In this document: positions 1 through 64,000 of the stretch, in pieces
Layout of the letters: every line of letters begins with the position of its first letter
How positions within the stretch are numbered: position 1 is the stretch's first letter
Assembly (NCBI GenBank): GCA_963801165.1
Contig: CAWDDT010000013.1
Coordinates: 239,209 to 303,208 of the forward strand
DNA: 64,000 nt
Origin: an uncultured bacterium
GTDB lineage: Bacteria; Actinomycetota; Acidimicrobiia; Spongiisociales; UBA5794
Direction: 5' to 3'
Notes under the pieces: model-generated
Databases searched by the model: none
Told to the model about the DNA's origin: nothing
Seen by the model: the letters and a program-made list of their open reading frames with translations, nothing else
Translations under genes and position numbers: made by a program

Positions 1-2928
1 CGGCAGACGCTGACTGCGCTGCGAAAAGTGGTCCCCGACCATCTGCTCGTCGACGGTGACCAGGTTGGCATCACCGGGGATTACACGATCGACACCCGGC
101 CCATCGAGCCAGACGGTTACCGGGGCGATTTCCTCGCCGGGCTCGAAGTGCCCGATGCCCAGCTGTTCGACGAATGGGTGCAGCGGACCAGGTCGGCGCA
201 CGCCATGGTGGCGGTGTCGGTGTTGGAGACGGCAGCCGCCCGGGCGCTCCAGCAGGGCGACAGCGCGGGTGGTTTGGCCGCGGCGCACCGCATCCTCGAT
301 CTCGAGCCGTGGAACGAGATAGGCCATCGACTGGTGATGCGGCTGCTGGCAGCCGACGACCGGGTCCCGGAGGCGGTGCAGCAATATGACCGGTGTGCCG
401 GGGTCCTCCGTGACGAGCTCGGTGTCGAGCCCTCCGCCGAGACGCAGGCGCTGCTGGCAGCGATCGAGGCTGGTGGGCCCGGCGAGGACGGCAAACCCGA
501 CACTGCGACTCTTCCGATCCCCTCCACTCTCTTGTTCGGACGGGATGCGGAGCTCCAAGAGCTCACTGAAGCACTCTGCCACGGGCCTTCCCGGCTGATC
601 TCGGTCGTCGGCCCGGGCGGCATCGGCAAAACGCGGTTGGCCGCGGCGGTGGCCAACCGGATTCGCAACATAGAGAACGGTGATGTGACGGTGGTGACCC
701 TGGAGGGCACCACCGATCCGGCCCGGGTCGCTCATGAGCTGGCGACGGCGTGCGGGATCATCCTGATGACCGGCCACAACCCGGTGCGTCAGATCACCGA
801 CCGGCTCGCCGAGCGGGACATGTTGATCGTGATCGACAACGCCGAGCAGGTGACGAACGCAGTGGGCGACGTGGCATCGGCGCTGCTGTCTGCCTGCCCG
901 AGGGTGCGCCTGCTGGTGACGAGCCGTGTCGTGCTCAACGTGGCCAGCGAGGAGGTGTTCCGGCTGGGTGGGCTCGCCGTCGACTGCGCCGACCCGGGGC
1001 GGACCTCCCCTGCGGTCGAGCTGTTTGTGGATCGTGCCCGCCGCGTGATTCGCTCCTTCGAGGCCGATGCCACCGTCACCGAGATCTGCCGCATGGTCGG
1101 CGGCATGCCACTGGCCATCGAGCTGGCGGCCCGCCTCGTCTCCGGGCACCGGCCGGAGGAAATCCGGGATGCATTGCTGGAGAGCATCGACATCCTCACC
1201 ACCGACGTGCGGGACGTCCCCGATCGGCAGCGGAGCATGGCGTCGGTGCTCGAGCATTCGTGGGCTCGTCTCGATGACATCGACCGGCGGCTGCTGGCTC
1301 GCCTGAGCGTGTTTCGAGGCGGGTTCGATCGGGCTGCGGCGATGGCCGTCGCCGGAGCGGACCCGGCAGCACTACAGCGGCTGGTGGGACGGACCCTCCT
1401 GGCACTCGGCCGGCACGGCAGGTTCGAGATTCACGAGTTGATCCGTCAGTTTGCGGCCAGAAAGCTGAGCGAGGAAATTGGCGACAGGGAAGATACGTTG
1501 CGGGACTATGCCCGGCACTTCCTGTCGGTGCTGGTGGATGCCGAGGCGGCGCTGGCCGGATCTGATGCCAGGGCCACGACGGCGCGTCTTGTGGCGGACA
1601 TCGACAACATCGACGCGGCCTGGCTGCACGCCGTTGCGCTGGGTGACCATCAGTGGCTGCTACGCGGCTCCCCCGGGCTCTACCGGCTGTGCCAATCCGC
1701 CGGGCGGATGGCGGCCGGCGTCGACCTGTTCGAATGGGCGGCGGGCGCCACCGACCCGGTGCTGGCCGCCAGGGCGTCGGCGTACCAGCTGGCGTTGGCG
1801 TGGCATGAGAGCCCCATCGATATCTGTGCGCAGCGCTACGAGCGGGGGCGGGCGCTGGTAGCGGGCGACACCGAGGAGGAAAAACGATCGCGGGTGATGC
1901 TGGCGTCGGGGTTCGGCCAGGCGCTTACGGAGCAGGCCGGCGACATCGACCGGTCCCGCAACATCTTCACCGAGGCCCTGCGACTTCTCGAGGAGTTCGA
2001 CGACCCGGATCTACAGGCGTTCACGAGAGTGGCGGCGGCCAAGACCGAGACAACCGGCGGCCGTTTCGACGCTGCACTCGCGCTGCTCGACCCGGCGGCA
2101 GATTGGTTCCGCCAGACGGGGAACATTGCAGGTGCTGCCGAGGCGGCCAGCCGGATGGCGATGGCGTATGCCGAGCAATGCCGGGTGGGCCCCGCGCTCG
2201 AGTGGGACATCGCTGCGCTCGAGGCCTTCGACGCCCTCGGCAACCACACCCGGGCGTCGCACAGCGCCGGCAATGTCGGCGCCTCGTATGTGCTGGTGGG
2301 CGATTGGCCCAGGGCAGAGTCGTACACGTTGCGGGCGCTGGCGATGGCCCAAAAAATCGGCGATACGCTGCAGCTCCCCTATCTCGAATGTCAGCTGGCG
2401 GAGGTGAAGGCGGGGGCGGGTGATCGGGCCACGGCCGAGGAGCTCTTCACATCGGGGATCGCCGGGATCAGACGCAACGGTTTCTCACTGGGTCTGCGTC
2501 TCAAGCTGCCCGAATGGGGCCGCTTCCTCGTTGAAGAAAAGCGACATGTCCAAGCCCAGGCGGTGCTCGACGAGGGGCGGGACGTGTGGAAGAGCATCGG
2601 CGGGGAGCATTTCCTGACGACGGTCGAGGCGACCAGAGCCCGGGCGCTGCTCGGCCAGGGACGCGACGACGAGGCAACCGGTGCAGCGCGCCATGTGTGG
2701 CGCAACATCGAACAAGTGCAAGCGAGCGGGTTGCCGTATCCGATCGAGTCGATGGTCGATTGCCTCTACGTCTTCGACGCACTCGGAGACAAGCAGCTGG
2801 CCGCCGATGTGGTGGAGTTGGCCGGCGTGGCGATCCGCCGGGTCCTATCGGAGATCGCCGACCCGCACCTCAGGGAGACCTTCCTGAACCTCGCCGACTG
2901 CCAGGTAGTCCTGAACCGATCCACCTGA
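1..2928 (+). CDS. AfsR/SARP-type regulator (BTAD + NB-ARC-like ATPase + TPR), 5'-truncated by window
   Basis: Frame open from base 1; BTAD signature (LEPWNE..HRLVMRLL..LRDELGVEPS), Walker A GPGGIGKT, Walker B IVIDNAE, GMPLAIELAA, C-terminal TPR-like helices. Confidence 0.9.
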   Translation, partial: RQTLTALRKVVPDHLLVDGDQVGITGDYTIDTRPIEPDGYRGDFLAGLEVPDAQLFDEWVQRTRSAHAMVAVSVLETAAARALQQGDSAGGLAAAHRILDLEPWNEIGHRLVMRLLAADDRVPEAVQQYDRCAGVLRDELGVEPSAETQALLAAIEAGGPGEDGKPDTATLPIPSTLLFGRDAELQELTEALCHGPSRLISVVGPGGIGKTRLAAAVANRIRNIENGDVTVVTLEGTTDPARVAHELATACGIILMTGHNPVRQITDRLAERDMLIVIDNAEQVTNAVGDVASALLSACPRVRLLVTSRVVLNVASEEVFRLGGLAVDCADPGRTSPAVELFVDRARRVIRSFEADATVTEICRMVGGMPLAIELAARLVSGHRPEEIRDALLESIDILTTDVRDVPDRQRSMASVLEHSWARLDDIDRRLLARLSVFRGGFDRAAAMAVAGADPAALQRLVGRTLLALGRHGRFEIHELIRQFAARKLSEEIGDREDTLRDYARHFLSVLVDAEAALAGSDARATTARLVADIDNIDAAWLHAVALGDHQWLLRGSPGLYRLCQSAGRMAAGVDLFEWAAGATDPVLAARASAYQLALAWHESPIDICAQRYERGRALVAGDTEEEKRSRVMLASGFGQALTEQAGDIDRSRNIFTEALRLLEEFDDPDLQAFTRVAAAKTETTGGRFDAALALLDPAADWFRQTGNIAGAAEAASRMAMAYAEQCRVGPALEWDIAALEAFDALGNHTRASHSAGNVGASYVLVGDWPRAESYTLRALAMAQKIGDTLQLPYLECQLAEVKAGAGDRATAEELFTSGIAGIRRNGFSLGLRLKLPEWGRFLVEEKRHVQAQAVLDEGRDVWKSIGGEHFLTTVEATRARALLGQGRDDEATGAARHVWRNIEQVQASGLPYPIESMVDCLYVFDALGDKQLAADVVELAGVAIRRVLSEIADPHLRETFLNLADCQVVLNRST

Positions 2929-2959
2929 TACGCGTCCGGCCACGCCGTTCCCCCGGTAC

Positions 2960-3120
2960 CGGCCCACCCGTCCTTCCCCCCTCGCCCGGGCTTCGCCCGG
3001 TCGATCCCCCCGGAAACGGGGGGATTGCCGGAGCAGAACAACAGCCACCACCGCCCGTCCTTCCCCTCGCCCGGGCTACACCCGGTCGATCCCCCGGGAC
3101 TACTCGAGGGGAGGGTGACA
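2960..3120. repeat. Two imperfect copies of a GC-rich palindromic REP-like unit
   Basis: cccgtccttccc..ctcgcccgggct..cccggtcgatcccc seen near 2967 and 3054. Confidence 0.55.
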
Positions 3121-3193
3121 ACCGGTCGCAACTGCTGTCCCGTCCTCCCGGCCGCGTCGTCGTGTGTCGGGGGTGGGCGATAGGCTCTGGCGC

Positions 3194-4273
3194 ATGGATC
3201 TTCCCGTGAACCCGCCGATCAAGCCGATGCTCGCCAAACCCGTCGAGAAACTCCCGGTGGGCGAAGTGTCCTACGAGATGAAATGGGACGGGTTTCGCTG
3301 CATCGTGTTTCGTGACGGCGACGAGATCGTGCTCGGCTCCCGCAACGAGAAGCCTCTCAACCGCTATTTCCCTGAGATGGAACCGGTGCTGCTCGAAACC
3401 CTGCCGGAGCGCTGTGTCGTCGACGGTGAGCTGTTCGTCAGCATCGACGGCCGGCTCGACTTCGACGCTCTCGGCCAGCGGATCCATCCCGCCGAATCGC
3501 GGGTGAACATGCTCGCAGCAGAGACCCCGGCCGGTTTCGTGGCATTCGATCTGCTCGCCCTCGGCAACGAATCGTATCTCGATAGACCCTTCGGGGAGCG
3601 CCGCGAGGCCCTCGAGGGCATCGCAGGCGGGTTCCGGCCGCCGGTGCACCTCGCCCCCGCCACCGGCGACCCGGAGCTGGCGATGGAGTGGTTCAACACC
3701 ACCGAGGGTGCCGGGTTGGACGGGCTGATCATCAAACCGCTCGGCGACCGGTATGTGTTTGACAAGCGGGTCCAGTTCAAGCTCAAGCACGTCCGCAGCG
3801 CAGATTGCGTCGTCGCCGGATACCGGATGCACAAATCCGGTGACGGGGTCGGTTCGCTGATACTTGGTTTGTATGCGCCGGATGGGCAGCTTTGGCACGT
3901 GGGGGTGGCAGCCAGCTTCACCGCCGCAAGACGCAAGGAGCTGGCCGTCGAGATGGAGCCGCTCGTTCTCGACGACATCGGAGGGCATCCGTGGGCAGGA
4001 TGGATGGACGCCAAAGCCAACGCCGACGGCTCGATGCCCGGAGCGCCGAACCGCTGGAGCGGTGCATCAGGTCGTGACCATTCGTGGATCCCGGTGCGGC
4101 CGGAGCGGGTGGTGGAGGTGCGCTACACGTGGACGACGGCGGGCCGGTTCCGTGGCACAACCAAGATGCTGCGTTGGCGCCCCGACCGCGAGCCCGATTC
4201 CTGCAGCACCAACCAGCTCGCCGATCCCGATCCGATTCCCGCCGATTCCCCGGTGCGCCCCATCGTCGGGTAG
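3194..4273 (+). CDS. ligC: ATP-dependent DNA ligase (LigC type)
   Basis: MDLPVNPPIKPMLAK start, EMKWDGFR adenylation motif, VDGEL, AFDLL, C-terminal RWRPDREPDSC. Confidence 0.9.
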   Translation: MDLPVNPPIKPMLAKPVEKLPVGEVSYEMKWDGFRCIVFRDGDEIVLGSRNEKPLNRYFPEMEPVLLETLPERCVVDGELFVSIDGRLDFDALGQRIHPAESRVNMLAAETPAGFVAFDLLALGNESYLDRPFGERREALEGIAGGFRPPVHLAPATGDPELAMEWFNTTEGAGLDGLIIKPLGDRYVFDKRVQFKLKHVRSADCVVAGYRMHKSGDGVGSLILGLYAPDGQLWHVGVAASFTAARRKELAVEMEPLVLDDIGGHPWAGWMDAKANADGSMPGAPNRWSGASGRDHSWIPVRPERVVEVRYTWTTAGRFRGTTKMLRWRPDREPDSCSTNQLADPDPIPADSPVRPIVG

Positions 4274-4482
4274 CCGCCTCAGCCTCGGTGAGGTTCGAGT
4301 TTCTCCGTGGCCCCGCGCAGATCTCCGGCATATGACGACGTCTTCCGCAGCGGCGAGCGGGGGCGGGGTCTGGCTCACCAGCTGGCGGGATACCCGATGA
4401 GCCATCCGACGTCCCGCGTCGGGAAGCCCCCGTCCCGGAGCTCCTGCGCCGCCGATGGCGTTGCCGACTGGTGTTGGCTCGG

Positions 4483-5242
4483 TCATGTCGCTCCCCCGCT
4501 CGGTCCGAATCGCTCCGTGAGCACACGCTCGGGGCGATGGCCGAGCTTCACCAGGGACGTGGCGACAGTCTCGACAAAGCCGGTGGGGCCGCAGACGCAG
4601 CAGAGCGGATCATCGCCGGCCGGCCAGGCCAGCTCGTCGAGCATTGCTTCGTCGACCCGCCGGCTCGGCCCTTTCCAGCCCGGCGGTTGAGACCGAGTGA
4701 GGGTGTGCACCACGCTGATCCCCGGGTCGTCCCGCGCCAGGGTGTCGAGCTCGTCGCGGTAGATGATGTCGTCGTAGGATCGCGACGAGGCCAGGTAACG
4801 GACTGGCACGTCGCTGCCGGTCGCGACCCGGGCCCTGAGCATCGCCATGAGCGGCACCACCCCGCTGCCCCCTCCGAGAAGCTGAAGCGGCCCGCCCCGG
4901 CCCGGCTCCCACACGAAGTACCCGCCGATCGGTCCCCTCACCTCGATGCGGTCAGCAACGAGCAACCCGTCGATCAGGTAGCCGGACACCTCACCCTCGT
5001 CGACCTGCTCGACCGTGATCGTCAGCCGGTCGCCGTCGGCCGGGGTAGCGATCGAGTAGCTGCGCTGAGCCTGGTAGCCGTCTTCGGCGGTGAGCCGCAG
5101 ATCGAGGTGCTGGCCGGGCCGGTGGCCGGGCCAGCCCGGGCAGTCGAGCACGATGCTGCGCACCCTGGGCGTCTCGTCGATGAAAGCGACAACGGTGGCG
5201 ACGAGCCAGTTCAATCGCCCTCGAATCTCTGCTCCAGCCAAG
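4483..5242 (-). CDS. Ferredoxin reductase-like FAD/NAD-binding oxidoreductase (start approximate)
   Basis: RSYSIA, GEVSGYL, RGPIGG, GGGSGVVP, VCGPTGFV motifs; overlaps upstream Mo-enzyme gene. Confidence 0.88.
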
Positions 5243-5810
5243 GGTCGCCGTGGTTGTGGTAGCCGTACGATTCCCAGAACCCGGGACGGTCGGTGTCCGA
5301 CAAGGTCATGCCCTCGACCCATTTGGCGCTCTTCCAGAAGTACAAGTGCGGGACGAGGAGACGGGCCGGGCCGCCATGCTCCGGCTCGAGCGGCCGGCCC
5401 TCGTAGGCAATGGCGATCATCGCCTTGCCAGCGGCGATGTCGTCACGGTCGAGGTTGGTGGTGTAGCCGCCGGTGCAGTGGAACAGAGCGTGGGTTCCGG
5501 GGAACTCGCCGAGGATGGTGTCGAGCGACACACCTTCCCAGGTGGTGTCGAGCTTGGTCCACTTGGTGACGCAGTGAATGTCGACGGTGATCTTCTGCAT
5601 CGGGAGACTGGTGAACTCCTGCCATGCCCAGCTCGCCTCTTCGCCGTTGCCGCCGGTGATGGAGAAACGCCATTGCTCCTCCCGGATCCGCGGTGTCGGC
5701 CCGGCGGATAGCACCGGAAAGCCCGTCTCCAGGTACTGGCCGGGCGGCACCCGATCCGCCGGCCCCTCTGCCCGACCCCGGCGCCGGAAACCCCGGTTGA
5801 CGATGCTCAT
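5211..5810 (-). CDS. Sulfite oxidase-like molybdopterin-dependent oxidoreductase
   Basis: PPGQY, DIHCVTKW, EHGGPARLLVPHLYFWKSAKW, GFWE..GYH. Confidence 0.9.
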   Translation of the reverse strand: MSIVNRGFRRRGRAEGPADRVPPGQYLETGFPVLSAGPTPRIREEQWRFSITGGNGEEASWAWQEFTSLPMQKITVDIHCVTKWTKLDTTWEGVSLDTILGEFPGTHALFHCTGGYTTNLDRDDIAAGKAMIAIAYEGRPLEPEHGGPARLLVPHLYFWKSAKWVEGMTLSDTDRPGFWESYGYHNHGDPWLEQRFEGD

Positions 5811-6028
5811 GACACACGCCCGGGGAGCCGGCGTTCCGGCTGCGTGCGTTTCGGTCCAATGGTCATCGCGGGTCCCTTCACTGGTGAGTGCGATGCAACG
5901 CTACCGCGGGGTGAGCCGCCGGACGACGGTGGGTGCCGGCCGGGCTGTTCCGGGTGCCCACGCCGCAGAAAACCGTCTAATCGAACAGCGCCGGCTCGCC
6001 GATTTGACCGATACGCCATACTCCTGAC

Positions 6029-6541
6029 GTGAACCGTGAAGAACGCATTGAGAAGGCGCGCCGGATGGCTCGAGAGGGAGCCCCGCCGCGCGAGGATGTC
6101 GCCCGCAAGAGCGCCCACCAGCTCCATCAACGATTGTCGGATGTCGGCGCATCCCAAGCACAACGCCATGTGGCTGCTGCAGAGCAGTCGGGACAAGCCG
6201 TCTATCTCGACCCCGTCGAGACACCTGAGGAGTGGGATCAAGCGGTGGAGCTGGCCCGACTGGTCACCATCTCGAGGGCGAAACGCCGCGACACGATCAG
6301 CTACGGGGAGATCAAGTGGGTGATCCTCACCGAGCTCAGGATGCTCGTCGGCCATTCGATGTTCCCCAACCTGATGGAAGCAGTGAACCAGACGTCAGAC
6401 GGTGTGCTGTTGTCGTCGGTCATCGTCAACAAGGACGACGGCAAGCCCGGTGCTGGCTTCCTTCCGTACGCCAGGAGCCTCGGGTTCGACCTGCCGGTAG
6501 AAGCACTACAACGCCAGGTATACGACCACTTCCGCTCGTAG
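6029..6541 (+). CDS. Hypothetical protein (possible winged-helix-like domain)
   Basis: 170-aa ORF with protein-like composition; ISYGEI...LSSVIVNKDDGKPGAGF pattern. Confidence 0.6.
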   Translation: MNREERIEKARRMAREGAPPREDVARKSAHQLHQRLSDVGASQAQRHVAAAEQSGQAVYLDPVETPEEWDQAVELARLVTISRAKRRDTISYGEIKWVILTELRMLVGHSMFPNLMEAVNQTSDGVLLSSVIVNKDDGKPGAGFLPYARSLGFDLPVEALQRQVYDHFRS

Positions 6542-6589
6542 CGACGGCGGGCCGACCGCGCCCGCAACCTTAATCCGCGTTCTCTCATC

Positions 6590-6700
6590 TCCTCTTCGCC
6601 TTCGCTCCGCCAACGTCAGCGACGCCACTTCTCCCGCAGGGAGAAGGAATTCATCCTCCCCCTGGGAGGATCGACCGGCCCGGAGAGCCAGGTAGAGGAG
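6590..6700. repeat. Dispersed palindromic repeat / possible terminator between convergent genes
   Basis: cttctcccgcagggagaaggaattcatcctccccctgggaggatcgaccggcc resembles 30428-30480 and 33943-33993; two hairpins. Confidence 0.6.
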
Positions 6701-6801
6701 GGCCTTGCGAACAGGTCCAGATTCACAGAAAAGGGTGAAATCAACCTCTCCGTAACCCCTGACGCCCACATCCCGCGGATTGACGCGTAAGGGGACCGTG
6801 C

Positions 6802-9147
6802 CTACCCGAGGGCGCGGTGGAGGAAGGCCGCCATCTGAGCTCTGGTTACGGGAGCGTTGGGACAGAACATGTCGTTGGTTGGCGGGTTGCAGCCCTTGGT
6901 GATCCCGGCCGCGGCTAGCTTGGCGATATCGCCTTCGAACACCGACCCGTCGTCATCGACGAACGAGTTACCGCCACCGTCGTCGGTCAACCCCAACGCC
7001 CGCACCAGGAACGCCGCCATCTGACCCCTGGTCACCACCGCACCCGGGCAGAACATGTCGTTGTCCGGCGGGTTGCAGCCCTTGGTGATACCGGTGTTAC
7101 CCAACCACTGGATATCGGCGGCAAACACCGACCCGGCAGTATCGGTGAAGGTGACCGGCAGGCCCTGCATGATCTTGTCGACGAGCGCCCGATGTAGGAA
7201 CGCCGCCATCTGACCCCTCGTCACCGAATCGCCGGGACAGAACAGGTCGTTGTCCGGCGGATTACAACCCAGGGTGATGCCCTCGGCAGCCAGCCACTCA
7301 ACATCTGCGAAGAAAGTATCGGTGGTCGGCACGTCGTCAAACGTCGGTGTTGTCGGTGTCTCGAACACGTCGGTGACATCGACGGTGACCGTCGCCATGT
7401 CGCTGCTCGAGCCGTTGCTCACCTCGACCGTGAGCGTGTAGGTCGGCGTGGTCTCGTAATCGAGGGCGGCAGCAGTGGTGATCGCACCCGTCGCCGCATC
7501 GATAGCGAAAACACTGCCGGTGTTTCCTGCCGTGAGCGAGTATGCGAGTGTGCCCGACCCGGACGCCGTCACCGTGCCGACCGAAGTCCCAACGGCAACG
7601 TCCTCGGCCACGGTGAAGTTTGCATCGCTGGCGAGCACCGCCGCACCACAGCCCGCCGGCTCGCTGGTGAGCCACGGAGTGAAATCGATGTCGCCGTAGA
7701 CACCATCGCCTGATCCGGTACCGGCACCAGAAGGTCCTGTGGCGCTCCCCCACCAGTTGTTCTCGAAGCTGAGGGTGCTGGATCCGGCTAAGTTGCTTGC
7801 CCCATCGTTGTTGCCGACGATGCAGTTGCCGGTCGATCCGACGAGGGTGACTCCGTCAAAGAACGCGAGTCCGGTCGCGGTCGACCCGACAACCAGGTTG
7901 TTTGTGATCACATTCGGGTGGAGCTGGGTCAACGCGACCGCCTCGACATTGGGCCGAGCGTGGCCGGCGGGATCGACCCCAAACACGTTGTGGTCGATGT
8001 AGAGCCCGGTAGCCCCAACATCGCCGCTGCCATTAATCCCGTAGGTTGCGGATCCGAAGTAGTTGTCCCGGATCTCGTTCCCGTTCGCCAAGGCGCTGAG
8101 ACTCACCTCGACTCCGGTGTTCATGGGTGCCGCCGCTCCTGCCGGGGTGGTGCCGAACACGTTGCCGACAACCTGGTTGTCGATAGCCATGAATGAGGTG
8201 AGGTCGAGCTGCACCCCCGTGTCACCGCCGAAGTAGTTACGTTCGAGATCGTCGGAAACCCCGTCCATGTTGCTTCCCACCAGGTTTCTGACGGCGAGTT
8301 GGCGCATGTACACCGACCCGCCGCCGAGTTGCGTGGCGCCATCGGCGGTGAACCCGAAGTAGTTGCCCGCAATCCAATGGTCGCTGCTGGCTGCGTCGCC
8401 GTTGATGAAGATGGCGTACGTGCCGGTGGTGCCGAAGACGTTGCGTTCGCCCAAGTCGCCGCTGGCGTCGCCGTCGGTACCGATGATCGTATGCGAGGCG
8501 TTACTCTCGAGAACGATCGAGGTGGTGAAATCTCCGGCACCGAGATGGTTCTCGCCCGGTCCGTCGAGAGCGAAATGATTGCACGCGATGTGGTGGCCCG
8601 TCCCTTCGTACAGGTCGATGGCGGGAGTGAAGAAGGTGGAGTCGTCGCTGCCGAAGGCAAAGCCCCGAATGGTCGTGGCGCCTGTGGCGTTGGCAACGTT
8701 GAAAATGATGGCGCTCCCAGAAGTCGGTGCGCTTACGATCTCGATTCGCATGTAGGACGGCTCGGTTGCCGTGGCACACACGTTGGGCTGCGGGGCGTCG
8801 TTCTGCGGCTGGGTGGTCCCGTCGAGGTTCACCGCCTGGGTGATCGTGAGCGGGCCTCCGGTGAGAGTGAGACGGCACACCCCGCCCGGACAGGAGGCTG
8901 CGGGGATATCGAAGTTGATGGTGTCGGTACCAGGGTTGGCATTGGCAGCTGTGACCGCACCACGCAGGCTGCAGTCACCTGCCGCTGCGGTGCATGCGCT
9001 CAACGCCGCGTTGTCGACGACCGTGTCAACCACGTACGACGTTGCCGCTGCCGCAGGAACAGCAGTGGCAACGGTGACAAGAGACGCTACGGCCAGACCC
9101 ACGGCGGCGGCCCAAACAACGATGCGGCGTCGAACGATTGCTGACAT
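6802..9147 (-). CDS. Secreted surface protein: CSLREA-like N-terminus, beta-helix, cadherin-like domain, 3 SLH-like repeats (paralog 1)
   Basis: Signal peptide, DCSLRGAV, repeated GNxFG turns, LDYET cadherin motif, three GITxGCNPP...VTRGQMAAFL repeats. Confidence 0.88.
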   Translation of the reverse strand: MSAIVRRRIVVWAAAVGLAVASLVTVATAVPAAAATSYVVDTVVDNAALSACTAAAGDCSLRGAVTAANANPGTDTINFDIPAASCPGGVCRLTLTGGPLTITQAVNLDGTTQPQNDAPQPNVCATATEPSYMRIEIVSAPTSGSAIIFNVANATGATTIRGFAFGSDDSTFFTPAIDLYEGTGHHIACNHFALDGPGENHLGAGDFTTSIVLESNASHTIIGTDGDASGDLGERNVFGTTGTYAIFINGDAASSDHWIAGNYFGFTADGATQLGGGSVYMRQLAVRNLVGSNMDGVSDDLERNYFGGDTGVQLDLTSFMAIDNQVVGNVFGTTPAGAAAPMNTGVEVSLSALANGNEIRDNYFGSATYGINGSGDVGATGLYIDHNVFGVDPAGHARPNVEAVALTQLHPNVITNNLVVGSTATGLAFFDGVTLVGSTGNCIVGNNDGASNLAGSSTLSFENNWWGSATGPSGAGTGSGDGVYGDIDFTPWLTSEPAGCGAAVLASDANFTVAEDVAVGTSVGTVTASGSGTLAYSLTAGNTGSVFAIDAATGAITTAAALDYETTPTYTLTVEVSNGSSSDMATVTVDVTDVFETPTTPTFDDVPTTDTFFADVEWLAAEGITLGCNPPDNDLFCPGDSVTRGQMAAFLHRALVDKIMQGLPVTFTDTAGSVFAADIQWLGNTGITKGCNPPDNDMFCPGAVVTRGQMAAFLVRALGLTDDGGGNSFVDDDGSVFEGDIAKLAAAGITKGCNPPTNDMFCPNAPVTRAQMAAFLHRALG

Positions 9148-9364
9148 TTCCCTACCTTCGATCCTCGACCTGGCCACTGGGAAGTTAGCCGATGCTGTGA
9201 GCATGTGGAGGGCGAATCAGCCGTGAGGCACGACCCGTTCTGGCGTTGCAGACCGGAATATGTTCCGGTTTGCAACGCCAGAGTGGCGGGGCACGGCTGT
9301 GGCGGCCGGGGTGATCGCCCGCGGCGGCCGAATCGACTCGAGCGCGGTGTCGAAGGGACGGGCG

Positions 9365-10378
9365 CTACGGGGCGGAGACGGCTGTGTGGCCGGCGACCCA
9401 CTCGGCGGTGCGGGCCTCGGCGACGAGGGTTTCGGGATGGCCGGGCAGCAGCGCCGGCCAGACGTGGTACATGTCCGGGGCCACATGGAGGGTGACGTCG
9501 CAACCCCGGGAACGAGCCCGATCCACGAGCCGTGTCGAGTCGTCGAGGATCATCTCCCGCCCACCGGCGAACACGAGCAGCGGCGGGATACCGGTGTAAT
9601 CGCCGTACATGGGTGATGCGTATGGATCCTTCGGGTCATGGTCGCCCAGGTACTCCGTGTTGGCCCGGATCTCACCGAGTGGGAGATAGTCGGTGCCGGC
9701 GTTGGTGACGATCGACCCTGCGGTGTGTTCCAGGTCGGTGTACGGCGAGAACAGGACCGCCCCTGCGGGAAGAGGATGCCCTTCGTCGCGAAGCCGGAGC
9801 AGCAGGGCGAGGCTCAATCCGCCACCGGCGGAATCGCCTGCGACGACGATCTCCTCGGGCCGTACCCCGCGCTCGAGGAGGGCGAGATAGACGGCGAGGG
9901 CATCGTCGAGGGCGGCGGGGAACGGATGCTGCGGCGCCAGGCGATACTCGGGCACGTAGGTCTTGCATCCGATTGCCCAGGTGAGACGGGCCGCCCATCG
10001 TCGGTGGGTAGCGGCGCTCCCGGCCAGATAGCCGCCGCCGTGGAAATAGAGAAGGGTGCAGCGGTTGGTGAGGGTCGTATCGGTGCGCTCATGCCACTCC
10101 CCTGCGACCCCTCCGACCATCTCCGGCCGCACCCGCATCACCGAACGGAGCCGGCGCGGCAGCGACGGGTCGAACCCGGCTTCGAGCTTCGCCCGTGCTC
10201 GACGGTCGGGATGTGCTCGGGTGCTCATGATGAAAGAACGCAGCGCGACCACCCGCAGCTCAACGGTCCAGCTCCATCCAGGCACCGCGGGTCCACGGCG
10301 CAGTCGACGGCCGATGGCGCGAATGACGGCGACGACAACCAGGGCCAGGAGTCGAAGCGTGAGAGCAACCGTCCGCAT
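9365..10378 (-). CDS. Alpha/beta hydrolase (HSL-like esterase)
   Basis: HGGGY oxyanion motif, GDSAGG nucleophile elbow, C-terminal HVW. Confidence 0.9.
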   Translation of the reverse strand: MRTVALTLRLLALVVVAVIRAIGRRLRRGPAVPGWSWTVELRVVALRSFIMSTRAHPDRRARAKLEAGFDPSLPRRLRSVMRVRPEMVGGVAGEWHERTDTTLTNRCTLLYFHGGGYLAGSAATHRRWAARLTWAIGCKTYVPEYRLAPQHPFPAALDDALAVYLALLERGVRPEEIVVAGDSAGGGLSLALLLRLRDEGHPLPAGAVLFSPYTDLEHTAGSIVTNAGTDYLPLGEIRANTEYLGDHDPKDPYASPMYGDYTGIPPLLVFAGGREMILDDSTRLVDRARSRGCDVTLHVAPDMYHVWPALLPGHPETLVAEARTAEWVAGHTAVSAP

Positions 10379-10501
10379 CGTTCCAAGTTACTGCAGTCCG
10401 GCTGCATCGAAACCACGTGCGTACTTTGCTAGCGCCGCCGGGGGTCCAGACAACGAATCGGGCGTCACAGCGACAGCGGCGAGCGCGTTACGTTGGTGGT
10501 T

Positions 10502-10990
10502 ATGACTGCATCCGACACCGACCTCGAGATGATCCGTCGTGCCATCGCCCTCGCTGCTTCGGCCCGCAGCAACGGCAACCATCCCTTCGGCGCATTGCTC
10601 ACGAACGACCAAGGCGAAGTGATCGCCGAGGCCGAGAACACGGTGGTGACCGACCGTGACATCACCGGCCATGCCGAGACCAACCTGGTCAGGATCGCCT
10701 GGAGCCGCTACCCGGAAGACGTGCTGGCGAAAGCAACCCTGTACACCAGCACCGAGCCGTGTGCGATGTGCTCCGGCGCCATCTACTGGGCCGGGATCCC
10801 CCGGGTCGTCTACGGGCTGCCGGAGACTGCGCTCGCCGCGATGACCGGGGACGACCCGAACAATCCCACGCTCGTGCTTTCATCCGAGTTGGTTCTCAAT
10901 TCCGGCACGCGAAAGGTGGAAGTGGTTGGCCCCCTCCTCGCCGAAGAGGCAGCCAAAGTGCACGCCGGGTTCTGGAGGGCCGAAGTCTGA
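10502..10990 (+). CDS. Nucleoside/nucleobase deaminase (CDA fold)
   Basis: PFGA, HAE and EPCAMC zinc motifs. Confidence 0.9.
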   Translation: MTASDTDLEMIRRAIALAASARSNGNHPFGALLTNDQGEVIAEAENTVVTDRDITGHAETNLVRIAWSRYPEDVLAKATLYTSTEPCAMCSGAIYWAGIPRVVYGLPETALAAMTGDDPNNPTLVLSSELVLNSGTRKVEVVGPLLAEEAAKVHAGFWRAEV

Positions 10991-11017
10991 TCGCGGCCGG
11001 TGTTTCGGCGGCGCCGG

Positions 11018-13369
11018 CTACGGACCGAGCGCCCGATGCAGGAACGCTGCCATCTGGGCCCTGGTAACCGGATCGTTGGGACAGAACATGTCGTTGGTTG
11101 GAGGGTTGCAGCCCTTGGTGATCTCTGCCGCGGCCAGCTTGGCGATATCGCCTTCGAACACCGAACCGTCGTCATCGACGAACGAGTTGCCCCCGCCGTC
11201 GTCGGTCAGCCCCAACGCCCGTACCAGGAACGCCGCCATCTGACCCCTGGTCACCGAATCATTCGGGCAGAACATGTCGTTGACCGGGGGATTGCAACCC
11301 TTGGTAACGCCGACTGCACCTAGCCAGTCGATGTCGGCCGCAAACACCGAGCCGGATGAATCGTTGAACGTCACCGGGGCCCCGGCGGTGAGCACGCCGC
11401 CGAGCGCCCGATGCAGAAACGCCGCCATCTGGCCCCTGGTCACCGAATCACTGGGACAGAACAGAGTGTTGGTCGGCGGATTGCAGCCCTTGGTGATTCC
11501 CTCTGCTGCCAACCACTCCACATCGGCGTAGAAGGTATGCGTGCTTGGCACGTCGTCAAATGTAGGAGCCGGCGGCGGCTCGACCACATCGGTGACGTTG
11601 ATGGTGATGGTTGCGGTGTCGCTCAACGAGCCGTCGCTCACCAGCACGGTGAGGACGTACTGGGGGGTGGTTTCGAAGTCGAGTGCGGTCGTGGTGGTGA
11701 TCACACCTGTCGCCGGGTCGATTGCGAACGCATTGCCGGTGTTCCCCGCAGTGATGGAGTACTCGAGAGTGCCGGAACCCGTCGCAGTCACCGTTCCCAC
11801 GTTCGTTCCCACTGCGGCATCTTCGGCCACGCTGAAGCCAGCGTCGCCTACGACGACGGGCACACCGCAGGCAGCCGGGGCGCTGGTGAGCCACGGGGTG
11901 AAGTCGATGGCGGAACTCACGCTGTCACCCGCTCCGGTACCTGCGCCAGAGGGCCCTGACGCACTCCCCCACCAGTTGTTCTCGAGAGTGACGCCGCTGC
12001 CGGTGGTGTTGGTTGCCCCGGCAGTGTTGCCCGCGATGCAGTTGCCGATCGAACCGCTGCCGACAGCGGCGGTGTCAGCCAGCGACAACCCTGCGGTCGT
12101 GGAGCCGACAATCCGGTTGTTCGAAATCACAGACGACCCGACGCCAAACAACTTGATCGACGTGCCGTTCGGACGGGAGCTGCCATCGGGACCGGCTCCG
12201 AGCACGTTGCCGTCGACCAGAAAGCCGATGCCAGCCGTGTCGCCGCTCACGGCGATTCCGACGCTCGCTGCACCGATGTAGTTGTCCCGGATCTCGTTGC
12301 CGCTCGACGTTGCCAGGAGACCGTTGACCTCAACAGCGGTGGTCATAGGCGCAACCGCGCCGGTTGGGGTGATACCGAACACGTTGCCGACAACCTCATT
12401 GTCGACAATCGGGAACGTCGACCCATCGATAAGGACCCCTGTAGCGCCACCGAAGTAATTGCGCTCGAGATCGTCGGAGGTACCGTCCATATTGCTGCCC
12501 ACCACGTTCCCGGTGGCGATCTGACGCATGAACACCGGCCCGCCGCCGAGCTGGGTTGCCCCGTCTGCGGTGAACCCGATGTAGTTGCCTGCCACCGTGT
12601 GGTCGCTGCTACCGGAATCGCCGTTGATGTATATGGCTTGGGGCCCGGTATCACCGAAGACGTTGCGTTCCGCAAGGTCGTCGATGCCGTCACCGTCGGT
12701 CCCGATGATCACATGCGACGCGTCGACCTCGAGATCGATCTGGTTGGTGAAGTCACCCGTGCCGAGGTGATTCTCGCCGGGGCCGTCGAGGGCGAAATGG
12801 TTGCATGCGATCTGGTGGCCCGTTCCGTTGTTCATGAAGATGCCCGGGGTGAAGAAGGTGGAATCGTTGCTCCCGAATGCGAAGCCCCGGACGGTTGTAG
12901 CGCCGGTGGCGTTCTCGACGCTGAAGACGGTGGCGCTACCAGACGTGGGGTCGCTGACGATCTCGATTCGCATATACGACGGCTCGGTTTCGGTCGCACA
13001 CACATTGGGCTGCGGGGCGTCGTTCTGCGGCTGGGTGGTCCCATCGAGGTTCACCGCGTCGGTGACCGTCATCGGACCTTCGGTGAGAGTGAGCCGGCAC
13101 ACGCCACCGGGGCAGGAGGCGGCCGGGATGTCGAAGTCGATCGTGTCGACCCCGACGTTGGCGTTGGCGGCAGCCACCGCACCACGCAGGCTGCAGTCAC
13201 CTGCCGCTGCGGTACATGCGCTCAACGCCGCGCTGTCGACGACGGTGTCGACCACATACGGGGTGGCGGCTGCCGCAGGCGGGGCGGTGATGACGGTGAC
13301 GAGCGGTGATGCGGCCAGGATCGCGGCAGCGACCCAGGCTGTGAGACGACGGCGAGAGGCTGCTGACAT
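11018..13369 (-). CDS. Secreted CSLREA-like/cadherin/SLH surface protein (paralog 2)
   Basis: Colinear with 6802-9147; same motifs; similar upstream leader. Confidence 0.88.
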   Translation of the reverse strand: MSAASRRRLTAWVAAAILAASPLVTVITAPPAAAATPYVVDTVVDSAALSACTAAAGDCSLRGAVAAANANVGVDTIDFDIPAASCPGGVCRLTLTEGPMTVTDAVNLDGTTQPQNDAPQPNVCATETEPSYMRIEIVSDPTSGSATVFSVENATGATTVRGFAFGSNDSTFFTPGIFMNNGTGHQIACNHFALDGPGENHLGTGDFTNQIDLEVDASHVIIGTDGDGIDDLAERNVFGDTGPQAIYINGDSGSSDHTVAGNYIGFTADGATQLGGGPVFMRQIATGNVVGSNMDGTSDDLERNYFGGATGVLIDGSTFPIVDNEVVGNVFGITPTGAVAPMTTAVEVNGLLATSSGNEIRDNYIGAASVGIAVSGDTAGIGFLVDGNVLGAGPDGSSRPNGTSIKLFGVGSSVISNNRIVGSTTAGLSLADTAAVGSGSIGNCIAGNTAGATNTTGSGVTLENNWWGSASGPSGAGTGAGDSVSSAIDFTPWLTSAPAACGVPVVVGDAGFSVAEDAAVGTNVGTVTATGSGTLEYSITAGNTGNAFAIDPATGVITTTTALDFETTPQYVLTVLVSDGSLSDTATITINVTDVVEPPPAPTFDDVPSTHTFYADVEWLAAEGITKGCNPPTNTLFCPSDSVTRGQMAAFLHRALGGVLTAGAPVTFNDSSGSVFAADIDWLGAVGVTKGCNPPVNDMFCPNDSVTRGQMAAFLVRALGLTDDGGGNSFVDDDGSVFEGDIAKLAAAEITKGCNPPTNDMFCPNDPVTRAQMAAFLHRALGP

Positions 13370-13454
13370 TTCCCTACCTTCGATCCTCGACGTGACCCTT
13401 GCGAAGCTAGCCGATGCTGGAGCAATGTGGTGGGCTCATCAGGCTATTGGCGTT

Positions 13455-13655
13455 TCACATGTCGGCCGGCAGTAGACAGAAGGGCTTTTCGGTGTCGATG
13501 CAGACGGTGCCGAAATGTCGCTCGCCGAGGGTCAGGATGTCGAGGGTGTGATGCCGGTGGGCGAGGAGCACGACTGAGACATCCGCTGCCCGATCCTGAG
13601 CTCGCGGCAGCGATCGGCCATCGTGCGGATGGCTGCGATGTCGCCCGCTTCGAGC
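13455..13655 (-). pseudogene. C-terminal remnant of a PIN/VapC toxin
   Basis: Reads (with a frameshift) LEAGDIAAI...ADVSVVLLAHRHHTLDILTLGERHF...PFCLLPADM*, typical of an actinobacterial VapC C-terminus. Confidence 0.55.
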
Positions 13656-13698
13656 ACAGCAAGGGCCCGGTACATATGCAGTGAGGCACCATCCGGGG

Positions 13699-13829
13699 TT
13701 CAGGCGATACGGGTCACACCGGGGATGGCGTCGAATGCGCAGTCGAAGGTCAGGATCCGAGTGCAACCCAGCCGGCGCATCGTGGCGACATGGATGGCGT
13801 GACGGGCAGACACGCCGACACCGGCGAGC
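13699..13829 (-). pseudogene. 3' fragment of the vapC found at 25743-26138
   Basis: Near-identical DNA to ~25743-25872. Confidence 0.75.
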
Positions 13830-13863
13830 GGCCAGATCGTCACGATGTCAACGGATTGCCGCG

Positions 13864-14235
13864 TCATCTGGCCCGGATCCTGCCGTCCCTGATCTCCAGG
13901 ACCTGACCCGGCGTGAACCCGGCGGCCAGACGCAGCTGCTCACCGGCCAACTCCGCCACCCAACCGTCGTCGTCATCGTCCCCGAGAAAACCCTGACGTC
14001 TGATCGCGTCACGGAACACCCCGACATAGCTCCTGGTGTCGAGCCCGGGATTGTCGATGACCGCAAAGGTGGTAGTTGCCTTCGAGCTGGCCAAACCGGC
14101 CATAGCGCGGTCACAGCCACAGTCGGGACAGTCGCAGCGATCGAAAGGCAGGCGCACCAGCTCGCCATCGACCGTCCAACTGAAGTCGTCCGAACGCTTC
14201 TTGGCACCGGGGCCGGCGGCTACAAAGACCTTCAT
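13864..14235 (-). CDS. Conserved actinobacterial Cys-rich hypothetical protein (copy 1)
   Basis: GAGGAGG RBS; DFSWTVDGELV..CDCPDCGCDRAMAGLASSKATTT. Confidence 0.75.
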   Translation of the reverse strand: MKVFVAAGPGAKKRSDDFSWTVDGELVRLPFDRCDCPDCGCDRAMAGLASSKATTTFAVIDNPGLDTRSYVGVFRDAIRRQGFLGDDDDDGWVAELAGEQLRLAAGFTPGQVLEIRDGRIRAR

Positions 14236-14374
14236 CGAATCCTCCTCGTGATGGGTAATGCCAAGGTACGGACCGGTAATGACACGTTCTGCCGGAGCGC
14301 CCGAGCGTCATCCAATCGCCGCGTATTCGCGCCGTGGTGGGTTCCGTGTCCGTCCTATGCGATAGGGTGCCAAG

Positions 14375-16567
14375 ATGCGTGATGACGACCGCCGGGCTAT
14401 CCAGCAAGACAGGCTCGAGGCACTCCGTAGCGGGGGCGTCGATGCGATCGCGGCGCTGTTCGAACGGGCACCGGCGATCGCCGAGTTGGTGCAGGACACC
14501 GGCCCGCTGGCGGCGTGGCGTCCCTCGTCTGAGAACTGGACCGCAAAGCGCCTCGCCGCCGAGCTGACCAGGACGAGCAACACGGTGGCGCTGCTGGCAC
14601 ACCTCGACCGCACCCAGCAACAGCTGATCGGGTTGGCCAAATGGATGGGTGGGGCCCTCACCCGGGAACACGCAATCGCCGAGTCCGGGCTCGACCCCGA
14701 GATCCTCGACAACGCAGTAGCGGCAATGGCGGATCTGCTGTTGATCGACCCCGCAGCGGGCTGGCTGGCACTCCGGCCCGGCGTTGCCGACATGCTCCGG
14801 CTCCCGGGTGTCGTGTTTCGTGACGGAGCGGAGTACATCACGAGCGCCGATCTCGCGACCCTTTGCCGCAATCTCGGAATCAATCCGGGCCGGTTGAAGA
14901 CCGAGCGGGTCGACGCCATCGAGGCTGCTATCCGTGATCCCGACATCGTGCTGAAGAGCCTGCGTGCACTCGGTCCGGCAGCAGAGACGGCCTTCAATCG
15001 GATCGGAGCCGAAGAAGCGTTTGACCTCGATCATCTCTGGGACGACCTCGACCGCAGCCGGGACGCCTACGACCGATACGCCGAGCGGAAGCAAACAGTC
15101 ATCGACTTGCACTCGCTCGGGCTCGTCGGGCTGAACCTGTACGAGCACCGGGCATGGGTGTGGCTCGACGTGCAGGTGGCATTGCGGGGCCGGTTGTTCG
15201 ACACCTGGGATCGCGTGAAGCTCGAGTTCGTCCCGGCACCGGGTAATGCCGACGTGCGGATACCGGCCATTGTCGGCGTGGCCGAGCGCGTCGTCGCCCA
15301 TCTGTCGTCGAACCCGCAGCCGGCACTCAAGAGCGGCGGTATCGGCAGTAATGCCGTCAAGGCGCTGGCCAGGGCAGTCGGGTTGCCCTCCCCTACCACC
15401 GGGCTTGCGCTGGCACTCCTCATCGAGCTGCGGCTGCTGGGGACGGTCGTTACCGAAGCGACCGGCAGGGGCCGCAACCGAAACGTGGTCGAGGAATGGC
15501 GGCCGATCAGCAGCGACGGGTGGCGTTCGTCTGCGCCCGTCGACCGGTGGCTGCGGCTGGTTTCGACGTGGGCACAGAGCGTCCGGCTGCCGCTCACCGA
15601 AGCGCCATTGCAGCGCCATGACCTGAAAGATGAGGGTGGTTATCCGCCGCTGGCGCGAGGGCTGCTGCTGCGGGCGCTTCGCCACATCCCCGAGGGTGCC
15701 GCCGTGGACCGCAAGCAGTTTGCCCGCTGGTTTGCGTTCAGATATCCGACGATGTGCACACCCGCCATTGCCGACCAACTGGTCGATCAGGCCCGGATCC
15801 TCGGGCTTCTCGACGGCACCGATCACATCGTCCCGACGCCTCTCGCCCGTCACTGGCTGGCCGGCGAAGACCTCCATGCCGTCGTCGCTGCCGGTAGCGG
15901 GGGGTTTGTGGTGCAGGCCGATCACACCATCATCGCCCCACCCGACCTGTCGCATGAGGTGACGGTGCGGCTTCATCAGATCGCCGCCCTCGAATCGGAC
16001 CACGGTGCTCATGTCTACCGGATCGACGACCACACCCTGACTCCCGCGTTCGACGCCGATTACGACGCCGACGACATCCTGGCCTTCCTCGCCGACCACT
16101 CGACGGTCGCGATACCTGAGGTGGTGGAGCGGACGGTCCGCGACGCCGCCGCCCGTCACGGGCGTCTCCGTGTGGGGTCGACGACCACCTGGATCGCCAG
16201 TGACGACCCGGTGATGCTGTCAAACGCGGTTGCGGTCAAGCGAGCCCGGCTCACCGCCGTGTCGCCGACGGCAGCCGTCAGCGAGCTTCCCCGCAACAAG
16301 GTGGTGGCGGCGCTGCGGGCCGCCGGTATTGCCGCGGTGGACGAGAGCGTGAGAGACGACCAGCAGCAACCGAAGTCACCCGTGCAGATTTGGGGGGCGA
16401 GGACCGAGTACCCCACCATCGATCTCAACATCGACGCTCATCGGTTGGCCGCCGCTCTCGAAGACGGGACCGTCGAACCGGCCGGGCCCCTGCCCGACCC
16501 ACGTCAGTGGTGGCGAGATGCGCAATGGGACGATGACTTCGACGCAGACTTGCTCGACAGCATATGA
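14375..16567 (+). CDS. XPB-associated protein with helicase-associated (XPB N-terminal-like) domain, Rv0862c-like
   Basis: VVQADHTIIAPPDL...LESDHGAHVYRI motif; ATGA overlap with XPB gene. Confidence 0.82.
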   Translation: MRDDDRRAIQQDRLEALRSGGVDAIAALFERAPAIAELVQDTGPLAAWRPSSENWTAKRLAAELTRTSNTVALLAHLDRTQQQLIGLAKWMGGALTREHAIAESGLDPEILDNAVAAMADLLLIDPAAGWLALRPGVADMLRLPGVVFRDGAEYITSADLATLCRNLGINPGRLKTERVDAIEAAIRDPDIVLKSLRALGPAAETAFNRIGAEEAFDLDHLWDDLDRSRDAYDRYAERKQTVIDLHSLGLVGLNLYEHRAWVWLDVQVALRGRLFDTWDRVKLEFVPAPGNADVRIPAIVGVAERVVAHLSSNPQPALKSGGIGSNAVKALARAVGLPSPTTGLALALLIELRLLGTVVTEATGRGRNRNVVEEWRPISSDGWRSSAPVDRWLRLVSTWAQSVRLPLTEAPLQRHDLKDEGGYPPLARGLLLRALRHIPEGAAVDRKQFARWFAFRYPTMCTPAIADQLVDQARILGLLDGTDHIVPTPLARHWLAGEDLHAVVAAGSGGFVVQADHTIIAPPDLSHEVTVRLHQIAALESDHGAHVYRIDDHTLTPAFDADYDADDILAFLADHSTVAIPEVVERTVRDAAARHGRLRVGSTTTWIASDDPVMLSNAVAVKRARLTAVSPTAAVSELPRNKVVAALRAAGIAAVDESVRDDQQQPKSPVQIWGARTEYPTIDLNIDAHRLAAALEDGTVEPAGPLPDPRQWWRDAQWDDDFDADLLDSI

Positions 16568-18261
16568 CCGACCCCACCAACCCGCTGATCATCCAGTCCG
16601 ATCTGACGGTGCTACTCGAGGTGGCCGCACCGAAGGCCGGTGAGGCGCGAGCGGCGCTGGCCCGCTTTGCGGAGCTGGAGAAATCGCCCGAGCACATCCA
16701 CACCTACCGGATCACCCCGCTCAGCCTATGGAATGCAGCTTCGGCCGGCGTTACCAGCGACGAGGTCACGGCAGCGCTGACCGGGCTGGCCAAGTATCCA
16801 GTTCCCCCGTCGGTGCTCGCAGAGGTGGGCGATCAGATGGGTCGCTACGGACGGCTGGTGATCGTTCGCGATTTCGACAGCGGCGGGCTGGCAATCACCA
16901 CGGCGGAGCCGGCCATCCTCGAGGAAGTGGTCAGGGAGAAGTCGGTCGCCGAGTTGGTGGGGGAACGCCTCGACGGGAATCGGTTCGCGGTGCGGCTGGG
17001 TGACCGTGGTGCCCTGAAACAGGCGCTGCTGCGTCTCGGCTGGCCACCGGCGGACGAGGCCGGATACACCGAGGGCGACGTTCTCGACATCGAGCTGACC
17101 TGCCGGCTGCGTGGCTACCAGGGCGATGCGGTCGCCGCCTGGTGGGCCGACGGTTCGCCTGCGGGCGGCAACGGCACGCTTGTGCTTCCCTGCGGTGCCG
17201 GCAAGACCATCATCGGCATGGCCGCCATCGCCCAGAGCCGTGCCCACACCCTCATCGTCGCCACTTCGATCTCGGCCGCAAGACAGTGGATCCGGGAACT
17301 CGGGGACAAAACGGACATCGATATGTCGCTGGTCGGCGAATACTCGGGAGACCGCAAGGAGATCCGCCCCATCACTATCGCCACCTATCAGGTGCTCACC
17401 TGGGCGAACCCGTCGATCGACCGGAAAGCCGACCTGTTCGAACGGCATCCGCATCTCGCCCTGTTCGACCGGCAACAGTGGGGGCTGGTCGTCTACGACG
17501 AGGTGCACCTGCTGCCCGCACCGGTGTTCCGGGCCGCCGCCCGGATCCAGGCGGTGCGGCGTCTCGGGCTGACCGCCACCCTGGTGCGGGAGGATGGCAA
17601 GGAGAGTGACGTCTTCTCGCTGATCGGCCCAAAGCGTTATGACGCCCCGTGGAAGGAGTTGGAGGCTCAAGGTTGGATCGCACCTGCCGCCTGCACCGAG
17701 GTGCGGGTCGAGCTGACGGCCGAGGAGCGGATGGAATATGCGCTCACCGACCCCAAGCGCCGCTACCGGACCGCAGCAACCGCGCCCGCCAAGATGGCCG
17801 TTGTCAAACAGCTCGCCGAGCGTCACGCCGACGATCAGGTCTTGATCATCGGCCAGTACCTCGACCAGCTGCGCGACGTTGCCAGAATGCTCGACGCCCC
17901 CATCATCACCGGCCAAACCGCCCAGTCCGTGCGGGATCAACGCTTCGACGCGTTCCGCACCGGCGAGCTGCGCAGGCTCGTCGTATCGAAGGTGGCCAAC
18001 TTCTCCATCGACCTGCCCAACGCCAACGTGGCCATCCAGATCTCAGGAACCTTCGGCAGCCGTCAGGAGGAAGCCCAGAGGCTGGGACGGATCCTCCGGC
18101 CGGACGTCGACGGCCTGGTCTCCCACTTCTACACCATCGTCTCCCGGGAAACGGTCGACCAACGCTTCGCCGCCAACCGGCAACGCTTCCTGGCCGAGCA
18201 GGGCTATGCCTACTTCATCGTCGACGCCGACCAACTCGAGACCCTCCCCCCCGGGATGTGA
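16564..18261 (+). CDS. xpb: DNA repair helicase XPB/ERCC3 family
   Basis: PLIIQSDLTVLLE, LPCGAGKT, DEVH, GLTAT, SRQEEAQRLGRILRP. Confidence 0.95.
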   Translation: MTDPTNPLIIQSDLTVLLEVAAPKAGEARAALARFAELEKSPEHIHTYRITPLSLWNAASAGVTSDEVTAALTGLAKYPVPPSVLAEVGDQMGRYGRLVIVRDFDSGGLAITTAEPAILEEVVREKSVAELVGERLDGNRFAVRLGDRGALKQALLRLGWPPADEAGYTEGDVLDIELTCRLRGYQGDAVAAWWADGSPAGGNGTLVLPCGAGKTIIGMAAIAQSRAHTLIVATSISAARQWIRELGDKTDIDMSLVGEYSGDRKEIRPITIATYQVLTWANPSIDRKADLFERHPHLALFDRQQWGLVVYDEVHLLPAPVFRAAARIQAVRRLGLTATLVREDGKESDVFSLIGPKRYDAPWKELEAQGWIAPAACTEVRVELTAEERMEYALTDPKRRYRTAATAPAKMAVVKQLAERHADDQVLIIGQYLDQLRDVARMLDAPIITGQTAQSVRDQRFDAFRTGELRRLVVSKVANFSIDLPNANVAIQISGTFGSRQEEAQRLGRILRPDVDGLVSHFYTIVSRETVDQRFAANRQRFLAEQGYAYFIVDADQLETLPPGM

Positions 18262-18362
18262 GTTCCGTTTCCCCTGCGGAGAGGAGGGCCGACCACCCAT
18301 CACAGCAAAGGTGGTGGTTCCTTCGACGTGCCGGTAGACCCTGCACCAGAGAGTCGAGCGGT

Positions 18363-19601
18363 TCACGCAGGGAAGCGAGAGATCGCCAGCCGGGCGTTGA
18401 TCCGGATCGCTCCGATAAGGATCAGCACCGCGGCGGCGGTGGCGAAGTTGGCCAGCCATTCGTAACCGACCGCGGCCTTGACGAAGCCCGACGAGAATGC
18501 GGCGGTCGCACCGAGAAGGCTCATCATCACGTCCGCGAGTCCCTGGGCATCGACCCGATGCACCTCGGGAAGGCTCTCGGTGAGTAGGGCCGAGCCGGAG
18601 ATCAGCGCCACACTCCAGCCGACGCCCAGCAGAAACAGCCCGATGAACATGAGCGCAGGCACGTAACCGGCGATGACCACGGAGACGGTCCCTGCGGCAA
18701 GGATGAGTGCCCCCACCTGTAGCGACCGGATGCGGCCGAAGCGGTCCGCCCAGCGCCCGATCAGCGGTGCCAGCCCGAACATGCCGAAGATGTGCACCGC
18801 GATGACCAGGGTGGACAGCTCGGCCTGGCCGTGGTCCTTCATCTGGAGGGGTGTCATCGTCATCACCGCGACCATTGCCATCTGGCTGACCGCCATCGCC
18901 ACGATCGCCAACCGGGCTCCCAGGTTGGGCCACACGACCCGCAGGGTGCGGGTGACACCGTGGATCGGGTTGTAGCGGGGAGCCTCCGGGTCGATGCCAC
19001 CGGCAACCTCGAGCGGGTCGGGCCGCAGCCACGTGTTGATGATGAGCCCGGCTGCGGCGAAGCCGACCACACCGAGCAGGGCCGGGGTCACCCATTCGTG
19101 GATCCCGAAGCCGGTGCCGATGCGGTTCACCCACGCCGCCGACGGGGAACCGATGACGGCACCGACGGTGCCCACCCACACGACCATGGCGATGGAACGG
19201 GCTCGCATATGCTCGTCGGCGAGGTCGGCGGCAACAAACCGGTTCTGCAGGTTCGAGGTGTTGCCCACACCCATCGCCGCCATAGCGACAACCAGCAGCC
19301 AGAACAGGTCGAGCTGCCCGGCGACAAACGCCGCAGCGCAGCCGATCACAGCAACCAGGTAGCCGAGCCGGAGCCCGACCCGACGCCCGTATCGTTTCGA
19401 CCGCTGCGCAAGCGGAGCTGCCGCAAACGCGGTACCCAGGGTGGCGGCCGCAGCCGGGATGCCGGCAATGCTGTCGTTGCCGGTCATCTCGGATGCAAGC
19501 AGAGCAGCCACCGCAACAACTGCGACGAATCCTGCATACCCGGAGGCATTGGCCGCCATGACCGTCGCCACGGTGCGTTTCTGGAGTTGCTGCCGATCCA
19601 C
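18363..19601 (-). CDS. MFS transporter
   Basis: ~12 hydrophobic segments, GRWADRFGR loop motif, MVAVMTMTP. Confidence 0.9.
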   Translation of the reverse strand: MDRQQLQKRTVATVMAANASGYAGFVAVVAVAALLASEMTGNDSIAGIPAAAATLGTAFAAAPLAQRSKRYGRRVGLRLGYLVAVIGCAAAFVAGQLDLFWLLVVAMAAMGVGNTSNLQNRFVAADLADEHMRARSIAMVVWVGTVGAVIGSPSAAWVNRIGTGFGIHEWVTPALLGVVGFAAAGLIINTWLRPDPLEVAGGIDPEAPRYNPIHGVTRTLRVVWPNLGARLAIVAMAVSQMAMVAVMTMTPLQMKDHGQAELSTLVIAVHIFGMFGLAPLIGRWADRFGRIRSLQVGALILAAGTVSVVIAGYVPALMFIGLFLLGVGWSVALISGSALLTESLPEVHRVDAQGLADVMMSLLGATAAFSSGFVKAAVGYEWLANFATAAAVLILIGAIRINARLAISRFPA

Positions 19602-19709
19602 GCAGGAAGGCTAGACGCCGATCTTCCCCGGTCACCACAACATCGACCACTCAAATGCACTCGAAACCCTTGCGACGGGCGCTACCGGGCACCCGCTCGT
19701 AACGGCTGG

Positions 19710-20768
19710 CTACGGGAACCACTCCGCCGGTGTGGCGAACGTGGCCGTGTACTTCGCCGGGTCCTGGCCCTCGTACCAGGGCATCGTCTTTGGCGACCTG
19801 TAGTTGAACACCAGCTCGGGAGGGCCACCTTGATGGTGCTTCAGCACGAGCTTGATTGCGTTCTCGTCCGGGTGCCCGTAGAACTGGCTGCTCGAGGAGA
19901 TCAGGTACCGCTTCGTACGGACCAGCTTGATCACATTCTTGGTGATGTTGCTGAAGCTGCCGTGATGGGGCAGCTTGAAGTCGCGAACCTCGAGCGGCCC
20001 TCCGTGATCGGCCGCATACCGGGATAGGGCTCGCTCGAGCACCGGGGCGTGAGCGTCTCCCGTCAGCAACGCCACAGTCCCCCCGTGCTCTGCGATCACG
20101 GCGATGCTCGACCCGTTGGCGGCCTTGTCGTCGGGCTTCTCGCCGAGCACACCCGCGGGCGGTCCGTAGCGGGCTCGTTTCTCCAGCTCGGCGAGCACAC
20201 TGTCCCGGTCGCGAGGGCCGGTGAAACCGGAGCTGGTCAGACTCTTCGGCCATTCCTTGCGCAGCTCCTCTAGCTCCAACGGGCCCGGCGAGACGAGGGT
20301 CAGCCGGATGTCGCCTTCGAGCTCGAAGATGGGCAGCTTTCCGTCGGCGTGCACCATCACCGGGCCACCGCCCAGTTTCTCGTGGGCGTTCCAGCGCATT
20401 CCCTTCTCCTCGAGGAGTGCCCCGAGCATCTCGCCCTGGAGTGCTCCGAGCACGCCGGTTGCCCCCTTCTGGATGTGCTTCCACCCGTTGAACCAGACGT
20501 CCTTGAACTTGATCGCCTCGAGCTCGGGATCCTGGAGCAACTTGATGATGCCATCGATGTGGTCGGTATCGACGTGGGTGACGATGAGCAGCTCAAAGTT
20601 GGTTTCGCCCCGATCCCGCAGCTCGCCGAGCCGTTTGCGGATCCCCCAATCACCCTCGTAGGCAAACCACGGACCCCCGTCGATGAGGATCCGGCGCACC
20701 GGGTTGTCGCCGTAGCGGACGATCAGGGCGTCACCGTGCCCGGCGGCCAGCATCTCTACTTCGAGCAA
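19710..20768 (-). CDS. MBL-fold metallohydrolase (ComEC/Rec2-like)
   Basis: GHGDA, ILIDGG, THVDTDHIDG, LLTGDA, KLPHHGS, GHP. Confidence 0.9.
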   Translation of the reverse strand: MLEVEMLAAGHGDALIVRYGDNPVRRILIDGGPWFAYEGDWGIRKRLGELRDRGETNFELLIVTHVDTDHIDGIIKLLQDPELEAIKFKDVWFNGWKHIQKGATGVLGALQGEMLGALLEEKGMRWNAHEKLGGGPVMVHADGKLPIFELEGDIRLTLVSPGPLELEELRKEWPKSLTSSGFTGPRDRDSVLAELEKRARYGPPAGVLGEKPDDKAANGSSIAVIAEHGGTVALLTGDAHAPVLERALSRYAADHGGPLEVRDFKLPHHGSFSNITKNVIKLVRTKRYLISSSSQFYGHPDENAIKLVLKHHQGGPPELVFNYRSPKTMPWYEGQDPAKYTATFATPAEWFP

Positions 20769-20769
20769 T

Positions 20770-23454
20770 TCAATCCCCTCCCGGAGTGAATCGCCAGTCG
20801 GCGTCTCCGTAGGCCACCAGCGCCATGGTCATCACATTGCTCTCACGCAGCATCGTGATACGCACCCGTTGCATGATCTCGCCAAATGTCGCTTCGCCTC
20901 TGGCTTGCCAGAGATGGCGAACGAACGCTTCGGCGATGCGAGCCATGTCCGGCCCGAGCACGTAGGTGAGAGTGCCGACGACCACCGCTGCTCCCTTGCA
21001 GCGGAAGCGCTGGATGAAGTCCTGGTACTGCACCTCGGAATTGGCCGTGTTGCAGCCGAACAGGAGCACTACCGGCCCGGGCGGCTGGTCCCTGGCGACC
21101 ACGTGTGGCTGCTCCAGCCGGATCAGGGCGAGATCCTGGTCGGCACCGATCTCCAGAGCATCCCAAGCCTGGGCGGTCTTCACTTTGTGTGGCAGGGCCA
21201 CGAGAAGCGCCGGATAGTGGCTGTCGACGAGACGCTGCCACTCCCGCCAGTCGTCGGCGACGTGGACGCGGGTCGCAGGATCGGTGGCTGCCGTGGCATC
21301 CCCGATGGCGGCCTTGATCCCGGCAACCGTGTCGTCGATCCGGGTCGGCTCGTCCTCGTTGACGAGCTTGGAGGCGGCAAAGATCACGTCTGGTGCCGCC
21401 GGCAAAGCCGCTCGGGCCGCGGATGACATGGGGGCGAGACAGTCGTTGTCCCGGCCCTCCCGCCCTTCGGCCCAGACACGCTGCTCCAGGTGACGGTTCA
21501 ACCCCCAGAACCCGGACGGGCAAACGAACGCGGTGTTCCCCTGTGCCTGACAGCCGTCGCATGCGCCGTCGGTGGTTTGGAGGAACCGTGGACAGAGCTG
21601 GGCATCATCGTCGGGTAGCCCGTAGTCGTAGAAGAACTCCACGGGCAGGTAGTCGGCCGACACGGGGCTGGAGACCGCGACCCGTTTCACGGCGCCGAGA
21701 TCGCCGGAGCCGATGAGGAGGTCGCGCAGCACCCAGCCGTGCTGTGCCAGCGTGATCAGCACCTGAAGCCCGCCGGCCTCGTTGAGCTTCGTCTCCAGTT
21801 GCTGGACCGCGGTGGCGGCGTCGAACAGGGTGGTGCGAAGCACCGCCACCTCCTGGTCGATGCCCGGAAGCTTCACGTCCCAGGGTTCCTCGCCACGTTG
21901 CCAGACTTTGACCACGTCACGTTCCTTCGTGAAGGACATGTCGAGGGCGGACTTGGCATCGAGGTCGGCGGTGCTGCCGTCGCCGCGCAGCAGACGGATG
22001 CCTTCGCCGGCGGGGTCCTCATCGTCAGGCGACACCGGTCCGGTGAGGGTGGCGGTCTGCAAGTGCAGACCGTGGCAGAACACGGTCACACTCGCCTCGA
22101 CATGGTCGATTCCCGCCGGGACGTCGACCGGGAATGTCGCGGTGTTGCTGTCGCCGACCTGCCCGAGCACCACTGTCTCGGTCTTCAGGCCCTCGAACAG
22201 CGACGGCGCTCTGAGGTCGATCGTCAGCTCGTGCTGGCGTTCCTCCGCGGGCAGCCTCCACTCGGGGAACGCAATCCCGGCACGGTTCCATTCGGCCGAG
22301 GTGCGTCCGATGCGCACCACGATGTCGTGGGGAGCACCGGGGCGGAAGGCGTTCTGCCGTCGCTGTGGCGTCCCCGAGCTGAGGTCGTTCACCTGGGTTT
22401 GGAGGTATCGAGGGCTGGCGGTGACCTCGCCGTCACCGTGTGGCCTCGTCGACCGTGTGGCGTTGGCCGCGGCGACCACCGGTTCGACATCGGCGAGGAC
22501 GTGGCGAGCGGCAGTAGCCGCTCCGCCTTCGGCCATCCAGGACAGGCCGTCGAGGCTGTGCAGTTCGTCGAAAGCGAGGTTCATCTCCTGGTGCTCGAGC
22601 CGGCCGCTCGCCCAGGCGTCCTCGACGGCACGACGCACCTCGGTGACGACTGCCGAGACTCGCGCCGAGTCGACGAACTCGGCATCGCCGATGAGCAGGT
22701 AGTCGGTGTCTGCGGCCGCCATGCCGAACGCCAGATCGGGCGGATGGTTGTGCGCCAGCCCGTCGAAGAAGCGCCAGGTGAACTCGTCACCGTTGTCCGG
22801 TCCGGTGGTCGCGGCTACCGCCGAAGCTTCGAACTGTGCGGCGACCTCCCTCAGATGCTCGAGCGTGATGAACTGGGGGTCGACGCCGTACAGCACGACC
22901 AGCGACGGACCGATGAATCGAGCGGCGTCTGCTGCTTGCGGGACCTGGACCACCGCGATGTCGCAGAGAGCGTATCGATCCGTGATGTCGGTGAGCTCGA
23001 TCAAGTCGGGGTGCCCGTAGGAGCCGAACCGGTCACGGAGCGGGTCGGACGGGATGGTGGCGACTCGCACCGGCCAATGCCACTGGCGCCGACCCGAACA
23101 TGTGTAGTCGGCCAGGAAAACCGAGCTGACGGCAGTGGCGCGGCGGAGTGCCTGGTACGGCGCAGTCCACTCCCCGCCATCGGTCAGCTCGAGCCGGGTG
23201 CGGATGGCCCGCCCGGTCTCGTCACCGGGGTAAGTGTGGGCAGCCGTCTGCCACGCCAGCGCGAGCGCGTCTGCGTCGCCCTGGTCCACGTCGAGCTCGC
23301 CGCCGAGACGGACCCGGGCGTACCCGGCCTCGAGATGACGTTTCAGGATCTCTACCGGCGGCTCGGGCAGATGGTGCAGCGGCAAAGGCGTGCCCGCTTC
23401 GTATTTCAGGACCCCGTATGCAGCCAGCGCGTCGGGGTTGTCCATCAGGTTCAT
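20770..23454 (-). CDS. Large protein with C-terminal CHAT (caspase-like) protease domain
   Basis: LPVEFFYD, FWGL, putative His (VALPH) and Cys (LFGCNT) dyad, GAAVVVGTL, GEIMQRVR...AYGDADW; central beta-sandwich. Confidence 0.72.
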   Translation of the reverse strand: MNLMDNPDALAAYGVLKYEAGTPLPLHHLPEPPVEILKRHLEAGYARVRLGGELDVDQGDADALALAWQTAAHTYPGDETGRAIRTRLELTDGGEWTAPYQALRRATAVSSVFLADYTCSGRRQWHWPVRVATIPSDPLRDRFGSYGHPDLIELTDITDRYALCDIAVVQVPQAADAARFIGPSLVVLYGVDPQFITLEHLREVAAQFEASAVAATTGPDNGDEFTWRFFDGLAHNHPPDLAFGMAAADTDYLLIGDAEFVDSARVSAVVTEVRRAVEDAWASGRLEHQEMNLAFDELHSLDGLSWMAEGGAATAARHVLADVEPVVAAANATRSTRPHGDGEVTASPRYLQTQVNDLSSGTPQRRQNAFRPGAPHDIVVRIGRTSAEWNRAGIAFPEWRLPAEERQHELTIDLRAPSLFEGLKTETVVLGQVGDSNTATFPVDVPAGIDHVEASVTVFCHGLHLQTATLTGPVSPDDEDPAGEGIRLLRGDGSTADLDAKSALDMSFTKERDVVKVWQRGEEPWDVKLPGIDQEVAVLRTTLFDAATAVQQLETKLNEAGGLQVLITLAQHGWVLRDLLIGSGDLGAVKRVAVSSPVSADYLPVEFFYDYGLPDDDAQLCPRFLQTTDGACDGCQAQGNTAFVCPSGFWGLNRHLEQRVWAEGREGRDNDCLAPMSSAARAALPAAPDVIFAASKLVNEDEPTRIDDTVAGIKAAIGDATAATDPATRVHVADDWREWQRLVDSHYPALLVALPHKVKTAQAWDALEIGADQDLALIRLEQPHVVARDQPPGPVVLLFGCNTANSEVQYQDFIQRFRCKGAAVVVGTLTYVLGPDMARIAEAFVRHLWQARGEATFGEIMQRVRITMLRESNVMTMALVAYGDADWRFTPGGD

Positions 23455-23735
23455 CGTGACACCCACAAGGTCGAGATTCCTTCCGTAAGCAGTTCCTGAT
23501 ATGCGTCTGCCACCTGGCCGGGGTTGCCCTCGAGCAGGCTGCGGCCGAACTTCTCGAGACCCGGATCGCCACCGAGCACCCCGCCGCCGGCGAGGATCGG
23601 GCCGATCCCCTCGTTGGAGACGACCTCCCGCGGAGGAATCCCGATGCCATCGCCGGACGGCCAGCCGGTCAGCTCGATGTCGAGGTCGCGAAACACCACG
23701 ATGTCGCTAGAGCCGTGTTGCTCGCTACCCGGCAT
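23451..23735 (-). CDS. Small hypothetical protein in patatin-CHAT operon (start could be 23810; could be CHAT N-terminus if an indel is present)
   Basis: Fills gap between patatin and CHAT genes; stop overlaps CHAT ATG (ATGA). Confidence 0.55.
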   Translation of the reverse strand: MPGSEQHGSSDIVVFRDLDIELTGWPSGDGIGIPPREVVSNEGIGPILAGGGVLGGDPGLEKFGRSLLEGNPGQVADAYQELLTEGISTLWVSR

Positions 23736-23806
23736 GTCGCTGTCACCCCGCGGCAATGTGTTGGCGTTCCGCTGCCCGGGGTGGTCCTCCTTCCCGGTTG
23801 GGCCGC

Positions 23807-25432
23807 TCAATCGAGACCAAAGAGGTTCTGCAGTTCGTTGCGTGTCGGGAACCGGGCGGTGCCGATCCCGTGGACGACGTAGAGGGCGACGAGCGTCAGC
23901 ACGGCGGAATGCTCGATGAGGTCGAGCACGGTATCGCTCTCGAGGGCGGATAGCACGGTACCTACCGTCCCATTTCTCTCGACGACCTGCGCCCAGCGGT
24001 CGGGAGGGCCGAGAACGTCGAGCGCTTCCCGTGCCCGGTCTCGTTGCTCGGCAATGGGGCTGTTCGTGAACTGGTTGCAGATCGCCACCGGCGAGGTGCC
24101 CATGTGGATGATGACGCCGATGGGTCCGGCACCGGACGTCTCCCCCGCCCGGAACGCGGCGACCACGCCACGCCGTCGCTGGGCGGTCGTGGCGTCGTAT
24201 TGGATGCCCTCGTCGCGGACGAGGCCCCGGATCTCACGCCAGACGTTGTTGGTGCGCCGCATCGTGGTCCAGCCGAGCGCCTTGCCGGCGTTGGAGACAA
24301 CCATGAAGTGGGCGGCGGGTTGCGAATCGCGCACCAGGTCGGATCGTTTGGCCCGGCGGGCGAAACCGAATGACCATTCCTCGCCCATGTTGTCGTAGAC
24401 GCCTCCGTCGGCGAGGACGATGCGCTGCACCGGTGTCGCCGGGGCATCGGCCGGGACGGTCCAGGGCCGGTCGAGTTGGACTGCGGGGACCAGCTCGGTC
24501 TCCTGCGGGGGGAAGCCACCGGGAAGGGAAGCGGAGGCCTGGACGGCCTGGGCGAGCGACATGGCGGGAGCTGCGATCTCCCCGAGCAGGAAGCCGTGCA
24601 TCAGCTTCGGGCTGAGATAGAAATGGTCGCCCGATTGCAGCTCACTGGCGCAGAAGACGTGGTGTACGGCCCGGTCGGCGAGATCCGAGAGCCTGGTGGG
24701 GCGGCTGTCGGTGGAGAAGAACATCCGGGCGAGGTTGTCCTCGACGATCCGGCCCCGGGCGGCGAACAATCCGAAGCCGATCCACCACAGCAGCCCGGAG
24801 ATGATGGCGATGAGCACCACGACCCGGGTTGCCTGCCACCCGTCGAGGGTAGTGCCCAGCCAGACGCCGAGACCGAGGATGGCGCCGGCAACGGCGGCGC
24901 CGATGGTCTGCAGAGCCAGCGGTTTCATGGCTACCGCGGCGCCACGTAGGCCCCGCCACAGAGCGAAGAGAAGAGCCGCGGCGGCGAATGCGATGATCGG
25001 GACGATGAAGGCGGCTGCGCCCCAGTCACGTCCGGCCGAGGTAAGGGCACCGGCGACGATCAGCGAGGTGATGAGAGCGGCGCCTGCGGTGGCGATAAGC
25101 GTCCCCAGGTAGCGCCGGGTGGGTTGCCCGGGGATCAGCCCGGGCCCGGTCATGTTGTCGATGCAGCCGCGGATGGCCGTCAGGTAGCGGTCCTCGGTGA
25201 CGGTGTTCAGGTCCTGGATCTCGTGGGCGACCACGCCGTTGGCCACCGATCCGCCGGAGACGCTGGCGACCGATGCAATCTGGATGTGGAGTGCGTCCTC
25301 CGCCGTGTGGTCGCGGGCTCGCAGCAGAGCGAACAGAGTGCCGAACCCCCAGCTGGTCGCCCGGTACCCGCCGCCCGACAGAGCGACGTCTACAAGAAGC
25401 GGGTCGGTATACAGCTCCTCCCGATCGCCCAT
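23807..25432 (-). CDS. Patatin-like phospholipase with ~4 inserted transmembrane helices
   Basis: ALSGGGYRA, SVSGGS nucleophile, DGGVYDN; hydrophobic block approx. aa 110-220. Confidence 0.88.
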   Translation of the reverse strand: MGDREELYTDPLLVDVALSGGGYRATSWGFGTLFALLRARDHTAEDALHIQIASVASVSGGSVANGVVAHEIQDLNTVTEDRYLTAIRGCIDNMTGPGLIPGQPTRRYLGTLIATAGAALITSLIVAGALTSAGRDWGAAAFIVPIIAFAAAALLFALWRGLRGAAVAMKPLALQTIGAAVAGAILGLGVWLGTTLDGWQATRVVVLIAIISGLLWWIGFGLFAARGRIVEDNLARMFFSTDSRPTRLSDLADRAVHHVFCASELQSGDHFYLSPKLMHGFLLGEIAAPAMSLAQAVQASASLPGGFPPQETELVPAVQLDRPWTVPADAPATPVQRIVLADGGVYDNMGEEWSFGFARRAKRSDLVRDSQPAAHFMVVSNAGKALGWTTMRRTNNVWREIRGLVRDEGIQYDATTAQRRRGVVAAFRAGETSGAGPIGVIIHMGTSPVAICNQFTNSPIAEQRDRAREALDVLGPPDRWAQVVERNGTVGTVLSALESDTVLDLIEHSAVLTLVALYVVHGIGTARFPTRNELQNLFGLD

Positions 25433-25742
25433 CGTTGCCCTCCCACAAGGCTCCGGATCCTCGTCCCGAGCCTACACGGAAGGCTTTCCAGGTGTCGGTC
25501 GGTGCGGGTCCGCTGCGACGGCCCGGTAGCGGCCCCCGTCTGACGGTGACCCCTCCCCCGGCCCTCTCCGTTTTCGAGAGGCCGGCGGCCAGTTTTGCGC
25601 AGGATCGTGCCGGACCTGACCGAAACGACCGGGACCGAGATTGCCGGCGGCTTTTCCTGCATCGGGGCAGAGACGCCGGCCCGAGCTACCGGGCGATGCG
25701 ACAGCGGGCCCCGGTACATATGCAGTGAGGCACCACCGGGGT

Positions 25743-26138
25743 TCAGGCGATACGGGTCACACCGGGGACGGCGTCGAAGCCGCGGTCGAAGGACAGGATG
25801 CGAGTGCAACCCAACCGGCGCATGGTGGCGACATGGATGGCGTCACGGGCAGACACGCCGACACCGGCGAGCACGAGGTCCCGGGCCGCCGTGACGTCGT
25901 CGATGTCGACGGGGGTGATCTGGTCGGTGATCGAGGTGAGCAGCTCCCAGGCAGGGGCGATGGCATCGCGACGGCTGATGGCGCTATAGCGGTGCAGGAT
26001 CTCCTGGAACACCTCGACGTCGGTCACCAGAGCGTCGCCGGCAACGATTGCTCGTTCCAGAAGCCGCTGCGAATCGGTCTTGTGCGGATGGTCGGCCCCC
26101 ACCAGGTACATCGGGATATTCGAGTCGACAAAGATCAC
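25743..26138 (-). CDS. vapC: PIN-domain VapC-type toxin
   Basis: IFVDSNI, EVFQEI, RDAIHVA, SFDRGFD. Confidence 0.9.
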   Translation of the reverse strand: MIFVDSNIPMYLVGADHPHKTDSQRLLERAIVAGDALVTDVEVFQEILHRYSAISRRDAIAPAWELLTSITDQITPVDIDDVTAARDLVLAGVGVSARDAIHVATMRRLGCTRILSFDRGFDAVPGVTRIA

Positions 26139-26380
26139 CGCAGGTATCCGGTTTCGATCTCGTCGAGCATCGGCTCAATGTCCGCTGTGGGGAAGTCGTG
26201 TTTGACGGCCGCTCGCACGGCGTCGATTTTGCCGTCCGCTTCGAGCAGGGACCGGTCGCGCCGCATCTTGCGCAGCGCTTGCCGCACCCATTCGCTGACG
26301 GTGACACCGGCGGAAGACGACACCAATTGCAGCTCCTCGTAGTCCTCGTCTGACATGATTACCTGAAGCCGCTTACTCAT
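26135..26380 (-). CDS. vapB: RHH/CopG-type antitoxin
   Basis: MSKRLQVIMSDEDY..VSEWVRQAL; 4-nt overlap with vapC. Confidence 0.85.
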   Translation of the reverse strand: MSKRLQVIMSDEDYEELQLVSSSAGVTVSEWVRQALRKMRRDRSLLEADGKIDAVRAAVKHDFPTADIEPMLDEIETGYLR

Positions 26381-26489
26381 ACTATGAGTATATCTGACTC
26401 ACCGCCACAGCATGGTGCGAACGACCCAGGCGACTCGGACTTCCCGGAGGACGCTCGTACGCGTCCGCTGCGAATCGACTACCGGGGCT

Positions 26490-27014
26490 CTATTCCCCAC
26501 CAGCCAGGGTGCGGTGGATGTCCTTCATGAGGAGGACGAGATGCATGGGATCGGTGGGAGAAGGCTCGAAGCCGGGAACGAGGTGTAGATAGAAGGCCCG
26601 GGCCTGATCGCTCTCGGCGTGGACGAGGAGTCCCCGACAGCCGATGTTGTGACCAAGCTCGGCGACCCTGGCGATGACATCTTGCAGCATCCCCGCACCC
26701 AGACCACGACACTCGTGATCGACATCGACGCCCAGACGGGCCAGCAACGCTATCGGCTGCGGATAGCGGCCGGCACCCTGGCGAAGACGGAGCGGAGCGC
26801 TCTCGATGGAGATGCTGGCCATGGCCCACCCGTAGTAGCCAACGACAAGCGGCGAGTCGCTCTCGGTGACGACGAGCACCCTGGCGGTGCCGGTCGCATG
26901 CGCTTGTCGAGCGTGGTCGCGGAGCCACGAGGTCTGCTCCGGCGAGCGACACTCGAACGCATCGAGCACGTCACCGGGCTGGAGCATCCGCGGCCGCAGG
27001 TAGCGGGCGGTCAC
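26490..27014 (-). CDS. GNAT acetyltransferase toxin (TacT/AtaT-like)
   Basis: FEC..WL, VVGYY, LLARLGVD..RGLGAGML, ARAFY. Confidence 0.88.
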   Translation of the reverse strand: MTARYLRPRMLQPGDVLDAFECRSPEQTSWLRDHARQAHATGTARVLVVTESDSPLVVGYYGWAMASISIESAPLRLRQGAGRYPQPIALLARLGVDVDHECRGLGAGMLQDVIARVAELGHNIGCRGLLVHAESDQARAFYLHLVPGFEPSPTDPMHLVLLMKDIHRTLAGGE

Positions 27015-27295
27015 TCGTCAACAAACGGTGACGGCCGTTCCAGCAACGTACGGAGCCCGGCCACATCACGCGGCGGCCGGTCGTTGATCGCTTCCCACGC
27101 TCTACGCCCCTCTTCACCGAGCACAAACTCGATGCGGTCGGCGAGAACCCGATGCGCAGCCACAGTGAGGTTGCTCATGACAAAACTGGTCAGGTCGGTG
27201 TTGAGCGCGGCCACGGCACGGTCGATCAATGCCCGATCCTCCGGTGTTGCCCGCACTTCGATCCGCTGGCTACGTGCTCGTTTCGTTGTTGTCAT
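27011..27295 (-). CDS. DUF1778-type RHH antitoxin
   Basis: RIEVRATPEDRALIDRAVA...LTSFV; overlaps GNAT start. Confidence 0.85.
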   Translation of the reverse strand: MTTTKRARSQRIEVRATPEDRALIDRAVAALNTDLTSFVMSNLTVAAHRVLADRIEFVLGEEGRRAWEAINDRPPRDVAGLRTLLERPSPFVDE

Positions 27296-27360
27296 GGCTC
27301 CACCCGAGAATGTACGGCCACTGTACGGCCAATTTGTCACGATGTCAACGGATTGCCGCG

Positions 27361-27733
27361 TCATCTGGCCCGTATCCTGCCGTCCCTGATCTCCAGGACC
27401 TGACCCGGCGTGAACCCGGCGGCCAGACGCAGCTGCTCACCGGCCAGCTCCGCCACCCAACCGTCGTCGTCATCGTCCCCGAGAAAACCCTGACGTCTGA
27501 TCGCGTCGCGGAACACCCCGACATAGCTCCTGGTGTCGAGCCCGGGATTGTCGATGACCGCAAAGGTGGTAGTTGCCTTCGAGCTGGCCAAACCGGCCAT
27601 AGCGCGGTCACAGCCACAGTCGGGACAGTCGCAGCGATCGAAAGGCAGGCGCACCAACTCGCCATCGACCGTCCAACTGAAGTCGCCCGGACGCTTCCTG
27701 GCACCGGGGCCGGGCCGCTACAAAGACCTTCAT
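27361..27733 (-). pseudogene. Second copy of the Cys-rich hypothetical gene, frameshifted near the 5' end
   Basis: Near-identical to 13864-14235 with indels around 27680-27720. Confidence 0.7.
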
Positions 27734-28013
27734 CGAATCCTCCTCGTGATGGGTAATGCCAAGGTACGGACCGGTAATGACACGTTTCGGCGCGGTGTGG
27801 GGCCCGGCCATCAACCGGTAGCTGGTATGGCCCTCGGTTGGGGTTGGTCGGCCGGCCATGTCCGGAGCGAAGCCCCGACCGGTTCTGAGAGACCTTTTCC
27901 CGGGCACTCATGCAGTTCTCATCGACCACCCAGCGATCCTTGAGCACTCGGAGCCACGATCCTGTTGCGAGCATCGAGCCTCGCCAAGCCAACTTGCTCG
28001 ACTAGGGAGAACA

Positions 28014-28660
28014 ATGAACAAGAAAACGCAGAGACGATTGTTGGTCACGACGGCCCTCATTGCCGCCGTCCTGGCCATGTCCGGCATCGCCTATGCCGTC
28101 ACAACCGACACCACCCAGACAACGGCGATGACAGCGACCCAGTCCAGGGTGTCTTCCACCACCGCCGACGACCACGGGGCGGGCCACGGCCAAGGCCACG
28201 GGCAGGAAAACGGCGGCTCGGAGGAACCGTTGACCGGTGACCTGGCAACACAAGTTGCGTCCGCTGGCGAAGCTGCAGTACCCGGCGGCACCGTGGTACG
28301 AGTCGAGACCGACGCACAGGGTGCCGCCTACGAGGCACACATGACCGACGCCAACGGCAACCCGGTCACCGCTACCTTCGACGAGAACCTCAACGTGGTC
28401 GCCACTAACACCGGCGACTGCGGGGCAGGCCACGGCCAGGAAAACGGCGGCTTGGAGGAACCGTTGACCGCTGACCTGGCCACCAGGTCACGTCCGCGGG
28501 CGAAGCTGCAGTACCCGGCGGCACCGTGGTACGAGTCGAGACCGACGCACAGGGTGCCGCCTACGAGGCACACATGACCGACGCCAACGGCAACCCGGTC
28601 GTCGTCGCCTTCGACGAAAACCTCAACGTGCCCTCCACCGACCAGGGACACTGACCGCGT
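28014..28660 (+). CDS. Secreted protein with two PepSY-like repeats (second repeat frameshifted)
   Basis: Signal peptide; EEPLT.DLA...VPGGTVVRVETDAQGAAYEAHMTDANGNPV...FDENLNV repeated at DNA level (~28190-28400, ~28430-28630). Confidence 0.7.
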
Positions 28661-28729
28661 CGCACCATCTGATGGCCCCGCCGGGCTCAACACGACCGGC
28701 GGGGCCATCGGTTGTACCCGGCCGTGCAA

Positions 28730-28835
28730 GGGTCGAGGCTCACGGCGTCGGCGATCGTGATGGGGCCTTCGGTGAGCGTGAGCCGACACACCCCACCCGG
28801 ACACGACGTCCGCCCGGATGTCGAAGCCGATTCCT
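28730..28835 (-). pseudogene. Short fragment of a CSLREA-like/SLH paralog
   Basis: Encodes CPGGVCRLTLTEGPITIADAVSLD; similar to ~13045-13141. Confidence 0.65.
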
Positions 28836-28978
28836 TCCTTGACGGCTTGGCGCCGGGTGAGACGATCTGACCGGGGCGCCGGCCGTCTCCCGGTGCCACC
28901 GGTCCCCTGAACCGATGCGCCATGGGTAGGCTCGCACACCAAGAGGTTCTCTGACGACGGAGTGCCGGCGAGGGAGGC

Positions 28979-30016
28979 GTGATGATGAAGTTGTTGGTCG
29001 GTACCGAGAAGGGCGCATATCTTCTCGAGGAGTCGGGAAGCGATTGGGGGGTCACCGGGCCGATGTTCCCCGGCTGGAAGACGACCGCCTTTGGCGTGGC
29101 CCCGGACGGGACGAACCTGGCCGCAGTCGGGAGCAACTGGTTCGGAATCGGTGTTCAGCGCTCCGAGGACCTCGTCAACTGGTCGCAGACGGAGGCCCCG
29201 CCGGCATGGCCCGAGGACACCGACCGCAAGATGGAGCAGATCTGGACCTTCCACACTTCCGGTGACCGCCTCTGGGCGGGTGTCGCCCACGCCGGGTTGT
29301 TCGTCTCCGCCGACCAGGGTGTGACCTGGTCTCCGGTCGATGGTCTCAACGAGCATCGCACCCGGGCCGATTGGCAACCCGGCTTCGGTGGCCTGTGCGC
29401 CCACCGGGTCAACATCGACGGTGACGCCCAGTGGGTGTCGATCTCGGCGGTGGGTGTCTTCCGATCCGACGACGGCGGTGCCAGCTGGGTGCCGAAGAAC
29501 GACGGAGTGGACTCCGTCGGTCTTCCCGACGACGCCCCCCGCCCCGAGGTGGGGTATTGCGTCCATTGTGTCGCCCACGACCCCGCCGACCCCATGAAGA
29601 TCTGGCGCCAGGACCACAGCGGCGTGTATCGCACCGCCGACGGTGGCGACAACTGGGAGAAGATAGAGAACGGTCTGCCGGCCGGCTTCGGCTTTGTGAT
29701 GTGGCGCGACGACTCGAGCGGACGTTTGTTCACCGTCCCGCTCGCCGCCGATTCCAACCGGGTGCCTGTCGACGGCGAGTTGCGGGCCTACCGCTCCGAC
29801 GACGAAGGCGATTCGTGGCAGGTCGCCGGCACCGGATGGCACGACGCGCCGCAATTCACCGGTGTGCTGCGGGGAGCCTTCGACGGTGACGACCAGGGTG
29901 CGTTCTGCTTTGGCACCACCGGTGGGAAGCTGTGGCTGACGAGAGACAACGGTGACTCGTGGAATGAGCTGGAACCGTCATTCCCCCGCATCGGTGCGGT
30001 GCGCCTGATCCCATGA
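28979..30016 (+). CDS. BNR/Asp-box beta-propeller protein (copy 1)
   Basis: LLVGTEKG; repeated S.D.G..W Asp-boxes. Confidence 0.88.
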   Translation: MMMKLLVGTEKGAYLLEESGSDWGVTGPMFPGWKTTAFGVAPDGTNLAAVGSNWFGIGVQRSEDLVNWSQTEAPPAWPEDTDRKMEQIWTFHTSGDRLWAGVAHAGLFVSADQGVTWSPVDGLNEHRTRADWQPGFGGLCAHRVNIDGDAQWVSISAVGVFRSDDGGASWVPKNDGVDSVGLPDDAPRPEVGYCVHCVAHDPADPMKIWRQDHSGVYRTADGGDNWEKIENGLPAGFGFVMWRDDSSGRLFTVPLAADSNRVPVDGELRAYRSDDEGDSWQVAGTGWHDAPQFTGVLRGAFDGDDQGAFCFGTTGGKLWLTRDNGDSWNELEPSFPRIGAVRLIP

Positions 30017-30276
30017 CGGCCTCTCTCAGACTCACCCAGATGCTCGCCGAGACAGCGAACACACAGGTCACCCGCCGTGTCGCCGGATCCAGCGTGGCCG
30101 AGGTTCTGGGAGACCTGTTTGCCGGCGAGCCGGGGCTGCGAGGACACATCCTCGACGAGACGGGCGCAATCCGACCGCACGTCGCCGTGTTTGTCAACGG
30201 CACCCAGGCCCGCCTCGACACGCCGGTTCCCGAGAACGCCGACGTCTACGTACTCCACGCAGTGAGCGGAGGCTGA
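30013..30276 (+). CDS. MoaD/ThiS ubiquitin-like protein (copy 1)
   Basis: 87 aa, HVAVFVNG, C-terminal AVSGG. Confidence 0.9.
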   Translation: MTASLRLTQMLAETANTQVTRRVAGSSVAEVLGDLFAGEPGLRGHILDETGAIRPHVAVFVNGTQARLDTPVPENADVYVLHAVSGG

Positions 30277-30519
30277 GCAGGCGGTGCGCTTTTCCCACCT
30301 GACCTTGGGTCAGGTTCGAGATGCCCCGCAAATCGGGCCAGAGTGACGATGGCTTCAGCGAAGCGGTCAGTCGTGCGCGCACACGGCCCTCTCCGCCTTC
30401 CGTGCCGGCTGCGCCGCCACGCCGGCACCTCTCCCAGAGGGAGAGGGAATTCATCCTCCCTTCCGGAGGATCGACCGGCCAAAGGCAAGTCAGCTCAGCG
30501 TTGGTTGAGCATCGAGGTC

Positions 30520-30750
30520 AGAACCAACTCCTACCTCCCCCAGGGAAAGTCGCCGAGCGAAGTGGCCGAGCACAGCGAGGTCGACCCAACTCCTCCTCCC
30601 CCTCCGGGGGAAGTGGCCGAGCCCAGCGAGGTAGACCCAACTCCTTCCTTCCCCCTCCGGGCGAAGTGGCCGAGCACAGCGAGGTCGACCCAACTCCTTG
30701 CTTCCCCCTCTGGGGGAAGTGGCCGAGCGTAGCGAGGTCGATGGGGGCGG
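30520..30750. repeat. Tandem ~50-bp REP-like array (copy 1)
   Basis: gaagtggccgagc.cagcgaggtcgacccaactcct...cccctc.ggg repeated ~4 times. Confidence 0.8.
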
Positions 30751-30927
30751 TCTGAGATGAGCGCCTATTGCTGTGGCCTTCGCCTCCGGTGGGTCGCGCT
30801 CAATCCCCAACGCGCAGTGCAGGAAGGGCCAGGAGCGCTCCGACCCTCCACGCGCCAAGCCCGACAGAAGGCGCCTTCCATCAACCAGCGGTGTCGCCTG
30901 CTGTTCGATTGACGCTATGTTCAACCG

Positions 30928-31873
30928 ATGATCTCGGGCTACAACGACCGACGAATTGGGGCGCTGCTTGGTTTGGCAATCGGTGACGCGCTGGGGGCCG
31001 CGGTGGAGTTCCGGCCGCCGGGGACCTTCCCGCCGGTGACCGGGTACCGCGACGGCGGACCGCATGGGCTGAACGCAGGCGAGTGGACCGACGACACCTC
31101 CATGGCGCTGGCGCTGGCCGACTCGTTGGCCACCGTAGGCTGGGACCTGAACGATCAGGCCGACCGATACCTTTCGTGGTACCGCACCGGCAAGTACTCG
31201 GTGAACGGCCGCTGCTTCGACATCGGCAACGCCACCCGGCAGGCGCTCGAGACGTACGCCAGGACCGGGGATGCACCCACGTCTGGACCTGATGGCGAGC
31301 ACAGCGCCGGGAACGGCTCGATCATGCGCCTGGCACCCGTACCGATCTTCTACGCGGACCTGTATCCAGATCGGACGGACGAGCTGATCCGGTATGGGCG
31401 GGATTCGAGCCTGCCCACCCATCGTGCCCCGCAGGCGACGTCGGCGGCTGCATACATGACACTGCTACTGGCGGCGTTGATGGCCGGCGAGGATCGCGCT
31501 GCCGTGCTGGATCCGGACTGGCCGATGCTGGATGCTCTGCGGTCGACAGTCGACACCCATCCCGCCATCGACGAGGTGAGCAACGGCAGCTTCCGCAGCG
31601 ACCCGCCCGACATCAAGGGCTCCGGCTACGTGGTGCGAAGTCTGGAGGCGGCGCTGTGGGCATTTTCCCGATCGGACGGCTTTGACGGAAGCGGTCTCGA
31701 GCGCCGTCAACCTCGGCGACGACGCCGACACGACGGGTGCTGTCTGCGGCCAACTCGCAGGTGCCTACTGGGGGCTCAGCGGCATTCCCGACACCCTCCG
31801 TCATGGCCTTGCCCGGAGCGAGGTCGTAGAGGATGCCGCAAGGCGACTTCTCCGAGGCGAGGAGCCCGTATGA
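30928..31873 (+). pseudogene. ADP-ribosylglycohydrolase (copy 1, +1 frameshift at ~31684)
   Basis: GDALG, WTDDT, AGNGSIMR, DADTTGAV; tttgacgg versus tttacgg in copy 2. Confidence 0.85.
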
Positions 31874-32400
31874 AGCTTGCCGACGGTGATCATCCGCCGA
31901 AGAAAGGGACCTACTGGGTCGTTCCCGGGAAGCTCCTCGCCGGACCATTTCCCGGCTCGGCCGATCCCGACGGGGTGTCCGAGGCGGTTGGCCCCCTGCT
32001 CGACGTCGGGGATCACAACGTTCCTGAATCTGATGGAACCAACCGAGACCGACCACAGCGGCGATCCGTTCACCCCGTACGAAGCGGCACTTGGCCCGCG
32101 GGCGGCGATGCTTCGGCGCCCGATCACGGACCTGTCGATCCCGAGCCGGGAGGACATGATCGCCATCCTGGATGACATCGATGCCGGCTGTCGCAAATGG
32201 AGCCGTCTACGTGCACTGCTGGGGCGGTGTGGGCCGCACCGGCACTGTTGTCGGTTGCTGGTTGTTGCGACACGGATATGCGGTGCCGTCGGACGTCATC
32301 GACACGATCCAGTCGCTGCGGCAGGTCGATCCGGTGCGCGGCCATGCCTCTCCCCGAACGGACGCCCAGAGCTTCGTGTCGGGTGGAGCGAGAGAAGTGA
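31870..32400 (+). pseudogene. Cys-based (dual-specificity/PTP-like) phosphatase (copy 1, several frameshifts)
   Basis: HCWGGVGRTG; indels near 32010, 32187 and 32345 relative to copy 2. Confidence 0.8.
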
Positions 32401-32492
32401 CGTGACGTGCCACCGGTCCCCTGAACCGATGCGCCATGGGTAGGCTCGCACACCAGGAGGTTCTCTGACGACAGAGTGCCGGCGAGGGAGGC

Positions 32493-33530
32493 GTGATGAT
32501 GAAGTTGTTGGTCGGTACCGAGAAGGGCGCATATCTTCTCGAGGAGTCGGGAAGCGATTGGGGGGTCACCGGGCCGATGTTCCCCGGCTGGAAGACGACC
32601 GCCTTTGGGGTGGCGCCGGACGGGACGAACCTGGCCGCAGTCGGGAGCAACTGGTTCGGAATCGGTGTTCAGCGCTCCGAGGACCTCGTCAACTGGTCGC
32701 AGACGGAGGCCCCGCCGGCATGGCCCGAGGACACCGACCGCAAGATGGAGCAGATCTGGACCTTCCACACTTCCGGTGACCGCCTCTGGGCGGGTGTCGC
32801 CCACGCCGGATTGTTCGTCTCCGCCGACCAGGGTGTGACCTGGTCACCGGTCGATGGTCTCAACGAGCATCGCACCCGGGCCGACTGGCAACCCGGCTTC
32901 GGTGGCCTGTGCGCCCACCGGGTCAACATCGACGGTGACGCCCAGTGGGTGTCGATCTCGGCGGTGGGTGTCTTCCGATCCGACGACGGCGGTGCCAGCT
33001 GGGTGCCGAAGAACGACGGAGTGGACGCCGTCGGTCTTCCCGACGACGCCCCCCGCCCCGAGGTGGGGTATTGCGTCCATTGTGTCGCCCACGACCTCGC
33101 CGACCCCATGAGGATCTGGCGCCAGGACCACAGCGGCGTGTATCGCACCGCCGACGGTGGCGACAACTGGGAGAAGATCGAGAACGGTCTGCCGGCCGGC
33201 TTCGGCTTTGTGATGTGGCGGGACGCCTCGAGCGGACGTTTGTTCACCGTCCCGCTCGCCGCCGATTCCAACCGGGTGCCCGTCGACGGCGAGCTGCGGG
33301 CCTACCGCTCCGACGACGACGGCGATTCGTGGCAGGTCGCCGGTACCGGATGGCACGACGCGCCGCAATTCACCGGCGTGCTGCGGGGAGCCTTCGACGG
33401 TGACAACCGGGGTGCGTTCTGCTTTGGCACCACCGGTGGGAAGCTGTGGCTGACGAGAGACAACGGTGACTCGTGGAATGAGCTGGAACCGTCATTCCCC
33501 CGCATCGGTGCGGTGCGCCTGATCCCATGA
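32493..33530 (+). CDS. BNR/Asp-box beta-propeller protein (copy 2)
   Basis: Few substitutions versus copy 1. Confidence 0.88.
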   Translation: MMMKLLVGTEKGAYLLEESGSDWGVTGPMFPGWKTTAFGVAPDGTNLAAVGSNWFGIGVQRSEDLVNWSQTEAPPAWPEDTDRKMEQIWTFHTSGDRLWAGVAHAGLFVSADQGVTWSPVDGLNEHRTRADWQPGFGGLCAHRVNIDGDAQWVSISAVGVFRSDDGGASWVPKNDGVDAVGLPDDAPRPEVGYCVHCVAHDLADPMRIWRQDHSGVYRTADGGDNWEKIENGLPAGFGFVMWRDASSGRLFTVPLAADSNRVPVDGELRAYRSDDDGDSWQVAGTGWHDAPQFTGVLRGAFDGDNRGAFCFGTTGGKLWLTRDNGDSWNELEPSFPRIGAVRLIP

Positions 33531-33790
33531 CGGCCTCTCTCAGACTCACCCAGATGCTCGCCGAGACGGCGAACACACAGGTCACCCGCCGTGTCGCCGG
33601 ATCCAGCGTGGCCGAGGTTCTGGGAGACCTGTTTGCCGGCGATCCGGGACTGCGAGGACACATCCTCGACGAGACGGGCGCAATCCGACCGCACGTCGCC
33701 GTGTTTGTCAACGGCACCCAGGCCCGCCTCGACACGCCGGTTCCCGAGAACGCCGACGTCTACGTACTCCACGCAGTGAGCGGAGGCTGA
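33527..33790 (+). CDS. MoaD/ThiS ubiquitin-like protein (copy 2)
   Basis: C-terminal GG; one residue differs from copy 1. Confidence 0.9.
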   Translation: MTASLRLTQMLAETANTQVTRRVAGSSVAEVLGDLFAGDPGLRGHILDETGAIRPHVAVFVNGTQARLDTPVPENADVYVLHAVSGG

Positions 33791-34019
33791 GCAGGCGGTG
33801 CGCTTTTCCCACCTGACCTTGGGTCAGGTTCGAGATGCCCCGCAAATCGGGCCAGAGTGACGATGGCTTCAGCGAAGCGGTCAGTCGTGCGCGCACACGG
33901 CCCTCTCCGCCTTCCGTGCCGGCTGCGCCGCCACGCCGGCACCTCTCCCAGAGGGAGAGGGAATTCATCCTCCCTTCCGGAGGATCGACCGGCCAAAGGC
34001 AAGTCAGCTCTTGTTTGAG

Positions 34020-34250
34020 CAACGAGGCAGACCCAACTCCTCACCTCCCCCTCCGGCGAAGTGGCCGAGCCCATCGAAGGCAGACCGAACTCCTTCCTTC
34101 CCCTTCCGGGCGAAGTGGCCGAGCCCAGCGAGGTCGACCCAACTCCTTGCTTCCCCCTCGGGGGAAGTGGCCGAGCACAGCGAGGTCGACCCAACTCCTT
34201 GCTTCCCCCTCTGGGGGAAGTGGCCGAGCGTAGCGAGGTCGATGGGGGCG
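34020..34250. repeat. Tandem ~50-bp REP-like array (copy 2)
   Basis: Same unit as 30520-30750 with different first units. Confidence 0.8.
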
Positions 34251-34426
34251 GTCTGAGATGAGCGCCTATTGCTGTGGCCTTCGCCTCCGGTGGTCGCGCT
34301 CAATCCCCAACGCGCAGTGCAGGAAGGGCCAGGGCGCTCCGACCCTCCACGCGCCAAACCCGACAGAAGGCGCCTTCCATCAACCAGCGGTGTCGCCTGC
34401 TGTTCGATTGACGCTATGTTCAACCG

Positions 34427-35371
34427 ATGATCTCGGGCTACAACGACCGACGAATCGGTGCGCTGCTTGGTTTGGCAATCGGCGACGCGCTGGGGGCCGC
34501 GGTCGAGTTCCGGCCGCCGGGGACCTTCCCTCCGGTCACCGGATACCGCGACGGCGGACCGCATGGGCTGAACGCCGGCGAGTGGACCGACGACACCTCC
34601 ATGGCGCTGGCGCTGGCCGACTCGTTGGCCACCGTAGGCTGGGACCTGAACGATCAGGCCGACCGATACCTTTCGTGGTACCGCACCGGCAAGTACTCGG
34701 TGAACGGCCGCTGCTTCGACATCGGCAACGCCACCCGGCAGGCGCTCGAGACGTACGCCAGGACCGGGGATGCATCCACGTCTGGACCTGATGGCGAGCA
34801 CAGCGCCGGGAACGGCTCGATCATGCGCCTGGCACCCGTACCGATCTTCTACGCGGACCTGTATCCAGATCGGACGGACGAGCTGATCCGGTATGGGCGG
34901 GATTCGAGCCTGCCCACCCATCGTGCCCCGCAGGCGACGTCGGCGGCTGCATACATGACACTGCTACTGGCGGCGTTGATGGCCGGCGAGGATCGCGCTG
35001 CCGTGCTGGATCCGGACTGGCCGATGCTGGATGCTCTGCGGTCGACAGTCGACACCCATCCCGCCATCGACGAGGTGAGCAACGGCAGCTTCCGCAGCGA
35101 CCCGCCCGACATCAAGGGCTCCGGCTACGTGGTGCGAAGTCTGGAGGCGGCGCTGTGGGCATTTTCCCGATCGGACGGCTTTACGGAAGCGGTCTCGAGC
35201 GCCGTCAACCTCGGCGACGACGCCGACACGACGGGTGCTGTCTGCGGCCAACTCGCAGGTGCCTACTGGGGGCTCAGCGGCATTCCCGACACCCTCCGTC
35301 ATGGCCTTGCCCGGAGCGAGGTCGTAGAGGATGCCGCAAGGCGACTTCTCCGAGGCGAGGAGCCCGCATGA
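34427..35371 (+). CDS. ADP-ribosylglycohydrolase (DraG/ARH family)
   Basis: GDALG, WTDDT, GNGSIMR, PTH, NLGDDADTTGAV. Confidence 0.93.
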   Translation: MISGYNDRRIGALLGLAIGDALGAAVEFRPPGTFPPVTGYRDGGPHGLNAGEWTDDTSMALALADSLATVGWDLNDQADRYLSWYRTGKYSVNGRCFDIGNATRQALETYARTGDASTSGPDGEHSAGNGSIMRLAPVPIFYADLYPDRTDELIRYGRDSSLPTHRAPQATSAAAYMTLLLAALMAGEDRAAVLDPDWPMLDALRSTVDTHPAIDEVSNGSFRSDPPDIKGSGYVVRSLEAALWAFSRSDGFTEAVSSAVNLGDDADTTGAVCGQLAGAYWGLSGIPDTLRHGLARSEVVEDAARRLLRGEEPA

Positions 35372-35904
35372 AGCTTGCCGACGGTGATCATCCGCCGAAG
35401 AAAGGGACCTACTGGGTCGTTCCCGGGAAGCTCCTCGCCGGACCATTTCCCGGCTCGGCCGATCCCGACGGGGTGTCCGAGGCGGTTGGCCCCCTGCTCG
35501 ACGTCGGGATCACAACGTTCCTGAATCTGATGGAGCCAACCGAGACCAATCACAGCGGCGATCCGTTCACCCCGTACGAAGCGGCACTTGGCCCGCGGGC
35601 GGCGATGCTTCGGCGCCCGATCACGGACCTGTCGATCCCGAGCCGGGAGGACATGATCGCCATCCTGGATGACATCGATGCCGCTGTCGCAAATGGAGCC
35701 GTCTACGTGCACTGCTGGGGCGGTGTGGGCCGCACCGGCACTGTTGTCGGTTGCTGGCTGTTGCGACACGGATATGCGGTGCCGTCGGACGTCATCGACA
35801 CGATCCAGTCGCTGCGGCAGGTCGATCCGGTGCGCGGCCATCGCCTCTCCCCCGAAACGGACGCCCAGAGACGCTTCGTGGTCGGGTGGAGCGAGACGAA
35901 GTGA
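35368..35904 (+). CDS. Cys-based dual-specificity/PTP-like phosphatase
   Basis: HCWGGVGRTG (CX5R), PITDLSIP, SPET..Q; ATGA overlap with ARH gene. Confidence 0.9.
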   Translation: MKLADGDHPPKKGTYWVVPGKLLAGPFPGSADPDGVSEAVGPLLDVGITTFLNLMEPTETNHSGDPFTPYEAALGPRAAMLRRPITDLSIPSREDMIAILDDIDAAVANGAVYVHCWGGVGRTGTVVGCWLLRHGYAVPSDVIDTIQSLRQVDPVRGHRLSPETDAQRRFVVGWSETK

Positions 35905-35912
35905 CGTGACGC

Positions 35913-38258
35913 TCAATCACCCAGCGCCCGGTGCAGGAACGCCGCCATCTGTGCCCTGGTTACGGGATCGTTGGGACAGAACATGTCGTTCGTTGGCGGG
36001 TTGCAACCCTTGGTGACCCCGGCCGCAGCCAGCTTGGCGATATCACCTTCGAACACCGACCCGTCGTCGTCGACAAACGAGTTGCCGCCACCGTCGTCGG
36101 TGTAGCCAAGGGCCCGCACCAGGAACGCCGCCATCTGCCCCCGGGTAACCACGTCGCCCGGGCAGAACATGTCGTTGGCCGGCGGGTTGCAGCCCTTGCT
36201 GATCCCGGTGTTGCCCAGCCACTGGATGTCGTCGACGAACACGGACCCGGCGATGTCGGTGAAGGTGACGGGCGGGCCCTGCATGATCACCGTCGCCAAC
36301 GCCCGGTGCAGAAACGCCGCCATCTGGCCTCTGGTCACCGAATCGTTGGGGCAGAACAGGTTGTTGTCCGGCGGGTTGCATCCCTTGGTGATGCCCTGAT
36401 CCGCCAGCCACTCGACGTCGGTGAAGAAGGTGTGCGTGCCCGGCACGTCGTCGAAGGTGGGTGTCGTCGGTGTCTCGAACACGTCGGTGACGTCGATAGT
36501 GACCGTCGCCGTGTCGCTGTCCGGGCCGTTGCTCACCTCAACCGTCAGGGTGTAGGCAGGGGTCGTCTCGAAGTCGAGGGCGGTTGCGGTGGTGATGGCT
36601 CCGGTCGCCGCAGCAATGACAAAGGCGTTGCCGGTGTTCCCGGCGGTGATGGAATACACGAGCGTCCCGGCCCCACTAGCGGTCACCGTACCAACCGCGG
36701 TGCCGACCGGTGCGTCCTCGGCAAGAGTGAAGTCGGCGTCACCGGCGACGACCTCAGGCCCGCAGCCGCCCGGATCGGCAGTGAGCCAAGGGTCGAAGTC
36801 GACGTTGGCGCTGACACTGTCACCCGCACCGGCCCCGGCACCCGAGGGACCGGTCGAGCTCCCCCACCAGTTGTTCTCGAAGGCGATGTCGCCGGTGCCG
36901 GTGAAATTGTGGACGCCGTCGCTGTTGCCGATTATGCAGTTGTCGGTGGAGCTGACGAGAGTCACTTCGGCGGTGATGGCAAGACCGGTCATGATGGAAT
37001 TGGCGATCAGGTTGTTGCTGATCACGTTCGGGTGGACGTCGGACAACCTGATCGCATCGCCGTTGGCCCGGGTGTGGCCGTCGGGGTCGATCCCGAAGAC
37101 GTTGTGTTCGAGGTGGAACCCGGCAGCACCCGTGGGGCCGGCGGCATAGACACCGTAGGTCGCCGCCCCGACGTAGTTGTCCCGTATCTCGTTGCCGGTC
37201 GAGGTGGCGGTGAGAGAAAGGTCGATGCCGATCGTCATCGGAGCTGCGGTTCCGGCCGGGCTGGTGCCGAACACGTTGCCGACAACATGGTTGTTGAGCA
37301 CCGCCCCGCTGCCGCCGTTGAGAAGGACCCCTCGATCACCGCCGAAGTAGTTGCGCTCGAGATCGTCCGAGACGCCGTCGAGGTTGCTCCCGATGAGGTT
37401 GCTCCTGGCGGATTGGGCCACATCCACGCCGCGCCCGCCGCCGAGCTGGGTGGTGCCGTCTGCGGTGAACCCGAAGTAGTTGCCGGCGACCTGGTGGCCG
37501 ATGGCGCCGGCAGTGGTGATGTCGACGGCGGCGATCGTTCCGGGGGCGCCAAAGACGTTGCGCTCCGCCAGGTCGTCGACACCGTCGCCGTCCGTGCCGA
37601 CGACCACCTGCGAAGCGTTCCCGTCGAGGGCGATGGAGGCGGTGAAGTCGCCGGTGCCGAGGATGTCGACACCCGGTCCGTCGAGACCGAAGTGGTTGCA
37701 GAAGATATGGTGACCCGACCCCTCGTATACGTCGATGCCCGGGGTGGAGCCGGCGTTGGTGCCGAAGGCGAAGCCGCTGATCGTGGTGACGCCGTCGGTG
37801 TTACCCACGTTGAAGATGGTGGCACTGCCGGCCGGTTCGGCGCTGACGACCTCGATCCGCATGTAGGACGGGTCGGTGGCGGTGGCGCACACGTTGGCTT
37901 GCGGTGCGTCGTTCTGCGGCTGGGTGGTGGCGTCGAGGTTCACCGCATCGGTGATCGTGATCGGGTTGCCGGTGAGGTTGATCCGGCACACCCCGTTGAG
38001 ACACGCCGAGGCGGGGATGTTGAACTCTATGGTGTCGGTCCCGGCATTGGCGTTGGCGGCGGCGACGGCACCCCGCAGGCTGCAATCGAATGCGGCGTCG
38101 GTACAGGCACTGAGAGCCCCGCTGTCGGAGACGGTATCCACCACATACGACGTGGCCGCTGCCGCAGGAGCGGCTGTGGCAATGGTGACGAGCGGCGTCG
38201 CGGCAAGGATCGCGGCTGCGAGCCAGGCTGCGAAACGACTGCGAGAGGTTGATGACAT
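35913..38258 (-). CDS. Secreted CSLREA-like/cadherin/SLH surface protein (paralog 3)
   Basis: Colinear with paralogs 1 and 2. Confidence 0.88.
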   Translation of the reverse strand: MSSTSRSRFAAWLAAAILAATPLVTIATAAPAAAATSYVVDTVSDSGALSACTDAAFDCSLRGAVAAANANAGTDTIEFNIPASACLNGVCRINLTGNPITITDAVNLDATTQPQNDAPQANVCATATDPSYMRIEVVSAEPAGSATIFNVGNTDGVTTISGFAFGTNAGSTPGIDVYEGSGHHIFCNHFGLDGPGVDILGTGDFTASIALDGNASQVVVGTDGDGVDDLAERNVFGAPGTIAAVDITTAGAIGHQVAGNYFGFTADGTTQLGGGRGVDVAQSARSNLIGSNLDGVSDDLERNYFGGDRGVLLNGGSGAVLNNHVVGNVFGTSPAGTAAPMTIGIDLSLTATSTGNEIRDNYVGAATYGVYAAGPTGAAGFHLEHNVFGIDPDGHTRANGDAIRLSDVHPNVISNNLIANSIMTGLAITAEVTLVSSTDNCIIGNSDGVHNFTGTGDIAFENNWWGSSTGPSGAGAGAGDSVSANVDFDPWLTADPGGCGPEVVAGDADFTLAEDAPVGTAVGTVTASGAGTLVYSITAGNTGNAFVIAAATGAITTATALDFETTPAYTLTVEVSNGPDSDTATVTIDVTDVFETPTTPTFDDVPGTHTFFTDVEWLADQGITKGCNPPDNNLFCPNDSVTRGQMAAFLHRALATVIMQGPPVTFTDIAGSVFVDDIQWLGNTGISKGCNPPANDMFCPGDVVTRGQMAAFLVRALGYTDDGGGNSFVDDDGSVFEGDIAKLAAAGVTKGCNPPTNDMFCPNDPVTRAQMAAFLHRALGD

Positions 38259-38427
38259 GGCCCCACCCTTGAGTCTTCGATATGACCCCTGAGAAACTAC
38301 TCGCCTCTTCGGCGAATTGGCCGGGCTCTTTTGGTCCCCCTTTTCAGCATCTACCGGCAGCAAGTCCGCACTGTGACCCGAGATCTTCGAGGGAATCGGC
38401 CGGAACTACCAGGCGGCGAGACCGCCG

Positions 38428-38847
38428 TCAGAACTCGTGCCCCCAGGGCCCGACCCCGTAGATCCGCTCCACGGTGACCCGGATGACGAATCCGGGTGGG
38501 ACGTCGCGCATCGGGAATTGCTGGCCGGGGCCGATGTAGTACTGGGCGAGGTGGTCCATCCATTCCAGGGCGCCGCCTTCGGTTACCCGGCCGCGGCCGG
38601 AGATCACCGCATACGGATGCAGTGTCTCCCCCGTGTTCTCATTGGCCTGGAACGAGATCACAACCCTCGGGTCGCGCCTGATGCTCTCCAGCTTGTGCTG
38701 GTCGGGGAAGGTGGCGAAGACGAGGTCGTCGCCGTCGAAGCCTGCCCACAGCAGCGTGACGTGCGGGGTGCCGTCCGCATCGAGGGTGACCAAATGACCG
38801 AGCGGCCCGGTGGCCAGCAGATCTCGAACCGACTGTGGAATCTCCAT
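38428..38847 (-). CDS. PPOX-class (F420-dependent) oxidoreductase
   Basis: GHLVTLDADGTPHVT, K..IRRDPRVVIS. Confidence 0.85.
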   Translation of the reverse strand: MEIPQSVRDLLATGPLGHLVTLDADGTPHVTLLWAGFDGDDLVFATFPDQHKLESIRRDPRVVISFQANENTGETLHPYAVISGRGRVTEGGALEWMDHLAQYYIGPGQQFPMRDVPPGFVIRVTVERIYGVGPWGHEF

Positions 38848-38900
38848 AGGAATGAGGCTACTGCAGCCCGGCTACCGGCTCCGACGTCGAGGGGTGGTCC

Positions 38901-39608
38901 TCAGTTCGTCGGCCCGGACCCCTGAGCCGGGTCGGCGCCGTCGTCTACGAACCGGTCCCGGTACGGGTGCTTGTCCGCCTCGGCCAGCAACCCGTCGGCG
39001 AGGCTGTTGGCGGCGTTCATCTCGCCGGCGCGGTCGACGATGAACAGCGCCATGGTGTGCCTGTCTGCCAGCTCGACAGCGGGCTTGGTGTATCCGCCGA
39101 GCGCAAAGACGATCGCCCCTTTCCCGAGCGACTTGGCGACGGTGTGCAGCGCTTCGATCGCCGGTGGCCCGACCGGGGCCGGATCTGTGATCACCTGCGC
39201 CACCGCCGCCGCAGCGACGATCCCGCCGGCGGAGCCGGTCGACACGGCGTCACCGAAGCCGAGGTACCGCATCCAGTCCCGGGCGGCCGGCTCCGGCCCA
39301 CCCGCCGCATCGAAACGCGAGGCTCGGGGACGGGGGCTCTGCGCCGCCCGCCGTTGCGGCGCCATCTCCTTCGCCTGCTCGAGTTTCGCCCGGCCCCGCG
39401 CCACCAGGTACCAGATGAACGCAATGAAGGTGCCGACCCCGGTGAGCGAGCCGTACCAGTTGGCCGTGCTCGCCGAGAGCCCGAGGCTGCGAAGGAAGAA
39501 CGACGTGAGCGGCGCAATGAAGACCGGACACACCGTCAACGCAGTGCCGATTGCCCGCCACGGCCGATATATCGAGTGGCGTATCTCACGAATGGTCTGC
39601 TCTATCAC
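38901..39608 (-). CDS. Membrane protein with degenerate Mrr-like restriction endonuclease domain
   Basis: Two TM segments then AARDWMRYLGF.DA..T...AVAQV...VG...GGYT..AVELAD...ALF. Confidence 0.65.
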   Translation of the reverse strand: MIEQTIREIRHSIYRPWRAIGTALTVCPVFIAPLTSFFLRSLGLSASTANWYGSLTGVGTFIAFIWYLVARGRAKLEQAKEMAPQRRAAQSPRPRASRFDAAGGPEPAARDWMRYLGFGDAVSTGSAGGIVAAAAVAQVITDPAPVGPPAIEALHTVAKSLGKGAIVFALGGYTKPAVELADRHTMALFIVDRAGEMNAANSLADGLLAEADKHPYRDRFVDDGADPAQGSGPTN

Positions 39609-39779
39609 CCCTACGCCATCGGCACCGCGGCCGGGTGCCTGAACCGAGTGAGCCGACCAGGGGCGCAACGGCGGGTCACTGGTTGTCGTAGCTCATCCGG
39701 GGCGAGATCCGGGCGACGAACTGCCACACTGCGCTGTCGTCGTTCCGGTTGGCCGGCTGGACTTCGACAGAACGGCGTC

Positions 39780-40352
39780 TTAGCCGAGCATCGATAGCTG
39801 CTCCGGTGGCACTTCGCCCTCATCGTTGAGAAGCTCGCGGATTTCCCCGACGTCGACAATCGGAGTTGCTCCACGCCGCTCCAGGGTCGGGTTGCCCGGG
39901 CCTTCGCCTGGACCACGCCAGACAGCAACCCGACCGTATCCGCGCCTACCCAACGATGGCTACCCCACCCCGCTTCAACAGCGATGCGTCCCCGACTGTG
40001 AACAGGAGCGGCGGGGCGGCGGTTCCGAGCAGCCGACTGAGACGCTCGGGGTACAGCTCGCTGCCGATTGAGATGGCGGTGATGCCTTTGCATGTCCTCG
40101 TATTCGAAGGCAACCGCACCCGCGCCTTCGATCGAGCGTATGCACTCTCGCGGCCAGGTCAGGATCGAGGCTCTGGCACATCAGCCGGGCTCAGTTGCCG
40201 GCCAAACACCTCCTCGGGTGTCATTCCCGCGTCAGCGAGCTGCGCGACGAGCTTGTGCCACGCACCGGGGTAAGCGACGGCCTCCGGCGGTCACCAGGAC
40301 GGCTGGCCAACACCAGCACCGTCATCGTGTCACTGCCGTCATTGTCTCTCAT
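39780..40352 (-). pseudogene. dprA: Internally deleted dprA-like remnant
   Basis: 39780-39945 nearly identical to 60655-60820; 40040-40330 similar to ~61290-61590; ATG overlaps upstream PIN stop. Confidence 0.8.
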
Positions 40353-40906
40353 ATGCCGGGATACTGCCTCATCGCGGCCGCCGATCTCGGGAGACCGACG
40401 GCTTGCAGGCGATCCAAGAGCTCGCCGGGCGTCGTATTCGGGCGGGAAAGGGCGCGAGCCTGATCTCTCACCGCACCGACTACCTGCGCCGGGGCCAGCC
40501 CGAACACGTGCAGGACGAAGTCATCCGGATTCTGGGCTTCGACACCATACGGTTTGAGACGGTCGTCCGGGAAGTCCTTGAGGTTCTTGGTGACGATCAC
40601 CTCGGCGTCGGCGTGGATTGCCACCGCCAAGACATGCCGGTCGTCGGGATCAGGCAGTTCCAGGTCGTCGATCAGGTGCTCATACCCGGTAACCAGAGCA
40701 TCCGGTATCGCCGCGTTCATCAGAGTCCTGGTCCGTTCCAGACGCCCGGAGAGTTCGGGCTGGGTGGCCACAATGGCGTCGAATACCTCGTCGAGGATCT
40801 CATCGGTCCACTTGGCCTGGAATAGTGCGGTTTGGCCGACCCGGATCAGCAGGTCGCGTAGCGATCCGGGGTAGAGGACATTGGCGTCGTAGATCGCAAC
40901 CAACAC
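40349..40906 (-). CDS. PIN-domain protein
   Basis: DANVLYP..LRDLL, ILDE, LPDPDDRHVLAVA, IVTKNLKDFP. Confidence 0.9.
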   Translation of the reverse strand: MLVAIYDANVLYPGSLRDLLIRVGQTALFQAKWTDEILDEVFDAIVATQPELSGRLERTRTLMNAAIPDALVTGYEHLIDDLELPDPDDRHVLAVAIHADAEVIVTKNLKDFPDDRLKPYGVEAQNPDDFVLHVFGLAPAQVVGAVRDQARALSRPNTTPGELLDRLQAVGLPRSAAAMRQYPGI

Positions 40907-40921
40907 GATGGGCCACGCGTC

Positions 40922-41382
40922 TCAGTATTCGAGCCCGATGCGCTCCGCCTCCCGGGTCAACTTGTCGGCGATCTCCCGCCGTCCGGCCTCCTCGCGCCGT
41001 CGGTACTCGAGAAGGTGAGAGAGCCGGATCTTGCGCCGGTTTCCCACCTTCCGGTACGGGATGCGTTCGTCGTCGAGCAGCTTGATGAGGTAGGGCCGGC
41101 TGACATTCAGCAGGTCGGCGGCTTGCTGGCTGGTGAGCTCGGCGTGGACCGGGACAACCGCAACCGCATCGCCGTTTGCCAACTCGTCGAGCACGGCGAC
41201 CAACGGTCGGAGAGCCACTGCCGGCAATGTGACGCCGGTCAGCCCTTCCCCTTCCAGATGAACCTGTGGAGCCGTGGTCGGATACCCATCGAGGAAGACC
41301 TTCAGTTGCTTGGCCGCGCCGGCAGCCTGCTCGATTGCCGCTTCGTCGGGAAGCTCGATGTCACCTATCGGCGCCCGACCAT
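40922..41382 (-). CDS. Excisionase-like HTH DNA-binding protein (putative antitoxin), small indel just after start
   Basis: ELTSQQAADLLNVSRPYLIKLLD; AGGAG RBS before ATG at 41382; coding frame open from ~41375. Confidence 0.8.
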
Positions 41383-41621
41383 GGTCGCTCCTGTCGCCGC
41401 TTCGATGGGTACCTCAACAATCATGTCACAATCCTCTCATATTCGCAATATTCGAATTAAATGATTTGACCGCAACACCTATGGGGCAGCAGCCGCTTGC
41501 CGGAGAACACCTCTTTGGCAGCCGCTCAGGTAACGATGCACCGTCGACTCACTGTTCGTCGATCGTATCGGCCGGGACCGACAGAAATGAGTCGCTCAGC
41601 ACGGCGTACCGCCTACCGTCG

Positions 41622-42091
41622 CTAGAACACCCAGCCTTCGTCACGCACCAGCCGATTCATCGCGAGCACAGGAATTCCCAGCTCAACGCAGACGTCAGGG
41701 ATCTTGGGTCGCTTCCGGGCTTTGCTCCCGGTTGGCTTTTCGTCAGTGCCACCGTTGCCTTCCGCTTCATGGCGAGAGCGACGACCCATCCGTCGGCCCG
41801 TCCCCTCCCTGGCTTGGTCAGCTCACCAAATTGCGCCGCCACCTGTCGTGCCTCGGCCTGAATTTCGTCAATCGACACGTGAGTGGATGGATGACGGTTG
41901 CACCAGGCGCGAGCCGACGAGCCTTGTCGTGTCAGCTCGGCGACGACCTCGTCCGAGATCAAAACCCTGTCCTCTGCGACCAGCGCGTCCATCCTCTCCC
42001 AGAACGATGGGAAATGCTCGACCGGCAACCACTCATCGGCGCCGGCGATCAGCGACGAGGAGTCGAACGAATAGCGGACCCTTCTGCTCAT
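41622..42091 (-). CDS. DUF4411-like PIN-fold protein (frameshift near 41745)
   Basis: YSFDSSSLI..FPSFW..ADGWVVALA; alternate frame gives KIPDVCVELGIP...EGWVF*. Confidence 0.78.
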
Positions 42092-43209
42092 AGGGCACCG
42101 ATCAACCGGGGTACTTGCTCGACTTTCAGGTCGAGTGCCCCGCATAGCTCGGACAGGGTGAGGACGCGGGCGGAGTGCGCCTCGAGCGCCGATTCGACAT
42201 AGGTGCGCCCGTACCGGGCGATGTGGGTGCGGTAGAAATGGCCACCCTTGGCCCTCTTCCCGGCGTGCTCCTCGTACCGGTCGTGGAGTTCCCCGGCAAC
42301 GTCGTCCCACGTGCCGGCCGGCAAGTAGCCGAGTTCGATGGCACGGATCAAGGTCGCCTCGGAGGAGACCTCGAACCGCTTCCCGATCTCCCACAGCTTG
42401 TCGAGCAGGGCACCGCCCCGAAGCGGCCGCAGGGCGCGGAACGACAGGTCTACCTCGCCGGCCGGGAGCAGGGCGGCTCCAGCGACACGGTTGCAGAACC
42501 GCTCGACCTCAAACTGGGTGTCGTGGTGGAGATCGCAGACCCCGTCGCCTCCGAGCGCGAGGTGGGCGATCTCGTGCAGCAGGTTGAAGATTTTGCCGCG
42601 GGGGCTGTCGGTGCCGTTCAGACCGACAACGGAGTATGTCTCGCCGCGACTGGAGAACCCACGAGCCGTTGTCACCGGGACCCGTTCGAACTGGACTGTG
42701 AGGATGCCGAGACGCACCGCCGCCTCCCGCCAGCTAGCCAGAGCCTCCTCCGGTGTCGACCAGTCTCGCTGGGTGTCGATCGTGACCCCGAGCGCATCTC
42801 GTATCTGTTGCGCCGCGTTCTCCACCCCGGTTGAAGTGGTCACCATCGGCAACCCGGCGGTCACAGGAGGTACGTGCTCGGCAATCTCGTGATAGAAGTC
42901 GAGCTGCTCGAGCGCCTGCCTGATACCGGCACGGAGCCAGTAGGGCATCTCCGGGGATCCGGCGCGTCGGAAGTCACGCATCGGTTGGAAGTCGGTTGGC
43001 GGTTCCGCCAGCATGAGAACGAACGTGGGCCGGCGGTAGACGCGGGCAGCATCTCGAAACTGCCGGGTGGTGGGAGACCGGGTCCCTTCCTCCCACGCCT
43101 CCAGCACGCCGGCGGATACTCCGATGCGTTTCGCCGCCTCGGCGACGTCGAGACCGATGGACTCCCTCGCCCAACGCATGACGGCTGGCTCGACCTGGAT
43201 ACGGCTCAT
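42088..43209 (-). CDS. XRE-HTH + ImmA/IrrE metallopeptidase
   Basis: N-terminal HTH (WARESIG..AAKRIG..WEEG), FNLLHEIAH, ERFCNRVAGAALLP. Confidence 0.92.
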   Translation of the reverse strand: MSRIQVEPAVMRWARESIGLDVAEAAKRIGVSAGVLEAWEEGTRSPTTRQFRDAARVYRRPTFVLMLAEPPTDFQPMRDFRRAGSPEMPYWLRAGIRQALEQLDFYHEIAEHVPPVTAGLPMVTTSTGVENAAQQIRDALGVTIDTQRDWSTPEEALASWREAAVRLGILTVQFERVPVTTARGFSSRGETYSVVGLNGTDSPRGKIFNLLHEIAHLALGGDGVCDLHHDTQFEVERFCNRVAGAALLPAGEVDLSFRALRPLRGGALLDKLWEIGKRFEVSSEATLIRAIELGYLPAGTWDDVAGELHDRYEEHAGKRAKGGHFYRTHIARYGRTYVESALEAHSARVLTLSELCGALDLKVEQVPRLIGAL

Positions 43210-44029
43210 GATCGGAACTTACCTGCTCGCACCGACGAAAACGACCCGGGCGATGACATCTTGGAGCAGCCCGGAACCCCGCGGCTCTCATGGTCAACAT
43301 CGACACTCATTCAAGTGCAACTAGCGCCATCGGCTGCGGATACCAGCCGGCACGTCGGCGAAGACCGGCTCGTCTCTGCAGACATCACCGACAGGGGTGC
43401 TATTGAGTACCTGCGTCGACGGCTCGCTGCGCAACGAGAACTGCAAGTGCCTCTGCAGCCAGCGCAACCACGCGTCTCTTGCGAGCCTGGCATCCGCATC
43501 AATGCTGGGGCACCGATCTTCACCAGGAGGGCGGTACCAACGTGACGACCCCTGACCTCGTTGTCCTGCCAATAAACAACATAGAAAGGGTCGTCGCCGC
43601 ACGAAAGCCCGTGAGAAAACCCAGGCACGCCATCAAGATCGTCGCACAGACCAGTAGGAGTCCTCGACCGACGCCATGACCTGAGGCCACGTGAATCCCT
43701 GGCACGCCGCCACCCAGTTCCACGTCAATCCCCAGTGCGTCGAGCGTAGGGCCAGTCATCCAGGAACACTCGTTGCGATCCATTCGACTCTACATCGAAA
43801 CTCTGCGTCCAATCTGCAAACTGGGCTGCTACGTCGTCCGGACCCAGCAGGTCACATGGGTGGGGCAGATTCTCCGGATCGAGCAGGCTGGCCCCCGGTC
43901 TCGCTGCAACCCGCTGCCACCAGAATCACAATCGCTACGACCCAACTCATGGTGTTCGCCCGTGGTCTCGATCAGATCCGCCCGGGGATTACCTCTAGGC
44001 GATGTTCTCGTCCGACGCGTTCTGGTTCA

Positions 44030-45907
44030 AGCCGTCGCGCATCTGCGAAGGCACGCTGTTCTCTCGATCTTCTTCATGGTCACCTGAGCCAATCGCCAAT
44101 GGCGAGACCCCGCCCGTTGTTGCCGCCGCTTGAGCGGTTCCCCGTCCGGACAAAACATGTCATTCACCGGCGGATTACGACCCTGCGTCACCTCAGCCGT
44201 CCCCAACCGGTCGATATTTCCCTCAAACACCGACCCATCGTCATCAACGAACAAATCACCACCGCCATCATCGCTATAGCCAAGGGCCCGCACCAAGAAC
44301 GCTGCCATCTGACCCCACGTTCACTCAATACCTATCCGGACAAAAACATGTTCATTCACCGGCGGATTACAACCACGCGTCACCTCAGCCGTCCCCAACC
44401 GGTCGATGTCCCCCTCAAACACCGACCCGTCGTCATCAACGAACAGGTCACCGCCACCGTAGTAGGTGGCCGCCCATTGCCCGTACCAAAAACGCTGCCA
44501 TCTGCCCCCGCGTCACATACCCATCCGGACAAAACATGTTCATTCACCGGCGGATTACAACCCCTCGTGATCTCCTCCGCGGCCAACCAGCTGATATCGT
44601 CCTCGAACACGTTCCCTGCGATGTCGACGAAATCAGGGACCGGGCACGGTGTTGGCAAACGCATACAGACCATCGCCACCGATCCCTGCGGAAACCAGGT
44701 AGAGCACGGCCGGTTTGGCCAGATGGGCGACGGCGGATCCTGGTCGCTTCCGGGTCATTGGTAGACCGGAGAGCCTCACCATGACAGTATAGAGCGGCCG
44801 TATGCGCCGAACGTTCCCGCTACCCACGTCGGATGTCGCGTTGACGGAGCCCGGGGTGGCAACCGCAGTTCTCGACTCGATCGAACCGCTCAGGGTTGTG
44901 CTCCAAGCGAGCGTCATATTCCCCGCGTCGATGGCCCGAAGTATCCCGTCCTCGCCCCCGATGTATACACGTCCGTAGGCGACAGCCCGGTGACCCTCCG
45001 GTGTCGTCGACAGGAGGAACTCGTAGACTCGGCATCGCTCCCGTCCGCCGCGTTGAGCGAGGTCACGATGGTCCGGGTCGGCAGGGTCGAGAGTGTCGTG
45101 GCGAAGACCCTCCCGTCGATGACGACAGGCCAGATGTGATTGCTTCCGTCGGAACCGTCAACGGAGGCCTCGAACACCACGCCACCCTGGTCGATGTCGC
45201 GGGCCGGCGGGCGAGCATCGTGACCGGCTGTTGTGTACGCCACCACGTAGTACTTGCCGTCGGCAACGGCGAACTCGTCGCCACCGCAGTCGAACAGGGA
45301 TCCCGATGCATTGAGCGTTTCGCCGTTCGCGGGGTCAACACCGTATATGCCGTTGACCAACAAGCCATCGCTGACCCCCAGGGCGGCAGGACACGAGCCG
45401 CCGCCGTTGCAGCCAAGGTGGGAGCGATCCAGGGAGAGCGACCCGCCCGGATTGGATATCAAGCGCCTGCCAGATCCCGGAAGGATACGCGCTGGTATTC
45501 GACAGCTGTCCCGGCGTAGATAGCAGACGGCCACTCGGCATCGTCGTGTGTCCACGCTGTGGAACCGTAGGTAGCTCGCAGCCCATAGGTCGTGTACCCG
45601 TCATATGCGAGAACGAAGCCCTCCGAGGCAAGGACACCCGGACACGTCGAATACCGCGGATGGCGTCTGGGACAACCCACAGTGGCGTGAGCGGCGGGGT
45701 GAGCTGCGACTCCTGCGCATTGAAGCCGGTCCGAGCCACGTCGTGGCGCTCGAACGGCCAGTAGACGCTCCCCGATCCCGCCTCGTTGGCCTGCGCTCCA
45801 GGCGCCGGCGATAGCAGAAAGCCGGCTACGACCACAGCCACGGCCGCGACGACACGGAGTCTCAGGGCAGAACCGTGTCGCATTTTCCGGACACTCACGC
45901 TTCCCAT
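44030..45907 (-). pseudogene. Heavily frameshifted secreted PQQ-like beta-propeller + SLH protein (3' end approximate)
   Basis: GGAGG RBS, signal peptide, WPFERHDVARTG, PVVIDGRVF; SLH fragments (FEDDISWLAAEEITRGCNPP, MAAFLVRALG) at ~44100-44640. Confidence 0.65.
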
Positions 45908-45939
45908 CGTTCCTCCCGAATCGGCGACCTTGCTCATAG

Positions 45940-45964
45940 GACGGCTCGACCCGGAGGATTGTCA
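45940..45964 (-). promoter_or_regulatory. Putative ECF promoter TGACA-N16-CGTC(CTAT)
   Basis: Exact motif on the minus strand ~30 bp upstream of ATG 45907. Confidence 0.7.
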
Positions 45965-46084
45965 TAGCGAGAACGGGGACGACCGCTAGCTGGCACCGTG
46001 ATCATCTTCTTGCCGCACTTGGTAGCCGAGTTGCGAGAGGACGACACCCCTAACAGGCCAACCAACATATCTAGATCGATGCAG

Positions 46085-47344
46085 CTAGAGACCATACGAG
46101 GAGCCCATACGCACAGTCGTCGATGCGGATAAATAAGCCAATGCGTCTGCTGGATCTAGCGAGTTGAAAGCGCGTGCGTTGGCGTGGCAGTAGTGTTGCA
46201 GCTCCGAAACCGCTACGACGATTGAGTTGATAGAGGAATGTGTGAGGGGGTTGTCAGACAGTTTGATCGACCATGCCAGGCCTCCTGCATACTCCTCTGG
46301 GAGAAACTTCAAAATCCGGAGTCATGCGTTGAAGGTAACTGCGATCGGATCGGGGAGCTATGGGACCGACAGCCATCTAAACGATCCGTGGACGGTGAGC
46401 TGTGTGCTGTCGCTAGCTTCCACGCAGTTGGTCGATGTTTCCTGGGGATAACCCGGACGCTCAGGCCTTTGGAGTGGACTGGTCTTTCTGCAGCCGCCGG
46501 GCTGTCACCTCGGCGGCATGGACGGGAGTCCATGTTGACATCTACGTCTCCGCTTCCGCCGCGCCGGCAGCGTCATAGTCGCGGTATCTGCCGCATGCGA
46601 CACGATCTCGCTGTCTCGCAGTCCGGCCCATACGCTCTGCAGCAAATCTGGAGTCTGGTTGAACGTGCTTCCCTCGGGAACGAACGACCGCGGGTCTGTC
46701 CCCCTGTGTCGAGGTCGCTGACGAACCCGTAGGTCGTCTCCGGCCGATTCGGGAGTCGTTCGAGCTGGAGGTGTGCTCACCAGGGATGAGACGTATTGAG
46801 GGATACCCGGGGGAAAAAGCCGGCACACGAAGTCGGCACGAGTTGCCACGGGGAACCGATCGCCGGCTTCCGGTTTGGAGCGAGAAACCGGACGAATCGG
46901 GGCTGCACTTGTTCCCCGGAATCTTCTCGGGGCCAACGTTTCCGAGCAGCACGTCCGCCTCTACGACTTTCCAACCGCGTTGATCGGATAGCACATCACG
47001 CCATGCCAGCAGATAAAGAATGCCCGACGTGTGACGGAAGTCGAATGAGGACACCATCACACCGTCAGGGGGCGGCGATGTGGTTGTTGTTGGGGCGCTT
47101 GTTGTTGTAGTAGTCGCGTTGTTGTCGTTGTCGTGCTCGCCACAGGCCTCGTGGCCGTGGTCGACGACCTACTGCTCACGCTCTGATTTCCTGGATTGAC
47201 GTGAGACGTTGCCGTCGCCGCGTTTTCGCCGGTTTGCAGTGATGTAGCGCTGTCGGGAGGCTCGTTGTCTGCCGAAATGCCTCCGCAAGACCCGAGCAAG
47301 GCGAATACGAAGACCACCACCCAGACTCGTCGCGTCGTCACCAT
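46085..47344 (-). pseudogene. Putative lipoprotein with Thr-rich linker, broken by several frameshifts
   Basis: AGGAGG RBS, lipobox LLGSC, TTTTTT linker; downstream ORF fragments 46542-47060 and 46085-46312. Confidence 0.5.
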
Positions 47345-47473
47345 CGTGTCCTCCTGGTCTCAGCCCCACGGCGGGCCTGTGTCCTCCACCTGTCTCGCGG
47401 CTCGAATTTCAGACCATGACCTGAAGCAACGCTCACGCCCTTGGTCGAATCTCTTTCTGAGCCTCGCCCATAG

Positions 47474-47498
47474 GACGTCCGAGATCAGAGCGATGTCA
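47474..47498 (-). promoter_or_regulatory. Putative ECF promoter TGACA-N16-CGTC(CTAT)
   Basis: Exact motif on the minus strand upstream of lipoprotein gene. Confidence 0.7.
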
Positions 47499-47516
47499 TG
47501 GCGAGAGCGGCAATCG

Positions 47517-50118
47517 CTAGCTGGCGACGGTGACGACGACGTCGAGCAGGATGTTGGCGCGACATTCGAAGCGGGCACCCGAGTCTTCCACGTCGGGGCA
47601 CTGTGGCCAGCCACTCGATTGGTATGGATGGGTGAACCCGTAGATCTCATTGATCGGGTCGGCCACAACCAGCTCCTCGATGATGTAGTCGCCGTCACGG
47701 ACAGACTCGGGGACCGTGACATCGACGACATACTCGTCCCCGTCGCGCCGTGTGGACGACACCTGGAATATGACGGTCTCGCCGCTTGCCTCATGAGCGA
47801 AGAAGACCGTCTGGATCTTCTCGGCTCCGCCGATCTTGGCCCGCAACTCGAAGGTGTCACCGGGCTTCACCATCGACGGAGTCACGCGGACCGCTTCGAG
47901 GGAAGGCGTCGGCAATGCCATGTTGTCACCACCGACTGTGAACTGCGAGTCACCTGACAACGCTTGCGAAGCACACATCGGCCCTCCGGAGTATCGGTAC
48001 CCCTGCGTGCAGTCCCCTACGCTCGGAAAGGTCTCCGGGTTCAAAATGTGATACTGGTCACCATCGACACCAAACACAATCACCTCCGAGACCACCCAGG
48101 TCCCGGTTGCGGCCGATGTGGGAAGCTCGATGTTCGCGGTGAATACGTCGCCGTTCCGGGAGAACTGAGTCATCGGTAGTGTCGCCGAGACCCCACTCGG
48201 ACGCTTGAAGATAACCGCGGTCACGTCGGTGGCTCCCGTCACTGTCAATGAGACCGGTACATCGGTTCCTGGCCCGACCTCTCCGTCCGGAAGTTGGATT
48301 GCCACCAGTGCCGGCACATCTGCGGGTGTGGTTTGGTCTAACGTTCCACTCGTCGCCTCCGCAGTCGTTGTCGTCTCCGGTGCCGTGGTTGTCGTCTCAG
48401 GTGACATCGTGGTTGTCGATGCCGCAACCGCGGCCACCGTGGCCGTTGTGTCGCGAGCCACCGTGGTCGATTCGACCTGCGTTGTCGTCGTGGCCGCCTG
48501 ACCGGCGGCTGTGTCTGAGGGTGTGCCCTCGCTCCCGCCAGAACCAATCAATCGGAGTAGCACGATCACAAGACCGACCGCGACCGCAGCTGTCGCCACG
48601 GCCCACCGTCGCCAGCGGTTCGATGTCGGCGCGGGCGACGTTGCGGCCTCCGCCACCGTCCGTTGCGACGGCAGTTCGACGGGCGTCGCCGTAGCTGCGG
48701 TGGTCGCCCAACCGTCGAGATGCCAATCGCCTCGAGACCGATCGACGCCAACCACCAGGCGAGTGGGACTGGCGCGCCCCGCCATGCGGTCGCTCGCTGC
48801 TCTCAGCAGCGCCTCCAGCCGGGAACGCTCGACGTCGCTGAGATCCTCGACTCCGTCGAGCAGCACCAACCATCCCGGATCAGCGGCGCAGCCGAGCACT
48901 TCCCGGCCCGTGAAGCGGCCCCGCCATAGCTGTGAAGCAATGTACTCGACGAGGTCCGGTTCGAAACGGGACAGCTCCGCGTGGAACGAGGGATCGGCGG
49001 CGTGTATCCGAAGCGGGATCAGCGGCGACTGGTAGGTGCCCCGCAGCGCTCCGTGGAGCATGCCGCCGAGCTCGGCGGCAACCACAGCTGCCGATTGTCC
49101 CGTTACTTCCGTGAGGCGAGCCTCCGGAGCAGTCGCGGCGCCGGCGTTCGTCGCTTCTCCCGGTTCGGCCACCGACAACAAGGGCACCAGCGGCAACGCG
49201 AACGGGATAGCGTCGCCCAACGTCGCCACCGGCCACAGACGGTCGCCTTGACCCGTCTCGGGCTGGCGATCGGGAAACAGCAACGGCAGAGCCAGTTCGG
49301 CAGCGGCGTCCTTCTTGGCATCGAAGTGATCCACCACCCCAATGTTTCCCCACCGATCCAGTCTTCCCGTGGCGACACAGGCACGTGCGGAGCGCCGCAC
49401 CCATTCCGGGAGGAAAGCCGTAACCACGGCAAGGGCCGCGGACAAAGCGAGCGATCCCCCCGAGATGCCTTGCCGCTGGAGGTGGCGCTCATATGAGAAA
49501 GTCGAGTACTCGTCTGGGAACGGAAGGCGATAACCGCCGATGTTGATGCGGGTCTGCAATACCTGAAGGTCCTCGGGCGGCGCAGTTACCGGATGATCTT
49601 CGAGCCACGCCATGGCCGCTTGGGCTGCTACGTCGAGAGCGCCAGTCGCGGCTCTCATCCGCAGGTGGCGACACGACCGTCACCCCCGACCGTTGCAGGC
49701 CCGACCGGGTTGCGACCACGAGCCGGTCGACGAACGCCCGCGACCACGGCGCATCCACGTAGCCAACGCCGAGGCATTCGCCATGCCGGGTGCCGGGAGC
49801 ACTGACCCACTCCCATTCATCGATCAGCGGCACCGCACTCCGTGGGGTGTCGGTCTCCCATGCAACGGGGTCCCGCACCGCCTCCGCCGCACGCGAGTTG
49901 CCCACCGCGGCCAGCGCGTCGACGACGACCGCGGCTGCTGTATTCGCTCCCCGGCTTTCCGCTACCCAGCGGATCGCCTGATCGAGTTGCGCTCGAGTCT
50001 CGAGCATCCCGACCGTTGGCCAACCCGGGTCGCGCCGGGCCTGGCATGCCGCCCGATACCATTCCTCGGTCGCCGCGGACAGCTGCGCCGAGTAGTCGCC
50101 CCTCCTGGTGTCCGCCAC
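47517..50118 (-). CDS. Membrane-anchored Lon-type (S16) protease-domain protein with degenerate NACHT-like segment and extracellular repeats; one frameshift at ~49660
   Basis: GISGGSLALSAALA (Ser), VATGRLDRWGNIGVVDHFDAKKDAA (Lys), LVLLDGVEDL, single TM, Thr-rich stalk, two related beta-rich repeats; GTG 2 nt after ECF stop. Confidence 0.7.
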
Positions 50119-50120
50119 AA

Positions 50121-50651
50121 CTACCCCCTGGCTGCGATATTCTCGTCCGTGATGGGCGTCTCGATTCCCGACAGCTCCGCCAACGTCCGCCGAGCCACCA
50201 TGAGCAGGTTGCGGAACGATCCATAACGCAGCCCTAGCCGGTCGGCGCACTCCTCCTGCGAGCGTCCCTCGAGGTAGTGGCAACGAACGGCCTGCTGATG
50301 TCGGTCTGGAAGCAGGGCGACGAGCTCAGCGACAAAAATCTCGTCGACGACATCGCTGCTGAGACTCGACTGATCCGGAATATGGTTCCATGTGTCCGGT
50401 GCCTGAGTCACCGCGTGTGAGTCTCTTCGCAACACATCGATCGCGGCGTTCCTGACCACTGCTGCCAGCCAGGCCATCCGCCGTCCCGGTGACCAATCCG
50501 CCAGCTCCTCCCACCTTTGTAGCAGCTTGACGAACGACTCCTGGGCTACGTCGTCGGCTCTACCCGAACCCCACCCCACGATCGTCTCAGCAATACGAAC
50601 AGCTTTGGGCAGGGCATCGGCGTAGAACAACTCGAAGCCCGCAGCATCCAT
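50121..50651 (-). CDS. ECF sigma factor
   Basis: Region 2 (ADDVAQESFVKL..W..WLAAVVRNAAIDVLRR) and region 4 (LPDRHQQAV...EGRSQEECADRLG). Confidence 0.92.
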   Translation of the reverse strand: MDAAGFELFYADALPKAVRIAETIVGWGSGRADDVAQESFVKLLQRWEELADWSPGRRMAWLAAVVRNAAIDVLRRDSHAVTQAPDTWNHIPDQSSLSSDVVDEIFVAELVALLPDRHQQAVRCHYLEGRSQEECADRLGLRYGSFRNLLMVARRTLAELSGIETPITDENIAARG

Positions 50652-50710
50652 GACGTCCCAATACTAGGTAGGTGGTAGCGTGCCCCGCTAGCAACGGTCC
50701 AGACGCGACA

Positions 50711-50735
50711 TGACAATCCCGCGGGCTGAATCGTC
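50711..50735 (+). promoter_or_regulatory. Putative ECF promoter TGACA-N16-CGTC(TACT)
   Basis: Exact motif 35 bp upstream of ATG 50771. Confidence 0.7.
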
Positions 50736-50770
50736 TACTAGATGGTTGTCAAAGAGACGGCCGGCCGAAG

Positions 50771-51691
50771 ATGACCGACATCCAACTCACTATCACCTAC
50801 CACCGCTTTGGTGACTACCTGCGCGTGCGCGCATCCTCGAGCACGCCACCAATAGCCGTACCCACATCCGACGGTCCCATCCTCTACCTGGATCGGGATG
50901 ATCCGGCCGTGCTGGTGGGGTGCGATATCGACCACTTCTCGACAACCTACCCAGCTCTGGATACTGCCTCCATCGAAGCGCTCGGCACCGAACTGTTCGA
51001 AGAGCTGGGCAGGATTCACAGCTCGAGCGTCGCCACTACTGAAGGTGCTCCAACAGCGCCGGATTCGGAAGAGCTGGTCGGGACGGTGCTGCGAGAGCCG
51101 GAACGATCGCTGCTCACGCTGCTCGAGGAATCGCCCGCGACTGGCGATGCCAGACGCCGCCTGCTGGCATCGATGCTGGAACCCGACGTTCCCGGGGTTC
51201 CCCGCGAGGAAGCGAGCGACTTCACCGCACCATCGGTGGTCATCAGGAACCGCTTCGTAGCTCTCAAGGAGAAGCTCGGCGCCTCCCTCGCCAAGACGGG
51301 AGCCGTTCGCCTCGACCTGTTGCGCAAGCCGGTTCCGGTTGCCGGTGCCTCGTTTGCCGAGCCGGATCCGAGCCGGCTGCCGGATCGTTTCGAGGTGACC
51401 GAAGGAGGCATCCGCGTGGCCTTCGTCCCGGAGGGGTCTATGTTCTGGGCCAACGGCTTCGTGCCGATCGAGCCCAACTCGGGGCCGGTTTCGCTGCATA
51501 TCACCGTACGGCTCACCGGCGAGGGGATGCGTATTGTCCAGCCGCTCCCCGGGTCCGAGCAGGGTGAGGGGACGCTCCGCGCCCACGGCGAGGTGCTCGA
51601 GGACGGTTTCTTCCAAATCCATCTGGGCTCGGTCACCGTTCAGGCGGGTGGCGATGCCCTCGTCGAGAGCTGCGAACTCACCTTCGACTAG
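50771..51691 (+). CDS. Hypothetical protein, N-terminus DUF2283-like
   Basis: 306-aa ORF divergent from ECF; ITYHRFGDYLRV...ILYLDRDDPAVLVGCDI pattern. Confidence 0.6.
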   Translation: MTDIQLTITYHRFGDYLRVRASSSTPPIAVPTSDGPILYLDRDDPAVLVGCDIDHFSTTYPALDTASIEALGTELFEELGRIHSSSVATTEGAPTAPDSEELVGTVLREPERSLLTLLEESPATGDARRRLLASMLEPDVPGVPREEASDFTAPSVVIRNRFVALKEKLGASLAKTGAVRLDLLRKPVPVAGASFAEPDPSRLPDRFEVTEGGIRVAFVPEGSMFWANGFVPIEPNSGPVSLHITVRLTGEGMRIVQPLPGSEQGEGTLRAHGEVLEDGFFQIHLGSVTVQAGGDALVESCELTFD

Positions 51692-51710
51692 TAGCGCAAC
51701 GCTCCGGATG

Positions 51711-51735
51711 TGACACTTCCTCCTTCGCCATCGTC
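51711..51735 (+). promoter_or_regulatory. Putative ECF promoter TGACA-N16-CGTC(TTGT)
   Basis: Exact motif ~30 bp upstream of GTG 51766. Confidence 0.7.
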
Positions 51736-51765
51736 TTGTTGGGCGACGTCCATCAAGGAGAGAGA

Positions 51766-52227
51766 GTGAAGGGATTCATCATCCTCGTGGTTGTCGCTGC
51801 TGTCGCCTACCTGCTCTACCAGGCATACCAGTCGGCGAAGCTCGAGACCAGCGAGTCGCGCACCATCAAGCACCTGCCGCCATCGGTCCAACAAGTCGTG
51901 GCAAGCATGGACCCGCAAACGCAAAACACCTTCTTCAACGAATACCTGAAGAAGCGGAAGCGGAAGAGTGTCGGCTGGATCCTGCAGCTGATCCCCATCA
52001 CCTGGCACTACCTCTACGCCGGCAACGTCGGACTCCAGTTCGCGTTCTGGTTCACCGGCGGTGGCTTCGGCATCTGGTGGCTGATCGACCTGTTCCGGAT
52101 GCCCAGCATCATCCGCGGCGCCAACGAGCGCATCGCTCGCGACGCAATACAGACGATCGGGTCGATGGCGGCTTTCGGGCGTGGTGCGGGTACAAACCAG
52201 TTTCCCGCTACCGGGCAGGCAGTATGA
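51766..52227 (+). CDS. TM2/NINE-domain membrane protein
   Basis: AAGGAG RBS; KS.GWIL...HYLYAG..GLQFAFWFTGGGFGIWWLIDLF. Confidence 0.82.
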   Translation: MKGFIILVVVAAVAYLLYQAYQSAKLETSESRTIKHLPPSVQQVVASMDPQTQNTFFNEYLKKRKRKSVGWILQLIPITWHYLYAGNVGLQFAFWFTGGGFGIWWLIDLFRMPSIIRGANERIARDAIQTIGSMAAFGRGAGTNQFPATGQAV

Positions 52228-52427
52228 CGGCCTGTAGCTGAGATCGAGGGGTAGGGGAAGCCAATGCAGGGTACGGAGAGACGCAGTTCAGCGACCATGG
52301 GCTCGGCCGGGGCGGGTTCGGCTCGAGCCGGGAACGGGCTTGTCCTGCGCTGTCCCAGCATGGTTCTTCCAATGAAACTAACGTCGGGATCGGCCTCCGA
52401 GAGCGGGGGCCGGCCCGGGAAGGGGTC

Positions 52428-54044
52428 ATGATGTGGCGGCGGTTGTTTGGTTTGTGTGTGGTGTTGTGTCTGCTGGTGAGCGCCGGGGTGACGGCTGCGG
52501 CTGCTGATTCGTTGCCGCCGGGCGGGACGTTCAGTGACGATAACGGCAACATCCATGAGGGATACATCGAAGCGATTGCTGCAGCCGGGATCACCAAGGG
52601 CTGTAACCCGCCAACCAACGACCACTACTGCCCGGATGATGTGGTCACCCGCGGTCAGATGGCAGCGTTTCTGGTACGAGCCCTGCATCTGACCGACGAT
52701 GGTGGCGGCAACACCTTCACCGATGACAACGGCACAGTGTTCGAAGATGACATCGCCAAACTCGCCGCCGCCGGGATCACCAAAGGCTGTAACCCGCCAA
52801 CCAACAACCACTACTGCCCCAACCAGGTGGTCACCCGCGGTCAGATGGCAGCGTTTCTGGTACGAGCCCTGCATCTGACCGACGATGGTGGCGGCAACAC
52901 GTTCACCGATGACAACGGCACAGTGTTCGAAGATGACATCGCCAAACTCGCCGCCGCCCAGATCACCAAAGGCTGCAACCCGCCAACCAACAACCACTAC
53001 TGCCCCAACGACCCGGTCCACCGCGACCAGATGGCCTCATTCCTCGGCCGAGCCCTCGGACTAGCACCGACCTCGCCACCACCATCCAACGAGCCCCGCC
53101 TGGCATACACGCGCGTTGTGGATGGGCTAGCGGCGGGTATCGAAGTGGCCGCTATCGACGGTACGGGGAGTGAACTCCTAACCGCAGACGGCATGAGGCC
53201 GCAATACTCTCCCGACGGCTCGAAGATCGCGTTTCTCAACGGTTTCGAGTTTGGGCTCGCGGTGATGAATACGAACGGGTCCGGGATCTTGACCCTCACG
53301 CCAGAAGCCCAGGGCACTGTCTATACGGTGGCCGGCGGCTTCAGCTGGTCACCAGACGGCAGTCGCCTAGCAGTCTCCATGATCGGGCCCTCCGACGCCG
53401 AATTCTTGGAGCCAAGCATCTGGACCATCGGCGTTGACGGGTCTGACCTCACCGAACGAACCGACACGCCCGAGCTGGCTCTGACAACACCGCTGTGGGC
53501 CCCGGACGACAGATACATCCTGGTTTGCAATCCCGGTGCCATTGAGAGCTCGTTGGCTCGAATCACCCCGGAGGGCTCATCTCTCAACCAGTTCGCCGTC
53601 GGCAACTGCGACTACTCATACTCGAGAGATGGCGACAATGTCTGGTTCTCCAGCAGTCGCGACGGAGACGCCGACACCGGTGACAGTGAGATCTTCCGCT
53701 GGCGTGTTGACCTGCTGCCGCCAGAACAACAGACAACGGACAGCGGACGCTCCTTCGATCCCGAGCCCTCGCCCGATGATGGCCAGTTCGTGTTTGTGCG
53801 GCGCGATGGCGACGGTGACACGGAGATCTTCACTAAGACCATCGGCAATCCTGAGCATCAGCTGACCGACAACACCGCGACCGAACTGCAGCCGACCTGG
53901 AGCCCAGACGGAGACTACATAGCATTCATCTCGAACCGGACCGGGGTATTCGAAGTCTATGTGATGCGATCTGACGGCTCTGATCTGGTCCAGATCAGTC
54001 ATGGTGGGGGTGAGGATCCGGCCTGGGCGCCGTTGAGCTTCTAG
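52428..54044 (+). CDS. Secreted protein: 3 SLH-like repeats + TolB-like (PD40) beta-propeller
   Basis: Signal peptide, three GITKGCNPP repeats, many WSPDG motifs. Confidence 0.9.
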   Translation: MMWRRLFGLCVVLCLLVSAGVTAAAADSLPPGGTFSDDNGNIHEGYIEAIAAAGITKGCNPPTNDHYCPDDVVTRGQMAAFLVRALHLTDDGGGNTFTDDNGTVFEDDIAKLAAAGITKGCNPPTNNHYCPNQVVTRGQMAAFLVRALHLTDDGGGNTFTDDNGTVFEDDIAKLAAAQITKGCNPPTNNHYCPNDPVHRDQMASFLGRALGLAPTSPPPSNEPRLAYTRVVDGLAAGIEVAAIDGTGSELLTADGMRPQYSPDGSKIAFLNGFEFGLAVMNTNGSGILTLTPEAQGTVYTVAGGFSWSPDGSRLAVSMIGPSDAEFLEPSIWTIGVDGSDLTERTDTPELALTTPLWAPDDRYILVCNPGAIESSLARITPEGSSLNQFAVGNCDYSYSRDGDNVWFSSSRDGDADTGDSEIFRWRVDLLPPEQQTTDSGRSFDPEPSPDDGQFVFVRRDGDGDTEIFTKTIGNPEHQLTDNTATELQPTWSPDGDYIAFISNRTGVFEVYVMRSDGSDLVQISHGGGEDPAWAPLSF

Positions 54045-54253
54045 CCCGTATGCTGTACGAGGCGATTCCGATTCCGGTTGCAGCGGCCTGATAACTGCGT
54101 GGCTCTGTGAGCTCAGGTGCCCATGCATCTGAATTTTCGCGGCCGTGCTGATGCTGCTTGTCTCACCGAGGCACTGTGAAACACAACGCACCACCGAAGA
54201 TCCACCCGATGGAAGATGCAGGCTCTCCGGGATAGGCTCTGGATAGTCGGATG

Positions 54254-54278
54254 TGACATTTCCGCTCTCCGCTGCGTC
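54254..54278 (+). promoter_or_regulatory. Putative ECF promoter TGACA-N16-CGTC(AACT)
   Basis: Exact motif ~35 bp upstream of ATG 54313. Confidence 0.7.
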
Positions 54279-54312
54279 AACTAGGCAAAAGCGGCTGGGC
54301 GGGAAGGGGTAG

Positions 54313-55351
54313 ATGATGCACGCGGCGCTGGTTTGGTTTGGGTGTGGCGTTGTGTCTGTCCGGTGAGCGCCGGGGTGACGGCTGCGGCTGCTGATTCGTT
54401 GCCGCCGGGCGGGACGTTCAGTGACGATAACGGCAACATCCATGAGGGATATATCGAAGCGATTGCTGCAGCCGGGATCACCAAGGGCTGTAACCCGCCA
54501 ACCAACGACCACTACTGCCCGGATGATGTGGTCACCCGCGGTCAGATGGCAGCGTTTCTGGTACGAGCCCTGCATCTGACCGACGATGGTGGCGGCAACA
54601 CCTTCACCGATGACAACGGCACAGTGTTCGAAGATGACATCGCCAAACTCGCCGCCGCCCAGATCACCAAAGGCTGCAACCCGCCAACCAAACAACCACT
54701 ACTGCCCCAACGACCCGGTCCACCACGACCAGATCCGCCCTCATTCCTCGGCCGAGCCCTCAACCTCACCCCCACCACACCACCCGAGGACGAGCTGGTT
54801 CATTGTGCGGCCCCAATCTCACTGGATGGGTCGCACCAACATACAAGGACCTGGACGCCGACGGTACGGACGAGCGTTACTACCTCGGCATCGACCCCGA
54901 CACCGGCGAGATATGGCTCGAGCTTTTTGCGCCTTACCCGGGACTTCCGGTCTACTCCGAAAACCTGGTCTACGGCGCCGTTCCCAGCGGTGGAGAGGTG
55001 TGGACGGGTGACTTGACCGGTGATGGCAAATCCGAGTTGGTGGCATGCGCCACCCAAGCCGGTGCGGGCGATTCCCTGGTCGACGCCCGGGTGCTGTCCA
55101 ACCACAGCGGGACTTGGCAACTTGTCTTCACAGACGACCAACTCGACGACGGCGTGATCGAGGGGAATAGTGGATCGGTGGTGGCGACCGAGAGCTTCGA
55201 GTTGCTCGCTGGCAAATGCTCGTGGCACGAACACTCAACCTACGAGTGGACCGGTTCAACATTCTCCTTCGCATCAGTTGTAGTGGAGGTCGTCCGGAGC
55301 GACGACGAGCTCTGCGATTCGATCATTCCCGAAGGGAGGAATCCTCAATGA
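54313..55351 (+). CDS. Secreted protein: 2 SLH-like repeats + C-terminal domain with DxxGDG motif (frameshifted)
   Basis: Fragments 54333-54790 (SLH) and 54803-55351 (DLDADG, GDLTGDGKSELV). Confidence 0.7.
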
Positions 55352-56598
55352 TGGGGCGACGTTGGTTTGGTTTGGGTGTGGTGTTGTGTCTGTTGGTCGG
55401 TGCTGGGGTCGGTACGGCTGTTGCCGACCCTCTGTCATATGGGGGGACGTTCAGCGACGATAACGGCAACATCCACGAGGGCTATATAGAAGCGATTGCT
55501 GCAGCCGGGATCACCAAAGGCTGTAACCCACCATCCAACACCCACTACTGCCCCGATGCGGTGGTCACCCGCGGACAAATGGCCGCCTTCCTGGTCCGGG
55601 CCCTAACCTCACAGACGACGGGGCGGCAACACCTTCACCGACGACAACGGCTCGGTGTTCGAAACCGACATCGCCAAACTCGCTGCCGCCGGGATCACCA
55701 AGGGCTGCAACCCACCCGACAACACCCACTACTGCCCCGATGCGGTGGTCACCCGCGGACAAATGGCCGCCTTCCTGGTCCGGGCCCTCAACCTCACAGA
55801 CGACGGGGGCGGCAACACCTTCACCGACGACAACGGCACGGTGTTCGAAACCGACATCGCCAAACTCGCTGCGGCCGGAATCACCAAGGGCTGCAACCCA
55901 CCAACCAACGACCACTACTGCCCCAACGACCCGGTCCACCGCGACCAGATGGCCTCATTCCTCGGCCGAGCCCTCAACCTCACCCCCACCACACCACCAG
56001 AACCGGTACCCGGATCGGTCGCCATGTGCGGGTACTACACCCTTGCCGAATCGTTCGCACCAGATATCGTGCGGGCGGCGGCCACCACCGTGACAGCCCC
56101 CGGTGCCGGCTCGGAGCCAGACGTCGTCGTCGAGCTATCCGATCCGGTAGGGGACGGCTACTGGACGTGGACGGCCACAATCACCGTCCAGGTTGGGGCA
56201 ACCTCGCTGCTGACCACCGACTTCGAGCTCTACGGCGTCGGTGGCCCGGACAACCCTCCAACCACGATGGTCGCACGACGTGACCTGACCGGTGATGGCC
56301 AAAGTGATGTCGTTGTGTGCACCTACGACGTCCAGGGCAATTGGGCAATCGCCGACGTGTTCGTGTTCAGCGATCACTCGGGTCACTGGGCCGAGGTCAT
56401 CCACGAAAGGCGCGACGACGGTGGCTCTCCACTTTGGGCGATGGCGAGATCGAGCTCGCAGACGCTGGCCAATTCGTCGCAGGCGCTTGCGAGGAGCACC
56501 AGATCGACCGGTACCGGTGGCAGGGGAATCAATTCAACTTGATCGGCAGCTGGACGGTGTGGAAATCGAACACGGAGCAGCCATGTCCGTGGTGGTGA
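55348..56598 (+). CDS. Secreted protein: 3 SLH-like repeats + C-terminal DLTGDG domain (frameshifted)
   Basis: ATGA overlap with previous gene; fragments 55348-55620, 55655-56440, 56430-56598. Confidence 0.7.
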
Positions 56599-56895
56599 GG
56601 GCTCACCATCCGCCTGTGGAGGAGCGACCGTGCGGAATACATGTAGCGGTGCAGCCGGCACCGCTATTGCGACGTCCACCGGGACCGACACCGCGTCATC
56701 AAGGACGACCATGGAACATCATCCGAAGTGACGGCTCCGGTTCCGACGGCCAGCCGGCTGTGTGTGTCTGTGCCGGTGCTCTGATTGTCCCGACCGCGTG
56801 GCATACGTTGCCAAGGCGCTCCGGAACGCGCCACCGTAGACCCGTCTCATGGGACCAACCGCGGCTACAAGGAACAAGCTCTAGACGGTCGGATG

Positions 56896-56920
56896 TGACA
56901 TTTCCGCTCTCCGCTGCGTC
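56896..56920 (+). promoter_or_regulatory. Putative ECF promoter TGACA-N16-CGTC(AACT)
   Basis: Identical to 54254-54278; upstream of ATG 56955. Confidence 0.7.
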
Positions 56921-56954
56921 AACTAGGCAAGAGCGGCTGGGCGGGAAGGGGTAG

Positions 56955-58590
56955 ATGATCGACGCGGCGCTGGTTTGGTTTGGGTGTGGCGTTGTGTCTG
57001 CTGGTGAGCGCCGGGGTGACGGCAGCGGCTGATTCGTTGCCGCCGGGCGGGACGTTCAGTGACGATAACGGCAACATCCATGAGGGATACATCGAAGCGA
57101 TTGCTGCAGCCGGGATCACCAAGGGCTGTAACCCGCCAACCAACGACCACTACTGCCCGGATGATGTGGTCACCCGCGGTCAGATGGCAGCGTTTCTGGT
57201 ACGAGCCCTGCATCTGACCGACGATGGTGGCGGCAACACCTTCACCGATGACAACGGCACAGTGTTCGAAGATGACATCGCCAAACTCGCCGCCGCCGGG
57301 ATCACCAAAGGCTGTAACCCGCCAACCAACAACCACTACTGCCCCAACCAGGTGGTCACCCGCGGTCAGATGGCAGCGTTTCTGGTACGAGCCCTGCATC
57401 TGACCGACGATGGTGGCGGCAACACGTTCACCGATGACAACGGCACAGTGTTCGAAGATGACATCGCCAAACTCGCCGCCGCCCAGATCACCAAAGGCTG
57501 CAACCCGCCAACCAACAACCACTACTGCCCCAACGACCCGGTCCACCGCGACCAGATGGCCTCATTCCTCGGCCGAGCCCTCAACCTCACCCCCACCACA
57601 CCACAGCCGGGTCCGTCGATCGTCTACACGAACGACGGCATCTGGATCACCGACAGCGCCGGCTCGTTCCACACGGAATTGGCCGAAGCAGGGGTCGCTC
57701 CTCGCATCTCGCCCGACGGAAACCTGATCGGGTATCTCGCTGACTGGTGTGTCGCAGTCGTCGGGGACGAGTGCATCGACTCGCTTCCCCATGTGGAGGT
57801 GATCACGATTGACGGAACGCCCCTCGCATCGTTTGACATAGAGGCATTCCTGACAAGCCAGGGCCTGAGCTCGGGCTCATTCGGATTCTCGTGGACTCCC
57901 GACGGGATGGTCGGGCTCGACGCCGGATGGAGTACCAACGGCAACGATCGGGGCATCTGGGTGGTCAGCCTGGACGGGTCCCATATCGAGAAGATCGCCG
58001 ACAACCCGGACGGTCACGAAACGGCCCCGGAGTTCTCCCCGGATGGCACGAGAATCGCCTATCAGAGCACGACCATGGGCGACAGCCTCATTGTCATCGG
58101 GAAGATCGGCGACATGCTCACCTACTCGTATTCGCTGGTCGGCAGCACCTACTACGGCGCCCAGGCGTACGACTGGTCGCCCGACAGCAGGTTCCTGGCA
58201 TATGCCACCGACAGTGGCAGCGGCACAACGCTCATCATCCACAACCTCGTGACCACGTTGCGCGGGGTGATCGCCTCGGACATCGGCTACGTCGCCGATC
58301 CCATGTGGTCTCCGGACGGCTCCCAGCTGACGTTCTCCAGCTCCCAGGACGGTGACTACGAGATCTACGTGTACACGTTCACAAATCTCGACGGTAGCGA
58401 CTTCGGGTTCCTTGACGGAGACCTGACCCAACTGACGTTCAATAGCGGGATATCCGACACGGAGCCGGCCTGGTCCCGCGACGGAACACAGATTGCCTTC
58501 ACCCGCGACAGCGACATTTTCGTGATGAACGCTGACGGATCCAACCAGCACCAGGTCGCCATAGGGAGTCAACCGCAGTGGAGCCCATAG
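56955..58590 (+). CDS. Secreted protein: 3 SLH-like repeats + TolB-like (PD40) propeller (small indel in signal peptide)
   Basis: SLH part near-identical to 52428 gene; divergent WSPDG propeller. Confidence 0.88.
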
Positions 58591-58599
58591 GTCTATGAC

Positions 58600-59160
58600 G
58601 ACCGTGTCGCGCCGTTTGGTGTGAGTAGGTGATTCCCTCAGCGTTGTGTTGCCGGCTATCCGGCGGCTGGGAGTTGGTTCACCTCCTTGTCGGGTTGGGT
58701 GTGGCTGATGGTGTCGATCAGCGCCATTGATTCTTCGGATAGGTAGCGCCGGTCGGTGACTTGCCATTCGTCGCGTTGCTCGGCGAGAACGGATTCGACG
58801 AGGCAGACGATCGAGTTGTCGTCGGGGAATCGCCCGACGACGTCGGTTCGACGTTTGATGTCTCGCATCAAGCGTTCGAGTGGGTTGATGAACCAGATCT
58901 TCTACCAGTGCTGGTGGGGGAAGGCGGCGTATGCGGTGACATCGGCCTCGGCGTCGAGTAGCAGGTCGGAGACGGCGGGGTGTCGTTCCTGAGCATGTCG
59001 GCGACAAGCCGCAGCTGATCTCCGGTGACGGCGGGGTGGTGGCACCCAGAAACACATACGAGAATTCGATGTGATCCAAGCTGCGGTCCCGGAGCGGCGG
59101 ACGCCGCCAGGGGCGAGAACGGCCGTCGAAGTACGAGCACGATCTGCCGGACGGGACACT
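58600..59160 (-). mobile_element. IS256-family remnant (internally deleted)
   Basis: DLLLDAEADVTAYAAFPHQHW and MRDIKRRTDVVGRFP...LAEQRDEW..RRYLS match the IS256 transposase C-terminus; imperfect terminal IRs (ccgtgtcgcg / cgggacact). Confidence 0.8.
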
Positions 59161-60409
59161 AGGGCCCGAGTGCGCCGATTGGTATCACCCAGACACCATC
59201 GTCACGCTGGTACCCGAGCCCGGTGGAGGTGATCACCCCGAGCGCTGCGGGTGGCTCTGCATCGACTGTCGCATGCAGCTTGAGCAAGTTTGCAGCAGCG
59301 GCGTCGACCTGACCGACGCCCAGCTTCACCTCGAACGCTGCCCAGCAGCCGGATCTCGTCTCGACTATTGCGTCGATCTCCATGTCATAGGAATCGCGGT
59401 AGTGGAGAACGACCGCATCATTGAGGTCGGCATACACCCTGAGGTCTCGGACCACCATCGACTCGAACAGCAGTCCAAGCGTTTCGAGGTCCCCGAGCAG
59501 TCGATCCGGGTTGGTGCCCAAGGCGGCGACGGCGAGCGACGGATCGACAAAATGGCGCTTCTCCGCTTTGCGCAGTGTTGCCTTGGATCGGAGGTGCGTC
59601 GACCAAGCCGGCTGTCCCTCCAACACCATCAGCCGCTGCAGCGCGCCCAGGTAGGAACGGACGGTGTCGTCATCGAGAGCGGGCTCGGGTCCGGATGTGT
59701 CCCGGGTCAGGGTCGCGGTGGCAGCGGTTGTGGCGACATTGCGCGCCAGAGAACGCAGCAGGCGAGCCACGTTCGATGGATCGTGACGGACTCCGTCGAG
59801 ACGCCGAACATCCACCCTGGATATCTCATCGAGGTAACCACGGTTGAAGTCGAGCGCTTGCCCGACGGTGAGATTCAGGTTTCCCGGCCAGCCCCCGATC
59901 GAGACCAACTCGGCGACACGCTCTACGCCGATCGTCGCCTCCGTGGCTTCAGGCTGCCCACCGCCGAGCAGCGAAGCGAGGCTGATGACACCTGTGCTCT
60001 CGCCCTTCTCGACAAGGGTCAGCGGTCGCAGCCGAACCCGTGTGATACGCCCTGCGCCCGAATGCCGCGTGATGTCGTCGGATGGTTGGGCGGAACCGGT
60101 GAGGATGAACTGTCCGGGTACCCGTCTGGCGTCGATTTCCCTGCGAACGTGATTCCAGATAGCCGGATGGGTCTGCCACTCGTCGATGAGGCGCGGTGTG
60201 TCTCCGCGCAGCAACAGTGCCGGATCGACATCCATCGCGGCCGGCACCTGCGGATCGATGTCCATGAGAATCTCACTGGCGGCGATGTGCCGCCCCGTGG
60301 CGGTCTTGCCGACGGCCCGGGCGCCCTCGATCATCACGCCGCCCACAGCGCTCAGCCGACTCTCCACGAGCCCCTCGACAAGGCGAGGTATGTAGTCCGA
60401 CGCTACCAT
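59159..60409 (-). CDS. AAA+ ATPase with DUF4143-type C-terminus
   Basis: EGARAVGKT, LIDEWQ, FILTGS, KRHFVDPSL, EIDAIVE..AFEVKL. Confidence 0.9.
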   Translation of the reverse strand: MVASDYIPRLVEGLVESRLSAVGGVMIEGARAVGKTATGRHIAASEILMDIDPQVPAAMDVDPALLLRGDTPRLIDEWQTHPAIWNHVRREIDARRVPGQFILTGSAQPSDDITRHSGAGRITRVRLRPLTLVEKGESTGVISLASLLGGGQPEATEATIGVERVAELVSIGGWPGNLNLTVGQALDFNRGYLDEISRVDVRRLDGVRHDPSNVARLLRSLARNVATTAATATLTRDTSGPEPALDDDTVRSYLGALQRLMVLEGQPAWSTHLRSKATLRKAEKRHFVDPSLAVAALGTNPDRLLGDLETLGLLFESMVVRDLRVYADLNDAVVLHYRDSYDMEIDAIVETRSGCWAAFEVKLGVGQVDAAAANLLKLHATVDAEPPAALGVITSTGLGYQRDDGVWVIPIGALGP

Positions 60410-60654
60410 TCGGTTAATTATAGCCTATCTGTTCGGGTAATTATAGAGATCCTGTTCGGCATAATATTGAACCATCGTTCGGCATAATGTGGAGGAGAGC
60501 TTGGGGGAGCCTTCCCGGCGGCGCCGGCACCGGGGCCTCGTATCGTGTACTCCCCCGGTCTACTGTGCACGTATGGATTCTCGCCGCCCTCATCGCCCAC
60601 ATGTGCCGAGACCGCCTTCACGGGAGCCTGAGATACAGGCCCGGCAACGGCGTT

Positions 60655-61599
60655 TCAGCCGAGCATCGAGAGCTGCTCCGGTGGCACTTCGCCCTCATCG
60701 TTGAGAAGCTCGCGGATTTCCCCGACGTCGACAATCGGAGTTGCTCCACGCCGCTCCAGGGCAGGGTTGCCCGGACCTTGTCCTGGACCACGCCAGACAG
60801 CAACCCGACCGTATCCGCGGCTGAGACACTCGGTAGCGCCGGCCCATGTCCCGCCTTTGCCCTCATCGGTTGCTACGACAACCGTGAGATCGCTGAGTGC
60901 ATAGACGATCTTGTTGCGGGCCATCGCCGCAGCAGGGCTGAAACCGGTCTCGGGGTGTTGCTGGGTGACAAGACACGTGCTCCCCGCATCGAGCGCACGC
61001 AGCGTGTCGGCACTCCGGATCCGCTGCAGCAGCGAGTCGGCAAGCACACCGACAACCCGGCCGCCCGCCATGAAGGCAGCATTCATCGCCAGTTGATCGA
61101 CCCCCCGGGCACCCCCCGACACGACGGGTTTGCCCAACTCGACTGCCAACTGCGCCACAGCCTGGGCCACCCGGGCACCTTCGGGATCAACATTTCGGGA
61201 GCCGACGACGGCCACGCCTCCGCTGCCAAGCAGCAGAGTCTCACCGACGGCGAACAACACGGGTGGCGCTGCGTTCGCAAGCAGCCTGGTCAGCCGGTCG
61301 GGGTATCTCTCGTCGCCGATGCCGATTGCTTCGACCCCTTTGCGCCGTAGCTCCTCGTATTCGAAGGCAACAGCACCGGCACCTTCGATCAAGATGCTGA
61401 GCCGCTCTCCGAGGTCGGCGTCGAGCGCCGGTATCTCCCCCAGGTTCTGCTGACGATCGAACAGATCGTCGGGGCTCAGACCGGCGTCGGCAAGCAGTGA
61501 CTCGAGCTGGTGCCACATCCCGGGCGGAAGCGAGGGACGCTTGCGGTCACCGAGACGGCTGGCCAGAACCAGCACAGTCATTGTGTCAACCGTTGTCAC
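60655..61599 (-). CDS. dprA: DprA/Smf-family protein
   Basis: YP..L...APPVLF, VAVVGSR, VVSGGARGVD, AMARNKIVYALS, GGTWAGA. Confidence 0.88.
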   Translation of the reverse strand: MTTVDTMTVLVLASRLGDRKRPSLPPGMWHQLESLLADAGLSPDDLFDRQQNLGEIPALDADLGERLSILIEGAGAVAFEYEELRRKGVEAIGIGDERYPDRLTRLLANAAPPVLFAVGETLLLGSGGVAVVGSRNVDPEGARVAQAVAQLAVELGKPVVSGGARGVDQLAMNAAFMAGGRVVGVLADSLLQRIRSADTLRALDAGSTCLVTQQHPETGFSPAAAMARNKIVYALSDLTVVVATDEGKGGTWAGATECLSRGYGRVAVWRGPGQGPGNPALERRGATPIVDVGEIRELLNDEGEVPPEQLSMLG

Positions 61600-63665
61600 T
61601 GCCCACCTCTGAGATGCATCCGCTAGAGCGACAGGGTATACCGTGTCGGCTCCGGCTTCACGCAGCAGCGAGCCGATGACGGTGAGGGTCCAACGAGAAT
61701 CGACAATGTCGTCGACAAGAATCCCGTGACCCGACATCGAACCGATTCACCTCGAATGCACGCTGCACATTGCTGGCCTGGTGATACGAGTTCTGCATCT
61801 GCTTCTGAAGCTGATTCTGACGCACCTTCACCACAACATCGTGGCTGGGAATGCCGAGCTTGGCACCGAGACGACCGGCAAGGTCCGCTACAAGGCCGCC
61901 GCCCCCGAAGGCCGGTACCCAGGCGATCCACTGTGGCGACGGATCTGGCGCCCACCGCTCGATCAAACCCGCCAGCGCATCTACCAGGCGGTCATCAAAC
62001 CGATGGCCGTCTTCGTACTTGCCGTGTTTCACCAACTGAGCGAGACCGGGATCTCCCCAAACGGCAAGAGCCCGCCCTTCAGCAAGACCAACCTTCTTCA
62101 ATGACGAGCCCTTGTATCCCTGTGGCCATTGCATGCCGGGGCCGGATCACGATGTCGGTCCGGTTGAGGAACTCGATGGCCGCCTCGACAACTTCGTCAT
62201 CGACCGGGACCGGCATCGGCCGCCCTGTGCAGTTGCCGCATCTGCCGCAGGGCTCTGCTCCCCGGTCGTCCAACTCCGCCCGGAGTTGCTCGAGCAGGCA
62301 CGAGTCGCTCTCCAGATAGCGGAGCATCGCTTGCTGCTCTGCCTTGCGCTGGGCGGTGACCGCTTCCACACGTTCGGTCGGGTAGTCCCATCTCGCAGCC
62401 GATCTGAACCATTTCCCGTTCGTGCGATACACAGCGCCCTCAACTTCGAGGATCTTCAGCATCGCCGTCAGCCGCATCGTCGGCACGTTGACAATCGCAT
62501 CGAGGTCGTAGAGCCTCAATCCATCGTTGCTGCGCAGTGCATTCAAGACGGCGTCAACCGAATCTTTGCCGGGGAACGCCGTACGGATGAAGTAGTCCTG
62601 GATATCGATGTCCTCCGACCCGGAGAGGAGCACCCCGTATGAGTGCGAGACGGCCCGCCCGGCCCGCCCAACTTGCTGGTAGTAGCCGATCGGTGACCCT
62701 GGAGACTGGTAGTGGATGACGAACTCGATGTGCGGGTTGTCATATCCCATGCCGAGGGCTGATGTAGCCACCACAACTTTGAGCTCGCCCGTGCCGAGGC
62801 GATGCTCGATTTCCAGCCGGGTCTCGGTATCAACCTTTCCCGAGTAGGCCTCTGCATCAATCCCGTTGCGTCGCAGCCATTCGGCGATCCGATCCGCGTC
62901 CCGCACCGTCAGGCAATACACGATGCCCGAACCCGGGAGGCCTGGGATCGCGCCGACGAGCCACGCCATCCGCTCGGCCCGGCTCGGCATGTCGACCACA
63001 TGCAACTCGAGGCTCTCTCGATCGAGTGTTCCCCGGATGCTGAACAGATCGCCACCGAGCTGTGCCTCAACGTCGGCGACAACCCGGCTGTTCGCCGTCG
63101 CGGTGGTCCCGAGGACCGGGATGCCACGCGGCAGGAGCTCGACAACGTTGCTCAGACGTCGATAGTCGGGACGGAAGTCGTGGCCCCAATCGGAAATGCA
63201 ATGGACTTCGTCGACAACGAGGAGCCCGATCCGGCTCGTGAGGACGGGGAGCACGTCCCTGGCGAACTTCGGGTTGTTGAGCCGCTCCGGTGAGATGAGA
63301 AGAAGATCGACTTCGCCGTCTCGGATTTGCTCGAAGACCTCTTCCCACGTGTCGGTGTTGGTTGAGTTGACGGTCACAGCGTTGATACCAAGACCATCGG
63401 TCATCTCAATCTGGTTCCGCATCAGCGCAAGCAACGGGGAGACGATCACCGTCGGGCCGGCACCACGCTCCCGCAGCATCTTCGTTGCGATCAGGTAGAC
63501 GGCACTCTTACCCCATCCAGTACGTTGCACGACCAGGGCTTTGCGGCGATGGTCGACCAGGGCTTCGATCGCCTCGAACTGGTCGGGATGGAACACGGCC
63601 GACTCACCCGCGATGATCCGCAGCAGCTCTGTTGCTCGGGCTCGGGTGTTCAAGAGATCCTCCAC
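61596..63665 (-). CDS. RecQ-family helicase with C-terminal phosphoribosyltransferase domain (RqlH-like), frameshifts near 62135 and 61735
   Basis: QRTGWGKS, DEVHCISDWGHDFRP, TTAT, QQVGRAGR, C..CGRCGNC; then WVP, QKQMQNSYHQ, ILVDDIVDSRWTL. Confidence 0.88.
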
Positions 63666-63850
63666 TGGCTGATGCTGATCGTATCAACGGAGTGCGACAC
63701 GCGACGCTACGGCGGAACCTGTCAACGAGAACGAGACACGGGTTGTTCAGATGGTGGTGTAGGAGCACTTCAGCTAGACGATCGCCGAAGCGATCAGGAG
63801 CTCTCGTCGCTCGAGTATTGTCTGTATTCGTCCAGTAGCGGTCACACGGC

Positions 63851-64000
63851 TCAGGCCGGGGAACCGTAGCGGTCGATGATCCGATCCATCGCGGCATCAA
63901 CAGCGGGGTTTGTCTCCCGCCGCGCCGGGTCGGCCTCGTGCCACTCGACAATCTCGGCGGCTCCGCGCCAGAAGGGTATCTCCGCCTGCCACCCCGGGAC
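63851..64000 (-). CDS. C-terminal end of a probable NAD-dependent epimerase/dehydratase (runs off window)
   Basis: VPGWQAEIPFWRGAAEIVEWHEADPARR...DAAMDRII...PA*. Confidence 0.55.
   Translation of the reverse strand, partial: VPGWQAEIPFWRGAAEIVEWHEADPARRETNPAVDAAMDRIIDRYGSPA

Follow-up and report, generated by a model that had tools for sequence, protein, structure and literature searches.

A probable canu-type protease-nuclease module with a recurrent lipase partner in an uncultured member of the Acidimicrobiia

What kind of module do four tightly packed genes form when they encode a patatin-like lipase, a short protein, a large candidate protease and an MBL-fold hydrolase? The genes lie in a 64,000-nt stretch of contig CAWDDT010000013.1 (the window), and an earlier reading of this DNA had proposed a conflict system in which the protease activates a membrane lipase and/or a nuclease.

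Operon layout and the small reading frame

The operon consists of four minus-strand ORFs, which were recovered at the same coordinates and with the same overlapping or abutting ends as in the sequence-only reading:

25432-23807, minus: patatin-like phospholipase, 541 aa; a hydrophobic four-helix insert separates its Ser motif from its Asp motif
23810-23451, minus: small ORF, 119 aa, TTG start; what is left, in frame, of a CHAT-nSTAND1 NTPase gene and a lipoprotein gene after a deletion
23643-23513, no strand assigned: scar of the deletion, in which four short pieces are joined as a mosaic (blastn, window versus the L024 locus)
23466-20770, minus: caspase/CHAT-like cysteine protease candidate (big ORF), 898 aa; 894 aa from the probable ATG start at 23454
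20768-19710, minus: MBL-fold, ComEC-like pro-nuclease by PADLOC, NCBIfam and PDB profile matches, 352 aa, TTG start

The patatin stop and the small-ORF start share TTGA, and the small-ORF stop overlaps the ATG at 23454 that encodes residue 5 of the big ORF. This ATG is the start that homologues use, and M5 is invariant in alignment A4. The stop of the big ORF is 1 nt from the start of the MBL gene, with nothing between the protease gene and the nuclease gene. Two TA pairs, also recognized earlier, are positioned upstream, TacA1 (8.7e-15) with GNAT at 27295-26490 and RHH with PIN (5.4e-17) at 26380-25743, ~310 nt from the patatin start. Apart from these pairs, no defence island was seen around the operon in the neighbourhood scan, and the surroundings include an MFS transporter, an XPB-type helicase and S-layer proteins.

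The small ORF had been counted as a component of the system, an assignment that did not survive comparison with related loci: it is the scar of a lost insert and not a conserved gene. In the sister strain (L024), a 4.7-kb insert with a CHAT-STAND NTPase gene and a lipoprotein gene is intact, and the STAND gene encodes a 1226-aa CHAT-STAND protein that carries CHAT, not trypsin. Codons 1-61 of the small ORF match the start of L024:1104-4784, and its tail matches pieces of L024:4523-6016; in the long form, the four pieces of the scar are separated by distances of 4.2 kb, 96 nt, 211 nt and ~59 nt. Contigs of runs X1 and X3 span the short form, and the long form was observed in X2 and on one contig (7640 nt) of X5. 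The small ORF matched no family in Pfam, PADLOC or NCBIfam, and among 101 loci it had no homologue save its first 61 codons in L024. It is absent from a 72%-identical relative (L025) and from every other patatin-bearing locus, and in all of these the patatin gene abuts the protease gene. The CHAT-nSTAND1 NTPase and lipoprotein genes were probably once inserted between the patatin and protease genes in the window lineage and later lost, and the remaining ORF would have no function of its own. The scar retains overlapping start and stop codons, so translation may perhaps be coupled across it.

The small ORF could instead encode a real regulatory subunit of small size that was kept as useful, either an inhibitor of the protease or a partner comparable to CanB. 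It remains an open, in-frame ORF and both overlapping junctions are intact, the short form is present in two samples, and in the prototype canu locus a middle protein of unknown function binds the caspase, according to the accessible text of PMC12799240. This reading has next to no likelihood in our judgement, given the distribution described above and the chimeric build of the ORF, in which the N-terminus of the 1226-aa CHAT-STAND protein is followed by four lipoprotein-tail fragments; a net in-frame outcome of a deletion is expected by chance in ~1/3 of cases. As for open frames in general, 13 kb of this 66% GC DNA holds 101 ORFs of at least 50 aa, and a lone 119-aa ORF is unremarkable in such DNA.

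The candidate protease and its adjoining nuclease gene

The big protein had been described as ending in a CHAT-like domain. The protein itself matches no model of Pfam, CHAT (PF12770) included, PADLOC or NCBIfam at E <= 0.1, and the label therefore depends on its homologues and a conserved His/Cys dyad. Homologues number 1500 representatives (50% identity) at E <= 1e-3, and NCBI annotates the family as "hypothetical". Most representatives align from ~residue 350; the N-terminal ~350 aa vary among homologues and the conserved module covers residues ~350-893, in which the motifs ALPH(760)KV and LFGC(805)NTA are found. The features of this module are:

21594-21520, minus: four-cysteine cluster (C625, C636, C639, C649) ahead of the protease domain
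21189-21187, minus: His760, candidate catalytic histidine, invariant in 150/150 aligned homologues
21054-21052, minus: Cys805, candidate catalytic cysteine, invariant in 150/150 aligned homologues

In the homologue alignment, C625 and C649 are invariant, conservation of C636 and C639 is 90% or more, and the cluster is possibly a metal site. G887 and W891 are also invariant, so the conserved His/Cys domain reaches the last residues of the protein. Pfam CHAT matches four of 41 homologues (best 7e-7), and PADLOC BovA matches ten of the 41 at E <= 0.01 (best 8.3e-10). One further link comes from homologue P0039, which scores 23.8 bits on Pfam CHAT against a cut-off of 24 and in which Cys805 falls within the stretch matching CHAT positions 189-257. 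With hhalign, Cys805 was aligned on the CHAT Cys motif at E 0.0033 with a low probability (9.7%). A PDB profile search (E <= 10) returned four matches, among which the only natural proteins were separases; the separase match covers the same stretch as the Cys805/CHAT alignment and is not significant (E 1.4). These weak CHAT-profile links point to a clan-CD (CHAT/caspase-like) cysteine protease candidate of ~894 aa. Borvo (PADLOC model BovA), a single-gene CHAT-protease system, is not known to have a linked MBL; the window protein, unlike the ten homologues, has no BovA match.

The MBL gene lies directly after the big gene in all 42 related loci with at least 400 nt downstream, and because the adjacency recurs in every one of them, it is beyond chance. 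The MBL homologue starts 4-39 nt past the big gene in 40 of these loci and 86 and 514 nt past it in the other two. The pair is adjacent in 21/21 genome loci from at least seven phyla and in 6/6 plasmid records. Among 400 other genomes of the phylum there was one weak match, and by the MBL tree the spread of the family is patchy and out of step with taxonomy. In Mycobacterium sp. JS623, the pair is plasmid-borne and is surrounded by TIR, caspase-family and WD40 genes. Together, the 898-aa protein and the MBL hydrolase form the core of the module.

From its profile matches and motifs, the MBL is assigned to the protease-gated, ComEC-like pro-nuclease family. In the proposed PADLOC check it matched LmuA (2.1e-58), RTasMBL (2.1e-43) and Avs1a (7.5e-37); the big protein and the small ORF had no match, and the patatin had none to the CapV model. 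The NCBIfam Avs1a model was matched at 1.5e-52 with 178.6 bits, under the cut-off of 420, and the ComEC model at 4.7e-14, far weaker than the defence-system models (2e-58). A search of the MBL profile against PDB found ComEC nuclease-domain chains (1.9e-13 and 3.6e-12); the two ComEC-matched blocks are separated by ~139 profile positions in the MBL versus ~60 residues in ComEC, that is, by ~80 extra. The HxDxDH motif noted earlier is HVDTDH at 65, accompanied by GDAH at 237 and HHGS at 268. The mapped features are:

20576-20559, minus: HVDTDH metal-binding motif; H65, D67, D69 and H70 invariant in 35 sequences
20456-20445, minus: loop 1, GVLG, residues 105-108, candidate protease cut site; L107 invariant
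20153-20142, minus: loop 2, GVLG, residues 206-209, second candidate cut site; Leu-Gly conserved

Leu-Gly is aligned at loop 1 in 37 of 43 MBLs, with Leu-Ala-Gly in the remaining six. The loop 2 window holds Leu-Gly in 41/43 by count and in ~40/43 as aligned by eye (exceptions L012, L014 and L019); the background frequency of the dipeptide is 0.9%. In the MBL tree, from which six near-duplicates were dropped, 38 protease-linked MBLs split from four trypsin-linked ones (Hachiman, ABC-3C) with branch support 99/97. The protease-linked branch would correspond to the published caspase-linked clade, the tree itself holding no published clade-2 or CanC sequence. Experiments on relatives have shown their MBL to be a pro-nuclease activated by the linked protease (PMC12799240, PMC12642450, 10.1101/2025.09.03.673762; accessible text). 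The earlier suggestion that the protease gates a nuclease fits the family of the MBL, the strict linkage and the two loop motifs.

Lipase genes beside the pair

The patatin matches Pfam Patatin (PF01734) at 9.5e-9 with 36.2 bits (cut-off 27.7). The motifs and inserted helices reported earlier were confirmed as GGGYR at 20, SVSGG at 57, DGGVYD at 342 and four hydrophobic segments at residues 108-226. The Gly-rich, Ser and Asp motifs are kept in 12/12 aligned patatins, and the four-helix insert is confined to the window and L025 among these 12.

A patatin gene is adjacent to the pair in 17/45 loci, in three arrangements. In 15 of the 26 fully flanked loci a lipase adjoins the pair, 12 of them patatins and three Tle1-like (PF09994, ~1e-81), and two more have a Tle1-like lipase ~5 kb away. 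The Tle1-like lipase, which is non-homologous to patatin, fills the lipase slot in L016, L026 and L028. No lipase was detected in the other nine of the 26, and hence the lipase is dispensable for the core. The lipase is a recurrent third partner, of either of two unrelated folds. Conservation of all four genes as a neighbourhood, which had been put forward as a check, held fully for the protease-MBL pair and in part for the lipase, but not for the small ORF.

Comparison with published modules and competing readings

The sequence-only reading did not recognize the locus as a named system, and it had listed a match to one as evidence against itself. The arrangement is already in print: it corresponds to that of the canu (caspase-nuclease) loci (PMC12799240) and of MBL clade 2 (PMC12642450), and we infer orthology from a comparison by description only, with the accessible text of these papers. 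The prototype is Klebsiella aerogenes CanABC, and the published phage test, which concerns this K. aerogenes system, found protection against T4 (PMC12799240). In canu, the gene for a caspase-family protease is followed at once by that for a gated MBL-type nuclease, and the window has the same order with its candidate protease and its MBL. The canu nuclease has both gating insertions with conserved glycines, and mutating either predicted site abolishes defence (PMC12799240); the window MBL likewise has its ~80 extra positions and a Leu-Gly in each loop. Canu loci are variable, with genes of unknown function, and a standalone rather than fused protease is the norm (PMC12799240). Three differences are apparent. 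In the prototype, the caspase domain precedes a C-terminal Ig-like fold, whereas the ~900-aa window protein ends with its candidate protease domain, which comes after the Cys cluster; the prototype has a CanB gene between caspase and nuclease, and the window has none; and a lipase gene is attached in more than half of the fully flanked loci of the window family.

MBLs have been split into trypsin-, caspase- and subtilisin-linked clades (PMC12642450). The trypsin-MBL modules of Hachiman (HamMAB), AVAST (Avs1/Avs2), Lamassu/ABC-3C, DRT and short Argonaute systems share the homologous pro-nuclease family and the logic by which double loop cleavage unleashes a DNase, but in them a sensor (helicase, STAND or SMC) carries a fused serine protease and cleavage is at a KSS motif rather than at Leu-Gly candidates (10.1101/2025.09.03.673762; PMC12642450; PMC12799240; accessible text). 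Furthermore, their MBL gene is upstream, an order seen in L105-L108, and their MBLs form the separate branch of the tree. AVAST type 1 was set aside on the Avs1a equivalog score and on the lack of a STAND or trypsin gene in the window operon. Lamassu/ABC-3C with MBL was also rejected, as the window neighbours are the protease, the patatin, the MFS transporter and TA genes, with no SMC/ABC ATPase or middle component; in the true examples L106 and L108, the MBL is upstream of ABC-three-component genes. CBASS was rejected because no cyclase was present among the operon genes or the scanned neighbours and the patatin (P0001) had no PADLOC CapV match. CapV is likewise a patatin-fold phospholipase that acts as a membrane-disrupting death effector, but it is activated by a cyclic nucleotide (PMC12480259, accessible text) and the four-helix membrane insert is specific to the window lineage.

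Taken together, the locus is probably a canu-type conflict module with an added membrane lipase. The variable N-terminal ~350 residues of the big protein would hold the protease inactive and receive the trigger, and the conserved stretch before the protease domain perhaps shares in this role. The MBL, translated directly behind the protease, would be a ComEC-like DNase made as a pro-enzyme, its active site occluded by the two inserted loops. The activated protease may cut both loops at or beside the conserved Leu-Gly, which would release an indiscriminate DNase, kill or arrest the cell and stop phage replication. The patatin, presumably embedded in the membrane through its four-helix insert, would serve as a second effector or a membrane-targeting partner, with the Tle1-like lipase taking its slot in sister lineages. 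That the patatin may itself be a protease-gated effector is plausible from the recurrent adjacency and from a slot shared with a non-homologous lipase, and it has a precedent in Lysobacter capsici, where a caspase-like protease activates a lipase-like alpha/beta-hydrolase zymogen by two cuts; that hydrolase differs in being ~290 aa and cut after Arg (Arg then Gly), and no MBL is described with it in the accessible text (PMC12642450).

Two other readings accept most of these observations. The pair may be canu-type and the patatin a mere neighbour, either a membrane lipase in its own right or another defence gene common in the same islands, which the protease neither cuts nor regulates. The loci without a detected lipase would agree with this, as would the position of the patatin, which may precede or follow the pair and in one locus (L045) is encoded on the other strand, the alignment of 12 patatins in which no conserved candidate cut site or Leu-Gly loop was seen, and the canu and MBL papers (PMC12799240, PMC12642450), whose accessible text mentions no lipase partner. 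We regard it as rather unlikely, since most upstream lipase genes overlap the protease gene by 4 nt or leave a gap of 0-64 nt, the association turns up in each of the three main branches of the MBL tree and in several phyla, a non-homologous lipase can fill the slot, and the Lysobacter pair shows double cleavage of a lipase-like hydrolase by a caspase-like protease. The module could also be no anti-phage device at all; a ComEC-like nuclease and a lipase might serve regulated self-destruction, DNA turnover or inter-bacterial conflict, for instance in kin discrimination, in developmental cell death or in DNA processing of a competence-like kind. Among solved structures the MBL has its closest relatives in competence nucleases, the window context is ordinary, and Tle1-like lipases take their name from effectors of type VI secretion. 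Against this, the MBL scores far better on defence-system models than on ComEC, the tested caspase-nuclease locus protects against T4, the patchy spread incongruent with taxonomy is usual for defence genes, and on the JS623 plasmid the neighbours of the pair are TIR, caspase-family and WD40 genes, all of which observations make a role outside phage defence very improbable.

Beyond the preferred canu-type reading, one caspase-like protease might arm a DNase and a membrane phospholipase at once, with a lipase slot exchangeable between the patatin and Tle1-like folds, and the STAND-fused CHAT protease of L024 could be an initiator that processes the ~900-aa executioner, a two-tier caspase cascade whose initiator was lost in the window strain. 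We offer this as speculation, with a slim chance of being right in full.

In 2025, protease-gated nucleases were shown to form an effector cassette that bacterial immune systems widely share, and the caspase-linked canu branch has one tested example and a diversity stated to be unexplored (PMC12799240). The family described here is large, and the protease of its window copy escapes Pfam, PADLOC and NCBIfam models. The pairing of a caspase-like protease with a gated nuclease was already known; what is added is the recurrent lipase, absent from the accessible canu and MBL text. The natural long form of the operon has a CHAT-STAND sensor and the short form lacks it, which makes for a ready comparison, and the lipase partner raises the question of whether a bacterial caspase-like protease may control the destruction of membrane and DNA together.

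Operon architecture and surroundings

The operon occupies 19710–25432 on the minus strand, and two toxin-antitoxin pairs lie on its upstream side.

Genes of the operon and the adjoining toxin-antitoxin pairs
25432–23807, minus strand: P0001, patatin, 541 aa
23810–23451, minus strand: P0002, small ORF, 119 aa
23466–20770, minus strand: P0003, big protein (protease candidate), 898 aa
20768–19710, minus strand: P0004, MBL hydrolase, 352 aa
27295–26490, minus strand: toxin-antitoxin pair 1, TacA1-like antitoxin and GNAT toxin, genes overlapping
26380–25743, minus strand: toxin-antitoxin pair 2, RHH antitoxin and PIN toxin, genes overlapping

The ORFs and their junctions, read directly, bear out the four-gene block described in the sequence-only reading. 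The patatin gene and the small ORF share a TTGA overlap, and an ATGA overlap joins the small ORF to the big gene, onto the ATG at 23454. This codon, the fifth of the long ORF, is the start common to relatives (M5 is invariant in the alignment). The TTG start of the MBL gene lies 1 base past the stop of the big gene. The GC content is 0.65–0.69 across the operon, and no composition break was seen there in the GC profile. The two toxin-antitoxin pairs previously placed beside the operon (RHH/PIN and TacA/GNAT) were confirmed, head to tail on the same strand at 25743–27295 and upstream of the patatin gene after about 310 nt.

Downstream of the operon are an MFS transporter gene and a plus-strand XPB-type helicase pair (14375–18261), in which an XPB/ERCC3-type helicase of 565 aa stands behind a 730-aa protein; Helicase_C_3 is present in both and the genes overlap. 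S-layer/cadherin proteins, BNR-repeat proteins and an ADP-ribosylglycohydrolase are found farther out. The first are three large paralogous cell-surface proteins with cadherin-like and S-layer homology domains (6802–9204, 11018–13369 and 35913–38363, minus strand). Two BNR/Asp-box repeat ORFs of 345 aa each, 3.5 kb apart on the plus strand (28979–30016 and 32493–33530), look like a local duplication, and the ADP-ribosylglycohydrolase gene (30928–32175) sits between them. The source genome (4.55 Mb, 13 contigs, 98% complete, 5.6% contamination) holds one copy of the big gene.

A conserved pair of protease candidate and MBL hydrolase

The co-occurrence for which the sequence-only reading had proposed a check was found for the big gene and the MBL gene. 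A scan limited to one genome per species found the big gene at 21 loci, from Pseudomonadota, Actinomycetota, Gemmatimonadota, Acidobacteriota, Chloroflexota, Chrysiogenota and Thermodesulfobacteriota, and an MBL homologue follows immediately in 21/21. After the addition of 80 metagenome loci, 45 loci in total had a match covering the conserved module, and an MBL gene is downstream in all 42 that have at least 400 nt of downstream sequence, with a gap of 4–39 nt in 40; in the remaining two it is 86 and 514 nt. Another 56 loci match the last ~300 residues only, and among the 33 whose downstream sequence reaches at least 1200 nt, 5 have an MBL gene; the protease domain therefore occurs in other contexts too. 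In a plasmid collection the MBL gene adjoins the big gene in 6/6 records, including pMYCSM01 of Mycobacterium sp. JS623, where both genes are annotated as 'hypothetical'. On this plasmid (97776–113428), an 836-aa protein with weak TPR matches precedes the pair; among the surrounding genes, two encode TIR-domain proteins, one a caspase-family protein and one a WD40 protein.

Some loci carry further genes beside the pair. A divergent gene just upstream in L033 (886–4578, minus strand), and likewise in L046, encodes a 1230-aa TPR-CHAT protein (Pfam CHAT 5e-57), another second CHAT protease next to the pair. Directly downstream of the pair, L027 encodes another MBL-fold protein, 488 aa long (9868–11334), and L007 encodes a protein that combines alpha/beta-hydrolase and nucleotide-cyclase domains (9736–11139).

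P0003 has no match in Pfam, PADLOC or NCBIfam. A HMMER search of 1.84 billion representatives gave 1500 matches at E <= 1e-3, 611 of them at E <= 1e-30, and most homologues align from about residue 350 to the C-terminus, with N-termini of different length. A word-index search returned three close proteins with P0003 and four with its homologue profile A4, without useful names, and 400 other genomes of the phylum yielded a single weak match (65 residues, 7.5e-4). Among 150 aligned sequences, His760 and Cys805 are invariant, in the contexts 'LLVLLPH' and 'VLLLGCxTA', as are Cys625 and Cys649, which are part of a four-Cys cluster. The Pfam CHAT profile matches 4/41 homologues (best 7e-7), and in one of the homologues, P0039, a match spans profile positions 189–257, the Cys region. 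PADLOC BovA, which we take to be the Borvo CHAT protease, matches 10/41 (best 8.3e-10). When the family profile was compared with the L033 CHAT domain by hhalign, Cys805 aligned with the Cys motif of CHAT (E 0.0033, probability just 9.7%); the CHAT domain of L024, compared likewise, matched more weakly (E 0.13). Against PDB sequences the profile gave nothing at E <= 1 and four matches at E <= 10, the natural proteins being separases only, over the same stretch and not significant. As judged from profile comparison, the links to CHAT are real but weak, and it is for this reason that P0003 is named a candidate caspase/CHAT-like cysteine protease. N-terminal fusions vary: a Cpn60 chaperonin domain occurs in 1/41 homologues, the 1112-aa P0090, where Cpn60/TCP-1 (1.8e-70) is fused ahead of the conserved protease module, and Pro-kumamolisin activation and S8 peptidase matches occur in one each of the 41 members of alignment A1.

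P0004 matches the Pfam MBL profile weakly (20.6 bits, under the cut-off), and the proposed PADLOC check returned strong matches to MBL models of defence systems, namely LmuA (2.1e-58), RTasMBL (2.1e-43) and Avs1a (7.5e-37). The NCBIfam matches were Avs1a (1.5e-52, far under the equivalog cut-off) and ComEC/Rec2 (4.7e-14). A profile of 35 family members matched solved structures of ComEC nuclease domains (1.9e-13 and 3.6e-12) in two blocks, spaced by ~139 profile positions as against ~60 residues in ComEC. Two loops of the window MBL lie in the stretch absent from ComEC, each with the motif GVLG. In loop 1 (105–108), Leu107 is invariant, with Leu-Gly in 37/43 MBLs and Leu-Ala-Gly in the remaining six. 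In loop 2 (206–209), Leu-Gly is present in 41/43 by count; by eye, an aligned Leu-Gly is missing in L012, L014 and L019. The overall frequency of the Leu-Gly dipeptide is 0.9% of positions. In a maximum-likelihood tree of 42 MBLs (six near-duplicates omitted), 38 protease-linked MBLs split from four trypsin-linked ones (Hachiman, ABC-3C) with branch support 99/97, and the internal order does not track taxonomy.

Related modules have been described in recent papers. An MBL pro-nuclease is activated by two cuts (10.1101/2025.09.03.673762). Protease-associated MBLs divide into three clades according to whether the linked protease is trypsin-like, caspase-like or subtilisin-like; only the first, trypsin-linked clade was dissected, and a caspase-like protease activates an alpha/beta hydrolase of lipase-like homology via double cleavage (PMC12642450). 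The gated-nuclease clade of the caspase-nuclease (canu) loci is encoded downstream of caspase-family proteases, and both of its gating insertions have conserved glycines; the prototype, Klebsiella aerogenes CanABC, confers protection against T4, for which both active sites and both predicted cut sites are required (PMC12799240). Going by the published description, the window pair resembles canu in family, gene order, insertions and type of motif. Unlike the prototype, it has no CanB and carries the protease domain at the C-terminal end. As far as the available text of PMC12799240 goes, the pair fits canu, a named system, and the claim of the sequence-only reading that the system is not a named one therefore falls by that reading's own standard. 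Plasmid MBL matches from Enterobacter, Providencia, Shewanella and E. coli, considered as the prototype canu, were rejected because they belong to trypsin-MBL systems, either ABC-3C or Hachiman.

The small ORF as a deletion scar

P0002 has no match in Pfam, PADLOC or NCBIfam, and no homologue among 101 loci, save that its first 61 codons resemble L024, the locus of a sister strain. In L025, whose protease is 72% identical, about 25 nt separate the patatin gene from the protease gene, and there is no small ORF. L024 has 4.66 kb between patatin and protease genes, holding two genes: a 1226-aa ORF with the same TTG start as the small ORF, whose product combines CHAT (1.3e-19) and nSTAND1 NTPase (2.4e-28) domains with a hydrophobic C-terminus, and an ORF with a lipoprotein-type signal that ends in the same ATGA overlap. 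These two extra genes (L024, 1104–6016) bring a second CHAT protease into the transcription unit of the caspase-like/MBL pair.

The window retains L024 positions up to 1274, 5431–5481, 5578–5609, 5821–5882 and from 5942 onward, and no tandem repeat accounting for the scar was found. Identity to L024 is 99.4% downstream of the scar (20073–23525) versus 95.3% upstream (23635–24913), a drop which suggests recombination or differing histories of the operon halves. Among the sequencing runs, contigs of X1, possibly the source sample, span 23000–23778 with no difference, an X3 contig spans 23571–24087 and crosses the main junction, X2 contigs have breaks at junctions, and a 7640-nt contig of X5 carries the long form. 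Short and long forms thus both occur naturally, which marks the small ORF as an in-frame scar left by a natural deletion. Insertion and later loss is the most likely order of events, because distant patatin-bearing loci are without the insert. The small ORF had been counted as a component of the operon, which was not borne out, the ORF being a scar and absent from L025; that it is functional, joined as it is to both neighbours by overlapping ends, is most improbable. A GVLG in the small ORF was considered as a third cut site and rejected, as it is inherited from the lipoprotein tail.

The lipase partner and the proposed mechanism

Pfam identifies P0001 as a patatin, with a match above the cut-off (9.5e-9). 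The intact motifs (Gly-rich, Ser and Asp) and the inserted helices of the sequence-only reading were confirmed; the insert, at 108–226, consists of four hydrophobic helices and separates the Ser motif from the Asp motif. Of 12 aligned patatins from related loci, only those of the window and L025 have it. A patatin homologue adjoins the pair in 17/45 loci, in most of them immediately upstream at a distance of –15 to 80 nt (480 nt in L003), and downstream in three loci on the same strand and in one on the opposite strand. The L024 patatin lies 4.9 kb upstream of the protease gene because the insert parts the two. In L016 (Desulfofustis glycolicus), L026 and L028, the closest full-length relatives without patatin, the upstream slot holds a Tle1-like phospholipase (PF09994, ~1e-81), and a Tle1-like gene lies ~5 kb off in two further loci.

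The 26 loci with both flanks covered divide into 12 with patatin, three with an adjacent and two with a distant Tle1-like gene, and nine with neither, counts somewhat inflated by the near-copies L008/L009, L018/L021, L027/L030 and L033/L046. Two unrelated lipase folds alternate in one slot, across all three main branches of the MBL tree, which argues that the lipase is a functional accessory of the pair; its regulation by the protease is a separate matter. That the lipase is merely a neighbour, as the nine loci with neither might suggest, is unlikely given this alternation. A non-phage role of the module is improbable. In its favour, the window neighbourhood, toxin-antitoxin pairs aside, is no obvious defence island; against it, the prototype protects from phage T4.

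The analysis itself shows the anatomy of the operon and its conservation. For the lipase-bearing module, a scheme whose activation logic is borrowed from experiments on the related modules is fairly probable as a whole. A signal would act via the N-terminal ~350 residues, perhaps aided by the conserved stretch that precedes the protease domain, and activate the caspase-like protease, which would cut the MBL in both Leu-Gly loops; DNA would then be destroyed by the released ComEC-like DNase, and the lipase would add membrane damage. No lipase partner of canu/MBL modules was found in the available published text, and supplementary trees or locus tables may show such partners. In that text, neither patatin nor phospholipase is mentioned in PMC12799240 and PMC12642450, patatin is not mentioned in 10.1101/2025.09.03.673762, and lipase and membrane are not mentioned in PMC12799240.

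The proposal of a protease-gated conflict system was right in spirit, while its kind is already published and its small ORF is a scar. Already known is the protease-gated nuclease kind, canu; new here are its lipase-bearing form and a natural pair of forms with and without the CHAT-STAND gene.

What the first reader, a model, noticed from the sequence alone, without database searches (positions are those of the whole stretch)
47517..50651. ECF sigma factor coupled to a transmembrane Lon-type protease: an unusual signal-transduction architecture
Seen: the gene starting 2 nt after the ECF stop occupies the usual anti-sigma position. Joined across one frameshift (~49660) it reads: ~100-aa helical N-terminus, Lon_C-like domain (beta strands LGVGYV..RLVVA, helix AAQAAMAWL, SGGSLALSAALA Ser, ATGRL..G.I..V...DAKK Lys), a NACHT-like segment with Walker B (LVLLDGVE) but no Walker A, one TM helix, a Thr-rich stalk and two extracellular beta-sandwich repeats. 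Known: Lon-family Ser-Lys proteases release an ECF sigma in the CRISPR-linked CalpL-CalpT-CalpS cascade; classical anti-sigmas are not themselves proteases. Inference: an extracellular-sensing receptor protease that controls the sigma by cleaving itself or a partner.
Basis: partly seen in the sequence, partly recalled or inferred. Interest (0 to 1): 0.85.

Follow-up and report, generated by a model that had tools for sequence, protein, structure and literature searches.

The report
Lon-like membrane receptor beside ECF sigma
Right after an ECF sigma factor gene lies a frameshift-split gene for a membrane receptor whose cytoplasmic part is a Lon-type Ser-Lys protease domain joined to a dead STAND ATPase. 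This is a rare design that may control the sigma factor by proteolysis, but the gene may be broken in this genome.

Summary
On the minus strand an ECF sigma gene (50651-50121) is followed 2 nt later by GTG 50118. The coding signal runs in one frame to about 49660, then shifts +1 into the 713-aa ORF 49658-47517.

Read through, the protein has these parts:
- a helical N-terminus;
- a Lon_C/S16-like domain with Ser and Lys at the catalytic columns (hhalign 98% to PDZ-Lon_C proteases; a family-only profile hits solved Lon domains at E 2.8e-6; Foldseek's top hits are all Lon, TM 0.75-0.76 to isolated Lon protease domains);
- a STAND NTPase remnant with a Walker-B-like strand and no P-loop;
- one TM helix and a Thr-rich stalk;
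- two copies of an uncharacterised secreted repeat.

The Lon-like module is very rare. I found nine other carriers, all 1000-1600-aa STAND ATPases. No orthologue of either gene turned up in 40 related genomes.

The nine closest ECF paralogues are each followed by a single-pass membrane protein, so this gene sits in the anti-sigma slot.

Control of the sigma by proteolysis is inference only. The neighbourhoods of the homologues could not be fetched. The frameshift also appears in a second, noisy assembly and may be real.

Verdict: a real and unusual architecture with an unproven mechanism, in a gene that may be recently inactivated.

The parts
50121..50651 (-). ECF-type sigma factor gene, 176 aa, with sigma regions 2 and 4.
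   Evidence: Pfam Sigma70_r2 and Sigma70_r4_2. NCBIfam TIGR02937 above its cut-off, with no specific subgroup reached. Codon log-odds +44.7.
50124..50129 (-). AGGGGG, a Shine-Dalgarno-like site 5 nt upstream of GTG 50118. It lies inside the last codons of the sigma gene, which suggests translational coupling.
   Evidence: Read directly from the sequence.
49804..50118 (-). N-terminal helical region of the receptor, residues 1-105 of ORF1. It starts at GTG 50118.
   Evidence: AF2 with the family alignment gives helices 9-29, 36-56, 58-71, 75-88 and 98-105, pLDDT about 67-84. It aligns collinearly but weakly with the N-termini of the STAND homologues, 6.5 bits against 1.2 for the reversed control.
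49660..49803 (-). First beta-strands of the Lon-like domain, encoded by the end of ORF1's in-frame part (joined-protein residues about 106-151).
   Evidence: AF2 strands 110-121, 127-139 and 146-149 at pLDDT 81-92. Foldseek aligns 208-215 columns to isolated Lon protease domains of 180-191 residues, so the whole domain including this part is matched.
49636..49680 (-). Zone that holds the +1 frame break between ORF1 (frame A) and ORF2 (frame B). It has no homopolymer longer than 2.
   Evidence: TGA in frame B at 49682-49680. The codon log-odds switch is flat across 49680-49636. Positions 49658-49808 are confirmed without a gap by one contig of an independent run, while 49611-49657 are covered by none. 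P0090, from another assembly, keeps the same frame relation but has one codon fewer here.
49179..49658 (-). Core of the Lon_C/S16-like domain (ORF2 residues 1-160). Ser69 is codon 49454-49452, Thr97-Gly98 follow, and Lys115 is codon 49316-49314.
   Evidence: hhalign against 7 PDZ-Lon_C proteases gives probability 98.4%, E 4.9e-15. The family-only profile hits 1xhk at E 2.8e-6 and LonA at 1.4e-4. Gly, Ser and Lys are invariant in all 17 aligned sequences. pLDDT is 85-96 over most of this stretch, with lower blocks at the break and around joined residues 201-220.
48699..49121 (-). Degenerate STAND NTPase remnant (ORF2 residues about 180-320). The P-loop is deleted (TGQS----AAV where homologues have GxGK[ST]). 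The Walker-B-like LVLLDGVED and the following strand are kept.
   Evidence: Alignment A4. The family NTPase HMM scores 11.9 bits against a best of 3.8 in 200 shuffles, and hhalign gives 79%. There is no Pfam hit, and the AF2 pLDDT is below 60.
48543..48611 (-). The single transmembrane helix (ORF2 residues about 350-372), preceded by RWRRW on the cytoplasmic side.
   Evidence: This is the only 19-residue Kyte-Doolittle window at or above 1.9 in ORF1 or ORF2.
48327..48542 (-). Thr/Ser/Ala/Pro-rich extracellular stalk.
   Evidence: Composition is 59% T+S+A+P. It is the source of the low-complexity matches in relatives.
47541..48326 (-). Two copies (ORF2 445-576 and 581-706) of an uncharacterised secreted repeat that carries a conserved Cys pair.
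   Evidence: The single-repeat proteins P0014 and P0019 each match ORF2 twice. P0003 matches at 39% identity over 412-702. Relatives carry signal-peptide-like N-termini. The DUF7743/DUF7035 links are weak leads only.
50771..51691 (+). Divergently transcribed 306-aa gene of unknown family. It is coding-like and is a possible partner, but nothing was shown.
   Evidence: Codon log-odds +107.7. No Pfam, NCBIfam or PADLOC hit, and no usable Atlas hit.

Best explanation
What is shown. The two ORFs are the halves of one gene of about 865 codons for a single-pass, N-in membrane protein, co-transcribed and probably translationally coupled with an ECF sigma factor.
- The cytoplasmic part is a helical N-terminus, then a Lon_C/S16-fold domain that keeps the Ser-Lys pair, then a STAND NTPase core that has lost its P-loop.
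- The outside part is a Thr-rich stalk and two copies of a secreted repeat.
- The helical-plus-Lon module comes from a very rare family in which it is the N-terminal output domain of MalT/AfsR-type STAND ATPases (AAA_16 or NACHT with TPR or HEAT repeats).
- In this gene the ATPase and its repeat sensor are replaced by a dead ATPase stub, a membrane anchor and an ectodomain.

What is inferred.
- Binding of an outside signal to the ectodomain changes the self-association of the cytoplasmic part. This would use the logic of STAND oligomerisation without nucleotide.
- That switches on the Lon-like protease.
- The protease cuts the receptor itself or a partner and so frees the co-encoded sigma factor. 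This resembles CalpL, CalpT and CalpS.

Status of the gene. In this assembly the gene carries a +1 frame break in a variable loop of the Lon-like domain. I put about 60% on the break being real and about 40% on a consensus error. If it is real, the gene was inactivated recently, because both halves still look fully coding.
For: Gene structure. The frame switch is supported by stop positions and codon log-odds. The ORF1 strands complete the Lon fold in the model.

Lon_C relationship.
- With ORF2 residues 1-159 as query, 7 of the 8 weak genome matches in 400 genomes of the class (besides the window's own genome) are PDZ plus Lon_C proteases. All 4 that I scanned carry Pfam Lon_C.
- hhalign gives 98.4%, E 4.9e-15 with this protein in the profile and 97.9%, E 3.6e-13 without it.
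- The family-only profile finds solved Lon protease domains, 1xhk at 2.8e-6 and 5e7s at 1.4e-4.
- All Foldseek hits shown in the listing through rank 49 are Lon or Lon-like proteases (probability 1.00). TM is 0.75-0.76 at rmsd 3.7 to 1rr9 and 6x27.
- Gly220, Ser222 and Lys268 of the joined protein are invariant in all 17 aligned sequences. Thr250 and Gly251 are nearly invariant.

Origin in STAND proteins.
- All 7 proteins that match ORF2's N-terminus among 1.84 billion cluster representatives are 1000-1593 aa. Pfam finds AAA_16 or NACHT in 6 of them and only a weak AAA_22 match in the seventh (P0017), and TPR or HEAT repeats in 5; the last (P0023) has an N-terminal kinase.
- Two more members were found.
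- Their nearest STAND relatives carry SARP, LuxR, cyclase or kinase domains at the N-terminus instead. These are signalling outputs.

Anti-sigma slot.
- The gap after the sigma gene is 2 nt and an SD-like site precedes the start.
- 9 of the 9 closest ECF paralogues in relatives are followed, with overlaps of 4 to 20 nt, by a single-pass membrane protein with a Thr/Pro-rich stalk. Five of these carry Ig-like (Glucodextran_B or Big) or solute-binding ectodomains by Pfam; the other four have no Pfam hit.

Parallel architecture. The closest relative of the ectodomain (P0003, 39% identity) is a caspase (Peptidase_C14) plus TM plus the same ectodomain.

Precedents in print.
- CalpL, a Lon protease, cleaves the anti-sigma CalpT and frees the ECF sigma CalpS on oligomerisation (passages of PMC11417357).
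- Caspase-bearing conflict systems coupled to ECF sigma genes have been predicted (passages of PMC8195603).
Against: - No experiment or co-variation links the protease to the sigma.
- No homologue of the Lon-like module could be shown next to an ECF gene, because no neighbourhood could be fetched.
- Pfam's own Lon_C model does not reach the protein, even at E 10.
- The AF2 alignment contained 7 true Lon_C sequences, which may have pulled the model toward that fold.
- The geometry of the Ser-Lys pair could not be measured.
- No anti-sigma domain is recognised in the N-terminus. That N-terminus is shared with cytoplasmic STAND proteins, so it is not a special sigma-binding addition.
- The NTPase similarity is weak.
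- The gene is split. A second, error-rich assembly shows the same out-of-frame tail (P0090).
- The 4 kb downstream (43.7-47.5 kb) scores as non-coding.
- Neither the sigma nor the receptor has an orthologue in 40 relatives, 14 of them in the same genus.
- All of this fits a decaying accessory locus.
Confidence: 0.45

Rival explanations
1. Dead gene. The frameshift is real, and the locus is a recently inactivated remnant in a decaying, strain-specific island. Whatever the ancestral protein did, it does nothing now, and the neighbouring sigma gene is free-running or also on its way out.
For: - Frame break with no slippery run or homopolymer.
- The same out-of-frame tail to the same stop in another assembly (P0090).
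- The one independent contig over 49658-49808 shows no indel.
- The P-loop is already lost.
- The adjacent 43.7-47.5 kb has negative or low (at most 0.09 per codon) codon log-odds in every candidate ORF tested.
- No orthologue in 40 relatives.
Against: - Apart from the single break, both halves have no stops and a strong coding signal (+31.7 over 153 codons, +171 over 714).
- The catalytic Ser, Thr-Gly and Lys are intact.
- The other assemblies that hold the locus (P0002, P0004, P0090) are full of indels relative to this one. The organism may therefore be recovered mostly from error-prone data, and the break may be a recurring consensus error.
- Positions 49611-49657 are not covered by any laid contig.
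Confidence: 0.3
2. Working membrane protease, but not a regulator of the sigma. It would be an output of the operon: a surface-signal or conflict-triggered protease that cuts other targets, as effector domains of STAND proteins do. The sigma would only drive its expression.
For: - All relatives of the Lon-like module are effector-position domains of STAND proteins with no sigma domain of their own.
- No anti-sigma domain is detected.
- HTH-Peptidase_M78, DUF4411 and PIN_3 genes lie 5-9 kb away, which hints at an accessory or conflict-type island.
Against: - PADLOC finds nothing for ORF1, ORF2 or the sigma.
- The nearest STAND relatives carry signalling outputs (SARP, LuxR, cyclase, kinase), not killing domains.
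- The gene sits exactly where the membrane partners of all 9 examined ECF paralogues sit.
Confidence: 0.15
3. Non-catalytic anti-sigma factor. The cytoplasmic part only holds the sigma, and the Lon-like domain is a scaffold. Release would come from the usual outside proteases (regulated intramembrane proteolysis).
For: - Position, coupling and N-in single-pass topology match membrane anti-sigma factors.
- The ATPase part is already a pseudo-enzyme.
Against: - Ser, Thr-Gly and Lys are kept at the catalytic columns in this protein and in all nine homologues, except that P0017 lacks the Thr-Gly. That is not expected of a scaffold.
- No anti-sigma domain is found.
Confidence: 0.07

Closest known systems
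CalpL-CalpT-CalpS (type III CRISPR SAVED-Lon protease, anti-sigma factor and ECF sigma factor)
   Same: A Lon-type Ser-Lys protease domain sits N-terminal to a sensor or oligomerisation domain and is encoded beside an ECF sigma. In CalpL, oligomerisation switches on the protease, which cleaves the anti-sigma and frees the sigma (passages of PMC11417357).
   Different: There is no SAVED domain and no separate CalpT-like anti-sigma. Links to cyclic nucleotides or CRISPR were not looked for. The sensor here is extracellular behind a TM helix, and the middle domain is a P-loop-less STAND remnant. CalpL chains were not among the Foldseek hits shown.
Lon protease proteolytic domain (MEROPS S16, Pfam Lon_C), including the PDZ-Lon_C proteases of the YlbL/SdrC type
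   Same: The fold and the Ser and Lys columns match. A Thr-Gly pair aligns with the TG of the Lon_C consensus.
   Different: Pfam Lon_C does not score it. The Ser motif is G-x-S-L-G/A-L rather than GPSAG. There is no AAA+ or PDZ partner. A conserved helical domain of about 100 aa precedes it.
MalT/AfsR-type STAND ATPases (AAA_16 plus TPR) with swappable N-terminal output domains
   Same: The nine homologues are such proteins, with the Lon-like module in the output position. The window protein keeps the collinear Walker-B strand.
   Different: The window protein has no Walker A, no winged-helix or TPR part, and is membrane-anchored. I found no description of a Lon-like module as a STAND output in three literature searches.
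Membrane anti-sigma factors of ECF sigma factors
   Same: Gene position, translational coupling, N-in single-pass topology and a stalk plus ectodomain, as in the partners of 9 of 9 ECF paralogues in relatives.
   Different: The cytoplasmic part is about 500 aa with enzyme-like domains, against about 35-60 aa in those partners. No anti-sigma domain family is detected.
Caspase (EACC2) conflict systems coupled to ECF sigma factors, predicted by Kaur et al. 2021
   Same: A protease with variable sensor domains is genomically coupled to an ECF sigma, with proposed autoproteolytic activation and a transcriptional output (passages of PMC8195603). The closest relative of the ectodomain carries a caspase domain in place of the Lon-like part.
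   Different: The protease fold differs. No EACC2, TRADD-N or DUF1822 partner was seen. The context of the caspase homologue P0003 is unknown.

Membership tests
Peptidase S16 / Lon_C proteolytic domain | Lon protease-domain fold | tested here: met
   The AF2 model has pLDDT 85-96 over most of residues 100-310, with dips at the break (141-160) and at 201-220. All Foldseek hits shown are Lon proteases, with TM 0.75-0.76 and rmsd 3.7 to 1rr9_F and 6x27_D. Caveat: 7 Lon_C sequences were in the input alignment.
Peptidase S16 / Lon_C proteolytic domain | Significant sequence-profile similarity to Lon_C | tested here: met
   hhalign 98.4% and 97.9%. The family-only profile against PDB gives 1xhk at 2.8e-6 and LonA at 1.4e-4.
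Peptidase S16 / Lon_C proteolytic domain | Reaches Pfam PF05362 (Lon_C) as a single sequence | tested here: not met
   There is no Lon_C hit for ORF1, ORF2 or the joined protein, up to E 10.
Peptidase S16 / Lon_C proteolytic domain | Ser and Lys at the catalytic columns | tested here: met
   ORF2 Ser69 aligns with the Ser of GPSAG. Lys115 aligns with the Lys of the Lon_C proteases and of LonA 4ypl. Both are invariant in all 17 sequences.
Peptidase S16 / Lon_C proteolytic domain | Dyad geometry and proteolytic activity | not testable with these tools
STAND NTPase (AAA_16 / NACHT) | Walker A motif GxxxxGK[ST] | tested here: not met
   A 4-residue deletion sits at the P-loop column, TGQS----AAV against GEGGAGKT or GESGIGKS.
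STAND NTPase (AAA_16 / NACHT) | Walker B strand hhhhD followed by the sensor strand, collinear with the family | tested here: inconclusive
   WLVLLDGVED and TRLVVGVDR align to the family HMM at 11.9 bits, against a best of 3.8 in 200 shuffles. hhalign gives 79%. There is no Pfam hit, and the AF2 model there is below pLDDT 60.
ECF sigma factor (the upstream gene) | Sigma regions 2 and 4 only, about 170-200 aa | tested here: met
   Pfam r2 and r4_2. TIGR02937 is above its cut-off. No ECF subgroup model reached its cut-off, so the ECF group stays unassigned.
Membrane anti-sigma factor | Recognised anti-sigma domain (zf-HC2, RskA or similar) | tested here: not met
   None is found in Pfam or NCBIfam.
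Membrane anti-sigma factor | Gene directly downstream of the sigma, with N-in single-pass topology | tested here: met
   The gap is 2 nt, there is one TM helix, and 9 of 9 paralogue loci have the same layout.
Membrane anti-sigma factor | Binds its sigma factor | not testable with these tools
CalpL-CalpT-CalpS | SAVED sensor domain and a separate CalpT anti-sigma substrate | tested here: not met
   There is no SAVED or other family hit in the protein or its neighbours.
CalpL-CalpT-CalpS | Linkage to a type III CRISPR locus | not tested
   I made no search for cas genes or arrays in the window or genome.

The most novel reading that the evidence does not exclude
A one-polypeptide NLR-like receptor turned inside out. 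An extracellular repeat sensor drives nucleotide-independent assembly of a pseudo-STAND core through the membrane. That assembly fires a Lon-type Ser-Lys protease, which cuts the receptor's own N-terminal part (or the sigma's inhibitor) and releases the co-encoded ECF sigma. This would be a third route to ECF activation, besides regulated intramembrane proteolysis and CalpL. It would also mark the Lon-like module as a new proteolytic output domain of MalT/AfsR-type STAND ATPases.
Probability: 0.2. Interest if true: 0.8.

Novelty: new variant of a known kind. Interest (0 to 1): 0.55.

Why it matters
ECF sigma factors are the largest group of bacterial alternative sigma factors, and how many of them are switched on is unknown.

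A membrane partner that carries its own Lon-type protease would join two known ideas in one protein. One is protease-gated release of a sigma, as in CalpL. The other is STAND or NLR-type assembly.

It would also show that the output position of actinobacterial MalT/AfsR-type ATPases can hold a protease, not only DNA-binding, cyclase or kinase domains.

The family is tiny: ten proteins among 1.84 billion cluster representatives. The window gene is the only membrane-bound, sigma-linked form found. The value lies in the principle, not in how widespread it is.

If the gene is dead here, it is still a record of how such receptors are built by domain swapping.

Tried and rejected
Searches and models that led nowhere
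- A single-sequence AF2 of the joined protein gave pLDDT 37 and was useless.
- The word-index homologue search with ORF2 found nothing.
- phmmer of the joined protein against PDB found nothing.
- PADLOC found nothing for ORF1, ORF2, the sigma or the 50771 protein.
- The ESM Atlas gave no usable hit for the 50771 protein and only sub-0.9 leads (DUF7743/DUF7035) for the ectodomain.
- Rfam, tRNA and sigma-70 promoter scans found nothing relevant. I could not define an ECF-type promoter in 50652-50770.
- tblastn of the Lon-like core against plasmids gave no match.

Neighbourhoods of the homologues
- The search for related loci on genome contigs was flooded by the Walker-B pattern. 0 of the 80 loci kept hold the Lon-like domain.
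- The degenerate-motif scan of metagenome contigs gave 10 loci, 0 of them true members.
- Searches of 400 genomes each of the class, order and phylum found no STAND-Lon member.
- These are samples, so the result is 'not found in those searched', not 'absent'.

Frameshift
- An exact 24-mer next to the break was not found in metagenome contigs.
- The laid contigs of four runs are short and thin. None covers 49611-49657.
- No RNA holder was listed.
- My genome-wide census of frameshift-like junctions was inconclusive. It gave 6 and then 59 junctions, depending on the filter. It missed the case in hand. The four other junctions flagged inside the window may be ordinary overlapping open frames.
- I considered and rejected a programmed +1 frameshift, because there is no in-frame stop or slippery run at the site.

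Complex prediction
- The sigma (alignment A6) with ORF1 residues 1-105 gave no verdict, score 0.00 in two runs, and controls were not run.
- This is no evidence either way.

ORF1 homology
- BLASTP of ORF1 against P0011 was not significant.
- The profile test was weak, at 6.5 bits.

- Supplements of papers were not opened. The supplement tables of PMC8195603 and of STAND surveys might list Lon-like effectors that I could not see.

Unpublished genome
- The counts of relatives include the unpublished genome G027. No sequence from it is used.

Full report
LOCUS AND FRAMES

The window is contig C13 (239209-303208) of a 4.55-Mb genome in 13 contigs. One family member is labelled Acidimicrobiia by its source.

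On the minus strand, ORF 50651-50121 encodes a 176-aa sigma factor.
- It carries Sigma70_r2 and Sigma70_r4_2.
- It reaches the general ECF model TIGR02937, 59.9 bits against a cut-off of 42.9, but no subgroup model.

The sigma's TAG stop is at 50123-50121.
- Two bases later, GTG 50118 opens frame A.
- AGGGGG lies 5 nt upstream of that GTG.

Frame A reads as ordinary protein to about 49660, then as Arg/Ser/Pro-rich junk to a stop at 49489.
- Frame B (+1) has a TGA at 49682-49680.
- From there frame B is open to 47517, with ATG 49658 heading a 713-aa ORF.

Codon log-odds trained on this genome's long ORFs support a switch:
- ORF1's first 153 codons score +31.7.
- Its frame-A tail scores -24.4.
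- The same stretch in frame B scores +13.5.
- ORF2 as a whole scores about +171 to +178.
- The best switch point is flat between 49680 and 49636.
- I read the gene through by reference with X at the break (P0001).

WHAT THE PROTEIN IS

Pfam, NCBIfam and PDB sequence searches of the single sequences found nothing.

An exhaustive HMMER search of 1.84 billion cluster representatives with ORF2 gave 24 hits.
- Seven hits match ORF2 residues about 7-160. All seven are 1000-1593 aa. In six the matched region lies at residues about 170-320, just before an AAA_16 or NACHT NTPase (in P0017 only a weak AAA_22 match) that five of the seven follow with TPR or HEAT repeats. In the seventh (P0023) it lies at about 514-637 behind an N-terminal Ser/Thr kinase.
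- Two more members came from a region search.

The link to Lon rests on several tests.
- I searched 400 genomes of the class, plus the window's own, with ORF2 residues 1-159. This gave eight weak matches, E 7e-5 to 7e-4.
- Seven of the eight are 349-475-aa proteins ending in ...GGPSAG...TGT...G.VG.IGG..QK.... All four that I scanned carry Pfam Lon_C plus PDZ. The eighth looks like a FolC-type ligase by eye.
- Profile against profile, the family's domain matches these Lon_C domains at 98.4%, E 4.9e-15. Without the window protein the figures are 97.9% and 3.6e-13.
- A profile of the ten family proteins alone finds solved Lon protease domains: 1xhk at 2.8e-6, and 5e7s and 4ypm at 1.4e-4.
- In a 17-row alignment of the family plus the seven Lon_C proteases, Gly220, Ser222, Lys268 and Ala303 of the joined protein are invariant. 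Thr250 and Gly251 are nearly so.
- These positions are ORF2 Ser69, Thr97-Gly98 and Lys115. Ser69 falls on the Ser of GPSAG. Lys115 falls on the Lys that HMMER aligns with the second Lys of KEK in LonA 4ypl. That this Lys is the catalytic one is from my recall of E. coli Lon (S679 and K722).

AF2 with the 17-row alignment gave the following:
- pLDDT 85-96 over most of residues 100-310, with dips at the break (141-160) and at 201-220;
- pLDDT about 67-84 for a helical bundle at 10-90;
- pLDDT below 60 beyond residue 312.

All Foldseek hits shown in the listing through rank 49 are Lon or Lon-like proteases, E from 1.5e-8 and probability 1.00.
- Against isolated Lon protease domains the TM-score is 0.75-0.76, at rmsd 3.7 over 208-210 columns (1rr9_F, 6x27_D).
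- These targets are 182-185 residues long, so the match must include the strands encoded by ORF1 (110-149). This supports reading the two ORFs as one gene.
- Caveat: true Lon_C sequences were in the AF2 alignment.

ORF1 on its own matches the N-termini of the STAND homologues only weakly, though collinearly. It scores 6.5 bits, against 1.2 for its reverse.

MIDDLE AND OUTER PARTS

After the Lon-like domain, the alignment shows TGQS----AAV where the homologues have GEGGAGKT or GESGIGKS. It also shows WLVLLDGVED against LLLLLDGANE or LLVVIDDLQW.
- The family's NTPase HMM scores this part at 11.9 bits, against a best of 3.8 in 200 shuffles. hhalign gives 79%.
- I call it a STAND remnant without a P-loop, on moderate evidence.

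The rest of the protein lies in or beyond the membrane.
- A single hydrophobic helix (ORF2 about 350-372) follows RWRRW.
- The next 70-90 residues are 59% Thr/Ser/Ala/Pro.
- The ectodomain holds two copies of one repeat. The single-repeat proteins P0014 and P0019 each match ORF2 twice, at 445-576 and 581-706.
- Relatives of the repeat are secreted-looking proteins of 150-370 aa.
- The closest relative, P0003 (39% identity over ORF2 412-702), has a Peptidase_C14 caspase domain, a TM helix, a Thr-rich stalk and the same ectodomain.
- So a protease domain of another fold sits in the same frame.

FAMILY CONTEXT

I ran a profile search of the 5.8-billion-protein index with the family alignment. It returned 203 proteins, of which 120 are listed.
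- My domain HMM finds the Lon-like module only in the members already known, plus P0004 and P0090, which are pieces of the window's own gene from other assemblies.
- The other top hits share the AAA_16-TPR body. At the N-terminus they carry SARP/BTAD, LuxR-type HTH, class 3 adenylate cyclase or Ser/Thr kinase domains.
- The Lon-like module is therefore one of several swappable outputs of a signalling-type STAND clade.
- Three literature searches found no description of such a fusion. A recent STAND survey does not contain the word Lon in its main text (find in PMC13581612).

THE LINK TO THE SIGMA

Neither gene has an orthologue in 40 related genomes, 14 of them in the same genus.
- The receptor matches only through its low-complexity stalk.
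- The sigma's best matches are 28-36% identical paralogues.
- DNA of 47.5-50.7 kb is not among the listed same-genus matches. Those are dominated by multi-copy SLH modules and two near-identical mobile-looking segments.

At nine of those paralogue loci I looked downstream.
- All nine have a gene overlapping the sigma's stop by 4-20 nt.
- Each encodes a protein with a cytoplasmic N-terminus of about 35-60 aa, one TM helix and a Thr/Pro-rich stalk. Pfam recognises an ectodomain in five of the nine: Glucodextran_B and Big-type Ig-like domains in four, SBP_bac_5 in one.
- The window gene has the same place and topology, but its cytoplasmic part is about 500 aa.
- This is the best evidence that it is the sigma's partner. 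It is evidence from position only.

Two published precedents fit the idea of protease-gated sigma release.
- In CalpL/T/S, oligomerisation of a SAVED-Lon protease leads to cleavage of the anti-sigma CalpT and release of the ECF sigma CalpS (introduction of PMC11417357).
- Kaur et al. predicted caspase-bearing systems coupled to ECF sigma genes, with autoproteolytic activation (passages of PMC8195603).

IS THE GENE WHOLE?

The break lies in a loop that varies in length among homologues. The interval has no homopolymer longer than two.

Read-level evidence is thin.
- Contigs of four public runs (salt marsh and soil metagenomes) are near-identical but thin.
- One contig covers 49658-49808 without a gap. 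None covers 49611-49657.

Other assemblies hold the locus.
- P0090 is a 387-aa gene call from another assembly. It starts with the sigma's first 76 residues. It passes through several frame changes and ends with ORF1, including the same out-of-frame tail and the same stop.
- At the break zone P0090 reads ...PPADE-GDW... where the window reads ...PPADESRDW....
- P0002 and P0004 also carry several indels relative to the window.

So a second, noisy assembly shows the same frame relation. This favours a real break. A recurring consensus error at a difficult site is not excluded.

A programmed frameshift is unlikely, because there is no stop or slippery run.

Other signs suit an accessory locus in decay:
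- Every candidate ORF tested in 43.7-47.5 kb scores negative or, at best, 0.09 per codon.
- The neighbours include HTH-Peptidase_M78, DUF4411 and PIN_3 genes.

VERDICT

- The Lon_C relationship and the Ser-Lys pair are well supported.
- The STAND remnant is moderately supported.
- The role as the sigma's partner rests on position.
- Control by proteolysis is inferred by analogy.

My odds are:
- 0.45 that it is, or until recently was, a protease-type regulator of the sigma;
- 0.30 that it is simply dead here;
- 0.15 that it is a protease output unrelated to control of the sigma;
- 0.07 that it is a non-catalytic anti-sigma factor.

Noticed in passing
window 43700-47500: About 4 kb directly downstream of the receptor gene has negative or low (at most 0.09 per codon) codon log-odds in every candidate ORF tested, and none of the four ORFs scanned there has a convincing Pfam hit; the only match is a sub-threshold, low-complexity one. 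ORFs 45937-45335 and 45555-44914 overlap in different frames and may be a second broken gene. A stretch at about 44150-44620 matches the multi-copy SLH module. It looks like a zone of gene decay.
   Followed up: partly
window 52428-54044, 54333-55016, 56980-58590: Three neighbouring genes encode SLH repeats. The first and third also carry PD40 (WD40-like) beta-propeller repeats. The SLH-coding DNA is a multi-copy module found many times in this genome and in all 14 same-genus genomes at 69-84% identity.
   Followed up: partly
window 38400-39700 and 41600-43250: Two segments are 96-97% and 88% identical at DNA level to other species of the genus (G005, G014), far above the rest of the region. 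The second holds a DUF4411 gene with foreign codon usage and an HTH plus Peptidase_M78 (ImmA/IrrE-like) gene. A PIN_3 gene lies at 40349-40906. This is probably mobile or recently exchanged DNA.
   Followed up: no
window 28331-30309 and 32847-33823: Two places about 4 kb apart show the same pattern: a 173-aa open frame overlapping the next open frame by 187 nt in another frame, with similar codon scores. Neither has a Pfam hit. This may be a duplicated element with a frame change. I did not examine it further.
   Followed up: partly
proteins P0028-P0147: The AAA_16-TPR body of the STAND homologues recurs with many different N-terminal domains (SARP/BTAD, LuxR HTH, class 3 adenylate cyclase, Ser/Thr kinase, SAM). 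This is a clear case of output-domain swapping on one sensor chassis in Actinomycetota and beyond.
   Followed up: no
window 51736-52227: A small membrane protein with a TM2 domain sits between the divergent 306-aa gene and the first SLH gene. The Pfam score of 25.2 bits is just under the cut-off of 27.9. Its codon log-odds are high, 0.44 per codon.
   Followed up: no
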